Part shown: positions 1 through 64,000 of the stretch, in pieces
How the letters are laid out: each line of letters begins with the position of its first letter
Numbering within the stretch: position 1 is the stretch's first letter
NCBI GenBank assembly: GCA_951406725.2
Contig: OX597818.1
Span: forward strand, 47,430,001-47,494,000
Direction of reading: 5' to 3'
Source of the DNA: Octopus vulgaris
Lineage: Eukaryota
DNA: 64,000 bases
The notes under the pieces: generated by a model
Database searches by the model: none
What the model was told of the DNA's origin: nothing
What the model saw: only the letters and a program-made list of their open reading frames with translations
Position numbers and translations under genes: made by a program

Positions 1-549
1 CGCTCAAGGTCAAGCGTCACATAGGTGCTGCCAGATCTGCTTTCGTGCGCCTCCAGCGGTGCCTGTGGGACAGAAGAGAGATCTCCTCGGAGACCAAAGG
101 GCGAATCTACCGGGCCGTCGTTTGTACTATCCTCCTCTATGGTTGTGAAACATGGCCTATGAGGGGAATCGATCAGCGAAGGCTGGAGGTGCTCGACAAT
201 GACTGTCTCCGCCACATTCTTCGCTGCCGATGCATTGATCAGGTTCCTACAGCTGGTCTTTGTCATCGCCTGAATCTCCAGCCCCTCCCTTCAGTGCTTC
301 GGTCATGCACAAACACACGGTAGGCAGCTGAAGTCCCGGGCAACGACGATAAAGGAAGACCTCTCCGAACTCTCAGGTCCGCAGGTGGCCGGTCTGCGCA
401 GATGGAACCACAAATGGCTCGCTATCTCCAGTGACCTTGCACAGGACCGTCGAGTGTAGGCCACCATGGTTCGTGATGCCATTAGGAACAGAGAAGAAGC
501 CGGTTCAACCCGCCCTGGGTGAATGCCATCACAAGTACAATTAAGTACT
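1..549 (+). mobile_element. RTE-clade LINE 3' fragment (degenerate RT C-terminus plus tail)
   Basis: Translates to LWDRREISSETKGRIYRAVVCTILLYGCETWP...LRHIL, typical of the RTE RT C-terminus; ends in a CAAGTA-like tail. Confidence 0.85.
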
Positions 550-808
550 ATTATTATCGATGTTTTTATTATTTTTGATTGATTTGGCTCAGCTTTGTTC
601 TTATTCTTGGTAGAATTTACATGGGCAGTGGGTAAACTTAAACTTAAGCATCAGCAAACTTTCAATAGTCTTTCAAGTACTTAAGACCCTCCTGTTAATC
701 TTTCCTGTCGCGAAGAGGCAAACTTTCTGTAGAAGCTCTACAGGGTATTCTATTCCAACCTCTGTCAACCATTTGTCTATAGCTTTGCTCACAGTTCCCA
801 ATGCACCA
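550..808 (-). mobile_element. R4/Dong-like (RLE-type) LINE 3' end
   Basis: Minus strand reads GALGTVSKAIDKWLTEVGIEYPVELLQKVCLFATGKINRRVLST*, resembling the GALG...LQK..L.GT C-terminus of RLE retrotransposons; lies next to TAA repeats. Confidence 0.6.
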
Positions 809-1363
809 ATTATTATTATTATAATTGAGTGAGAGAGCAGAGCATGCCATCAAAGTGACACTAGGGTAAAATATACAAAGCCCAGTATACCCATCTGATA
901 AAGATACACCAGGCACAGGCATCACAACCATATGTGCACAACATGGAAATCTCATATCAAGATAAACAGTGCATGTGGGGCCCAGTTAGAATTTTCTTCA
1001 GGTCGAGTAACCCATCCCGCTCAGAAAGTCCCTGAATAAGGGTCGTTTAAAGATGCTGAACAAAACACCTATGTTTCCAGAGGTGAATTATCCAAACCCC
1101 AAAGAATTCCTCTCAACACATGGTTACGATGCCCCACCACTACTTCTGCTCGTGATCAGAGCTGCACATATCGTCAGCCACTAAGGGACATGCTCAACTA
1201 GTTAAGATTAAGCAACTGACAAGCAAATCTGTAGTATTGAGCAGAATATTTGCTGTAGCCCATCTTTATACCGAGACAAAACAATGTACATGATAACACT
1301 TCCAATCAGTTAAGATCAGAAGCCATAAGAGCCACTGCCTGGTACTGCAATTATTATTATTAT
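809..1363 (-). repeat. Unclassified interspersed repeat, probably a LINE 3' UTR, bounded by (ATT)n tracts
   Basis: Higher-complexity block flanked on both sides by ATT microsatellite; no credible ORF. Confidence 0.4.
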
Positions 1364-1397
1364 TCAATTTTTCTAAAAACAAAAACACACTCCTTAC

Positions 1398-1504
1398 CTT
1401 TGCACGTATAAGGTATGGCGGGACAATCTCAATATCAAGTTCTTCACACATTTTCTTGCTTTCCATGATAATGAAGTCACCTGCCAGCGGGGATTTTACA
1501 ATTG
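1398..1504 (-). CDS. ACTL6A: Actin-like protein 6 (BAF53/Arp4) coding exon, 107 nt
   Basis: ttttag|CA ATT GTA...GCA AAG|gtaagg; (A)[35 protein letters not shown], matching vertebrate [36 protein letters not shown]. Confidence 0.96.
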
Positions 1505-1858
1505 CTAAAAACAGAGCACAAACAATATTTTAAACATCAGCGTCATCATTTTAACATCTGTTTCTCCATGCTGGCATGGGTCAGATGGAGTTTTTAACGA
1601 GGCAGATTTTTTTTGTGGCTTGATGCTCTTTCTGTTGCCAACATTCACTTGTTTCTAATCAAGTTAATATTTCCTCATGCTCAGCCATGTTTTCACAGAA
1701 TATTGGAAATGGATGCTACTGTCTCTATGACAGCGACACTCATTTACAAGAATCATGCAATGTTAAATCAAGGAGACACAAACCCACAAACAGTTTCTAC
1801 CAAACAAATTCACTCACAAGGTTTTGGTCAACTAGGACTATAGGAGCCACACAGTCAC

Positions 1859-1893
<35 letters not shown>

Positions 1894-1894
1894 T

Positions 1895-2240
1895 CGCTGC
1901 CAGAGCGGCTATCTGGCCTCCATACCGGTGGCACAAAAAAGACACCATTCGAGTGTGATCGTTACCAGCATCGCCTTACTGGCACCCGTGCCTGTGGCAT
2001 GAGTAAAAGATTCGAGCGAGGTCGTTGCCAGTGCCGCCTGACTGGCCCCATGCCAGTGGCATGTAAAAAGCACCCACTACACTCTCGGAGTGGTTGGCGT
2101 TAGGAAGGGCATTCAGCTGTGGAAACTCTGCCAGATCAAGATTGAAGCCTGGTGCAGCCATCTGGTTCACCAGCCCTTAGTCATACGTCCAACCCATGCT
2201 AGCATGGAAAGCGGACGTTAAACGATGATGATGATGATGA
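1895..2240 (+). mobile_element. 5'-truncated 3' UTR of the abundant RTE LINE, (GAT)n tail
   Basis: GGTGGCAC..AAAAAGCACC units, GGTTGGCGTTAGGAAGGGCAT motif, AACGATGATGAT tail; many copies in the window. Confidence 0.8.
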
Positions 2241-2250
2241 TAATATATAT

Positions 2251-2830
2251 GAGGACTGATCAAAAAGTAGCAGGACTCATCATCATCATCATTGTTGTTG
2301 TTTAACGCCTGCTTTCCAAGCTGGCATGGGCTGGACAGTTTGACTACAAACTGGAAAGCTAGGGGGCTGCACCAGGCCCTAATCTGATTTGGAAATGTTT
2401 CTACAGCTAGATGCCCTTCCTAACGCCAAACACCATGGGGGTCAGTCAGGTGGCACTGACATCAGCCACGCTCAAATGGTGCTTTTTACGTGCTCACATT
2501 TCAATTTGGCACTTAACTTCCTTCAAAGTAGGCCCCCTCCTGAAGCCACACACTTTATCCAGCATCATTTCCACCAATGGGACCATTCCTGGAACTCCAT
2601 TTTTGAGATAGCAAGCAGTTGCCCTGTTGCATCCCTTTCAAGTGGGATTTGATTTTGGGAAAGAGGGAAAAGTCACAAGGGGCAAGATCTGGGGAATATG
2701 GTGGTTGTTGGACCTAGAAAGTGTTATGCTTGGTCAAAAACTGTTGCACAAGCTGTGCTGAATGGGCAGGTGCATTGTCATGGAGGAGTTGCCACCTACT
2801 GGACACATACAATTCTGTCCGATGACCACA
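2251..2830 (-). mobile_element. Mariner transposase relic with terminal repeat, interrupted by an RTE 3' UTR copy
   Basis: Minus strand HDNAPAH and QPPYSPDLAPCDFSLFPKIKSHLKG (YSPDLAPxD motif); TIR-like GAGGACTGATCAAAAAGTA at 2251. Confidence 0.8.
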
Positions 2831-2849
2831 CTCTAATCACTTTACTCCC

Positions 2850-4664
2850 AAGCAAGGGAGGTGGCCACACTGAAAGTATAGCAGCCAGAGTGAGGATATA
2901 CTGGATAATATTTGAATAGCTACGATTGCTTCAAACACCAAAGATTTTTCCCCCTTAGAGTGAAGGGCGGGTTGTATGATGCTTGTGTTAAAACTATGAT
3001 GCTGTATGGTAGCAACAGAAATGAGCAAGAATGTTATAACTTAGTGTACGTGCACAACAGAGTTCAAGGTTAGTCAGCTTCATTCTGCAGACTTTAGCTC
3101 CGTTACCATAGCAACAGTCCCTATACTTTTTTGATCAGTGTGTGTATATGTGTTTATACATACACTAATAGAAAAACCACCTTCCTTCATTTCTTTCAAA
3201 TCTCCTCAAATCTTCTGCATTCAAAGCCCATATGCTACTACCATGCAACACCATAGTTCTAACACAAGCATCATACAACCTGCCCTTCACTCTAAGGGAA
3301 AAAAATCTTTGTTGTAAGAAGCAACGGTAGCTATCCAAATATTATCCAATATCTCCTTACTCTGGCTACTATACTTTCAGAGCAACCACATCCCTTGCCA
3401 ATTACATTTTCGAGGTAACAAAAGCTATTAACCACATCTAGAGAGTCATCTGGGCATTTCAAGAGAATCTATTGCTGTTGTGTTCATACTATGTACCATC
3501 ACATTTGAACTGAAGTTCTCTGATTGCCTGCCTGTGATTTTACAACACATGCTTCAATAGCTTACACTGGGTACAGCATATGGAGTTTATCACCAACTCA
3601 TTTTCTGCATCAAACAAGCCATTTCCCTGAAGGTACCAGGTCCTTCTGATCTATTGATTCCACGTTTAGTTTCCATGTCTAGAATCTCCTCTTCAATTTC
3701 TCTATAGACTTAGCTATGAAAACTAGAATTCCAAGAACAGCCAATCTTAAACTCCCCTGTGATGGCTAGGACTACAATGAATAGCAAATTAAGGGCTGAA
3801 CCATACCCACATCACTGTTGACTTTCACTTTAACCACTGCATCTCTGTATACAGCTTGTAAAGCCTTCATGAGCCATTCATCTACAAGTTTCCTCAGTAC
3901 CCACCAAATTATATGAACACCATATCCTGTCAAATACTTTCTTCAAATCAATGAAAGCCAAGAATAGTGGCTTATTCTTAGCCAGGTATTTCTCCTACAG
4001 TTGTCTCACTAGGAAGATTACATCTGTGATGCACTGGAGACAAAGCCTAGCTGTATTTCATCCAGGTTTGCTCTATCACAGATCAATTGAGCTATGGTTT
4101 TCTCTATGACCTTAATAATTTGGTCTAGAAGTTTAGTTCTTCTATAGTTGCATCTCTCTAAGGTATCTCCTTTGCCTGTGTAATAGTTTACAATGATACT
4201 CCTATGTAAGTGTAATAGGGTATGGCATCTTGTATAACTTGATTATCTGGGTGATAATTGTGTATCCTACCTCACCAGATAGTTTGAGAGCCTCTTCAAA
4301 TATCCACCTGTCAAACACCTGAGTTTTCAAACTCCACCTGTCTAACACCCGTGGACATGTTTACAAAGTCAGAAAACAGCACAGCTCCCATGACTTTCGG
4401 AAGCATATTTTCACGCTAAGAGTTGCTGAAGCATGAAACAAACTGCTGACATCAGTTGTTGGTCGTCGGAGCACTGCATCCTTCAAATCTTCCATGCTTC
4501 CTGAGATTCGCCAACACTACACCTGATTTTCTTCCCTTCATACACACACAAGCTTGTATCTGACTCATACACTGTTCACTTCCCAGACATTTGTACATTA
4601 CTGCATATGCTTTATACGCACTTTTGACAAGTTATGGTGCACCTGAGCACTGTATACAATAATT

Positions 4665-4698
<34 letters not shown>

Positions 4699-5010
4699 CC
4701 CTGAGAGACCTGCAGCTCTCTCTCTCTTTTCATGTCCTTGTTGCTTTATCTACCACACAGCTATCAACAGAATTGCTCATGTCTCTTGCAGGGTCAGCAT
4801 AAAGTAGCATTTCTTTATCCTATGTGATCTCCCTCTTCAGCAGCCTGTTTTAACAGCACTTACATGCTATTTTCTTGTCTTCCACGTCGATGGTAAGCAT
4901 GCCTTCATCATTCCAAATACACTTCTCAGTCTGATTTCTCATTGCAATTCTGAACACTTTAAGCCTCTGTCCCTCAATTTGCAGGACATGCAAATCTTTT
5001 TTTTTCTGCT
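2850..5010 (-). mobile_element. Degenerate RTE LINE RT region (minus), with a short inverted copy at 2850-3060 and a nested CR1 fragment
   Basis: Homologous to the RT at 23410-24750 (AFID, VWW, RVKGRLYDACV motifs), with many stops and frameshifts. Confidence 0.75.
4290..4697 (+). mobile_element. CR1-like LINE 3' fragment with (ATT)n tail
   Basis: FKLHLSNTRGHVYKVRKQHSSHDFRK..TLRVAE; near-identical to 7030-7441 and 11205-11694. Confidence 0.85.
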
Positions 5011-5029
5011 TACGGTTTAACCAAGTATA

Positions 5030-5457
5030 TTTGCGACTTATGGATACGAGACCTGGACACTAAAGAAAGCTGACCAGAAGAGAATTAATGCATTCGAGCT
5101 TTGGTGTTGGAGAAGACTTTTACGGATTCCATGGACAGCGTGGCTCACCAATGAAGAAGTTCTCAAGTAGATCAGGCCAAAAATGTTGCTAGAAGCTAAA
5201 ATCACCAAGCATAGAAATGGCATATTTCGGTCATATTATGCGGAGAAAATCCCTGGAGAAGGACATCCTGCTCGGAATGGTCAGTGGCAAGAGAGAAAGA
5301 GGCCGACCAAGAACCCGCTGGCTTGACACCATCAAGAGTGATACCGGAATGGACATAGCCAATTTGAAAGAAGCAGCCCAGGATAGAACTGACTGGAGGA
5401 CACTGATCCAACGAGTAACCGAGAGTCGACTTCGACTGAGCGGATAGATAGATAGAT
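5030..5457 (+). mobile_element. RTE/BovB-like LINE 3' end with (GATA)n tail
   Basis: YETWTLKKADQKRINAFELWCWRRLLRIPWT...YFGHIMRR..LEKDILLGMVSGKRERGRPRTRWLD. Confidence 0.88.
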
Positions 5458-5853
5458 TTGCAACTTAGCTGCCTTTCTAACCTAAAGCTCCCTACTACCA
5501 CCTTCCTTCATGAATATTCATGATGTTAACATGTATTGAAATATACAGATTATCTTATCAGATAAAATATACATATACACTCCCGTAATAACAGCACAGA
5601 TGCATAGCTATATCTATGTCTGTTTGCTTTTACTCAAATATGCATGAACACAAGCATACCACAAACACTATCAATGATATATAGAGATATACTTTCACAG
5701 ACAGCACACACACACACACACAAATAGCTACAAATATTTACATATATACTCAGGTGTTGATTTGAATCTGGACCACATATAAAAATGGTCAAAACTTTGT
5801 GTGTGTGAGTGTGTATGTATATATATATGTGAAAATGTGTGTATGTAAATATG

Positions 5854-6261
5854 GGATCTTTTCGGTTTGAACGGCAGTTTTTTCTAGTGGTGTCATATGA
5901 AATTGTCACCCATAATTATGACCCTAGTATCGATCTATTGCATTTCAATCTGTTTTAAAGTTAGTGGGAAGGGTATCTTTTTTTCTTCACAAATGTAAAT
6001 AAACCCAATCTGTTTCTTAAACGAGGGACATATTCATACGGCACGAAATGTTTTTTTACCTCAATAGATGTATTTGATTGGTTGAAATTGCAGAAATTGA
6101 AGAAGAAAAAAACAACAAATATCTTACAAACTATAGAATTTTCTCAATAAAGCCAAGAGAAAAAGATGTTTTATAAACACATTCTACCAGTATACGAAGT
6201 TTAAAATATTTTAGTTACCTAGAAATTATGTTAAAAACTGCCGTTCAAACCGAAAAGATCC
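5854..6261. mobile_element. MITE with about 28-bp TIRs and 8-bp TSD (Merlin-like GG termini; superfamily tentative)
   Basis: GGATCTTTTCGGTTTGAACGGCAGTTTTT ... AAAAACTGCCGTTCAAACCGAAAAGATCC, flanked by TAAATATG at 5846-5853 and 6262-6269. Confidence 0.88.
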
Positions 6262-6508
6262 TAAATATGTGTATGATTCACATTTGTCGTAGGTGTTACA
6301 TAATTTCTAGGTACAAAATAACAATACTGTTGATACCATCATCACTTAATGTCCTTTTTTTTCCATGTTGCCATGTTCAACAGGAGCCAATGAGTCAGAG
6401 GGTTGTGCCAAAGCCTGTCTGCTTCAGCATGGTTTCAACAACTGGATGTCCTTAACACCAATGGACATTTTTTCCAAGGCACCCGCACTAGCGAGATTAA
6501 GTACGTGT

Positions 6509-6833
6509 AAGACAAGATCACTCAACTGAGTGGGGATATAGTGTTGAAGGATGTGAAATTATGATAGTGGGGACAGGAATAGATGCCTTACTGAAGAGGT
6601 GAATACATGGCTTCCTCTAAGATAGAGACAGACAGACAGAGAGATGTGAAGTCAAGGTACAAGGTGAGTAAGTAGGCAAGACAAAACCACTCAACTGAAT
6701 GGGGATATAGTGAAGGATTTGAAATTATGGTAGTGGGGACAGGAATAGATGTCTTGCTGAAGAGGTGAATACATGGCTTCCTCTAGTAGAGATGGAGAGA
6801 TGTGAAGTCAATGTACAAGGTGAGTAAATAGGC
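6509..6833. repeat. Tandem duplication, two units of about 160-170 bp
   Basis: AAGACAA..CACTCAACTGA...GTACAAGGTGAGTAA.TAGGC occurs at 6509-6677 and 6678-6833. Confidence 0.85.
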
Positions 6834-6893
6834 ATTTTAATGTGTTTTATTTTGCGTATGATGCAGTTAAATTAATCAAAGAACATAACCTAC

Positions 6894-6988
6894 CTTGTGT
6901 TAAAACATAACCATCATAGACAGGCACAGCTGTAGTATGTGTGGCACCACTGTCCAAAATTAATCCTGTTGAACGGCCATTTGCAAAA
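6894..6988 (-). CDS. ACTL6A: ACTL6/BAF53 coding exon, 95 nt
   Basis: ttccag|T TTT GCA AAT...ACA CAA G|gtaggt; (A)[31 protein letters not shown], the actin-fold phosphate-2 region. Confidence 0.97.
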
Positions 6989-7000
6989 CTGGAAATCACT

Positions 7001-7009
7001 GTTAAGGAA
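7001..7009 (-). promoter_or_regulatory. U12 branch point sequence TTCCTTAAC
   Basis: Exact U12 branch consensus ending 12 nt before the exon. Confidence 0.93.
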
Positions 7010-7029
7010 GCACTTAGATTATATTTTCA

Positions 7030-7441
7030 AGACACCCATAAAATTATTAACCATCTTACAAACAATAACTCTGAGCACCTTTTCAAACACCACCTGTCTA
7101 ACACCCATGGGCATGTTTATAAAATCAGAAAACAGCACAGCTCCCATGACTTTCGGAAGCAATTTTTCACACTAAGAGTTGCTGAAGTATGGAACAAACT
7201 GCTGGCATCAGATGTTAGTTGTCGGAGCACTGCATCCTTTAAAACTTCCATGCTTCCTGAGATTCGCCAACACTACACCTGATTTTCTCCCCTCCATACA
7301 CACGCAAGCATGTATCTGACTCATACATTGTTTACTTCCCACACATTTGTACATTACTGCATATGCTTTATACACACTTTTGACAAGTCGTGGTGCACCT
7401 GAGCACTGTATACAATAATTTCATTATTATTATTATTATTT
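7030..7441 (+). mobile_element. CR1-like LINE 3' fragment with (ATT)n tail
   Basis: DTHKIINHLTNNNSEHLFK...TRGH-like...FFTLRVAEVWNKL...FKT. Confidence 0.88.
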
Positions 7442-7678
7442 TCAAAAGTTCCCACCCATGTTCAGTAAGCATAGGTTTGTAAAGTTACAACCTTAATCAA
7501 TCCTTTTAAAACAAATATAAAATGATGGCATTAGAGATAATGTATGACAATGTACTTGTTGCAGTGAAGATATTGGTGAAAGTGATGATATACATATAGA
7601 TATATATGAGTGAACCTCATCATCATCATCATCATCAAATATCCAGCATGCCACACATTTGATTGGAGTTACAAGTAT

Positions 7679-7909
7679 TTAACCCTTTTGTTACTGTATT
7701 TATTTTGAGATGCTCTGTGTTTCTTTCAATTAATTTTAAATATAACAAAGAATTTAGAAAAATAAGTTAGTTATCATTAAGCTAGTGTTAGGAACATAAA
7801 TTGTGATTAAAGGTTTGGTGGAAGATTTTAATTCAGAACTTTTGAAAGCAAGACATTTGTACTACAGAGCCAGAAGCGTTTTTTTCCAGGTTGGTACCGA
7901 AAGGGTTAA
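7679..7909. mobile_element. piggyBac-like MITE family B (about 230 bp)
   Basis: TTAA-CCCTTTTGTTAC ... GTACCGAAAGGG-TTAA; further copies at 15541-15770, 28549-28776, 48881-49094, 50870-51092, 60175-60399. Confidence 0.85.
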
Positions 7910-8009
7910 TTTGCCTCAACTATTCATGCTCATCTCATCAGATATTTGTAGTTGAAATGGAGAGTTTGAAAGAAATTGAACATGACTTCTAGGTATTTAG
8001 GCCCCTAAA

Positions 8010-8242
8010 TAGGCGGCGAGCTGGCAGAATCGTTAGCACACCGGGCAAAATGCGTAGCTGTATTTCGTCTGCTGTTACGTTCTGAGTTCAAATTCCACCG
8101 AGGTCAACTTTGCCTTTCATCCTTTCGGGGTCGATAAATTAAGTACCAGTTACGCACTGGGGTCGATGTAATCAACTTAATCCTTTTGTCTGTCCTTGTT
8201 TGTCCACTCTATGTTTAGCCCCTTGTGGGTAGTAAAGGAATG
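8010..8242 (+). mobile_element. tRNA-derived SINE with Meta-domain-like core (family S2)
   Basis: GGCGAGCTGGCAGAA head, GAGTTCAAATTCC B box, core GCCTTTCATCCTTTCGGGGTCGATAAATTAAGTACCAG; copies at 12215-12448(-), 27639-27872, 31299-31477, 40119-40352, 49930-50163(-), 53366-53511(-). Confidence 0.8.
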
Positions 8243-9912
8243 GGTATTTAGGCCCCTATTGTTCAGTTCAGGTCATGTGGTATTAATGCTGTTAAAGAGA
8301 CACCAGTTATTTTCTCTGATCACATATTCTACAGCTCACCATGTTGGTTATGCAAACTAAATAGTAACACAACACCATCAAAATGGTTACTTTCACATAA
8401 AGTCTACTACTGCTAATGTGTTTGAACCCCTGACATGTGAAAACATTCTACCCTACTATGTGCAGTACTCAACCAACAATAAATCCCCTAACTATACCTG
8501 CTAACATCACCCCCATATGACCAATAAGCAATCAACCTTTTTATATCACTCTGACCAACACAAATACCATAACCTTCCATCAAAAGTAGTGCCAACATAC
8601 TGTCCAAACACATGGATCTAAAAATAAACAAAATATTGCTTTGATAGTATTAGTACCACATGAGCTGAACTGGTCAACTGAAGCCTAAACACCTAGAAGC
8701 CACCCTGAATTTCTTTCAAACCCTCAACTCTGCATCCAAACATCTGATGAAATGGATGCATCCTACACATCCATGAAGATTTAAGGCACGTACAGCTCGG
8801 CAAATTGTTATTAACTCTTTAATATTCAGATTGATTTATCAAATATAGCTTATTTAATAACACAGCTTTTAATTAATCATGCATTCTCCTGTAACTGAGA
8901 TTTCAATGATGTGATTGTTTATTTTAGAACAACATTGTAGGGTGGGTGTTAGCATGGAAAGCGGACGTTAAACGATGATGATGATGATGATGATGATATA
9001 TATATTAATCAGCTGAAATTGCGAGGATGATCTGGTTCTTGACTGAGGATAGAAAGCTTCAAATGACTCGTCCTTGTTTTTTTGTATCGTCTATCTGGAT
9101 GTTTTGTTGTCCCTTTTTGTACCACCTAGTTGTCCGGATGTTTTGCATTCTTGTCCCATTTTGTATTTTATATATATATATCTCATACATACACATACAT
9201 ACTTCCAGTAATTATGAACAGCAATATAGAAATCAGAAATAAACTACATAGTTACATACAGACATATACAAAATATCAAGATAAAAATTACATATATCAT
9301 CTACATTCTTTCAGTTGTCAATTTTCTATCTTCCTTGCTATCTGTTAATTGTATTGATTTCATTGAAAAAAACTTTTTTTTGATGGGTGGGGAATCCAAA
9401 CCACTCTACTTGCTCTGCTACTATGAATGGCTAACTCACATTATATCTCACACATCTGAACAAAAGATAAGTAAGGAACCTTAATCCAGTGAACGTCTTA
9501 TTTTCTGACCCATATTAATTGTCCTTCAGCCATTCGAACCATACATTTCCTCAACAGTGGCTTTAACATTTTCAAGAAATTCTAATTTGTGTCTATTACA
9601 CTATTTGTTATGACTTGGAGAACTGTAACAAACTGAAGGGGCTGAGAACTGAGCTTTGATGAAAACCTATCTGCATTTTAATTCTTTACTGAATACATGT
9701 CTTAAATCTCACCTTGCTGACAAGACTTGCACAGCTAATAAGCCATTCAGCTTACTCCCAACCTTTTCTCACTATATTTGTTTCAATCAATTTTGAAAAT
9801 AATGAAAGAATTTGGTAAGATATCTCAGTCATTATCATGCTGGTGTTTGCAAGAGTAGTTAACATGGAATTTTGAAAGTTTTAATTCAAATTACTTTAAA
9901 ACAGGAAGTTTG

Positions 9913-10445
9913 GTTTTGTATGACAAACCAAGATTAATCTCAAATGATTTTGCATCACAAACCAAGATTAATCTCAAAAGATTTTGTATCACAAACCAAG
10001 ATTAATCTCAAAAGATTTTGTATCACAAACCAAGGTTAATCTCAAAAGATTTTGTATCACAAACCAAGATTAATCTCAAAAGATTTTGTATCACAAACCA
10101 AGATTAATCTCAAAAGATTTTGTATCACGAACTAAGATTAATCTCAAAAGATTTTGTATCTCAAACCAAGGTTAATCGTTTTAAAAATTAACAGCTACCT
10201 GTCAAAATCTCAAACCAAGATAATTGATTAGTTCAAAACAAAGTGGATGAAAAAACATTAATTTTATCAGAATAATGTGAACACTAAAGGTTAATCTCAA
10301 AAGATTTTGTATCACAAACCAAGATTAATCTCAAAAGATTTTATATCACAAACCAAGATTAATCTCAAAAGATTTTGTATCACGAACTAAGATTAATCTC
10401 AAAAGATTTTGCATCACAAAGCAAGATTAATCTCAAGATTAATAT
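9913..10445. repeat. 34-bp minisatellite (ACCAAGATTAATCTCAAAAGATTTTGTATCACAA), about 12 units, interrupted at 10172-10294
   Basis: The 34-nt periodicity is directly readable. Confidence 0.92.
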
Positions 10446-11204
10446 CAAAAGAGTATGTTCTGTCAAAGCTGCTAGTCATAGTGGCTTAGACGTACTCAAG
10501 AACTTCTCTTGCAGTGTTCTCATGAGAAAGAAGGCATCAGTGGTACTCCATTTTGGCTTAAACTGAAACTGCATTGCATCTCATTTAATTCACATCCACC
10601 ATTTTCAACTATTTGGATAGTTTCATCAATTTGTATATTTACAATTGAAATTATAGAAACAAATATTTTACTGTTGGATATTTCCCCCCCAAAACTTACA
10701 ACTGGAACCTAAAATAATAGCAACAAGAATAAACAGAGTAATGTACCCTGCTAAGAGAAAAATTCAATGGAAGAATAGGGATTCATAATTTACTTCCTAA
10801 TTCTAGCCTTCCAAATTGTGGGGCACCAAAACAATTATACAGAGGTCATTTTTGGAGATGTACCTATTCAACTCACATCTTGCACACAACATAATTGAGT
10901 CTGAGACTTTTGTAGTGCATACATTAAAGAAGGGTAATAGCTAAAATGAGCTCCAAAAAATGCAATTACCAAATGGCAACCTGGATAGGATCTATCATGG
11001 CTTTCTATGGACCCAATTGCTTATGCATAGGTCTACCATGAGCACCAGGACTAATAAGGTCAGAGTTTAATCCAGTTTACATTGTGTGGAAGTGAGTGAG
11101 ATTTCAACACTCCGTCCTGGACAGGATGGCAGTCTATTACAAGGCTAATTTCCCAGTTACTGCTGGAACTCATTTACACCTGAGTGGACTGAAGAAATGT
11201 GAAA

Positions 11205-11694
11205 GGAAATGCTGCCATATTCTGAATGCCTTACTTCCCTGGGCATGGATACATTGAAACTCCGACGTCTGGCAGCTGACTTGGCAGATACACATAAAAT
11301 TATTAACCATCTTACAAACAATAACTCTGAGCACCTTTTCAAACTCCACCTGTCTAACACCCGTGGACATGTTTACAAAGTCAGAAAACAGCACAGCTCC
11401 CATGACTTTCGGAAACATTTTTTTACGCTAAAAGTTGCTGAAGTATGGAACAGACTGCTGGTGTCAGTTGTTAGTTGTCGGAGCACTGCATCCTTCAAAA
11501 CTTCCATGCTTCCTGAGATTCACCAACACTACACCTGATTTTCTCCCCTCCATACACACGCAAGCATGTATCTGACTCATACACTGTTCGCTTTCCAGAC
11601 ATTTGTACATTACTGCATATGCTTTATATGCACTTTTGACAAGTTGTGGTGCACCTGAGCACTGTATACAATAATCTCATTATTATTATTATTT
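11205..11694 (+). mobile_element. CR1-like LINE 3' fragment inserted into an older minus-strand SINE
   Basis: LPYSECLTSLGMDTLKLRRLAADL...WNRL; (ATT)n tail; SINE-like flanks at about 11110-11205 and 11700-11790. Confidence 0.88.
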
Positions 11695-12044
11695 TTATAT
11701 AGAACACAATGCACTGGCTGGTTTAGGAATCAAAACCAATGATTTTACAATCATGAGTATAACACACCTACCTCAAGCCCATGTACTGTCACAATGATCC
11801 AATTAGTATATATTGGTTTCAAATTTTGGCAAAAGGCCAGTAATTTCAGGGGTAGGTGTAAGTTGATTACATTGGCCTTAGTGCTCAACTGGTACTTATT
11901 TCATCAACTCAAAAATAATGAAAGGCAAAGTTAACTTGGATGGAATTTAAACCCAAGAAGTAAAGATGGCTGAAATGGCGCTAAGCATTTTGCCAGATAT
12001 TTGGTTGTAATTGTCATATTAATATTTGGATTAATAAGCATCCT

Positions 12045-12208
12045 GGCATTTGAAGTGATCACTAATGATGACAATATTATGTTTCCATTCATCTTCCCAC
12101 ATGGCCTCACACTCAACATGGAGGCCCAACATCAAGTGCCTGGAGGAGGTAGTGCTGCCCTGGGTCAAGAGGGTGGCTGCTGGAAGACCCTGTGTCTGCA
12201 ACAGGACT
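12045..12208 (+). mobile_element. Tc1/mariner-superfamily transposase fragment (second copy 16431-16545)
   Basis: Consensus VF.VI.SDG.VMPPFIFPHGL.LN.EAYIKCLEEVVLPWVKRVAAGRP...QQD. Confidence 0.7.
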
Positions 12209-14573
12209 AACATTTCTATTTCTTTACTATCCACAAGGGGCTAAACGCAGAGAGGACAAACAAAGACAGAAAATGGATTAAGTCAATTATATCGATCCCA
12301 GTGTGTAACTGGTACTTATTTAATCGACCCCAAAAGGATGAAAGGCAAAGTCGACCTCGGTGGAATTTGAACTCAGAACGTAGCGGCAGACAAAATAGTG
12401 CTAAGCATTTCGCCCGACATGCTAACGTTTCTGCCAGCTCGCTGCCTTCCAATAAGTATATATTAAATGAATATATGAAATGCTTTTGCAGAGTTTTTAC
12501 AGAGTTATGATTACTTCCCTTGGTGAACCTTGTAGTTCAATGCTGAAGTTGGATTCATGTTTTCATTAAATTTTTAAGACCAGATACACAAATATCTAAA
12601 CATACTTTACTGTGTGTTGCTTAATAATCCAAATATTAACATGACAATTACAACCAAATATCTGACAACAGAATATTTCTTGATACTGATATGTTTTTAG
12701 ACTGTTTACTCATTAAAAAAGTATGTGCTACTCAAACCCCAACTAAAATCTTTAAAATTCCATTTCTGATATTGAAATACTTTTAAATTTAACCGAGCAG
12801 AGAATTATAATTCAAACATATTCATTTTGAATAATTTCTACACTGAAGTCAATGGTTCTCAAATCTTTGTAACTCAGTGCCACCTTTTACCAAATGGTAG
12901 TTTACAACTCCTCCTTTGCATGTTTGCAGGGGGAAAAAAAAACCTCCAACAAATCAATAGAGAAACTAATTTTGTACAATGGTTTCCTAATCGGGGTCAG
13001 AAACTTGGAGGGTCACCAAAGCTATAAAGAGTAAGCTACAGACCTTTGCCAGTGACTAGATGAAATTTCAGACAGAAGTTTGTGAGATAGAATGAACCAG
13101 ACTCTCATCAACCAAGAAATTCTGAAAAGGAAACGGGGCTGGAACGATCACACTCTAAGGAGATCACCAAGAAGCAATGCAAGACAAGTGTTAGATTGGC
13201 AACCTGAAGGAAAGAGGAAAGTTGGATAACCTTGTAGTAAGAGATGATATTTTTTTTTTTTTTTTTTTTACTGTAGCATGAGTTAGTTGTTTGAGACAGG
13301 CACTGACCAGTTAAGGTTAGCGTTGCAAAAATTCAAACATCAACTTCCGCCCAAGTCTAAGGCATGTCCAAGACTTAAAGTTCAGTCAGTTGCTGTGAAG
13401 ACATTGAACTGTCAACTACGTATTTTCCAGCTGCTCCTTCTATCACTTTTAACAGAGCATGGAAGTTTAACTTGGTACTATTTTAGTCATAATGACTATT
13501 AAGCCAAAGTTGCTTTAACCGCTCTGGAGCAATTTCCCTCTTCTCCATCTGACATTCGTCTTCATTTATTTTAAAGCTGTTATGAAGCTTATATCGTTGT
13601 TACCTTGTTTGCTGAAACTGATGTCTAAAGTAAGATTTCATCATCATCATCATCATCGTTTAGCGTCCGCTTTCCATGCTAGCATGGGTTGGACGGTTCA
13701 ACTGGGGTCTGGGAAGCCCAAAGGCTCCACCAGACCCAGTCAGATCTGGCAGTGTTTCTACAGCTGGATGCCCTTCCTAACGCCATGATGCCCTTCCTAA
13801 TGCCAAGGATGCCCTTCCTAACGCCAAAAAATTTATATCTACATTATGACATTTGACTCACATTGTATTGTATAATGGAACTGACATCACCTCCAGCTTG
13901 AAAAACCTTTAAATTGTAGTAATTACAACTGAATTTATTCATATCTTACGAATGTCATTCCTCCAAACTGTACGTCTACAACCTGATGTTTTACACACAC
14001 CTCATTTTCTCCTATAATTTACGTTTGTTCAGCATTGTTTGTACAGAGGATGAAGCAAAAGCAATCATTCTCCCTTGGTCTGAAATCAAGGAGGTATCCC
14101 AAGATCATATCCACTGGTATGAAATGGTCACAACTATATTTCTTATGGAGTAATGTGGACTAACTTTTCTCACCATCATCATCTAATGTCCATTTTTCAT
14201 GCCAGCATGGGTTAGAAAAGTTTGATAGAAGCCAATGAGCCAAAGGGCCATGCCAAGCTCCAATGTTTGTTTCTATGGCCGCAAGCCTCGCCTAAAACCA
14301 GTCACTTTACAGAGTGCGCTGGGTACAGTTTACATGGCTTTGCCATAAATAAGGTCACCAAGCAACTTGCAAGACAAGACCCTGCCACTGTAAAGTCTTT
14401 CTGATATTCTTTTAAGTCACTTATCTTGAAATACAGCTGTTAAAACTTTTGTTTCAACATTTACCACCAAATATTAGAATTTAGAGATATAAGATATTTT
14501 AGAATTTAAGACAGAGTGCACAGGGAAAGCTGTTAACTCGCTGTTATGGAGATGAGTTGCAATACAGAATCTC

Positions 14574-14802
14574 TTGACCCTTTAGCGCCTAAACTGACTA
14601 TATTTGGCCCAAATATTCTACCTGTTTTATGTTCAAACTAACCAGATCCAGTCTCTGGCACCTACCCTGCAGTGTCATTCTAAAAATAAGCAGACACATC
14701 TTCGAAAATCTCAAAGTTATAAGATAATACAGGATTAACTTTATAAAATGTGAATAAATAATTATTACATTTGACAAAGTAATCTGAATGCTAAAAGGTT
14801 AA
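14574..14802. mobile_element. piggyBac-like MITE family A (about 225 bp)
   Basis: Consensus termini TTAA-CCCTTTAGCATT ... AATGCTAAAGGG-TTAA; copies at 15221-15418, 26809-27205, 29584-29811, 50855-51283, 51430-52177, 56624-57134, 61148-61730. Confidence 0.82.
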
Positions 14803-15540
14803 TATACATCATCATCATCGTTTAACGTCCGTTCTCCATGCTAGCATAGTGGGTGCTTTTTACGTGCCACCTGCACAGGTGCCAGGCGAGGCTGGCAATG
14901 GCCACGGTCGGATTGGTGCATTTTACGTGCCACCGGCACGGAAGCCAGTCGAGGCGGCGCTGGCATCGTCCACCATTCGGATGGTGCTTTTTCGATTTCG
15001 ATTTCACTTGCCCCAACAGGTCTTCACAAAATTATCACAGATTTTGTTTTCTTTTACACAAACATGTTTTATATCATCATATATCTGCTTTAATGTTTAA
15101 AGCTATAATAATCTAATAAAAATAAGGAAATACCAATACTTTGCAAGGGAAAGGTGAAGACTTTCTGGTTTCTGCAAAAGTAATCTCACTAGGAATTACG
15201 TTGACCCTTTAGTATTCAGATGACTCCGTCAAATGTAATGCTTATTTATTCACATTGTTTTGAATTAATCTGCATTATCACATAACTTAGAAATTTTGAT
15301 AACGTGATGAATTATTTTTAGAATGACATTGCAGAGTAGGTGTGAAAGGTCAGATCTAGCTGGTCTGAGCATAAAATACTTTGGCCAGATATGGCTGGTT
15401 TAAATGCTAAAGGGTTAATATAGAAATCTGTTCTAGTAGGAACAGTAAAGATTGCTTAAAAGATTTTCAACACTTAGGGAAAATAGGTGTGACCTTGTAT
15501 CAAGGACATTGATTCTAAATTTAACACATTTGTTCATAGT

Positions 15541-15770
15541 TTAACCCTATTGTTACCATATTTATTTTGAGATGCTCTGTGTTTCTTTCAATTAATTTTA
15601 AATATAACAAAGAATTTAGTAAAATAACTTAGTTATCATTAAGCTGGAGTTAGGAACATTAATTGTGACTAAGGTTTGGTGGAAGATTTTAATTCAAAAA
15701 TTATGAAAACAAGACATTTGTACTACACAGCCAGAGGCTGTTTCAGCTGGGTTAGTAACAAAAGGGTTAA
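15541..15770. mobile_element. piggyBac-like MITE family B copy about 30 nt inside the U12 donor
   Basis: TTAACCCTATTGTTAC...GTAACAAAAGGGTTAA. Confidence 0.88.
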
Positions 15771-15801
15771 ATAACTATCTAAAAAGTTAAAATAACTGTT
15801 T

Positions 15802-15811
15802 AAAAGGATAC
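15802..15811 (-). promoter_or_regulatory. U12-type 5' splice site GTATCCTTTT
   Basis: Matches the RTATCCTTT U11-binding consensus exactly at the exon boundary required by the protein frame. Confidence 0.95.
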
Positions 15812-15909
15812 GCAGAAAGTACAGCATTTTTACAGAGGAAGAATGCTGGAACATTATATTTCTCAAACATGACTTCAGTTAATGTTTCTCGTTTAGCTTT
15901 TGTGTTCCA
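15812..15909 (-). CDS. ACTL6A: ACTL6/BAF53 coding exon, 98 nt
   Basis: ttccag|TGG AAC ACA...TCT GC|gtatcc; [32 protein letters not shown](A). Confidence 0.97.
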
Positions 15910-17238
15910 CTGGAAGATAAAAGAAAACAAACCCAGATATAAACAAGTAAATTAGAATCAGAGCTGTATGGAATTTGAAGGCATAAAAGATGCAGAAGTA
16001 TACTAGATGTACATATTCAGAAAAGAAAGTTTTAGTACATTACAGTATGTGTTACAGGTCCAACTTTGTATATAGAACCCAGGGCAATTTTTTGAGACTT
16101 TTGGTAATGGGGAAAAATGTGCATACTAAATGCTACCAAATATGGTACATCCGCCATATTGTGCACAACACATACAGTAAACTGAGTAAATTGACTCCCA
16201 TTTTATATTTTTAATTTCCCGCATTTGCATTGTTTGTTTTTAATTTTGTTGGCTACACAGTACAGTAGGGTCAGTTGGGCACGCTCTGTAAAAAAACAGC
16301 ACCATGACACAAATTTGGAAATGACATGCTGTACTGCTTGGAATTTGCACTGGAAGCTCAAATATAAATATTTCAGAGTATTTGGGTGTCAATCTGAGGA
16401 CATTGAGAGTGATAAAAATCAAACATCCTGGTGTTTGAAGTGATCATTAGTGATGGCAATGTTATGCCTCCATTCATCTTCCCACACGGCCTCACACTCA
16501 ACACAGAGGCCTACATCAAGTGCCTGGAGGAGGTAGTTCTGCTGAAGTAATCTGGAAGCTGTGGTTGAAGCCAATGGCAATTCTATTGAATAAATTTACT
16601 CTTTAGTATTTCAAGATATTTTTATGTAATTCTGGTAAATATATCTGTTAAAATGAGATGTCGGTGTTATTTTCATTTTTACGTAATTTAGACAACAGTT
16701 TACTCACCACACCTTGTAAATGAATTAACTTCTTTTTATTTGTTTAACAGAAAAAGAACAAAAGGTATCACATGACTTTTTAGTAACATCACATTAGAAA
16801 TTATCTGAATTAAAATTAGAATTTATCATTATCATTTATTAAATGATGTTGCATGAAGCAGTGCTAAATATATTTTATTCAATGCTGTTTCATTATTTAA
16901 TTCTAGCTTGACCAAGTGTTTTGCACATCAGTAAACATTCCATATGCTGATTTAACAAGAATAACTGTTTTCTAAATGGATTGTAAGTGTCTGATTTGGT
17001 TTTCATAGCTGATGAAGCAAAACAACACAGAAATGCATGTGTCCTATAATCCAATGTTGCTCACAGTTCAAAACAAATGTAATTCAACATATGTCTAAGT
17101 GGAGGAGACTACCTCCACAGCTAAAGGTTTTATCATGTCTGAATACATTCAAACGTGTTAAATATGATCTTATATGAATATATTACAATTATCTATTTTA
17201 TCCCTTAATTAAACAGATTGAAATTTTTAAAAACTTAC

Positions 17239-17339
17239 AGCAGGCTCTGACATCATGACAGGATGAAGATGAGGTTCAGATTTAATGTGACGAGAATACA
17301 CATAATCGACCATCTTCTCATAGGTCTCCCAGTTTTCAA
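17239..17339 (-). CDS. ACTL6A: ACTL6/BAF53 coding exon, 101 nt
   Basis: aatcag|TT GAA AAC TGG...CCT GCT|gtaagt; (I)ENWETYEKMVDYVYSRHIKSEPHLHPVMMSEPA. Confidence 0.96.
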
Positions 17340-18935
17340 CTGATTAAAAGAGAGCAAACATTAAAATAAAATTTGGGTCACACTTTTAAATAAGCTAATA
17401 TTAAGTCAATGTATGAAAAATACAGCAAAAATTGGAGTGGAATAAAGACATTAACAAGAGGGGGAAAAAAGAAGCAGTGGAGATAAAAAGTGTATTTATA
17501 CTTTTATGAACTGCAGCTATGCTGGGGCACCAGAATGAGACAGCTGGGCACAGATGTTTGGACACTGATGATTTGACTGGATTGGTACTGATTCCATTTT
17601 AGTGACAGTACTTTTTGGAGTTGGAGGAGAGGACACAAACACACACAAGAATATGCACATACAGATAAGAAGAGGGCAAGAAGGGAGAGACAGACAGACA
17701 GACATTACAATTTATTAATTGAAATTATTGATATAACCATTTCCGCATACATAAACACAGAGAGTGCAGGAGGGTGAGCAGGATGAAAGATACATTAAAA
17801 TGCCTGATGTCAAATAAGTCAGTGTCGAATCAGCAATGCCAAGTAAGTGGTGCCAAAGCAGCTGTGCCAAATTGACTCATACTCTTAGAGCACTGCCTTC
17901 AAAGATTTAGTTGATCATATCATCACCAGTACTTATTTCAGCCCATTTTGTGCATGTGTGTGTGTGTCTGAGTGTCTATGTATGCATTTGTGTGTACCGC
18001 TGTACTGACCAACATCACAGGATGGTAGTAAACAAGGGTCACTATCATGTAAGTATGTTGTCCATTTCCAGTCTTCTGTGAAAAACATGTCTGGCCAAAG
18101 GGACGCATTATTATGCTTGGAAACAAGTAAAGATTAGTAGCAGGAAGGGTATCTAGCCAAAGAAAATCTGTCTTAGCAAATTCCATCCGTCCCATGCAAG
18201 GATGGAAAAGTGGACATTAAAATGATAATGATGATGACACACATACACACATGATGGGCTTCTGTGCAAAGTTTCTTCTACCAAAATCCACTCACAAAGC
18301 ACTAATCTATAGTAGATGGTATTGTCCAAGGTGCCAGGCAGTGAGGTCAAAACAAGAACCACATGGTTGTGAACTTATAATCACACAGCCATGTCTGTGC
18401 CGTCTGTATTTTCAGAAAAATTTCAAACAATTCCATTGAGAATGCTGTGAGTCTCTGAATGATCCAATAACGATGATATGATAAACAGCCTAGTAAAACA
18501 TCTATGATGATGTATTGATCGAACTGTCAGAGTATGAGATAAAATGCCTTGTTCTGGTTCTTTACATTCTGAGTTCAAATCTCACCAGGGTCAACTTCAT
18601 CTTTTTGAACCTCCTGAGGTTGATAAGATTAGGCACCAGACCAAGTTGGTGAACTGACAGAATTATTAGAACATTCGACAAAATGATTTGTGATATTTGT
18701 TCTAGTTCTTTTACATTCTGAGTATCCAACTAGGTGTGGAAAACTTGTCTGTATGTTAACAATACTCATTATAGCAATGTCTTTTTCAAGGAATATTCTG
18801 TAATGGTGCCCGTGCCCTAGAACTTTCAAGAAAACATCAATGAAATGGCAGAGGAGCCACAAAGGTATCTCAGGAGGGGAGTGTGGGGGAAAAAATTCTC
18901 AACATATTTTGTTTCAAAAAAGAAGTTAGACTTAC

Positions 18936-19101
18936 TCATGCCATCTTTCAGGAATGTAGATATTTCCATTCCTTTTCTTGGCACCTTCAAATAGTTAGTA
19001 TCAATATAGTACTTTCTTTCATTCTTTGGCAAGCTCTCAGCTTCATTTTCTGTAAATGGAACCTCTTCATCCACAATCCCAACAACACTTGGGAGTTCAG
19101 C
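18936..19101 (-). CDS. ACTL6A: ACTL6/BAF53 coding exon, 166 nt
   Basis: ttctag|GCT GAA CTC...GGC ATG A|gtaagt; AELPSVVGIVDEEVPFTENEAESLPKNERKYYIDTNYLKVPRKGMEISTFLKDGM (YYIDTN motif). Confidence 0.96.
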
Positions 19102-19205
19102 CTAGAAAATAAGTAAATAAGATTTTCCCTAAAATTTCATATAAATTTAAAACAAACATATTCAACAAAAATATCAAAAAATCACTTACACAAGTAGGAC
19201 ACTGG

Positions 19206-19484
19206 ATGAAATGAGAAATAAGGAAAGCATCTAACAATGCTGAAAGTTTAAAAAAAAACTTTTATATTTCGGGTGCAAAGGCCCATCTTCAGAAGAATAC
19301 AGTCAAAGATCCTGCCGTTTTGGATAGTTTACACCAGACTATCTAAAATAGCAGGATCTATGATAATCCTGCCATCTATCAAATGGCAGGATTGTCTTCT
19401 GAAGATAAGCTTTTGCACCTGAAATATAAAGGCTTTTTAAACTTTATGCATTGTTAGACATTTTCCTTATCTCTCATTTCATTC
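19206..19484. mobile_element. Fold-back element with two divergent minimal hammerhead motifs (Penelope-like pLTR relic)
   Basis: Imperfect arms of about 90 bp; CTGAAGA..GAAATATA on minus (19292-19263) and plus (19399-19428); two internal hairpins. Confidence 0.65.
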
Positions 19485-19572
19485 ATTCATTCTACTCCTG
19501 TACTACAATGCTTCAAGCAAATTACAATGCTCATCAATAACACAGTTGTGTGTCCACAAAAATGGTCAATGT

Positions 19573-20112
19573 CATCATCATCATCATTTAATGTCTGTTT
19601 TCCATGCTAGCATGGGTTGGACAGTTCGACTGGGGCCTGGGAAGCTAGGAGGCTGCACCGGGATGTCCTTCCTAACACCAACCACTCTGTGAGTGTAGTG
19701 GGTGCTTTTTACGTGCCACCAGCACAGATGCCAGGGGAGGCTGGCAACGGCCACGATCAGTTGGTGCTTTTTACGTGCCACCGGCATGGAAGCCAGTCAA
19801 GGTGGCGCTGGCATCGGCCACGTACGGATGGTGCTTTTTACATGCCACCAGCACAGGTATCACAACTACAATTTCCATTTGATTTTTATTTTGATGTTGA
19901 TGTACTTGACTCAATAGGTCTCCTCAAGCACAGCAGGTCGCCCTATGATCCAAGGTAAGCACAGCAGGCCGTCCTGCGATCCAAGGTACTTTGGATGGGC
20001 TGGGGCTACTATGTGAAGCTGGTGCAGGAAACAGCCATGAACTCATGTTATTTGTCAGGTCTTTGCAGTCACAGCATATCTCCAAAGATCTCGGTCTTTC
20101 GTCATTGCCTCA
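19573..20112 (-). mobile_element. RTE LINE ORF end plus 3' UTR
   Basis: Minus strand EAMTKDRDLWRYAVTAKT followed by the repeat-unit 3' UTR and (GAT)n tail. Confidence 0.8.
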
Positions 20113-20642
20113 GCCCCTTTGAGCATCCGCATAATGATGATCAGTGAACAATTTACACATCATTTCACTCAATGAAATACCTTTCCATATAATACTTACA
20201 AAGTTTACTCACCCAAGTGGAAGGAAAAAACAAAAAAAGGAAAACTACTATTTCATTGCAACAAAGTAAGTTTTCTAAATATTTAACTTTCATTCTTTTT
20301 CTCACACTATTTGCTGTCTTGGGAAATAACCTACTTTCTGGCTTTCATTGGTGACCAGAGAAGTTATAGAAGTTGGGAGGGAAAATATTTGAGACAAAGT
20401 AGGAAAGATTGGAGAAAAGGTGGACACATCAGAAAAGAGTCTGCAAGTTCAAGAGAACAGGAACTGTTGTGTAACAGTAGAAAAAATAGGGAGTGGATAC
20501 AGCACATCAGTGGTCTGGTCGTTGCTATAGACTGTAGAATGAAAGTTTATCTATGAATTGAATAAGTTTCTTTTTTGGATGCTGTTTAGTATGTTTCTGT
20601 GTATGCAAGACACATATACTGATCCAGATATACTATCTGTAA

Positions 20643-21041
20643 GCGGCTGTGTGGTAAGTAGCTTGCTAACCAACCACATGGTTCCGGGTTCAGTCCCACT
20701 GCATGGCATCTTGGGCAAGTGTCTTCTGCTATAGCCCCGGGCCGACCAATGCCTTGTGAGTGGATTTGGTAGACGGAAACTGAAAGAAGCCTGTCGTATA
20801 TATGTATATATATATGTGTGTGTATGTGTTTGTGTGTGTTTGTGTGTCTGTGTTTGTCCCCCTAGCATTGCTTGACAACCGATGCTGGTGTGTTTACGTC
20901 CCCGTCACTTAGCAGTTTGGCAAAAGAGACCGATAGAATAAGTACTGGGCTTACAAAGAATAAGCCCTGGGGTCGATTTGCTCGACTAAATGCAGTGCTC
21001 CAGCATGGCCGCAGTCAAATGACTGAAACAAGTAAAAGAGA
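20643..21041 (+). mobile_element. tRNA-derived SINE family S1 (about 400 bp, internal TA/TG tract, AAGTAAAAGAG tail)
   Basis: A-box-like GGCTGTGTGGT, B-box-like GGTTCAGTCCC; plus copies 36923-37290, 49735-50320, 61271-61654, 61869-62444; minus copies 29810-30187, 31960-32448, 34201-34972, 38388-38936, 45931-46323, 47282-47702, 55565-56513, 60664-61037. Confidence 0.88.
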
Positions 21042-21387
21042 GAATACTCTGAGGATTGCACTGGTATTCAGTAGGTTTCCAGTTATTAAAAACTGAAATA
21101 TTTTCTAATCATGAAGAGGAAGCCCAGCTTTTAGGATGCAGTCTTGGGTATGTTATAGACAAGTGGTCAGTATGAAAGGACCCCAGGTACCGTGATGTCA
21201 AGCAGATGTAACTTGTACTGCTGTTTATGAGTAGGAAGAATGTACTGCTCTAAAGAGTATTGCTTAGTCAGGAGGGAAGGAAATGTCCATGAACTTTTCA
21301 AGGCCTTCAAGAACGGAGGGAGAAAATCCTCAAACTAAAAAACCAGGTCTGAAAGAAATTCCTACATTTGCAACATTTCAAGTGAAG

Positions 21388-22262
21388 TATTGGGTTGGCA
21401 ACTAAGTTCCTGCCGTTTTTTAAATTTTGGAATTTATTGCATTTAAAAATTTTGGAATCTTTTTTTTTTTTTGAGAATTCTATTTCTGAATCATTTTGGA
21501 ATCTTTTTTTTTTTCTAGTTAATTCTAGTTCATTTTTGTTTATTTTCAGATCATTAAAATGGAATGTCAAGTTAAGATAAGTGAGCATTTTCGACACCTC
21601 CTTCTTTTTGCTTTTAATCAAGGTTCTACGGCTGCAAAAGATGCTCACGACATTTGTGCTGTGTATGGAGAGGGTGCCATTGCTGAAAGAACCGCTTGTG
21701 ATTGGTATGCCAAATTCAAAAGTGGAAATTTTGACCTCAAAGATGCACCTTGTTCTGGCCATCCAGTTGAGTTCAATGAAGAGCGATTAAACCAACTTTT
21801 GCATGTAAACTCTCGTCAAACGACAAGGGAACTGGCAGAGAAAATTGAATGCTCCCATACTGCTATAGAGAAAAATCTTCACTCAATGGGAAAGGTTCAG
21901 AAGTATAGAGCATGGAATCCGCATGGTTTAAGTGATCACAACAAAAATCAACGAGCCACAATCTCCGCTGGTTTGCTTGCTCGTCACCACTCAACTCATG
22001 GACACAAACAACGATCTCTTTACCAAATCGTTACTGGCGACAAAAAATGGTGCCTGTACATTGATATGAAGCAGTGTAAGGAATGGCTTAGTCCCAATAA
22101 ACAAGCGACACCGCGCATGAAACAAGATCTTCATCTATGTAAAACGACATTGTGCATATGGTGGGACTGGGAGGGATTATCCATTATGACTTGCTTGAAT
22201 GGAACCAATCGGTCAACGCGGAACTCTATGTTCAACAGATGGAACGACTCAACATAGCTATT
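21388..22262 (+). mobile_element. Mariner element (mellifera-like), 5' two-thirds with left ITR; frameshifted and 3'-truncated
   Basis: TA+TTGGGTTGGCAACTAAGT ITR; ORF 21559-22257 with EHFRHLLLF, CAVYGEGA, WNPHGL (WVPHEL-like), IVTGDKKW; frameshift near 22175; no YSPDL or right ITR. Confidence 0.9.
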
Positions 22263-22652
22263 GAAGCCACTTCAAAGATAAATGGCAATGGCCTTATCTT
22301 CATGGCTGGTGATTTCAATGGATATATTGGGCAGCATCCAGGTGCCTTCCATGGGGCGCATGGGAGCCATGGTTCCCGAAATGAAGAGAGAACAAGACTG
22401 TTGGAGTTCTGTGATGCAAATAACCTAATGACCTGCAATACCAACTTCAGAAAGCCAGCTGGTCACCTGATAACCTATAAATCTGGTGACCATGGTAACC
22501 AAATTGACTACATTCTCACCAGAAAGCAGTATTCATGGTTGCTCATAAATGCAAAGTCTTTCCCTAGTGAAGAGTGTACCTCTCAGCATAGATTACCCAT
22601 TAGTGACTTCAAGCTACAGGCACAAAGGAACCCAAAAACTAAACCAGCTTGA
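22263..22652 (+). mobile_element. RTE LINE AP-endonuclease fragment
   Basis: AGDFNG, RNEERTRLLEFC, CNTNFRK, NQIDYIL and SQHRL motifs. Confidence 0.88.
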
Positions 22653-23410
22653 TGAAGAGATGTGAGAAATGGATTCATGGTAGATGTACGAAAATGAAGG
22701 TGACCCCAAGACTGGTGAGAGAGTGTTTGTGGAAGATATGAGAAAGGAGAAGGTAGGCTGGTGGAACCAGTGGAAATGCTATCTAAAGAGGTGGAAACGA
22801 TGAGAGGGTTTAGTTATTTGGGAGACATGGTGGATGTGATGCAGCTGTGACAGCAAGAGTGAGAATTGGCTGGGTGAAGTTCAGGGAATGTGGAGTGTTG
22901 TTATATGGGAAAAGGTTCTCATTAAAGATGAAAGGAAGGATCTATAAGAGTTGTGTGAGAGCTGCAATGCTGTACGGGAGTGAGATATGGTGTCTGAGGG
23001 AGAGAGATAGTGATTTTGAGAAGCACTGAGAGCAATGGTGAGAGAAATGTGTGGAGTGAAGCTGTTTGATAAGAGAAAGACTGAGGATTTAATGGGAAGC
23101 TGGGGTTGGAGGAATTGGTGGAATGGTTGGCATGGGCGAATGGAGTGAAGTGGTATGGGCATGTGTTGAGGAGGGATGAAGAGCATGTTCTGAGGAGGGT
23201 GATTGCATTTGAGATAAATGGAGTGTGAAAGCGAGGTGGAGGGGACAGGTAGAGGAGGAGATTGGGAGAGTTGGTTTGAAAAAAGGAGGATGCCCAAAAC
23301 TGGACAAGATGGCGAAATGGTGTGAAGGCAGTTACTATGTCATTGAGGTAGATCCAGCCACCCCCATTAACGGGGACAAAACCTGGATTTAAAACACTAG
23401 ATAATGATGA
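22653..23410 (+). mobile_element. Second RTE-family LINE 3' part nested in the first
   Basis: WIHGRC, FSYLGD, TARVRIGWVKFREC..LLYGKRFSLKMKGRIYKSCVRAAMLYGSE, WYGHVLRR; GATAATGATGA tail. Confidence 0.82.
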
Positions 23411-25012
23411 GGTGATGAAAGTTACAGAGAGTTAGTCTAGATGAGATTCAGTTTGGATTCGTGCCAGAGAAGCAGCACCACCAATGCCATATTTCTGTTA
23501 AGGCAGCTGTAGGAGAAATATCTAGCCAAAAATAAACTCCTGAACTTGGCTTTTGTTGACATGGAGAAAGTCTTCAACAGGGTCCCCCCAGCTCTCTTGT
23601 TTGGTGGTCACTGTGGAAACTAGAGATAGAGGAGTCATTGGTGAGAGCTGTACAAGCCATGTACAGGTATACTGTCAGTAAGGTGAGGGTTGGCAATGAG
23701 TATAGCAATGAATTCAGGATATAAGTAGGGGTTCGAAGATCTGTCCTCAGCCCCCCCCCTCCCTTGTTCATCATAGCCCTCCAGGCAATAACAGAGGAAT
23801 TTAAGTCGAGCTGCCTCCTGAAGCTCTTCTATGCTGATGACCTTGCACTAATAGCATCACCACCAGAACAAGAAGAAATTTTAGATGTGGAAGCAAGGTC
23901 TCGAATCAAAGGGCCTTAGAGTTAATTTAGCAAAAACCAAAATCTTAGTAAGTAGTAAAGTGGACAAATCATAAATCCCCTTCAAGTAAATAGCCCTGCT
24001 CAATATGTAGAAAAAGCATAGCTAGAAACCTCATAATATGTACCTGGTGCAAGCTATGGGCACATAAGAGGTGCAGCAATATCAGAGGAAGGTTAACAGG
24101 GAAAATAGTCTTTGTGTGAGGTAGACGTACAGGTACAATAAACACTAGAAATGTACAGAAAATGGACTCCATCAAAATGGCAGGTGGGGGTACCTAGAAG
24201 TAGTTGTTAGCTTCCGTTATCTAGGTGATCAAGTCAGCAGTGGAGATGGGTGTTCTGATAGCATAGCTGCTAGAATAAGAATAGGCTGGGCAAAGTTCAG
24301 AGACCTTTTATCTTTGTTGGTATCTAAAGGTCTTTCCATCAGAGTGAAAAGCAGATCGCATGATGCTTGTGTGCAAACAGCCATGGCAGTGAAACATGGG
24401 CTATGACTTCTGAAGACATGCATAGGCTTGAAGGAAATGAAGCTATGTTTCACTGGATGTGCAATGTCAGTGTGTATGTACGACAGAGTGTAAGCACCTT
24501 GAGAGAAAAGTTAGGCAGAAGAGGCATCATATGTATTGTGCAAGAGAGACTGTACTGGTATGGTCATATGATGCATATGGACAAGGACAGTTGTGTACAG
24601 GGCTGATCTCTAACTGTGGAGGCAACCTGTGAAAGAGGTAGACCAGGAAGATATGGGATGAGGTGGTGAAGCATGATATTCAAACATTGGGTCTCACGGA
24701 GACAGTGACAAGTGACCGAGACCTTTGGCAATATGCTGTACTTGAGAAAACTCACCAAGCCAAGTGAAATCATAGACATGGCCGATGCCACTGTCACGTA
24801 ACTGGCACCCATGCCACTGGAATAGAAAAGCACCAGTGCTGGTGGCACATAAAAAGCACCCGTTACACTCTTGGAGTGGTTGGCATTAGGAAGGGCATCC
24901 AGCTGTAGAAACCATGCCAAAATCAGACTGGAACATGGTGCAGCTCTCCAGCTTACCAGTTCCAGTGAAACCATCAAACTCATGCCAGCATGAAAAGCAA
25001 ATGCTAAATGAT
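23411..25012 (+). mobile_element. Degenerate RTE LINE RT domain through 3' UTR
   Basis: QFGF, LAFVDMEK, SVLSP, YADDL, FRYLGD, GSETW and WYGHM motifs with stops and frameshifts; 3' UTR 24750-25012. Confidence 0.88.
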
Positions 25013-25282
25013 CACCGTGACCGACCAGGCTATCAGCTGTTGCTACATATCACTGGTTACAATGCACTTCGCATTGTTTTAGCCTTCAAATGATGCCACC
25101 CCACTGGCTAAGCGAGCAGGCCCACAGAAAAAAGAGTGAGAGAAAGTTGTGGCGAAAGGGTACAGCAGGGATTGCCACCACCCCCTGCTGGAGCCTCATG
25201 GAGCTTTAGGTGGTTTTGCTCAATAAATACTCACAATACCACGATCCTACGACCGCGAGTCCGTTGCCCTAACCACCGGGCC
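25013..25282 (-). mobile_element. tRNA-derived SINE family S4 (second copy 30790-31044, plus strand)
   Basis: Head TGGCCC.GTGGTTAGGG; shared body and TGATAGCCTGGTCGGTCAC end between the two copies. Confidence 0.75.
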
Positions 25283-25358
25283 ATATATATTGATAAAAAT
25301 GGTAAGACAACAAAAGAATGAAAGAGACCTCGATATTATGGAAATAGAGGACTTTATT

Positions 25359-25473
25359 TGTAAATGTAATATGTGACAATTATTCGGTAGCCAAGATAAA
25401 ACTCCGAGTTTCGGATGCCAAAACTCGGAGTTTTATCTTGGCTACCGAATAATTGTCACATATTACATTTACA
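25359..25473. repeat. Perfect inverted repeat, 53-bp arms, 9-nt loop
   Basis: 25359-25411 is the exact reverse complement of 25421-25473. Confidence 0.95.
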
Positions 25474-26404
25474 GATATATATATGTACATGTTCATATAT
25501 ACACACATATATAATATCTAATGCTACAAGTGCAATAGTATTAGATGTTATGTGTGAGTGCATAGATGAAAATGTATGTGTACATGTATTTCATTTTGCT
25601 GAATTGTAGGAAGTGGGGTTATAATTGAAAAAATGTTAGTAAAAGGTAATAAAAAAAATTGATCTAGATAATTGCTAAACGACAGTTATTCCTCAACATT
25701 TGATCAAAGGAAGATGAACAGCTTTTAAACAATTTCTTCCTTTTATAAATTGTATCCGTTTACCAGATTTAATCAATTTTTATTGTCACATTAAAAAGAC
25801 AATGTGTGTGAATATTAACCAGAGCCGAATAAGTAAATCACATGTAATATGACAAGGGCTTCTCATAATCTCATCGTTTTTAAATAGATTTCATATCATA
25901 TCATAGTGAGTAGAAACAGAATTCCACCGTAAAAGCACTAGTTTCAACTTCATGAAATACTGTGTGCAGAATTGAAAGATGAGAAAATATGCTGTATTCT
26001 GCATGCAGACAAGCGTTGCAAGAATGGAAAAATAATGATGGTGATATGGATCAGAATAGTTTGTGAATAATAATTGTCAGTATGGTAAACAGAGAATTAA
26101 AGCAACATTTCTTTGGCAAGAGATCAAATACTGCTGCAACAAAAGAAGAAGATATCCAAGTCGAAGACAAGAGAATATAGGAAATCTGTAGCCAAAAAAA
26201 AATTGTTGGTAGTAAAATATGATAGAATTGTAATGTAGATGAAGCATGGAGGAAAATATTGTTAGAAAATAGATTAAATGCAGAATTTGAGGTTGATCCA
26301 GGTTGAAGGAGTTAGGAAAGAAAGAAAGAAAAACTAACAAAAAATAATAAATAAAGAGGTTTGGAAGTTTATTTCTTTTCTTTAATAAAACTGGATTCAC
26401 TTAC

Positions 26405-26481
26405 TTTTGGACTGTCTTCTCCAGCATATCCAGCACGAAATGAATAAGAACCAATGTCAAATACCAGCGCACCAACTTCAT
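26405..26481 (-). CDS. ACTL6A: ACTL6/BAF53 coding exon, 77 nt (exon 2 equivalent)
   Basis: ctgtag|AT GAA GTT...CCA AAA|gtaagt; (D)[25 protein letters not shown], the ACTL6 N-terminal signature. Confidence 0.97.
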
Positions 26482-26933
26482 CTACAGAGAGAAATATATA
26501 TTATTTCAGTAACATTTCAAATCACAGACTATTGTTGGTTTGGAGAAATATCTTCACAAACAGTAAAAGTATTATTTCAAATAGCATACATTCTTTATTT
26601 AATCTGTAAAGACAATCCAACGTATTTCAATAGAATAGAGGATTGATACTAAATGTCAATGTTCTGTTTGATTATGAATGTCTCTGTTCATCTCACCATG
26701 ACAAGGAATATAACTGAAGAATTTTTACCTCCTCAAAAACAAATCTCTTTTTGCATTTGTTAAATCATCTTTTTGAAACAAAATACAAAAAAAATATAAT
26801 AAATATCCATAACCCTTTAGCATTTAAACTGAATATTCTATCTGCTTCAAATTCAAGTCAGCTAGATCTCTACAATGTCATACTAAAAGTAAAGAATCAC
26901 ATCATTCGGAATCTTAAAGCTACAAGATAATAA

Positions 26934-27150
26934 TCGAAGGAGAGGAGCTTTCTCCGTCCGGGTTGCGGATCCGTGGAACAGGCTGCCAGACGAGATGGTG
27001 AAGATGCCGACGACGGCTTTGTTCAAAGCCTCCCTGGACCTCAAGTGGCCTGAACTCTTTACATGAACACCACCCTGTACTTAACTCCATGTCCCCCTAC
27101 ATGGCCTTGCTATTTGCTTTTGAGCCAAATTAACTAACTAACTAACTAAC
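26934..27150 (+). mobile_element. Second CR1-like family 3' end with (TAAC)n tail, nested in a MITE A copy
   Basis: SVRVADPWNRLPDEMVKMPTTALFKASLDLKW; GC/CpG-rich. Confidence 0.8.
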
Positions 27151-27872
27151 TTGATTAATTCAAAACATAACATTTGATAAAGTAATCTCGGTGCTAAAGG
27201 GTTAAACACTCAAAAACCTTAATATCTGTGACAGGTGTCACATAACAGACATTAACATACTGCAAGTAGACCTGTGAACAAGTTTTAATCCCTAGTATAA
27301 TTGTGAATACATCCTCATCATCGTTTGATGTCTTCATTCCATGCTGGCATGGGTTGGACGGTTTGACAGGAGCTGGCCAGGCAGAAGCGGGCACCATGCT
27401 TCTGTGTCTGTTTTGGCATAGTTTTTATGACTGGATGCCCTTCCTAACACCAACCACTCTACACAGTGAATACAATGTGGCAGAAATGGGGCGAAACGTT
27501 TGCACAATGCCAGGTGAAGTGCTTAGCGTATTTTGTCTGTCTTTACGTTCTGAGTTCAAATTCTGCTGAGGTCGACTTTGTTTATCCCTGCTTATGCACT
27601 ATAATTAGGCCTTGTAGCTAAACAGAAGAGCTACTTTTAAGGCGGTGAGCTGGCAGAAACGTTAGCACACCGGGCGAAATGCTTAGCGGTATTTCGTCTG
27701 CTGCTACATTCTGAGTTGAAATTCCACGAAGGTTGACTTTGCCTTTCATCCTTTCAAGGTCAATAAATTAAGTACCAGTTACGCACTGGGATCGATGTAA
27801 TTGACTTAATCCCTTTGTCTGACCTTGTTTGTCCTCTCTGTGTTTAACTCCTTGTGAGCAATAAAGAAATAA

Positions 27873-28240
27873 GAAATGGGGTTCCTCGAAAGAATCTCTG
27901 GAATAATGTTAGTTGACAAAGTGCAAAGCTTGAAAATCAGAGAGTCTCTACAGGTTGAGTAGCTATTTCACATTGAGAGGTCACAGCTTCAGGACTCTGG
28001 AATTCTAACTTGAATGTCATAGGAAAGAAGCATGAGACAGATTCTTCTAGCTGAGCCAACCAGCAAGAGACCAAGGACTAGACCAAAAATGAGACAGTTG
28101 GATGACACCTATCGCCTCAGTTGGTCAAGCTCGACAATTCAACCAGAAAGTGTATCAATAGCAGCTGCTTCTGATAGGACCCTGAGGATTCTACCCCCGA
28201 CAACCTTCCCAAGAATAGTGGACAGAGAAGATGGATGGAC
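27873..28240 (+). mobile_element. Decayed RTE LINE 3' end with (GATG)n tail
   Basis: MGFL.RISG, IRESLQVE, HIERSQL and KRPRTRP motifs. Confidence 0.65.
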
Positions 28241-28548
28241 ATATATGTTAAATATATAAAATGTTAAACCTGCAATGTATCATTAAAGTACAGTTAACCC
28301 ACCATTGTGATATCAGACCTTATAATCAATAAAACCTTATTTCTGCCCCTAATCAATTTCAATTAATCAAGAAAATAGAACTTATACAATGTTTAAAACC
28401 AATTGCGTTGGCCTCTGAAATTCACAAAGTCGGATGAATAATTCATTGGAAACAGAAAGTAAGACCAGGCAATGTTATGATCAGTTTTACAGTCACAAGA
28501 AAGAACTATAAAATAACAGCACCACATTCTCATCATCATCATCATCGT

Positions 28549-28776
28549 TTAACCCTTTTGTTACTAACCCGGCCAAAACCGGCTCTGGCTCTGTGGTAAA
28601 ATGTCTTGTTTTCATAAGTTTTGAATTTAAATATTCCACAAAGCTTTAGTCACAATTTACGTTCCTAACACTTGTTTAATGATAACTAAGTTATTTTGCT
28701 AAATTCTTTGTTATATTCAAAATAATTGAAAGAAACACAGAGCATCTCAAAATAAATACAGTAACAAAAGGGTTAA
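28549..28776. mobile_element. MITE B inserted at a TTAA inside an RTE 3' UTR copy
   Basis: Host reads CATCGT-TTAA-[element]-TTAA-CGTCCG; intact copies read CATCGTTTAACGTCCG. Confidence 0.92.
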
Positions 28777-30757
28777 CGTCCGTTTTCCATGCTAGCATGG
28801 GTTGGACGGTTCCACCGAGGTCTGCGAAGCCAGATGGCTGCACCAGGCTCCAATCTGATCTGGCAGTGTTTCTACAGCTGGATGCCCTTCCTAACACCAA
28901 CCATTCCGTGAGTGTGGTGGGTGCTTTTTACGTGCCACCAGCACAGGTGCCAGAGGAAGCTGGCAACAGCCACGATTGGTTGATGCTTTTTACGTGCCAT
29001 CGGCGCGGAACCCAGCCAAAGCGGCACTGGCATCGGCCCTGTAAGATAAAATGTCCATTCTAGAAAATCCATGAATTTATTCTGAAATAGTAACTAAAGA
29101 TTTTCATACCAAATTAGATTGGAAATAAGGAATTTGCATAGGTGAGTGGTTAAGAATCTTGTTTTGCAACAAAATGTTCCAGATTCAGGTCAGTACCACT
29201 GCACAGCATTTGGGCAAATGTCTTCTATTATAGTCCAAGCTTGACCAAAGCTTCATGAGTGAATTTAGAAGATGAAAACTGTGTAAAATCCATTTGCATG
29301 TATGTATATGTTTGGCTTTGTATTTGTCCTCCCCCTCTGCTTGATAACTGGTGTTGGTTTGCCTACTTCCCAGTAACTTAGAGACCGATAGAATAAGTAC
29401 CAGACTTTAAAAAATATGTACTAGAGATGATTGTTCAACTCAACTCAATGCAGAGCTCCAGCATGGCTGTAGTTCAATGACTGAAACAAGTAAAAGCTGA
29501 AAAGAATTTCCTATCAAAGTAGACCATTCTCACTTATGTGGAATTTAAAGCAACATCAAAGCCATCCCATGTCACTTTTTCACTTAACTCTTTAGCATTC
29601 AGATTACTCTGTCAAATGTAATGCTTATTTATTCACATTGTTTTTGAATTAATCATGCATTATCTCATAGCTTCAAGGTTTTGATGAGGTGATTGTTTAT
29701 TTTTAGAACATCATTGTAGGGTGGATATGAAAGACCAGGTTTTCCCAGCTTGACCATAAAATTGGTAGTATGTTTGGGCCGGATATGGCTGGTTTAAATG
29801 CTAAAGGGTTACTCTTTACTTGACTGTGGCCATGCTGGAGCACCGCCTTTAGTCAAGCAAATCGACCCCAGGATTATTCTTTGTAAGCTCAGTACTTATT
29901 CTATCGGTCTCTTTTGCCAAACTACTAAGTTACAGGGACGTAAACACACCAGCATCGGGTGTCAAGTGATATTGGGGGGACAAACACAGACACACAAACA
30001 TATAAATATATATATATATATATACATACATACGACAGGCTTTTTTCAGTTTCTGTCTACCAAATCCACTCACAAGGCGTTGGTCAGCCCGAGGCTATAG
30101 TAGAAGACACTTGCCCAAGATGCCACACAGTGGGACTGAACCCAGAACCATGTACTTGGTAAGCAAGCTACTTACCACACAGCCACTAGCCAGTAAATTC
30201 AGTATTATTTTGATTACTCTTGCAAACAAATTGATATCTTGTACTACTGTAAAATTAAGGAAAGAAAAAAAATATTGCTGTTTAGGAATATTTCAAATTT
30301 CTCTGGTCAACAAAGAAAGTTTCATTAGTTTATAAGACATTTCCTATTTTAATACTGCATTAGACCAGCAAGGTACTCAGACACTCCCAATTTTTTTCTT
30401 TTCTTTTTAAAGCTTATATTTTTCAGATGTTAGGTCAGCTAGTCTTCTCTTTTCTCATATTTTGCTCAGGGAGTGAGAAAAAGAAATAGTAAGAGAAGTG
30501 CAATCTGTTTGCTATTGTGAAATGTGCTCATTTCCAAGTGTGTCAAGATAGCACTAAGAGGAAGTCTGAAAGTGTCATCTATTATACAGGCACTGGCATG
30601 GCTGTGTGATAAGAAGCTTGGTTCCCGACCACATGGCTCCAAGTTCAGTTGCATTGTGTGGTACCTTGAGCAAGTGCCTTGGGCAGACCAAAACTTTGTG
30701 AGTGAATTTGGTAGGCAGAATCTGAAAGAAACCCATTGTGTGTGTACACACACACAC

Positions 30758-30790
<33 letters not shown>

Positions 30791-31042
30791 GGTGGAGGCG
30801 TAATGGCCCAGTGGTTAGGGTAGCGGACTCGCGGAGGTAGGATTGCGGTTTCAATTCCCAGAGCGGGGATGGTGGCAATCCCTGCTGTACTCTTTCGCTA
30901 CAACTTTCTCTCGCTCTTTCTTCTGTTGGCCTGCTCACTTAGCTAGTGGGGTGGCGTCACTTGATGGCTAAAACAATGCGAAGCACATTGTGACCAGTGA
31001 TGTGTAGCAACACCTGATAGCCTGGTCGGTCACGTGATCACA

Positions 31043-31097
<55 letters not shown>

Positions 31098-31109
31098 CTA
31101 TATGACCGT

Positions 31110-31290
31110 GTGTGTATCGTTGGTGATTTTTTTTTCCTACGTCTTTCCTTTTCCTATGTTTCTGACGAAGAGCTCCGCTCAAAACGTTAAATTCTCCTTC
31201 TTTCCCAAGCATCCAATAACACAATACTTGTTCCACGTCCTCGCGTTGTTGTGTATTCTCTTTGTGTTTTCATGTTTGAATTAACTATAT
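31110..31290 (+). mobile_element. Penelope-like pLTR relic with minimal hammerhead (GAAA mutated to AAAA)
   Basis: GTTT CTGACGA A GAGC TCC GCTC AAAA CGTT AAAT at 31158-31192; homologous to 31502-31683(-). Confidence 0.7.
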
Positions 31291-31597
31291 ATATATATTT
31301 CTTCTGCCGTTATGTTCTGAGTTCAAATTCCGCCAAGGTCGACTTTGCCTTTCATCCTTTCAGGGTTGATAAATAAATTACCAGTTACGCACTGGGGGTC
31401 GATGTAATCGACTTAATCCCTTTGTCTGTCTTTGTTTGTCCCCTCTATGTTTAGCCCCTTGTGGGCAATAAAGAAATATATATATATACATACACATATA
31501 AAGTTAATCCAAACATGAAAGCACAAAAAAACACAACGCGAGGACGTGGCACAAATATAGTATTATTGGACGCTTAGGAAGGAAGGGAAGAAGGAGG

Positions 31598-31632
31598 GTT
31601 CTACATTTCGAGCGGAGCTCTTCGTCAGAAAC
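31598..31632 (-). ncRNA. Minimal type-I hammerhead ribozyme motif within Penelope-like pLTR relic 31502-31683
   Basis: GTTT-CTGACGA-A-GAGC(TCC)GCTC-GAAA-TG-TA^-GAAC: core boxes intact, stems I and II pair. Confidence 0.7.
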
Positions 31633-32155
31633 ATAGGAAGAGGAAAGATCCAGAGAAGGGAAGACGGAGGAAAAAAAATCACGTATGGTGTGTGTATGTA
31701 TGTTTGTATGCTTGACAACTGGTGTTGGTGCATTTACATCCCCATAACTTAACTGTTCAGCAAAATTGACCAATATAAAAATACCAAGCTTGCCAAAAAA
31801 AAAAAAAAATACCGGGGTCAATCCATTCATCTAAAAACCCTTCATGACCGTGTCCCAGCATGGCCAGCCTGACTGAAACAAGTAAAAGATTGAAGCTAAT
31901 GCAATCAATCTGTTCATCAGTGAATGGAGAAATGTGTTGAAGCAGCAGAATGAATATATTTACTCTTTTATTTGTTTCAGTCATCTGACTGTGGCCATAC
32001 TGGAGCACCGCTTTTAGTCGAGCAGATCGACCCCAGGACTTATTCTTTGTAAGCCTAGTACTTATTCTATCGGTCTCTTATGCCGAACCGCTAAGTTACG
32101 GGGGACGTAAACACACCAGCATCGGTTGTCAAGCGATGTTGGGGGGACAAACACA

Positions 32156-32192
<37 letters not shown>

Positions 32193-32241
32193 GAGAAAGA
32201 AGCAACAAGAATGGATTAGTATATATATATTAGTATATGCT

Positions 32242-32281
<40 letters not shown>

Positions 32282-34742
32282 TACAACGGGCTTCTTTCAG
32301 TTTCCGTCTACCAAATCCACTCACAAGGCTTTGGTTGGCTCAAAGCTATAGTAGAAGACACATGCCCAAGGTGCCACGCAGTGGGACTGAACCCGGAATC
32401 ATGTGGTTCGTAAACAAGCTACTTACCACACAGCCACTCCTATGCCTATATTTGAATAACAAATCATGAAGTTCTTCTAAAGGAGTGTTGTACCACCCCA
32501 TTATATGAACAAAATGTTGAAAAGTGCTACTGGACAAACAAATGCTTAAATAGTTCATGTCTTTCACTAGAATTTCCTTCTCCCAGCCAGGAAAGATGTA
32601 GACCATAGAAAATATTGAGAGGCACTCATGCTAGCATGGAAGGCGGACGATAATGATGATGATGAATGAGGATAAATAAATCCAAAATTGTGTTTAATTT
32701 AGTGAAGAATGGTTGGCATAAGTTAAAAGGATGAAAAAAAAAAAAAAAACCGATAATGCAGATTTGTTTAAACTATCGACAAAATGTATCATCTCCCAAC
32801 CATATTATTGATATTAATAATCGATTCCACTATATTCCCTCTCTCCCTTGTGTGTGTGTGTGTCTGTGTGTGTGTATTGATTCCTCTTAGTTTTACCAAC
32901 TGAGCAGCACATGCTAAATATGCTTCTCTGAGGAGCTCTATCAAGGCCAAATTATGTCCGCTGCTTGCACCAGTTGACTTAAAAAACCAGATCTACTCAA
33001 ATATGCACTGTCTATATTGTCCACGATTTTTTGCTCAATTGATCTTATGGGAGCAACCTTCTGTGCTAGGTTTTTGCTTTTTGCTTTTTAGATTTTAAAT
33101 ATATCTAAACGGAGAGATTCATTTACTAATTGCTTGGATAACTTCAGTTGATTAAAGTTTTCAACTCACCATAGATAAATAGATAGCTAGGGGAGAGAGA
33201 GAGAGAGAGAGAAAGAAAGATGCAGGTGTGGTTCTATGGTTAAGATTGCTTTTCAACCTCATGGTTTCAAGGTTCAGTCCCACAGCATGGCACCGTGGGT
33301 AAATATCTACTGCAGCCCTGGACCAACCAAAGCCTAGGGAATAAATGTGGTAGATGAAAACTAAAAGAAGTCTATTATATATCATCATCATCGTCTAATG
33401 TCTGCCTTCCATGCTGGCATGGGTGGGACGGTTTGACAAGATGCCAGCCAGACAGAAGCCTGCACCAGACTTCTGTAACTGTTTTGGCAGGATTTTTACA
33501 GCCAGATGCCCTTCCTAACACCAACCACACACATGCGTGTGTTTGTGTGTGTGTGCAAGAGCATGAGAATGAGTGCATGTGTTTGTGTCCCCTAATCTTG
33601 ACATTGCATGAAAGCCGATAATGAATATCACTGTGATACAAGCAGTTTGGCCACGGGGAGATATTACCTTACTTGGAAACAAGTGGAAGTTGGCCACAGG
33701 ACATCCAGCCATAGAAAACCTGCCTCAGTAAACCCCATCAAACCTCTACTCATGCAAGCATGGACATTAAAATGATGATGAGATTGCAAGTGTGAGATGC
33801 TACTGAGTACACTCATTACACAGTATGCTTCCCTGTTGCAAACTTATTATAAATAGGAATACAAAATAGAAAAAAGAAATCCTTAAATAAACCTTAAAGA
33901 AATCTTTAAATAAACCTTAAAGAATTTACAGTTAGAAAACAGATAAAAAAAAAAGGTAAAAGAAAAAAAAAAGCAATTGATTGAGAAACATCATCATGAT
34001 CATTTTAACATCCACTTTTCCATACTTGCATGGGTTAGATGGAATTTGTTGAGACAGATTCTCTATGGCTGCCTGTGCTTCCTGTCATCAACCCTCATCA
34101 AGCAAGCAAGGTAAATATTTCCTCATAGCTGGACATGTTTTCACAGAAGATTCAAAACAGAAGGTACAGCTTGTATATCAGTGACACTAGTTTACAGCTA
34201 TACTCTCTTTTACTTGTTTCAGACATTTGACTGCGGCCATGCTGGAGCACCGCCCTTTGTTGAGCAAATCGACCCCAGGACTTATTCTTTGGAAGCCTAG
34301 TACTTATTCTATTGGTCTCTTTTGCCAAACCGCTAAGTTACGGGGACGTAAACACGCACACACTCACATATATATATATATATATATATATGCATATACA
34401 TATATATATGCATATACATATATATGCATATACATATATGCATATACATATATATGCATATGCCTCCGTGCCAGTGGCACGTAAAAAGCACCATCCGATC
34501 GTAGCCGTTTGCCAGCCTCGCCTGGCACCTGTGCCGGTAACACGTAAAAAACACCCACTACATTCATGGAGTGGTTGGCGTTAGGAAGGGCATCCAGCCA
34601 TAGAAACATTGCCAGATCAGACTGGGCCTGGTACAGCCTTCTGGCTTCCCAGACCCCAGTTGCACTGTCCAACCCATGCCAGCATGGAAAGCGGACGCTA
34701 AATGATGATGATGATGATATATATGCATATACATGTATATGC

Positions 34743-34785
<43 letters not shown>

Positions 34786-36606
34786 CATATATATATATGC
34801 ATATACATATATACAACGGGCTTCTTTCAGTTTCCGTCTACCAAATCCACTCACAAGGCTTTGGTCGGCCCGAGGCTATAGTAGAAGACACTTTCTCAAG
34901 GTGCCTCAGTGGGACTGAACCTGGAACCATGTGGTTGGTAAGCAAGCTACTTACCACACAGCCACTCCTGCGCAATGTCAAAACAAAGACACACCTACAC
35001 AACAGGCTTCCTTCAGTTTCTATCTACCAAATTCACTCGCAAGGCTTTGGTCAGCTCAGAGCTATAGTAGAAGACTTCCCCAAGGTGCCACAGTGAGAAT
35101 GAATCTAAACCCATGTGGTTGGGAAGCAAACTTCTTAGCCACAATGTTGCAAATCTATTTTATTACCACAATATGTAAATTTCTAAGTAGTTAATTCTCA
35201 AAAGAAACAGTTGAAAAGCTCCACGTTTAACTCATTTTTAGTAAGCAGTTACCCTCCGTTTTCTTCTACGTAAACTAATTATCTAATTTTAAATCATTGA
35301 TAATGATTCTGTATTGTTTCCTATAAATCATTTAAGCCAAGAGGGTTTGTTTTTCATCTCAATTATTCATGCTAGTATAGGTGGGATAGTTTATTCAACA
35401 GAGCAATTGCTGTTTCATATGCTTAGAAATGGAAAAGGTCCTATGCATGGACACACACACACACACAAGTTGAATTTTATAAATTGAAATATGTGTGCAA
35501 AAGAGGGAGACAGGTAGTCACAAAACTTTGCTTTGACAAATTCATTCCATAAACCTGGTCCTCAAATTTTATCAAATATATACACAACTGTTGAAATGGA
35601 AATGATTTCATACAAAAAGAGTGGCAAAGAACGCTTCCTAGATTCTTGGATTTTAGAATTTTGCCCCAGTGGCACAAACTTTTCTACAGATACTCAAACC
35701 CTATATTTAACCACCAACAAGTCCAGAGACTGCTTAAATTAACAGCAACATCAATTTCAATCGAGGATTAAAAATGGCCATTAAAATATTTTGTGAAGGA
35801 GGAACGTGTAAGATAGTGAAAAGTTCACTCCTACTCAGTGAGAAGACAGTTACAGGGACTTGTAGCGGCATGGTTAGTAATCATCTGAGAGCATGAAAGT
35901 AGGGTCTATCAAAGAGAGTCCAATAAGATGATGAAAGTACTTGATATAAAGGTAATTAGTCACAGAAGCAATATCATTGAAAACTGCTACAGAAGCAAAA
36001 GAGATACAGAGGAGAGAGGTGATTATAGCAGCCTTATACCTCAAACTGCGGGGGATCGAATAATCTGAGGATTAATTTTGATAAGTTGCAGTTAATGTTT
36101 ATGGATTGATCAGTCTGCAAGAGTCCTTTGATATTGTTTGATGACCTGCGGTGAGGAAGATGCTAAGAAAATTAGGGGAAGATTAATGATTTGTGAAAGT
36201 TGTTTAAACTGGAGAGAAATGAGTTTACTCTGATCAATAGGATGTGTAATTTTGGCATGCATGAAAGGTAGAGAGTAAATGAGCTCAGAAGAGTTGGGCA
36301 CGGGCCAATTTATGCTGGAAAACCAACAGTACCGGTACAGACATGTAGTGTAAATCATTGATGAGAGCTTTGCAGTGTGCTGATAGTGAAAAGTGTGTGA
36401 AATAGAAGAAGGCTGCAGAAGACAAGAGGAGTGATGACAAAATCTCAAGATGCTGGGACAGTCAGGTGACAAAGGATCGAGACAAATAGCTCTGTGCTGC
36501 ATCCCTATCCGACTTATAGACAAATAGATGTTAAAGCAATCATGCTGATGCTTTTGATTATGATCAATGGCTGGTTGGGGCCCTTTCATTTGTTGATGTT
36601 TCATAA

Positions 36607-36731
36607 CAACCACTGAGTAACCACTGTGTAAACATATAAAATGCAAACACTGGTTTTATAATTAAAAATAAGTAGGCATTGTTGGCACACCATCATTTAA
36701 CCTTGTGTTTAATTTTCATTGAACAATAACT
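36607..36731. repeat. Repeat of about 110-125 bp, also at 38598-38752
   Basis: ACCACTGAGTAACC...CTGGTTTTATAATTAAAAATAAGTAGGCATTGTTGGCA...TGAACAATAAC is shared. Confidence 0.75.
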
Positions 36732-38552
36732 GCTCCGCAGATAAACGAGCATTGTTATATAGAATTATATAGAATTGAAACATTGTCAGCAAATATACAC
36801 CTGAATTTATAGACTGACAAAGAGTAACCTGAATCAATCTTTAAACTTTGGTACAAAAATAACTGCAAATATAGCTGCATTCAGAAACATTTTCTGATGC
36901 TCTTATATTAATGACGAGAAAAGGCGCAGGAGTGGCTGTGTGGTAAGTAGCTTGCTTACGAACCACATGGTTCTGGGTTCAGTCCCACTGCATGGCATCT
37001 TGGGCAAGTGTCTTCTGCTATAGCCCTGGGCCGACCAATCCCTTGTGAGTGGATTTGGTAGACGGAAACTGAAAGAAGCCTGTCGTATATATGTATATAT
37101 ATGCGTGTGTGTGTTTGTCCCCTAGCATTGCTTGACAACTGATGCTGGTGTGTTTACGTCCCTGTAACTTAGCGGTTCGGCAAAAGAGACCAATAGAATA
37201 AGTACTGGGCTTACAAAGAATAAGTCCCGGGGTCGATTTGCTCGACTGAAACAAGTAAAATGACTGAAACAAGTAAAAGAGTAAAAGAGAGAGAGAGTAC
37301 ATCTGACATATTTACTTGCATATATACATTATTCTGCTCTAACAAAAATGTTCTCTGCTGATGTGATTTTAAAAAGAACTTTTATATATGGTACTTATCT
37401 AAACTGGAGAGTATTGATCACAATTTCTTGAATTAGGTTAGCTACAAGTCATTTTTCTACTTTAATTGTTCTATTCATGTTATCACACAGCTTTACCTTT
37501 AAAGCAATTGTCAATATTGCTTACAGACAAGTAATCAAGGATGACACTTGCACATTTAATCTGATTAGATAAATACTTGATAATTACGAGCAAACTGTAA
37601 GCTTTTAAAATATATGGCACCACCATGGAATTCAATTCCTTTCCTATGGATAAGGGTGGATGCTTAGCACTTGGTTATACTTGCTAATGTTTATGAGAAC
37701 TGGCAAGGGGTTTTGAATGGAGGCCTTAACCCAATATATAATACATGTTCTGTTTAAGAAGTTTACATCCCAACAGCATGGTTTCAGGTTCAGTCCCACA
37801 ATGTGGCACCTTGGACAAGTGTCTTCTATTATAGTATACTCCAGACTGCTCAAAAGCCTTGTGAGTGGATTCGGTAGACAGAAATGGAAAGAAGCTCATT
37901 ATATGTGCATGAGAAAGAGAGAGAGAGAGTGTGTGATTGTGCGTGTGTGCATGCGTATGCACCTCCTTATCTTAGCATCATGTGATAGTTGTGCCACTGT
38001 CATACAAGCAGTGGCATTCATTCCCAATATTCTGTGAGAACCTGTCTGGCAACCCAGCCATAAATATTCCGCCTCAGTAAACTCTGTCTGATTCATACAA
38101 GCATGGAAAACTGGATATCAAAACAGTGATGATGATGATGATGATGATACAAGATTACAAAAACAAGAAGAAAGAAAAAAATCCACCTGGAGAACCCAGT
38201 ACCAATTAAACTCGAAAAGAATACTGTAAGAAAATTATGGATGACCTGACCTTGAAATGGGGTGACTTTAAGTAGAACTGCTGCCTTTTAAATTCTACAT
38301 CTTTGACAACAACATCACTCTTACTCAGTTGGTGATGTTTTAAAGTAAACCACACTACAGACACAATTTTTGTTTTTCTGTATACTTTTTTTACTTGTTT
38401 CAGTCATTTGATTGTGGCAATGCTGGAGCACCACCTTTAGTCAAACCAACTGACCCCAGGACTTATTCTTTGTAAGCCTAATACTTATTCTATCATAAAC
38501 ACACCAACATCAGTGTCAAGCAATGGTGGAGGGACACAGATAGACATGTATA

Positions 38553-38590
<38 letters not shown>

Positions 38591-40356
38591 CACAAACACC
38601 ACTGAGTAACCGCTGTATAAACATATAAAATACAAACACTGTAATAACCACTGAGTAACCACTGTATAAATACTGGTTTTATAATTAAAAATAAGTAGGC
38701 ATTGTTGGCAGACTATCATTTAACCATGTGTTTAATTTTCACTGAACAATAACGTGTATATACACACACACACAAGCATACAAGGAGCTTCTTTCAGTTT
38801 CCGTCAACCAAATCCACTCACAAAATTTTGGGTCAGCACAAGGCTATAGTAGAAGACACTTGCCTACGGTGCCACGCAGTGGGACTGAACCTGGAACCAT
38901 GTGGTTGGGAAGCAAGCTTCTGACCACACAGCCACTATTATTTATTAAAAAGACCTTGTCTTTATCTAACATTACTTTTTAATATCATACATAGTCAAGC
39001 AAATTGAAAGGGGTCGATAATAATCCTAAAGTGAAGATTAACCAATATCCAAGCTGAAATGTACCTAATCCCAGAAATATTGAAACAAAATAAATTCCAA
39101 AGTTCTTGCATGAGATCAGAAACTTTAGGTGAATGTAATTTCTGCTGCTAGAACTACCTTTTAGCTTTCACTTGTTTCAGTTATTGGACTGTGGCCATGC
39201 TGGGGCACTGCCTTGAAGGGTTAAGCCAAACAAATCAATCCCAGCATTTTTTTCTTTCTTTAGCCTGGAACTTAAGTTATCGATCTATTTTGCTGAATTG
39301 CTAAGTTACAGGGATGTAAACAAACCAACACCAATTGTCCAAGCAGCAGGGGGACACAAACATAATCACAAAGACAGACAGGCATCATCATCATCACCAT
39401 TTAACGTCCGTTTTCCATGCTAGCATGGGTTGGACGGTTCGACTGGGGTCTGGTAAGCCATGGAGGCTGCACCAGGCTCCAGTCTAATTTGGCAGTGTTT
39501 CTACAGCTGGATGCCCTTCCTAACGCCAACCACTCCGTGAGTGTAGTGGGTGTTTTTTACATGCCACCGGCACAGGGGCCAGAGCAGGTTGGCAAACGGC
39601 CAAGACACACACACACACAGTTTCTGTCTATCAGATTCACTCACAAGACATTGGCTGGCCCAGGACCAAAGTAGAAATTGTTGTATAGTGGGACTGAACT
39701 CAAAACCGTGTGGTTGCAAAATGAGTTCAAACATTTTTGTTTAGTACAGCTTGAGTCATATTTATGAAATTGACCATATCTTCTAAAAGATAAATCATTC
39801 ATAATTAAGATGGATGATATGGTTGGATAATTATTAGAAAAGCTGAAGGATCTGATGAAACTAAACAACATGTTTTAAAGTCTAATTATGACTCAACAGT
39901 TAACAATACAGCTAGGTTGTATAATTAAACAGTTCAACATTTTGCCATAGTTTAATTAGTGTGTCCTCTCTCCCCCAAGGATATAAAATAAGTGCAGCCA
40001 GTGAGTAGTTTGATGCTTGTAGAGAAATGGGGAACAAGAAAGGAGTTCCAGTTCTGAGGTTTTAGGTAAAGTAAATGGTGCAAGGTTTGGATGTGAGGCA
40101 CACTAAAGATGATAAGAAAGGCAGCGAGCTGGCAGAAACGTTAGCACGCCGGGCAAAATGCTTGGCGGTATTTCATCTGCCGTTATGTTCTGAGTTCAAA
40201 TTCCGCCAAGGTCAACTTTGCCTTTCATACTTTCGGGATCGATCAAATAAGTACCAGTTACGCACACTGGGGTCGATATAATCGACTTCATCTGTTTGTC
40301 TGTCCTTGTTTGTCCTCTCTGTGATTAGCCCCTTGTGGGTAGTAAAGAAATAGTAT

Positions 40357-41147
40357 GTATATAACAGTTGTTCTGTCTCAAATGCATGAGAAGTACTTTA
40401 GTATGGGTTGCCCTTGTACCTCAGACAGATTCAGCAGCTGTTCTGATTCTGAAGAGAAGGCTTAAACAATTTACAATTCTAACAGAAATACCTATTTCAT
40501 CCTTTTGGGGTCGATAAATTAAGTATCAGTTACACACTGGGTTGATGTAATCGACTTAAACCCTTTGTCCTTGTTTGTCCCCTCTATGTTTAGCCCCTTG
40601 TGGGCAATAAAGAAATAAGAAGAAAGACAAGTGGTCTTTGATAAGGACAGTATGCAGGAACTCCAGCAGTAAAAACAGAAGGAACAATGAAAGAGGGACC
40701 TATAACAGTAGGCAAATTTAAAGGGGTATGGTCTGGTACAGTGGTTCTCAACTAGAATCCATATAAGATTTTGTCGTTAAAATTTGTGCGATAAAATTGC
40801 TTATGCTTTTACAGTACACAAAATATTTCAATTTTTTTAAACAATTCCTAATGATATTCAACTATAAGAATATAATGGGATTTTATTTAAACATCAAATG
40901 GCTATGGGGGATCCAACAGAGTAGAATAGCAATCAAAGTGGTCCATAGGTAAAAAAAAAATGGTTGAGAACCACTGGTTTTGAATATGTGTGGGTGTGTG
41001 TGCATGCGCGCATGTATATAACAGCTGTTCTGTCTCAGATACACGAAAAGTACTTTAGTATGGGTTGCCCTTGTACCTCAGATAGAGTCAGCAGCTGTTC
41101 TGATTCTGAAGAGAAGGCCTAAACAATTTACAATTCTAACAGAAATT
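40357..41147. repeat. Local direct duplication of about 130 bp (40357-40489 and 41013-41146)
   Basis: GTATATAACAG.TGTTCTGTCTCA...AAGTACTTTAGTATGGGTTGCCCTTGTACCTCAGA...CAATTCTAACAGAAAT occurs twice. Confidence 0.85.
40739..40976. mobile_element. hAT (Charlie-like) MITE
   Basis: TIRs CAGTGGTTCTCAAC / GTTGAGAACCACTG; same family as 57243-57464. Confidence 0.82.
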
Positions 41148-44100
41148 TCTCTTTAAAACATAATAAACAGAAATACTTCGTTTCAAAGGCTAACTAAGAA
41201 TTACTAATATTAAGCCTTCAGCTATTAATGTAGTTAGTTCGTGTAGATACTCTCAACAATAAACTATCTCATACTCTGCCAACCACAGAAGAGGCCTTGA
41301 ATTCTTTTAAGACGAGGCCGTTTCTAGAGAGAGTAAACAATTATGTCATAATTTAATATATTCCCAGGTAGAGAAATTTGGAATACTTTTCTAGGAGTGA
41401 AAAGTCTGATCCTCAAAACAAGCAGAGTTATGTTTCATAGACCCAATTTATTTTCAACTGATAGAAAGATTATTTCAAATTAAAATTATTCTATAAAAAT
41501 GTTTTCCTTTATACCTCATAAATATCAAAAGAGTCAATTTTCTTAAAATAGATTTTTTTTTTTTTCATGGCTTGCAGTACAAGATAGATAAAGTGTTTCA
41601 TTTCCTTCTACTTCAAAAAATTAACATGATAATTCAAATTATAATCATCCAAGCCAATCAATATTTCTGGCACATTTCTCTTTCCTTTTACAGAGAGAGA
41701 AAGATATTTTTTTTTATAATTCTTTATAAATTTTATTAATTCAGTAGAAGAAAACATGTCACCTCTGACTGCTCTATTATCATTTCAGATCTGTGGTAGG
41801 TAGTCATAATAGCAGGTACCCCACAATATACTGAAGTATGAAAAACATTTTGTTTAATAAAAAATAATGATAAAAATACTAATAAAATTGCTGCTATTTA
41901 AAACAGCATTTTAGATATTATAATGGAAAATTATAACCTCACTTAGACTGAGTGAAACAAAAGATGCTGTGAAGGGAGAGCACAGAGAGAGACAAATCAA
42001 TATTAGCTAAGCAGTGATACTACAGATATACCACAAAATAGTTGTCAGGTTTCCAGCAGGTGCTTGCAAGAGGCATGGGACTGAAGCTCAGTGCAATTAA
42101 GTATCAAAATGTGAGGATACTCTCACATTGTGAAGCATCTTAGCTTTTTATGGAAAATTGTATTTCATTATTATATGAATTGTATAAGGTAAATTTAACA
42201 GTCCAACTGGCAATGCACAGCTGTCCACCAGCTCCAGCATGCACAGTTGCCAAAAGTGCAATTTAAATGATTTTGCAGTGCTGATAGGCCAATCAGCAAG
42301 TGGAATTTAGTGAACCTCTTGAACTCCGAGAAGGCTGCTATAGTAGTAGTTTGTGTGTGCTTGGTTCTGTGCCAGATCAGATACAGTTTTTTTTACAGAA
42401 TATGCCTATTTCAAATTCTCGTCTCTTTATAATTAATGAACCACAGCTTCAGTCATATTTTGGGGGAATTGGCAGAAAAAGAAAAATCTATATCTAGTGG
42501 TCATTTTTTTGAGCTTCTAATCCATAAGATCATAATTATTCAGATGAATTATCATAGCTATAATGATATCAGATAAAATACGCAAAAAAAAGACAAAAAA
42601 AAACGAAGCAAATAAATCACACACACACACACACACACACACATTGTCTCTTTTACAAAAATCTGAGATATTTTAAAGGGACTAGAAGTATTGGCACTGT
42701 GCCTATGCAAGAAATAATTATTACTACTAATAGATATAAAATTTATACATCCAATAATGTTTATATTTTCAGACATTTTTTTTCTCAAAATCCTTATCGA
42801 ATTTAGGAATAAAAAAAAAAAGAAAGAATTATTATAAACAGTTAAAATCTTTAATAGTATTCAATATGATGGGATCTTCACTCCAAACACAAGTGTTAAA
42901 AGCATGAAGTGATTAGCAAAAAAATGGAAGCTGCAGAATCACTTTCAGAGCTTCCATAATATTTCCTCTGCTGTGATTTTTGTTATAACACAAACCAAAC
43001 ACATATCTTCTACAAATAATACAATTGGTAGCTTAAACATTGTACATATGTAATTACAATATTAGTACATAACATGGAATAGCAAGATGTGTAAGCCAAG
43101 AAGAAAGGCTAGCCTGGCTTGCTGACCAAATAAGCAAGTTGACCTACTCTCACTCCCCTTCCTTTCTGTGTATGAAGTCAGAATTACATCCTAGCTGAGA
43201 GCTGGCAAGCTAGCTCTAACAATGCTATATTAGTTAAGAAACAGGCAACAACAGTGATGGCAGCAGTAGGAGCAGCTTATACTTAATGCAGCAACTACTG
43301 CTACTACATATACTACTGAGACTGTGTGCCTAAGCAACCTAATCAATCAATCGATAGCTTAATATAACCCACACACACTCTTTCGAGCAAGTACATCTTA
43401 CAAGTAAGAGCCGTGTATTGCAGAGTGTAGGCACCAATAGCTAGTCATGAATAACGAACCAAGCAACAACGCAGATAACAACAACAACAAAAACACGAAA
43501 CACAAAAGCATAAAAGAGCTGAACAGACCTAAATAGAGGAACAGAGTAGCGATGCTTTGAGTGATGGCCAATATAATGATAATATATTTTCTTCATTCAT
43601 TCATTTATATAATAATAATAATAATAATCAAATATTAGAAACAAATATTTCACAATATCATTGAATAAATGTTAAATGGTAAGAGCTACTTCAATGCTCT
43701 TGTTGTGATAAATGGAAGGAACAGCTAGATAAAACATTTTAGAAATTTACAAAATTTCCACAGTAGGCTACATAATAGATTCTTGAAATAATTTTTAACT
43801 GTTATAAATCTGATGCGTTTATGGAAAAACGAACTGGTTAGAAATATTAGAATAACGTATTCTAAATATCTTCAAATACACAAAAAAAAATGAATCAATT
43901 TGTAAGCAAAATTAGGAGGAAAGATGATTAAAATTTGGGATTTAAAAAATGAAGATTATGCAATTTGAATTGAAAAACTGATAAAATAACCAGATTTATT
44001 CAACTGTCGAACCATTACACAGGAAATATCATTAATTAAAATAAAATTTGAATTAATTTTTTTCTTATTAAAATAATTTTAAAAATAAGTAAAATATCTT

Positions 44101-45793
44101 ATTTTATAAAAAAAAAACAGAATTGAGAGATCAAAACAATGATATGAGAATAAAAATTGAAAATAATAATAATAATCACAAATCAGATTTTTGGAAAGTG
44201 TTTATTCATGCAATTTCAGGAACCAAAAAAAAAAATGTTTTAATCCCCAATATATCCCCATATATAATACGGTGAGATATATGTATATGGCGTTCTATTT
44301 CTGTTTAATCAGCATATTAGCCTTGCTATGAAATTTAAGCTCTTAGCAAAACCATAAGGGTTTCAGCAACCTAGAATGAGGATCATATTGATTAGTTTCC
44401 ATCTTGGAGACTCTTCAGAGATCACTGACATATGTACCATAAAACTACTTTTTAAAACTAAACAAAATGATGAAGGACATAGGTTTTACATAACTAAGAA
44501 CACACCCTGAATAAGGAAGGCTTAAGGAAGATGAAACCACCTGGTCTGATCCCCCATTCAAATTTACCAAAATCCTTATAATTTAACCACAGGACACATA
44601 CACTTATTTAGACTAGTTTCCTCATATTGCCTGTTATAGTCACATCAATTTAGCTGTTGTATCTTCTAGCCTTCTTCAAGTGCCTGTCATATTCAGCAAT
44701 ATTTTCAATGTTTCAGATAATCTTTTATTTAAAAGACATGGGAGTAGATTGTTTATATTGAGTTGTCCAGGATTAGGATATTCTAGTATTAATCACTACT
44801 GCTCTTCTGATGCTACATGCTCATTCCCTTTAAACCCATGATGGCATTGGAGCCTGATGTAGCACCGCGGCTCACTGGCAAACCATCTAAACCATGCCAA
44901 CATGGAAAGTGAACGTTAAGTGATTAGTGACTTTATGTGTGTGTGTACACATATATATATATAAATAGAGAGAGAGATCCATTGACTCAAGACTGATCAT
45001 GTCTACCATTAAGCTGCAATCAACACATATTCACTATGCGATTGTTCTGTAGAACAATTAAGTGATGAAAATTATAAGAGATTATAAGCATTGATTAAGT
45101 GTTAAGAACTGCAGTTTAACTGGTGGGCATAAGTTCAATACTTGGGTTAGTGAATTTCTCTTTCGTATATAAATAGAAAGACTGACAAATGATAACAGAT
45201 GTAAGGAATATGTTTAAATGAAAAGTTGCATATACAAATTACATGATGTAATCAAGACCTATCTTTACAGCTGTTTCAAATGGTCAGTGACTCTCCTGAA
45301 AAATATGTGCTAGTTATTACTTTATTTTCCTTTTATGTATATCTATAAAATTACCTCAGTATTGCACCTGCTTGTATAATATGCATTATCATATCAACTA
45401 GTCAGTACCCACTTGAAACAGCTGTAAAGATACGAGATATACACAACTTTTCATATATACACATACTTTATGCTTGTTGTCATTTTTTGTCTTTCAGTCT
45501 CCATACATGCTCAAATTCAATCATTCTGCTAGCCAACTCTTCTACCTCTGGACTATCTCATCCTGGGGAAGAATTTGAAATTTAAGATTCTGATCTCTCT
45601 AGGCACAACTTTGTGACTATGGTGCTCTTGCATTTCATTATCTATTGTTTATATATGTGTGTGTATAAAAAGATTAAATAAATGACAAGGGAATAAGAAA
45701 TTATGTCATGAAGTTGATTTTTTAATAGGTAATGCTTTCTTTGCCTAGATAAATGTAAATGCTTTCCCAAATAAAATTGCACTTTATTACTGA

Positions 45794-45856
45794 AGTTCTG
45801 ATGAAACTATAGGGTGATGCACAAGCACTCAACTATAGCAGAAACAGTTGTAAGCT
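45794..45856 (+). ncRNA. Hammerhead ribozyme-like motif inside 32-bp inverted repeats (45673-45704 / 45872-45903)
   Basis: AGTT-CTGATGA-AA-CTATAG..CTATAG-CA-GAAA-CAGTTG-TA^-AGCT. Confidence 0.6.
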
Positions 45857-46801
45857 AATGAAGCTCATAAAATAATTTCTTATTCCCTTGTCATTTATTT
45901 AATTTCTTATTACTGTTCTGTACTCCATTGATACTCTTTTACATGTTTCAGTCATTTGACTGTGGCCAAGCTGGAACACCATCTTTAGTCAAAGAAATCA
46001 CCCCCAAGACATTCTTCGTAAGCCTAGTACTTATTCTATCGGTTGCTTTTACCAAACCGCTAAGTTACAAGGACGTAAACACATCAACGTCATTTGTCAA
46101 GCAATGGTGGGGGCGGGACAAACACAGACACAAAGACACACACACATAAATATATATACACATATATACACGACAGGCATCTTTCAGTTTCTGTCTACCA
46201 AATCCACTCACAAGACTTTGATTGGCCCGAGGCTATAGTAGAAGACACTTGCCCAAGGTGCTACACAGTGGGACTGAACCCGGAACCATGTGGTTGGGAA
46301 GCAAGCTTCTTACCACACAGCCATTTTTTTTTTTTTGTGCAGGATATACATATAAAAGCACCCACTAAATTCTCGGAGTGGTTAGCATTAGGAAGGACAT
46401 TCAGCTGTAGAAACTCTGCCAGATCAAAATTGGAGCCTGGTGCAGCCATCTGGTTTGCCAGTCCTCAGTCAAAATCGTCCAACCCATGCCAGCATGGAAA
46501 GCGGACGTTAAACGATGATGATGATATATATATAGTTCTAATGACAGGTTATTTGTATCGCTATGCCTAAGCAAATTAATAAAAAAAATGTGTGTGTGTG
46601 CATTACATACACACATGGCATCAAAACTACGAGAATAACAAATACTAAAATATCCCAGGCATGGACACTGGGCTTCATGGTTTGGTTAAAAATTACAGGA
46701 ATGTTACCAAATGCAGCAGGCACATGAAGAAGGTCAGACTGTAGAATGGCTGAAAGATTGGGACACTAATCTGAATAAATCAGTGCATAATAATGGTAAT
46801 G

Positions 46802-47120
46802 TGAAAGCATGTGGCTTAGTAGTTATAGCATTTGGCTCACAATCGTAAAGACATGAGTTCAATTCCTGGCCACGCATTGTGTCCTTGAGCAAGACACTTT
46901 ATTTCATGCTATTCCAGTCGACCCAGCTAGTAAAAATGTGTTGTACCTGTCATTCAAAAAGGGCCAGCCTTATTACATTCTGTGTCATGCTGAATTTCCC
47001 TGAGAACTACGTTACAGGTACGCATGTCTGTGGAGTACTCAGCCACTTGCATGTTAATTTAATGAGCAGGTTGTTTCATTGATTGGATCAACTAGAACAT
47101 AACCGATGGAGCGCCAGTAA
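46802..47120 (+). mobile_element. tRNA-derived SINE with mollusc-type core
   Basis: TGGCTTAGTAG A box, GAGTTCAATTCC B box, core TTGTGTCCTTGAGCAAGACACTTTATTTCA. Confidence 0.65.
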
Positions 47121-47485
47121 TATGAAAGTGATAATTCCTCATCTCAGAAATTAAAACTTTTTCCCTCCTCCCTAGAATTGCTTGCTTATTCTCGTTTTGT
47201 TTTCAATTTATTTGGCTTTCCACGTGAGAGTCTTTTTTTTAAATCCCATTCAAAACATTCCAAAATATATTCTTTTATTCTTTCTTTTATTTGTTTCAGT
47301 CATTTGACTGCAGCCATGCTGGAGCACCGCCTTTAGTTGAACAAATCAACCCCAGGACTTATTCTTTGTAAGCCTAGTACTTATTCTATCAATCTTTTTT
47401 GCTGAAACTTTAAGTTACGAGGACGTAAACACACCAACATTGGTTGCCAAGCGATGGTGGGTGGGACAAACACAGACCTACAAAC

Positions 47486-47523
<38 letters not shown>

Positions 47524-48291
47524 GATGGGCTTCTTTCAGTTACTGTCTACCAAATCCATTCACAAGGCTTTGGTCATCCCAAGGCTTTGGTCATCCCAAG
47601 GCTTTGGTAGAAGACACTTGCCCAAGGTGCCATGCAGTGGGACTGAACCCAGGACCATGTGGTTGGTAAGCAAGCTACTTACCACACAGCCACTCCTACA
47701 CCTATCTTTACCTTTTAGAAGAAGTTAACATTTAACACAAGCATTTGTGCTTAAAATAATTCTTTCCAAGAAACACACAAAATTCCTTAAAGGTGTTCTT
47801 CTTAATTGGCAACAATGAAAGTATTTAAACCTATATTAGCTACCTTCTCTGCAGGTTCATTGATATGGAAAATAATGCAAACTAATACACGTTTGCTCAA
47901 TCAGAAAAGAGAGAGGGGTAGAAAAGTACAACTTCTGGGTACATCAATGCAACCCAAATACTTTCTCAAAAAATTAACAACACTAGTCTCATAAGTAGGA
48001 GGAGGTCCAATTTGATATTAACAATTTAATACTACAAGAAAATGCCAAAATGTTAGAATTTTTTTTTACTCGCCCAAAATTTTTAATTAATCATATAACA
48101 CTTCAAATGTCATCTTTTCCTATTTAGTCAAAAAAAAAAAAAAAAAAGAGCAGGGACTGAGGAAACATCTACTACCCAGCTCGCTTTCTTAAAATCTGTA
48201 TCCTATCCGTTATTTAAACGAGTGGCTTTCGTTTGTAGCGAATTCTCGAGACAGATGCAAATCCTAGCTTACTTTTTTTAAATTGACTTAC

Positions 48292-48437
48292 GGCACATAA
48301 GTAAATAATGGAATGTTTATGAGCAACTCACAGAGCCAACAGACCAAACAGTAATTTATGTTTAGACTATAAGGCTCACACACACACACACACTATCGTA
48401 CCATGTTTAGTTTTGAAAGGAACAATAATATAACTGA
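48292..48437 (-). other. Candidate alternative first exon of ACTL6 (5' UTR plus ATG TGC C)
   Basis: TCAGTT initiator-like motif 48437-48432; ATG at 48298; phase-1 donor C|GTAAGT at 48291; local CpG enrichment. Confidence 0.35.
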
Positions 48438-49617
48438 CTACACAAATCTCTTTCAGCTTTCTTCTTGTCTGTAACACATTGTTGGTAGTGGAAATAACAA
48501 GAGAGTAAATAGCTGGTACACGATAGCTGAGATTTTCTCCGTGTTTTATTATAGAGGGATTGCAGCTCATAGGTTTGGGTCTTGAATGGTAATGAATGTT
48601 ATAGAAATTTTGATGTATGGGTGTCTATTTGGGTCACAAGAGAGAAACAAAGACGTTAGGTGGTAGTGTAAGTAATGTTTCTTAGTGTTTGCCACTGGTT
48701 AAATATATAGATGCTAGATGCTGGCCAGAGCTGTGCGAGTTAAAGCCATGAATTTGAACACCTCACAAAATATAAATATTAATTGAGGAGCCAACTGAAA
48801 TGATATTTGACAAGTTATTTGCAATCAGTCGACTTGCAACAAATAGCAGGCAAATCTCCCTCAAATCAGACCCTACCATCTTAACCCTTTCATTACCAAC
48901 CCGGCTCTGGCTCTGAGTACAAATGTCTTGTTTACATAAGTTTTGAATTAAAATCTTCCACCAAACCTTAGTCGCAATTTATGTTCTTAACACTAGCTTA
49001 ATGATAACCAAGTTATTTTACTAAATTCTTTGTGATATTTAAAATAATTGAAAGAAACACAGAGCATCTCAAAATAAATACAGTAACAAAAGGGAGAGAG
49101 AGAGAAGACATCTAAGATAATGTAGTTTTGGATACATTATACCTCAAATAAAAGTGGGACAATCATAGCATGAATGCCTTTGATCATGGGTTTTCTCAAA
49201 TAAGGCTGACTTAACAGTCTTTTATGTGAAGAATGAAGTTTTTTTAAGAATTTCAGTTTATGGAGGTTTCTGAGGATTGAGGTAGATCTGAGAGATTAAA
49301 TGGATTTGAGGTTTTGTTTGCAGTGTCATTATGCTTGTGGAATATCTTATCTTTTATCCTTTACCTGTTTAAATCATTGGACGGCAGCCATACTAGACCG
49401 TTGTCTTCAAGGGTTTAGTTGGACAAATTGACCCCAGCAGGCATTTTAAATTTGGTTCTAAGTCTATCAGTCTCATTTATCAAACAGCTAAGTAACAAGA
49501 ATGTCAACAAACACTGGCTGCCAAGTAGTAGTGGGGGACAAATGCAAACACATACAGTTATGTATGTGTGTGTGTGTGTGTGTGTGTGTATTAAATTTTG
49601 GATTTAAATTTTTTGTT

Positions 49618-49701
49618 CACCTGAAGAAAATAGTTTTTTTATATTTCATGATGTAATTGATTGATTCATTAATAAAAGATGCATCTGAAACAGCTGTAGT
49701 G
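49618..49701 (+). ncRNA. Decayed hammerhead-like motif
   Basis: CAC-CTGAAGA...GAAA-CAGCTG-TA^-GTG; palindromic stem III, long and poorly paired stem II. Confidence 0.45.
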
Positions 49702-51600
49702 TACCTCAACCTATTTGTTCATATATATATATATGGCTGTGTGGTAAGTAGCTTGCTTCCCAACCACATGGTTCCGGGTTCAGTCCCACCGTGTCACCTT
49801 GGGCAAGTACCTTCTACTATAGCCTCGAGCCAACCAACGTTTTGTGAGTGGATTTGGTAGACGGAAACTGAAAGAAGTCCGTCGTATATGTGTGTGTGTG
49901 TATGTTTGTGTGTCTGTTTGTCCCCCACCTATTTCTTTACTACCCACAAGGGGCTACACGTAGAGAGGACAAACAAGGACAGACAAACGGATTAAGTCGA
50001 TTACATCACCCCCCCAGTGCGTAACTGGTACTTAATTTATCGACCCCGAAAGGATGAAAGGCAAAGTCGACCTCGGCGGAATTTGAACTCAGAATGTAAA
50101 GGCAGACGAAATACCGCCAAGTATTTCAACTGGCATGCTAATGCTTCAGCCAGCTCGCCACCTTTTGTGTTTGTCCCCCACCGTCACTTGACAACCGTCC
50201 CTGTAACCTAGTGGTTCAGCAAAAGAGACTGATAGAATAACTACTAGGCTTATAAAGAATAAATCCTGAGTTCGATTTGTTTGACTAAAGGCGATGCTCC
50301 AGCATGGCTGCAGTCGAATGAAATAAATAAAAAAAAGAAAATATATATATATATGATGGGCTTCCACACAGTTTTTGTCTAACATATTCACTGAGAAGGC
50401 ACTAGTCAGCTTGGGGCTACAATAGGAGATACTTGTCCAAAGTGTCAAAAAGTGGGTCTGTACCCACACACAATCTCAAGTGAGATTCTTAGCCATACAG
50501 CCATACCTGCACCTACATGCATGTGCAATCTTCTATGTGAAGGACAAGGTTTTGTAAGAATTTGTTTCTGGCGGGTTTTGAGGGCCAGGGTAAAATCCCA
50601 CATAGATTAGATGGATCTGAGTTTTTGTTTACAGTGCCATATCTAATGTTTGTGGAATATTCTAATGTATTTTTGTGGTGGTGGTGCTGTTATAGCTTTT
50701 GTATTGTGACAATAACAACATCAAGATGTTGAATAATGCCAAAAATGCTGAGTTTGAACAGAATAGAAACAAAAAATTTAACGTTTAATTCCAGGTCAAC
50801 CTGGATCAAGCAGATACGTGATCAAAAGCATTCCATCTGTGACTACCCCATCTTTTAACCTTTTAGTATTTAACCCTTTCGTTACCATATTTATTTTGAG
50901 ATGTTCTGTGTTTCTTTCAGTTATTTTAAATATAACAAAGAATTTAGTAAAATAACTTAGTTATCATTAAGCCAGTGCTAAGAACATAAATTGTGACTAA
51001 GGTTTGGTGGAAGATTTTAATTCAAAAATTATGAAAACAAAACATTTGTACTACAGAGCCAGTTTCATCCGGGTTAGTAAAGAAAGGGTCAAACTGGCCA
51101 TATCAGGCCCAAATAAATATCCTACTCGTTTTATGTTCAAACTGGCCAGAAGCAGCTGCTTACACATGTCATTTTAAAAATATACAATCACATCATAGAA
51201 ATCTCGAAGCTAAGAGATAATGTGCAATTAATTCAAAACAATGGTTTACATTTGACAGAGTAATCTGAATGTTAAGGGGTTAATCATGTAGGGCTTAAAT
51301 GTGTCCTTTCATTATCTGAGACAATATGGTATAATGTGAGGTAGACTAGGTAGCTATTTCTAGTAAGTCAAGTGACTATAAAGACTCTCTCTCATTTGCA
51401 AAATGGTACTTCCCTACTATTGGTTACTCGTAACCTTTTGGCATGTATGAACCAGCCATATCCAGCCCAAATATTCTACCTGCTTTATGTTCAAACTAGC
51501 CAAATCTGGCCTCTCACATCAACCCTACAATGTCATTCTAAAAATAATCACATCATTGAAACTTTTAAGCAACAAGATAATGCGAAATCATTGTCGCGGC

Positions 51601-51983
51601 CAATGCCAGTAGCACCCCACTGGTACCTGTGCTGGTGGCACATAAAAAGCACCAGTCAAGCATGATCAATGCCAGTGCCACCAGACTGGCTCCTGTGTTG
51701 GTGGCACATAAAAAGCACCATACAAGTGTGGTCAATGCCAGTGCCACCAGACTGGCTCCTGTGTTGGTGGCACATAAAAAGCACCATTCAAGTGTGGTCA
51801 ATGCCAGTGCCACCAGACTGGCTCCTGTGTTGGTGGCACATAAAAAGCACCATACAAGTGTGGTCAATGCCAGTGCCACCAGACTGGCTCCTGTGTTGGT
51901 GGCACATAAAAAGCACCATTCAAGTGAGGTCAATGCCAATGCCGCCTGACTGACCCCGTGCTGGTGGAATGTAAAAAGCACCC
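51601..51983 (+). repeat. 66-bp tandem array (about 5.8 units) in an RTE 3' UTR copy nested in MITE A
   Basis: Units start at 51601, 51667, 51733, 51799, 51865, 51931. Confidence 0.93.
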
Positions 51984-52973
51984 ACTATACTTCCAGAGTG
52001 GTTGGTATTAGGAAGGGCATCCAGCTGTAGAAACCTTGCCAGATCATGTTGGAGCCTGGTGTAGCCTCCTAGCTTGCCAGTCCTCAAACTGTCCAACCCA
52101 TGCCAGCATGGAATGCGGATGTTAAATGATGATGAATGTGAATAAATAAGCATTACATTTGACAATGTAATCTGAATTCCCTATTTTTAACCAGTAAGAA
52201 AATTTAGTCTCTCTGTCTCTCTGTCACACACACACACACACACCAAAAATATAGAATACTCAACAGTCTAAAAGGAAATAAAAATGAAAAAAAAAACAAC
52301 TGAGAGAAAAAAAAAATCAGCATTTACCAATTTATGATTCATTTTGGAAATATTACAAAGTTGAAGAAATTAAAATATCACTATGTTTTAATGATGTTTA
52401 CAGCTTTAAAGGGATATTACCAAATATCTTTAAAGGAAGCTTTTAAAAACATTCCTTTCATCTTTTGTGGGGGTCGAAAAAAGAAAGGAACAGTCAAATA
52501 TTGGAGTTGAGGTAACTCACTTGCCATCTCATCATCATCATCATCATCATCATCATTTAGCGTCCGCTTTTCATGCTAGCATGGGTTGGACGGTTCAACT
52601 GGGATCTGGGAAGCCAGAAGGCTGCACCAGGCCCAGTCTGATCTGGCAGTGTTTCTACGGCTGGATGCCCTTCCTAACGCCAACCAATCCGTGAGTGTAG
52701 TGGGTGCTTTTTACGTGCCATCCGCACAGGTGCCAGGCAAGGCTGGCAACGGCCACGATTGGATGGTGCTTTTTATGTTCCACCGGCAGTCAGGGCCAGT
52801 CGAGGCGCTCTCCTCAAAATGGCCAGCCTTGCACTAAAATTTGAAACCATTATTGTTGTTGTTCTTTTTTAATTCTGGTTTCATTAGAACTCCTGGAGTC
52901 TGGCATGCCTGACAGGATTGCTGTCAGCAGCCTACAGTACCATGCTCTCTGCCCTTGTCAACTATTTAATACT

Positions 52974-53136
52974 TGATAGTATGTTGACAACTTAATGTGA
53001 CAGTCCCATGAAAGGGAAGAATGCTACTGTTATTTAGCCCTAGGAAACACCGTCTCTTGTTATTTCCTAGGGCTAAATAACAGTAGCGTTCTTCCCTTTC
53101 ATGGGACTGTCACATTAAGTTGCCAACATGCCATCA
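52974..53136. repeat. Inverted repeat, 74-bp arms, 15-nt loop, 4 transition mismatches
   Basis: 52974-53047 versus the reverse complement of 53063-53136. Confidence 0.93.
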
Positions 53137-55595
53137 CTTTATTGTGCTGCTACTACATAAATCTCTCTGAGAGATTTAGAAATGTATCATTTCTATTTAA
53201 TACTTCCTTGATTATTCTAGCTATGGCAAAGAGGCAAACCTAACAGTTCAACTTGGCACTCTATTCAGATTACCTTTATATTCCTCGATTCTGATTTCCT
53301 TTATATTCCTCTATCATTATTATTATTACTCAGTAAGTTGCATGGAAAGCTACCAAACCAATTCTTATTTCTTTACTGCCCACAAGGGGCTACACATAGA
53401 AGGAACAAACTAGGACAGACAAATGGATTAAGTCGATTATATCGACCCAAGTGCGTAACTGGTACTTATTTAATCGACTCCGAAAGGATGAAAGGCAAAG
53501 TCAACCTCGGCTTAATTCTATGAATTAAAACTGTCACAATAAAATACTTTATTAACAATTAAAACCCTGCAAATTGCAACTTCCTTAAATTCAAAAAATG
53601 CCCCACAAAAACCAAAGAAAGCTAACTTTTAATAAATATATATATTAATTAAAAACATATATTTTAAATAACTGCCGATTAATGAGAATAAAAAACAGAA
53701 GTATAAATATTCACATTTTTAACATAAATTACAAAAAATTAACTTAATGTTAAGGTCTAATTACAAATTCAATTGTTTAGTATTTATACAAGTTGAATAT
53801 TAATATATTTCCTGCTACCTGGCAGTATTACAAGCCAGCAATTAATTCCATTCAATCAACATGTACTAAACTGTTTAAGTGAATCTATACACCTACCTAT
53901 TATCCCCCCCACACACACATACACACACACAGATATTCAATAGCAACTCAGCCAAAATATGCCTTAATCTAGAGTTGTGTGCTCCAATAATTTTGTTAAA
54001 AATACCAATATACCTAGCTAAATGATCTAAGAAATCAATTCTATCTATACAGAGGAGAAACAAAGTTTGGCACTGGCATATCTAATATGTAAAGGTAAGC
54101 TGCTAAGCTTATAGGCATCTGTAACTAATACCAGCAAGTAGGTTTTTCACTCAACATTTATAAAGATATTTATAAATGCAAAATTTTTGCCAATTAAAAA
54201 AAAAAAAGATATCAATTACAAACTATTTTAAGAATTGTTAAATATCATACATAAATGTTCATCTAAATAAAAATTCCATCATTTTTTTTTTTAAACTTGT
54301 TTTTCTGACCAGTATTAAGTTATATAGAATAAAAAATAAAAATTGATTTTTTTTAACACCATTTTTTCTGTAACACTTAATTTATTAGAAAACTAAATAA
54401 ATGAAGATAAGATTTTAAATAGCAATTTTATATAGTTGATATTAGACTTAATTTATATTTGTAGGACAGTCTAAGCATTATTTCTAAAAGCATGAGCTTT
54501 CAACACCATATAAACCAAGGTAGGACTAACATTTATGTGACAAGACCTACTTTAATTAACTCAATTAAAATGCTTCTAATGAAAAGGAAACATGACATAA
54601 AATTCTGTTGTTTTCAACACTTCTGCTAATACAGAAAAATAAGAAATAGAAAATTCGAGACTGCACAAACAATTTTATGGAACGGAGGAAATGAAACGAG
54701 ACAACGTTCTTATATTTTCTCAATATGTCAATGTTCAAAATATTTACCAAATACACTCCAGTTTTCTGTTTAGCAAATTGTTAGAAGTGACTATAGCAAT
54801 GCACCTCTGAAAATATGGAAACAAAAGTAGAACACAGGAGGGGGCAGCTTTAAATTGAACCAATCCTATAGCTGGCACCCGGCAGTTGCCAAGACTGCTG
54901 GACTGACTCCTGTGCAGGTGGCAAGTGAAGAAACACCATTTCGATCCAGTGCTTGAGGAGATCCATTGAGTCAAGTACACCAACATCAAAATCAATGGAA
55001 ACTGCAGTTGTGATCCCTGTGCCGGTGGCACGTAAAAAGTACCAATCCAATTGTGGCCATTGCCAGCCTCGCCTGGCACCTGTGCCGGTGGCACATAAAA
55101 AGCACCCACTACACTCACAGAGTAGTTGGCATTAAGAAGGGCATCCAGCTGTAGAAACACTGCCAGATAAGACCGGAGCCTGGTGCAGCCTCTTGGCTTC
55201 CCAGATCCCCGGTCGAACTGTCCAACCCATGCTAGCATGAAGAACGGACGTTAAACGATGATGATGATGAATGCTTATGCATGAGTTTAACCTTTTGCCT
55301 ATCCTGTGTACTACATGTGATACACAGGACATATTTCTCTGGCATTCATACATCATGGAATGATACACATTGCCAATTTTTATTCAACCATCAGAATAAC
55401 TTGGGACTTATGAAAGGAAAGATTTACATTACTGAGAACATGAAACAAGACCGAACTAAAAGTACCTGAAAACAAGCACAGACACTCAGGACATAACACT
55501 CAGGACATAATTACAGAAATGCTTCAGACAAGAAAGGAATTAATATGATATAGACTCTCTCTCTCTTTTACATGTTTCAGTCATTTGACTGCAGC

Positions 55596-56141
55596 ATCAT
55601 CATCATCATCATTGTTCAACCGTGGTCGAGACAATGGAATTTACCATGCTACGCCAGACTTCACGGTCCATCATGGCATTACGGAGGTCCTGTTGCTGGA
55701 TGCCTGTATCCCTGGAGATTACATGAGGGTAGGAGAGTGTGCGCCCTCTGGTATTGCGAGTAGATGGCTTCCAGAGGAGAAGAGTAGAAATTACCTCTTT
55801 TTCAGCTCTACAACAATGTCCAGCAAACTGGACTCTCTTACCTTTCACAAGAGATGACACCGGTGGTAGTTTCCCATATATTTGCATTTTAGTTGGATGG
55901 CGCTTCCACGAGAGATTTTGAGCTCTCATAAGGAGGCGAATGTAGGTTCCATCCAACCGCCTCTCAAGCTTCTTTGATAACGTCCAGGTTTCTGAGTCAT
56001 ATAGTAGAATTGGTTCGACTGTAGCTTTGAAGATTTCAAGTCTCTACTTAGATTTGATGACCAGATCTTATGCATGTCATTACAGGCTGACCAGGCCATA
56101 CCCTTTCTAGTTAGAAAGTCTTTTCCAGATGATGATATGTA
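55596..56141 (-). mobile_element. RTE-like LINE 3' fragment with (TGA)n tail and 10-bp TSD, inserted in an S1 SINE
   Basis: IFKATVEPILLYDSETWTL..RLDGTYIRLL..FAGHCCR; TSD TGACTGCAGC at 55586-55595 and 56142-56151. Confidence 0.88.
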
Positions 56142-56802
56142 TGACTGCAGCCATGCTGGAGCACCACCTTCAATCAGGCAACTCGACCCCGGGACTTATT
56201 CTTTGTAAGCCCAGTACTTATTCTATTGGTCTCTTTTGCCGAACCGCTAAGTGACGGGGACATAAACACACCAGCATCGGTTGTCAAGCAATGCTAGGGG
56301 GACAAACACAGACACACATACATACATATATATATATATATACATATATACGACAAGCTTCTTTCAGTTTCCATCTACCAAATCCACTCACAAGGCTTTG
56401 GTCGGCCCGAGGCTATAGTAGAAGACACTTGCCCAAGGTGCCACGCAGTGGGACTGAACCCGGAACCATGTGGTTGGTAAACAAGCTACTTACCACACAG
56501 CCACTCCTACGCCTGTTTCAAACTAGACATCATTATAGCATGTAATTACCACAAGACACTTTTCTTTTTTTTTCCGTCAGTCTCAAAAGATTATCCCTGA
56601 TACTATATGCAAAGTCACATGCTTTAACCCTTTAGCATTTAATCCAGCTATATCCAGCTTAAATATTATACTGGTTTTATATCAAAACTGTCAAGATCTA
56701 ACCTCTCACACCTACCCTACCATGTCATTCTAAAAATATACAAACATGGTGGTCCAGTAGGCATGGGTGTTGAGAAGTAACAATACACCTTATAGGTGGT
56801 GG

Positions 56803-57067
56803 TGGTGGTCTCAAATCTCAAGAGATCTAGTTAAAAATGTTAAAGGCAGTGCTCCAGCATGGCCACAGTATTATGACTGAGACAAGTAAAAGAGTATACC
56901 ATTGAAATCTTGAAACTACAAAAGTAATGTGTGATGGTGGTCTCAAATCTCAAGAGATCTAGTTAAAAATTTTAAAGGCGGTGCTCCAGCATGGCCACAG
57001 TATTATGACTGAAACAAGTAAAAGAGTATACCATTGAAATCTTGAAACTACAAAAGTAATGTATGAT
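56803..57067. repeat. Tandem duplication of about 132 bp spanning a SINE tail / MITE A junction
   Basis: GGTGGTCTCAAATCTCAAGAGATCTAG...CTACAAAAGTAATGT occurs twice. Confidence 0.88.
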
Positions 57068-57242
57068 TAATTCTAACGAATGTGAATAAATAAGCAACAC
57101 ATTTGACAAAGAAATCTGAATGCTAAAAGGTTAATGTACTAAAAACCTTTCTTCCTGAATATGCACTGCTGAAATTGGGGCTCATCTAATATACGCATGA
57201 ATCTTTTAATGACATCAAATATAGAAGAACCAGAATCTAGAT

Positions 57243-57464
57243 CAGTAGTTCTCAACCAGGGTCTACATGGCTCTTGGGGGTCCATATAAGATTTTGTAAT
57301 TAAAATTTAATGAGCAATAATCTGGTTATACTTCTACAACACGCAAAGTATTTTAACAATTTTTTTTTTATATAAAAATATGACAGAATTTTTAACATGA
57401 GGATCCAGGAGAGTAAAGTAGGAATTAATGGGTCCCCTAGGCAAAAAATGGTTGACACCCACTG
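57243..57464. mobile_element. hAT (Charlie-like) MITE with perfect 8-bp TSD
   Basis: CAGTAGTTCTCAACC...GGTTGACACCCACTG flanked by ATCTAGAT on both sides (NTCTAGAN target typical of Charlie). Confidence 0.88.
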
Positions 57465-57767
57465 ATCTAGATCTAATACTGAGATAAGACTGGAGGGAGA
57501 AATTTAAAATCTTGTACTAAAATGACTTCCTTAGTTGGCTCCAGATTCAAAGCAACACCAGCGTAAGTTAATGAAACTCATTAAAGTATAAGTATGTTGA
57601 ATAATTGAGTTTATCATTGTACTGTGGCACAAAAGGAAAATTGGCTTTGTTTGGTTGGCTAATAAAAATCTAAGTATTTAAGAATGGAAAGACCACTGGT
57701 TGTTTTCTATAGAAATGTCATTCAACATTCACCAAAGGAGACCAATATATAATTTTATTAGTAAATT

Positions 57768-57904
57768 TATATACATATATATACATATATACATACATAT
57801 ACATATATACACATATATATATATATATATATACATATATATATACATATATATACATATATATATACATACATATATACATATATATATACATATATAC
57901 ATAC

Positions 57905-57941
<37 letters not shown>

Positions 57942-57956
57942 TATATACATATATAC

Positions 57957-57989
<33 letters not shown>

Positions 57990-58129
57990 CATATATATAC
58001 ATATATACATATATATACATATATATACATATACATATATACATATATATATATACATATATACATACATATATATATATACAATATATATATATATACA
58101 TATATATATACATATATATATACATATAT

Positions 58130-58168
<39 letters not shown>

Positions 58169-58232
58169 TATATAATATATATATATACATATATATATAC
58201 ATATATATATATATACATATATATACATACAC

Positions 58233-58299
<67 letters not shown>

Positions 58300-58387
58300 C
58301 ATACATATATACATATATACATACATATATATATATACATATATATACATACACATATATATATACATACATATATATATACATACA

Positions 58388-58427
<40 letters not shown>

Positions 58428-58440
58428 CATACATATATAC

Positions 58441-58471
<31 letters not shown>

Positions 58472-58794
58472 CATATATATATACATATATATATACATAC
58501 ATATATACATACATATATATATACATACATATATATACATATATATACATATATATACATATATATACATACATATATATACATATATATACATATATAT
58601 ACATACATATATATACATATATACACATACATATATATACATACATATATACATACATACATACATATATACATACATACATATATACATACATATATAC
58701 ATACATATATACATACATATATACATACATATATACATACATATATACATACATATATACATACATATACATACATACATATATACATACATAT

Positions 58795-58827
<33 letters not shown>

Positions 58828-59099
58828 CATACATACATACATATATATATATATATACATACATATATACATACATATATACATATATACATATATATAC
58901 ATACATACATACATATATATATATATATACATACATATATATATATATATATACATATATACATACATATATACATACATATATATATATACATATATAC
59001 ATACATATATATATATACATATATACATACATATATATATATATATACATATATACATACATATATATATATACATATATACATACATATATATATATA

Positions 59100-59151
<52 letters not shown>

Positions 59152-59510
59152 CATACATATATACATACATATATATATACATACATATATACATACATAT
59201 ATACATACATATATACATATATATATACATACATACATATATACATACATATATACATACATATATATATACATACATATATACATACATACATACATAT
59301 ATATATATACATATATACATACATATATACATACATATATATATATACATATATACATACATATATACATACATATATATATATACATATATACATACAT
59401 ATATATATATATACATATATACATACATATATATATATATACATATATACATACATATATATATATATACATATATACATACATATATATATATATACAT
59501 ATATACATAC

Positions 59511-59580
<70 letters not shown>
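57768..59580. repeat. 1.8-kb compound (TA)n/(TACA)n microsatellite ending in (CA)n
   Basis: Almost uninterrupted purine-pyrimidine alternation, with no G on the plus strand. Confidence 0.97.
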
Positions 59581-60056
59581 TCACTAACATGAGTAAAATC
59601 AAATTAATTAAACTTGTCAAATCATTAAATACATTTTAATGTTTGCGAATCAAAGCTATGAACAAAATATACAATACAACAAAAATATATATCTATTTTA
59701 AGCAGAGAATCTATAAATTATTAAATATCAGGTTACTGAAGTATTATCATATTTGCAATATGATGAATCTTGCTTTACACTGCAGGTGTAATGTCTGCAG
59801 CGATAAAGAAAAAATTCATTTAAAAAATTAGTAAGAAAGAAGATAAAGAAATATACATAAAAACAAAGCCCAGAATAATATTGGTTTCAAATTTTGGCAC
59901 AAGGCCAGCAATTTTGGAGGAGGGGTAAGTCAATTACATCAACCCTAGTACTCAACTGGTATTTATTTTAGCAACCCTGAAAGGATGAAAAGTAAAGTCA
60001 ACCTCAACAGAATGTTAGTAAAATGCGTTTGGTTGGTGTGTTTTTTTTTTTAATCG

Positions 60057-60490
60057 TTAACCCATTTTACCTGAGACTGTTATTGGTGCTATAATACTAT
60101 CTTCTAGCTTTAAAGTGATCTAAAAAAGACATTTCATTAGCATTTCATGCTAACTTAATGTTCTAAATACCAGCTTAACCCTTTCGTTACTGTATTTATT
60201 TTGAGATGCTCAGTGTTTCTTTCAATTACTTTAAATATAAAAGAATTTAGTAAAATAACTTAGTTATCATTCAGCTAGTGTTAGGAACATAAATTGTGAC
60301 TAAGGTTTGGTGGGAGATTTTAATTCAAAGCTTATGAAAACAAGACATTTGTACTCAGAGCCGGAGCCGGTTTCAGCCAGGTTGGTAACGAAAGGGTTAT
60401 TAATAATAACTATTTACTAAATTTCTTGTTATTTTCAAAATACCTGAAAGGCAGATTATTTCAATAGAAATATGGTAACAAAAGGATTAA
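60057..60490. mobile_element. Older TTAA-flanked MITE containing a nested MITE B (60175-60399)
   Basis: Outer TTAACCCATTTTACC...GGTAACAAAAGGATTAA; inner TTAACCCTTTCGTTAC...GTAACGAAAGGGTTA. Confidence 0.7.
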
Positions 60491-61963
60491 AACACAACAA
60501 TAAGAAATAAGCTTACAGTGCTAAAATTATTCCATTAAGTATGAAATAATTTATAATCTATATGGATGAGATGAAATATTAATGGCCAAGTAGTTCCAAC
60601 TTGGATTTCTCAGAATGAGCACTTTGTTGCTTTTAAGGCCTACTCTACATATATATATATATATTCTTTTACTTGTTTTAGTCATTTGACTGCAGCCATG
60701 CTGGAGCACCGCCTTTAGTCTAGCAAATCTACTCCAGGACTTATTCTTTTGTAAGCCTAGTACTTATTCTATTGGCCTCTTTTGCCAAGCCGCTAAGTTA
60801 TGGGGACGTAAACACACCAGCATTGGTTGTCAAGCGATGTTGGGGGTGGGGACAAACACACACATACATATATACGACAGGCTTCTTTCAGTTTCCATCT
60901 ACTAAATCCACTCACAAGACTTTGGTTGGCCTGAGGCTATAGTAGAAGACATTTGCCCAAGGTGCTACGCAGTGGGACTGAACCCGTAATCATGTGGTTG
61001 GTAAGCAAGCTATTTACCACACAGCCACTCTTGCGCCTATTATATATATATAATATGATCTTGTATCAAACGAAACTTGAGGCCACTGTGGCACAAGGAA
61101 CTACTAAGAAGGTAAAAAAAAAAAAAAGATGCTGATAGACAGCAAGCTTAACTCTTTAGTATTTAAACCAGCCATATTCAGCACAAATATTCTTTTTGCT
61201 TTATACTCAAACTACCCAAGCCTGACCTCTTACACCTATTCTACAAAGTCATTCTAAAAATATACAATCAGGCATAGGAGTGGCTGTGTGGTAAGTAGCT
61301 TGCTTACAAACCACATGGTTCCAGGTTCAGTCCCGCTGTGTAGAACCTTGGGCAAGTGTCTTCTGCTATAGCCTCAGGCTGACCAAAGCATTGTGAGTGG
61401 GTTTGGCAGATGGAAACTGAAAGAAGCCCATCGTATATATATGTGTGTATGTGTGTGTGTCTGTGTCTATTCCCCCAACATCGCTTGACAATCGATGCTG
61501 GTGTGTTTACGTCCCCGTAACTTAGCAGTTCGGCAAAAGATACCGATAGAATAAGTGCTAGGCTTACAAAGAATAAGCCCTGAGGTCGAATTTCTAGGCT
61601 TAAGGCGGTGCTCCAGCATGGCCATAGCCAAATGACTGAAACAAGTAAAAGAGTATAGAGTAATCACATCAACATTTTGAAGCTATCAGATAAGGCATGA
61701 TTAATTCAAAACCATGCGAACAAATAAATACTTCTTTCAAAATTCCTAATTTTTTTTTTCAAACGTTAACTTTTGTTGGTTGAACTATGTAAAACATTGG
61801 AGAAAGAAATCTAGCTGTTTCTTCGAATAAATGCATTTATATTAAAATTTTTCATAGACTCTCAATATCAAGTGTCTTCTACTATAGCCGCGGGCCTACC
61901 AAAGTCTTGCGAGTGGATTTGGTAGATGGAAACTGAAAGAAGCCCATCGTGTATGTATGTATG

Positions 61964-62023
<60 letters not shown>

Positions 62024-62170
62024 TCATCATCATCGTTTAACGTCCGCTTTCCATGCTAGCATGGGTTGGACGGTTCAACTGGGGTCTGGGGAGCCCGAAG
62101 GCTGCACCAAGGCCAGTCAGATCTGGCAGTGTTTCTACAGCTGGATGCCCTTCCTAACGCCAACCACTCC

Positions 62171-62216
<46 letters not shown>

Positions 62217-64000
62217 GTATGTGCGTATATGTTTGTGTGTCTGTGTTTGTCCCCCCAACATTGCTTGACAACCAATGCTGATATGTTTACGTCCTCGTAA
62301 CTTAGCAGTTTGGCAAAAGCGACCAATAGAATAAGTACTAGGCTTACAAAGAATAAGTCCTGAGGTCGAATTTCTCGACTAAAGGCGGTGCTCCAGCATG
62401 GCCACAGTCAAATGACTGAAACAAGTAAAAGAGTAAAAGAGAGTATACTATTGTGTGTACCCTGTTTATTATTTTGCTTGTGTGGACTGAGAACTACTGG
62501 TTTAAAAAGTAATGGAAAATAAGTCACTTTCAGAACATTGATGTCCAGATCACAAAAGCAAAGTTTGAAGGGAATAGTTGTCATTTCCTTTCATTTTCAG
62601 ACAGAAGCAAATAGGAAGTAACATTTACTGACCAAAGACAAAAAAAAAAAACGAATTTGCTACACAGTGTAATTAGCAATGCCAGTGTCTATGTTAATTG
62701 GTTGAAATTGAGGAGCTTTTCTCAAATCATGACAATGTTTTTCTGTATTTAGTGCAATAAAAAAGGCTTTGTCAATGTCATCATTAAACTTTTCATTATT
62801 TTGTTTATCATTGCTTGCTTTTACTACAGTATGTTCTTTTATGTTCTTTTACTTGTTTCAGTCATTTTGACAGCGGCCATGCTGGAGTACCACCTTTAGT
62901 TCAGTAAGTCGACGCCAGGACTTATTCTTTGTAAACCTAGTACTTATTCTATTAGTCTCTTTTGTCAAACTGCTAAGTTGTGGGGACGTAAACAGACCAG
63001 CATCGGTTGTCAAGCGATGTTGCGGGAGGGACACACACGCATATATATATGTATGTATGTATGTGTCTGTATATGTTTGTGTGTCTGTGTTTGTCTCCCC
63101 AACAAGTCCTGGGGTCGATTTGCTCGACTAAAAGGCGGTGCTCCAGCATGGCCACAGTCAAATGACTGAAACAAGTAAAAGAGTAAATGAGAGCAGAAAT
63201 ATACATTCCATCATCCCTTTCTGTGCTACTCATTATTCTTCCTTCTCAGAACTGTTTACTTTCAACATCCATCCCTCATTCTTAACACTGTCTCATATCT
63301 GTAAACCACTACCTCCCCCACACTTTTGCTACTCATTTCATTCATCCCTATGTACCTTTGACCACCTTCCCCTCTGTCAGGTCTTGCAACTTTTACCCAT
63401 CCGCATCTACTATCTCCCTATCTCTTATTATATTATAGTATTCCCCATGCGGCAACATGTAAAAGCACCCATGTAGCACCATGTAAAAGCATTCATGCAG
63501 TGCCACATAAAAGTGTCCATGCGGTGCCACGTAAAAGAATCCAGCACACTCTGTAAAGTGGTTGGCATTAGTAGACGGAAACTGAAAGAAGCCCGTCATA
63601 TATATGTATATATATATATGTGTGTGTTTGTCCCCCTAGCATTGCTTGACAACCAATGCTGGTGTGTTTATGTCCCCATTACGTAGCGGTTCGGCAAAAG
63701 AGCCCGATAGAATAAGTACTGGGCTTACAAAAGAATAAGTCCTGGGGTCGATTTGCTCACTTAAAGGTGGTGCTCCAGCATGGCCGCAGTCAAATGACTG
63801 AAACAAGTAAAAGAGTTAAAGAGAGAGTAAGGGCATCCAGCTGTAGAAACCGCAACAAGACTGGAGTCTGGTGCAGCATCCCCACGTCACTTTGGCTTGC
63901 TAGCCCTGGTCGCACTGTCCAACCCATGCCAGCATGGGCAATGAATGTTAAATGATGATGAAGATTTGAAAGAAAAATGTGAATGCTAAAGGGTTATAAT

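What the first reader, a model, noticed from the sequence alone, without database searches (positions are those of the whole stretch)
6989..15811. An 8.8-kb, TE-filled U12-type minor intron in a BAF53/ACTL6 gene
Seen: GTATCCTTTT donor, TTCCTTAAC branch box 12 nt before the exon, and an in-frame phase-2 junction (GC|T, Ala). Known: these are diagnostic U11/U12 signals, and minor introns are rare and can limit expression rate. From memory, vertebrate ACTL6A/B also carry a minor intron; this needs checking. Inference: an ancient minor intron expanded by TEs. A CR1 starts about 20 nt from the branch box and a MITE ends about 30 nt from the donor, yet both signals are untouched.
Basis: partly seen in the sequence, partly recalled or inferred. 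Interest (0 to 1): 0.75.

Follow-up and report, generated by a model that had tools for sequence, protein, structure and literature searches.

The report
Ordinary minor intron in octopus ACTL6
An octopus chromatin-remodelling gene (ACTL6/BAF53) carries a correctly spliced intron with the signals of the rare "minor" splicing machinery, likely the same intron already catalogued in the vertebrate genes, and its 8.8-kb, transposon-filled size is ordinary for this gene.

Summary
On the minus strand, intron 5 of a 14-exon ACTL6/BAF53 gene (15811-6989, 8,823 nt, phase 2) has a GTATCCTTTT donor and a TTCCTTAAC box 12 nt before the AG. None of the other 11 introns scored has either signal. Contigs from 3 of 4 runs (three studies) join 15812 to 6988 exactly; the fourth, from a second organism, shows the same junction as a loose end. 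U11, U12, U4atac and U6atac genes are in the genome. Published tables already list a minor intron in human and mouse ACTL6A/B and zebrafish actl6a, with donors reading xGC|GTATCC, so this is very likely the orthologous intron (exact position inferred, not mapped). The size is not special: fourth longest of 13 introns (up to 59.7 kb), 49% repeat cover against 9-71% in the major introns, and 17 of 188 human minor introns sampled are longer. The LINE sits 21 nt from the box as stated; the MITE ends 40 nt, not 30, from the donor. No rate-limiting effect was shown. The scan's index held no earlier ACTL6 finding. Verdict: real, new member of a known kind, low interest.

The parts
26405..26481 (-). 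ACTL6 exon 2 (77 nt); exon 1 lies outside the window at G000:C5:47516156-47516132, giving a 59,650-nt intron 1
18936..19101 (-). ACTL6 exon 3 (166 nt)
17239..17339 (-). ACTL6 exon 4 (101 nt)
15812..15909 (-). ACTL6 exon 5 (98 nt), WNTKAK...NAVLSA; matches human ACTL6A residues 127-157
6989..15811 (-). Intron 5, 8,823 nt, GT-AG, phase 2, U12-type
15802..15811 (-). U12-type donor GTATCCTTTT, complementary to the 5' end of the genome's U11 gene
15541..15770 (.). MITE with CCCT...AGGG termini between TTAA duplications (piggyBac-like by recalled rule), 40 nt from the donor; second copy at 7679-7909
11213..11698 (+). 5'-truncated LINE fragment, antisense to the gene; family with an RVT_1 frame in L023
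7031..7436 (+). 5'-truncated LINE fragment with (ATT)n tail, flanked by a 9-nt duplication TATTTTCAA (7022-7030, 7437-7445); 21 nt from the branch box
7001..7009 (-). U12-type branch box TTCCTTAAC, 0 mismatches to the complement of the genome's U12 GTAAGGAA with one bulged A
6894..6988 (-). ACTL6 exon 6 (95 nt), FANGRST...; matches human ACTL6A from residue 160
1398..1504 (-). ACTL6 exon 7 (107 nt); exons 8-14 lie beyond the window's start

Best explanation
This is intron 5 of the octopus ACTL6/BAF53 gene, spliced exactly at 15811/6989, likely removed by the minor (U11/U12) spliceosome and likely inherited from the common ancestor of molluscs and vertebrates. Shown: the gene, the boundaries, the splice, both signals, the four minor snRNA genes and their complementarity to the signals, and the repeat content. 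Inferred from the established mechanism: the U11/U12 di-snRNP binds the donor and the branch box together, U4atac/U6atac.U5 completes catalysis, and the AG 12 nt past the box is the acceptor; no long pyrimidine tract is needed. Inferred: the intron grew passively by LINE, MITE and other repeat insertion, like the gene's major introns, and insertions that hit the short signals were purged by selection. A retained intron would stop translation eight codons after the split Ala and would likely be degraded.
For: Signals unique among 12 introns scored: intron 5 has 0 mismatches to ATCCTTT (+3..+9) and to the box, the other 11 have 2-6 and 3-4. U11-donor duplex -9.4 kcal/mol against -3.8 to +0.1 for the others. 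Exact joint in one contig each of X1, X4, X7 (three studies), which also carry the three neighbouring joints; X10 (second organism) continues from 6988 into the end of exon 5. Rfam hits over cut-off: U11 5 of 41 candidates scored, U12 2 of 43, U4atac 1 of 51, U6atac 43 of 46. Human/mouse ACTL6A and ACTL6B minor donors AGC|, GGC|, CGC|, AGC|GTATCC (PMC6717393 supplement 1); vertebrate proteins read VLTA-FANGR there; only intron 5 of the octopus gene is preceded by GC. Intron lengths 1,329-59,650, median 5,867; repeat cover 0.49 against 0.09-0.71.
Against: No experiment shows which spliceosome acts. The vertebrate intron coordinates were not mapped onto exons, so identity of position is inferred from three exonic bases and the protein. 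The free-energy test of U12-branch pairing did not discriminate (-7.6 for intron 5, -4.2 to -8.6 for the others). The 3' end still has 8 of 14 pyrimidines, and one major intron has fewer (7 of 14). No intermediate invertebrate genomic copy with the intron was found. The runs are labelled RNA only by guess and are contigs, not reads.
Confidence: 0.92

Rival explanations
1. The intron keeps U12-type signals but is spliced partly or mostly by the major spliceosome (a hybrid, or a stage of U12-to-U2 conversion).
For: GT-AG ends; 8 of 14 pyrimidines before the AG. The human ACTL6A intron responded in only 1 of 9 minor-spliceosome perturbation sets and the mouse intron in 1 of 6 (PMC11347168 Table S6 rows).
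Against: Both signals are perfect; the donor has 3 mismatches to GTAAGT (as does major intron 9). The zebrafish actl6a intron responds in 2 of 2 rnpc3 sets and human ACTL6A retains its U12 intron on DDX59 knockout (PMC12095793 passage).
Confidence: 0.05
2. The long, repeat-filled minor intron acts as a selected brake on ACTL6 output: length and antisense repeats slow U11/U12 bridging, so retention sets BAF/INO80/TIP60 subunit supply by tissue.
For: It is 3.5 to 50 times longer than the vertebrate counterparts (174-2,517 nt); read-through meets a stop; slow minor splicing is a published hypothesis (PMC3584512 passage).
Against: Length and repeat cover match the gene's major introns; 17 of 188 human minor introns sampled are longer; minor and major intron lengths correlate across species (rho 0.903). 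Nothing here shows regulated retention.
Confidence: 0.07
3. The U12 intron arose independently in cephalopods, or lies at a different codon from the vertebrate one.
For: Position identity was not mapped directly; an intron-poor genomic homologue (L033, one intron elsewhere) and a distant intron-less one (L048) have no intron here.
Against: Four vertebrate donors share xGC|GTATCC, which fits a phase-2 Ala after a four-fold codon as in VLTA|F; minor introns are typically ancient and conserved (abstract of PMC6865273).
Confidence: 0.03

Closest known systems
Minor introns of human ACTL6A (1,749 nt), ACTL6B (1,214 nt), mouse Actl6a (2,517 nt), Actl6b (1,286 nt) (PMC6717393 supplements 1 and 8) and zebrafish actl6a (174 nt; PMC11347168 Table S6)
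   Same: Same gene family, one GT-AG minor intron, donor xGC|GTATCC, TTCCTTAA-type box (human ACTL6A TTTTCCTTAATG); position very likely the same.
   Different: Longer (8,823 nt), with octopus LINEs and MITEs; the box here is a perfect TTCCTTAAC; one gene copy found rather than A and B paralogues.
GT-AG subtype U12-type introns (Turunen et al. 2013, PMC3584512)
   Same: Conserved donor and branch box, 12 nt to the acceptor (stated optimum 11-13 nt), no distinct pyrimidine tract.
   Different: Nothing in the defining features.
Minor intron set of Octopus bimaculoides (401 minor introns; U11 3, U12 1, U4atac 1, U6atac 45 above Rfam threshold; PMC11347168 Tables S4, S7)
   Same: Same group of animals, with very similar snRNA gene counts.
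   Different: The per-intron list was not seen, so whether this intron's orthologue is among the 401 is unchecked.

Membership tests
U12-type (minor) intron | Conserved 5' splice site RTATCCTT | tested here: met
   GTATCCTTTT, 0 mismatches; other 11 introns 2-6 mismatches
U12-type (minor) intron | Conserved branch box TTCCTTRAC 11-13 nt from the acceptor | tested here: met
   TTCCTTAAC, 12 nt; other 11 introns 3-4 mismatches at best (definition in PMC3584512)
U12-type (minor) intron | No distinct polypyrimidine tract | tested here: inconclusive
   8 of 14 pyrimidines (part of them the box) against 7-13 of 14 in the other 11 introns
U12-type (minor) intron | Spliced at the predicted boundaries | tested here: met
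   Exact joint in contigs of 3 of 4 runs; loose end into exon 5 in the fourth
U12-type (minor) intron | U11, U12, U4atac, U6atac genes in the genome | tested here: met
   All four over Rfam cut-off; expression not tested
U12-type (minor) intron | Removal depends on the minor spliceosome | not testable with these tools
   Needs knock-down; vertebrate orthologue data are mixed
U12-type (minor) intron | intronIC or PWM score above threshold | not tested
   intronIC was not run; mismatch counts used instead
ACTL6/BAF53 (Arp4) gene | Best match to ACTL6 rather than actin over the whole protein | tested here: met
   Exon 6: ACTL6A E 5e-14 against actin 5e-06; 396 of 417 identical to P0001; P0001's named top hits are ACTL6A/B
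Orthologue of the vertebrate ACTL6 minor intron | Same codon and phase | tested here: inconclusive
   Strongly consistent (xGC|GTATCC, VLTA-FANGR) but the vertebrate coordinates could not be mapped to exons; no paper stating the intron number was found
CR1-clade LINE | Non-LTR reverse transcriptase, 5' truncation, simple-repeat tail, target duplication | tested here: met
   RVT_1 E 1e-33 in a longer copy; (ATT)n tail and 9-nt duplication
CR1-clade LINE | Placement in the CR1 clade by reverse-transcriptase phylogeny | not tested
   The label CR1 rests on recalled motifs; no reference set was used

The most novel reading that the evidence does not exclude
Transposon growth has turned the conserved ACTL6 minor intron into a tissue-regulated brake in octopus, so that with a single ACTL6 gene the animal tunes its neural-type BAF complexes through minor-intron retention, where vertebrates swap ACTL6A for ACTL6B.
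Probability: 0.05. Interest if true: 0.6.

Novelty: new member of a known kind. Interest (0 to 1): 0.15.

Why it matters
It extends a catalogued vertebrate minor intron to a cephalopod, which places it in the bilaterian ancestor if the position is the same, and gives a verified junction for annotating octopus ACTL6. It shows again that minor introns tolerate length and nearby transposons. None of this would surprise a splicing specialist: hundreds of minor introns are already counted in octopus and longer ones are common in human. It would matter more only if retention proved regulated in octopus neurons.

Tried and rejected
Retention: in X7 and X10 no contig covered 6989-7009 (bin depth equals the exon's share alone); contigs drop rare forms, so this says nothing for or against retention. 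No holder was on record as RNA. Hidden RNA genes: 0 Rfam matches at gathering score in window 1-40000. Second U12 donor inside the intron: none; one other CCTTAAC at 13316 without a partner donor. A micro-exon explaining the different exon 5 end in X10: its letters are not in the intron. Free-energy test of U12-branch pairing: not discriminating. Age of the intron from metagenome contigs: 79 loci returned, 12 inspected; most had no introns or were actin-like, L033 (one intron elsewhere) and L048 lack an intron here. Mis-annotated proteins around the junction: 114 of 120 homologues matched the pattern with unchanged spacing, 6 did not match and were not examined. LINE shared with other organisms: contigs of X15 and X17 run 28-29 nt into it, under the 31-letter standard, so only a hint. 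Pfam gave nothing for the LINE fragments themselves. Intron number in print: not found in searches; supplements of PMC8848931 and file 1 of PMC4066798 could not be read and may state it.
Full report
Observation. On the minus strand exon 5 ends ...GCTGTACTTTCTGC at 15812 and the intron opens GTATCCTTTT. It closes TTCCTTAAC-AGTGATTTCCAG, with the box at 7009-7001 and 12 nt to the exon at 6988. GTATCCTT and TTCCTTRAC each occur once in the window. In 328,001 nt of both strands around the gene, 9 of 18,489 GT read GTATCCT and 9 of 19,339 AG have TCCTTRAC shortly upstream, real sites included; the pair at an intron fixed by homology has a chance near 2e-7.

The gene. The flanking exons match human ACTL6A residues 127-157 and 160-191 far better than actin. 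A tblastn with Argonauta ACTL6 (P0001) and one pattern search gave 14 exons over 144 kb, from G000:C5:47516156 to 58 kb before the window's start. Exons 2-14 join to an open frame with one terminal stop, 396 of 417 residues identical to P0001. Exon 5 has one match among 16 candidates scored in the 2.8-Gb genome. The animal is an octopus by inference from this likeness and the genome size; earlier scan notes say the same.

Splicing. Four of the 20 holder runs were laid on 1300-19300. One contig each in X1, X4 and X7 (three studies, one organism) joins 15812 to 6988 with no ambiguity and also carries the three neighbouring joints. X10 (a second organism) lacked that row, but its contig has the same 193 nt between exons 4 and 7, and its loose end behind 6988 reads into the end of exon 5. 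The runs are RNA by guess only and are contigs, so levels and retention cannot be read from them.

Machinery. Rfam searches of the genome found U11 (5 over cut-off of 41 candidates scored), U12 (2 of 43), U4atac (1 of 51) and U6atac (43 of 46), with 0 of 14 control genomes ringing. The U11 5' end AAAAGGG pairs with donor positions +4 to +10, and U12 GTAAGGAA is the exact complement of the box with one bulged A. Among the 12 introns scored (2-13; intron 1 was found later and only its GT was seen) intron 5 alone has 0 mismatches to both signals and a U11 duplex of -9.4 kcal/mol against -3.8 or weaker. The same energy test for U12 did not separate it from pyrimidine-rich major acceptors, and the pyrimidine count is not decisive.

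Transposons. Half of the intron has other copies within 195 kb searched, a lower bound. Two 5'-truncated LINE fragments lie antisense to the gene at 7031-7436 and 11213-11698, 91-96% identical to longer copies elsewhere; the family is abundant (150 of 150 scored from 19,799 candidates) and a longer copy has an RVT_1 frame. The copy near the box has an (ATT)n tail and a 9-nt target duplication, so it inserted 21 nt from the box without touching it. The name CR1 is recalled from motifs, not tested. The MITE near the donor has CCCT...AGGG ends between TTAA duplications at 15541-15770, 40 nt from the donor; the piggyBac label is recalled.

Is the size special? No. The 13 introns measure 59,650, 7,303, 1,596, 1,329, 8,823, 5,389, 5,867, 3,337, 2,417, 5,818, 9,786, 24,537 and 7,310 nt: the minor one is fourth longest. 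Its repeat cover is 0.49 against 0.09-0.71 for 11 major introns and 0.45 for the region; repeats approach major splice sites as closely (+21 nt in intron 8, -27 nt in intron 6). In one of nine parts of a published table, 17 of 188 human minor introns exceed 8,823 nt, up to 86,662. Larue and Roy report that minor and major intron lengths correlate across species, rho 0.903. Intact signals beside insertions are what selection on an essential gene predicts (inference).

Comparison with what is known. Olthof et al. 2019 (PMC6717393; supplement rows and part 7 of file 8 seen) list minor introns in human and mouse ACTL6A and ACTL6B with donors AGC|GTATCCTTG, GGC|GTATCCTTA, CGC|GTATCCTCT and AGC|GTATCCTAC, 1,214-2,517 nt long. 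A variable base then GC fits a phase-2 Ala after a four-fold codon; elephant ACTL6A and mouse ACTL6B read VLTA-FANGR at this place, and only intron 5 of the octopus gene follows GC. The same position is therefore very likely but was not mapped. Olthof et al. 2024 (PMC11347168; supplement rows seen) class the human, mouse and zebrafish introns as minor; they respond to minor-spliceosome perturbation in 1 of 9, 1 of 6 and 2 of 2 data sets, and O. bimaculoides is given 401 minor introns and 45 U6atac copies. PMC12095793 (one passage) reports retention of the ACTL6A U12 intron on DDX59 knockout. PMC3584512 (passages) gives the defining features and the rate-limiting hypothesis. PMC10639083 (passages, section 32, supplement search) notes relative minor intron enrichment in molluscs. 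PMC7507305 (supplement rows) lists both genes with their disorders. PMC6865273 was seen as an abstract opening only. No paper naming the octopus ACTL6 intron came up in searches; databases and supplements that I could not see may list it.

Mechanism. Shown: boundaries, splice, signals, snRNA genes, complementarity, insertions. Inferred from the established pathway: joint recognition by U11/U12, catalysis by U6atac/U12, use of the AG 12 nt after the box. Inferred: inheritance from the bilaterian ancestor and passive growth. Untested: dependence on the minor spliceosome in octopus, slow splicing, regulated retention. Read-through gives a stop eight codons after the split Ala, so a retained transcript would likely be degraded.

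Verdict. A real, correctly described GT-AG minor intron; a new member of a known kind, very likely the orthologue of a catalogued one, with unremarkable size. Interest 0.15.

Noticed in passing
window 15812-15822 (end of exon 5), run X10: The second organism differs from the window at three consecutive third-codon positions just before the donor (V-L-S-A kept), while its listed neighbouring exons show 0-1 differences. One contig only; cause unknown.
   Followed up: partly
G000, many contigs (L020, L021): At least 43 dispersed U6atac copies over the Rfam cut-off; the two inspected share no flank beyond common repeats, so most are likely retrocopies. O. bimaculoides is already tabulated with 45.
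   Followed up: partly
window 26482 to G000:C5:47516131: Intron 1 of the gene is 59,650 nt, so most of the window beyond 26482 is this intron; intron 12 is 24,537 nt.
   Followed up: yes
window 21529-22254 (+): Decayed mariner/Mos1-type transposase fragment (HTH_48 E 3e-18, Transposase_1 E 2e-06) in intron 2.
   Followed up: partly
window 57682-59603: About 1.9 kb of TA/TACA microsatellite, GC 16% in its bin.
   Followed up: no
   Followed up: partly
window 7000-6999 (-): An AG directly after the branch box is skipped; contigs use the AG 12 nt on.
   Followed up: yes
L033:5001-6343: An ACTL6 homologue (55-77% identity) with a single short intron and none at the minor position: an example of intron loss in an unnamed organism.
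   Followed up: partly
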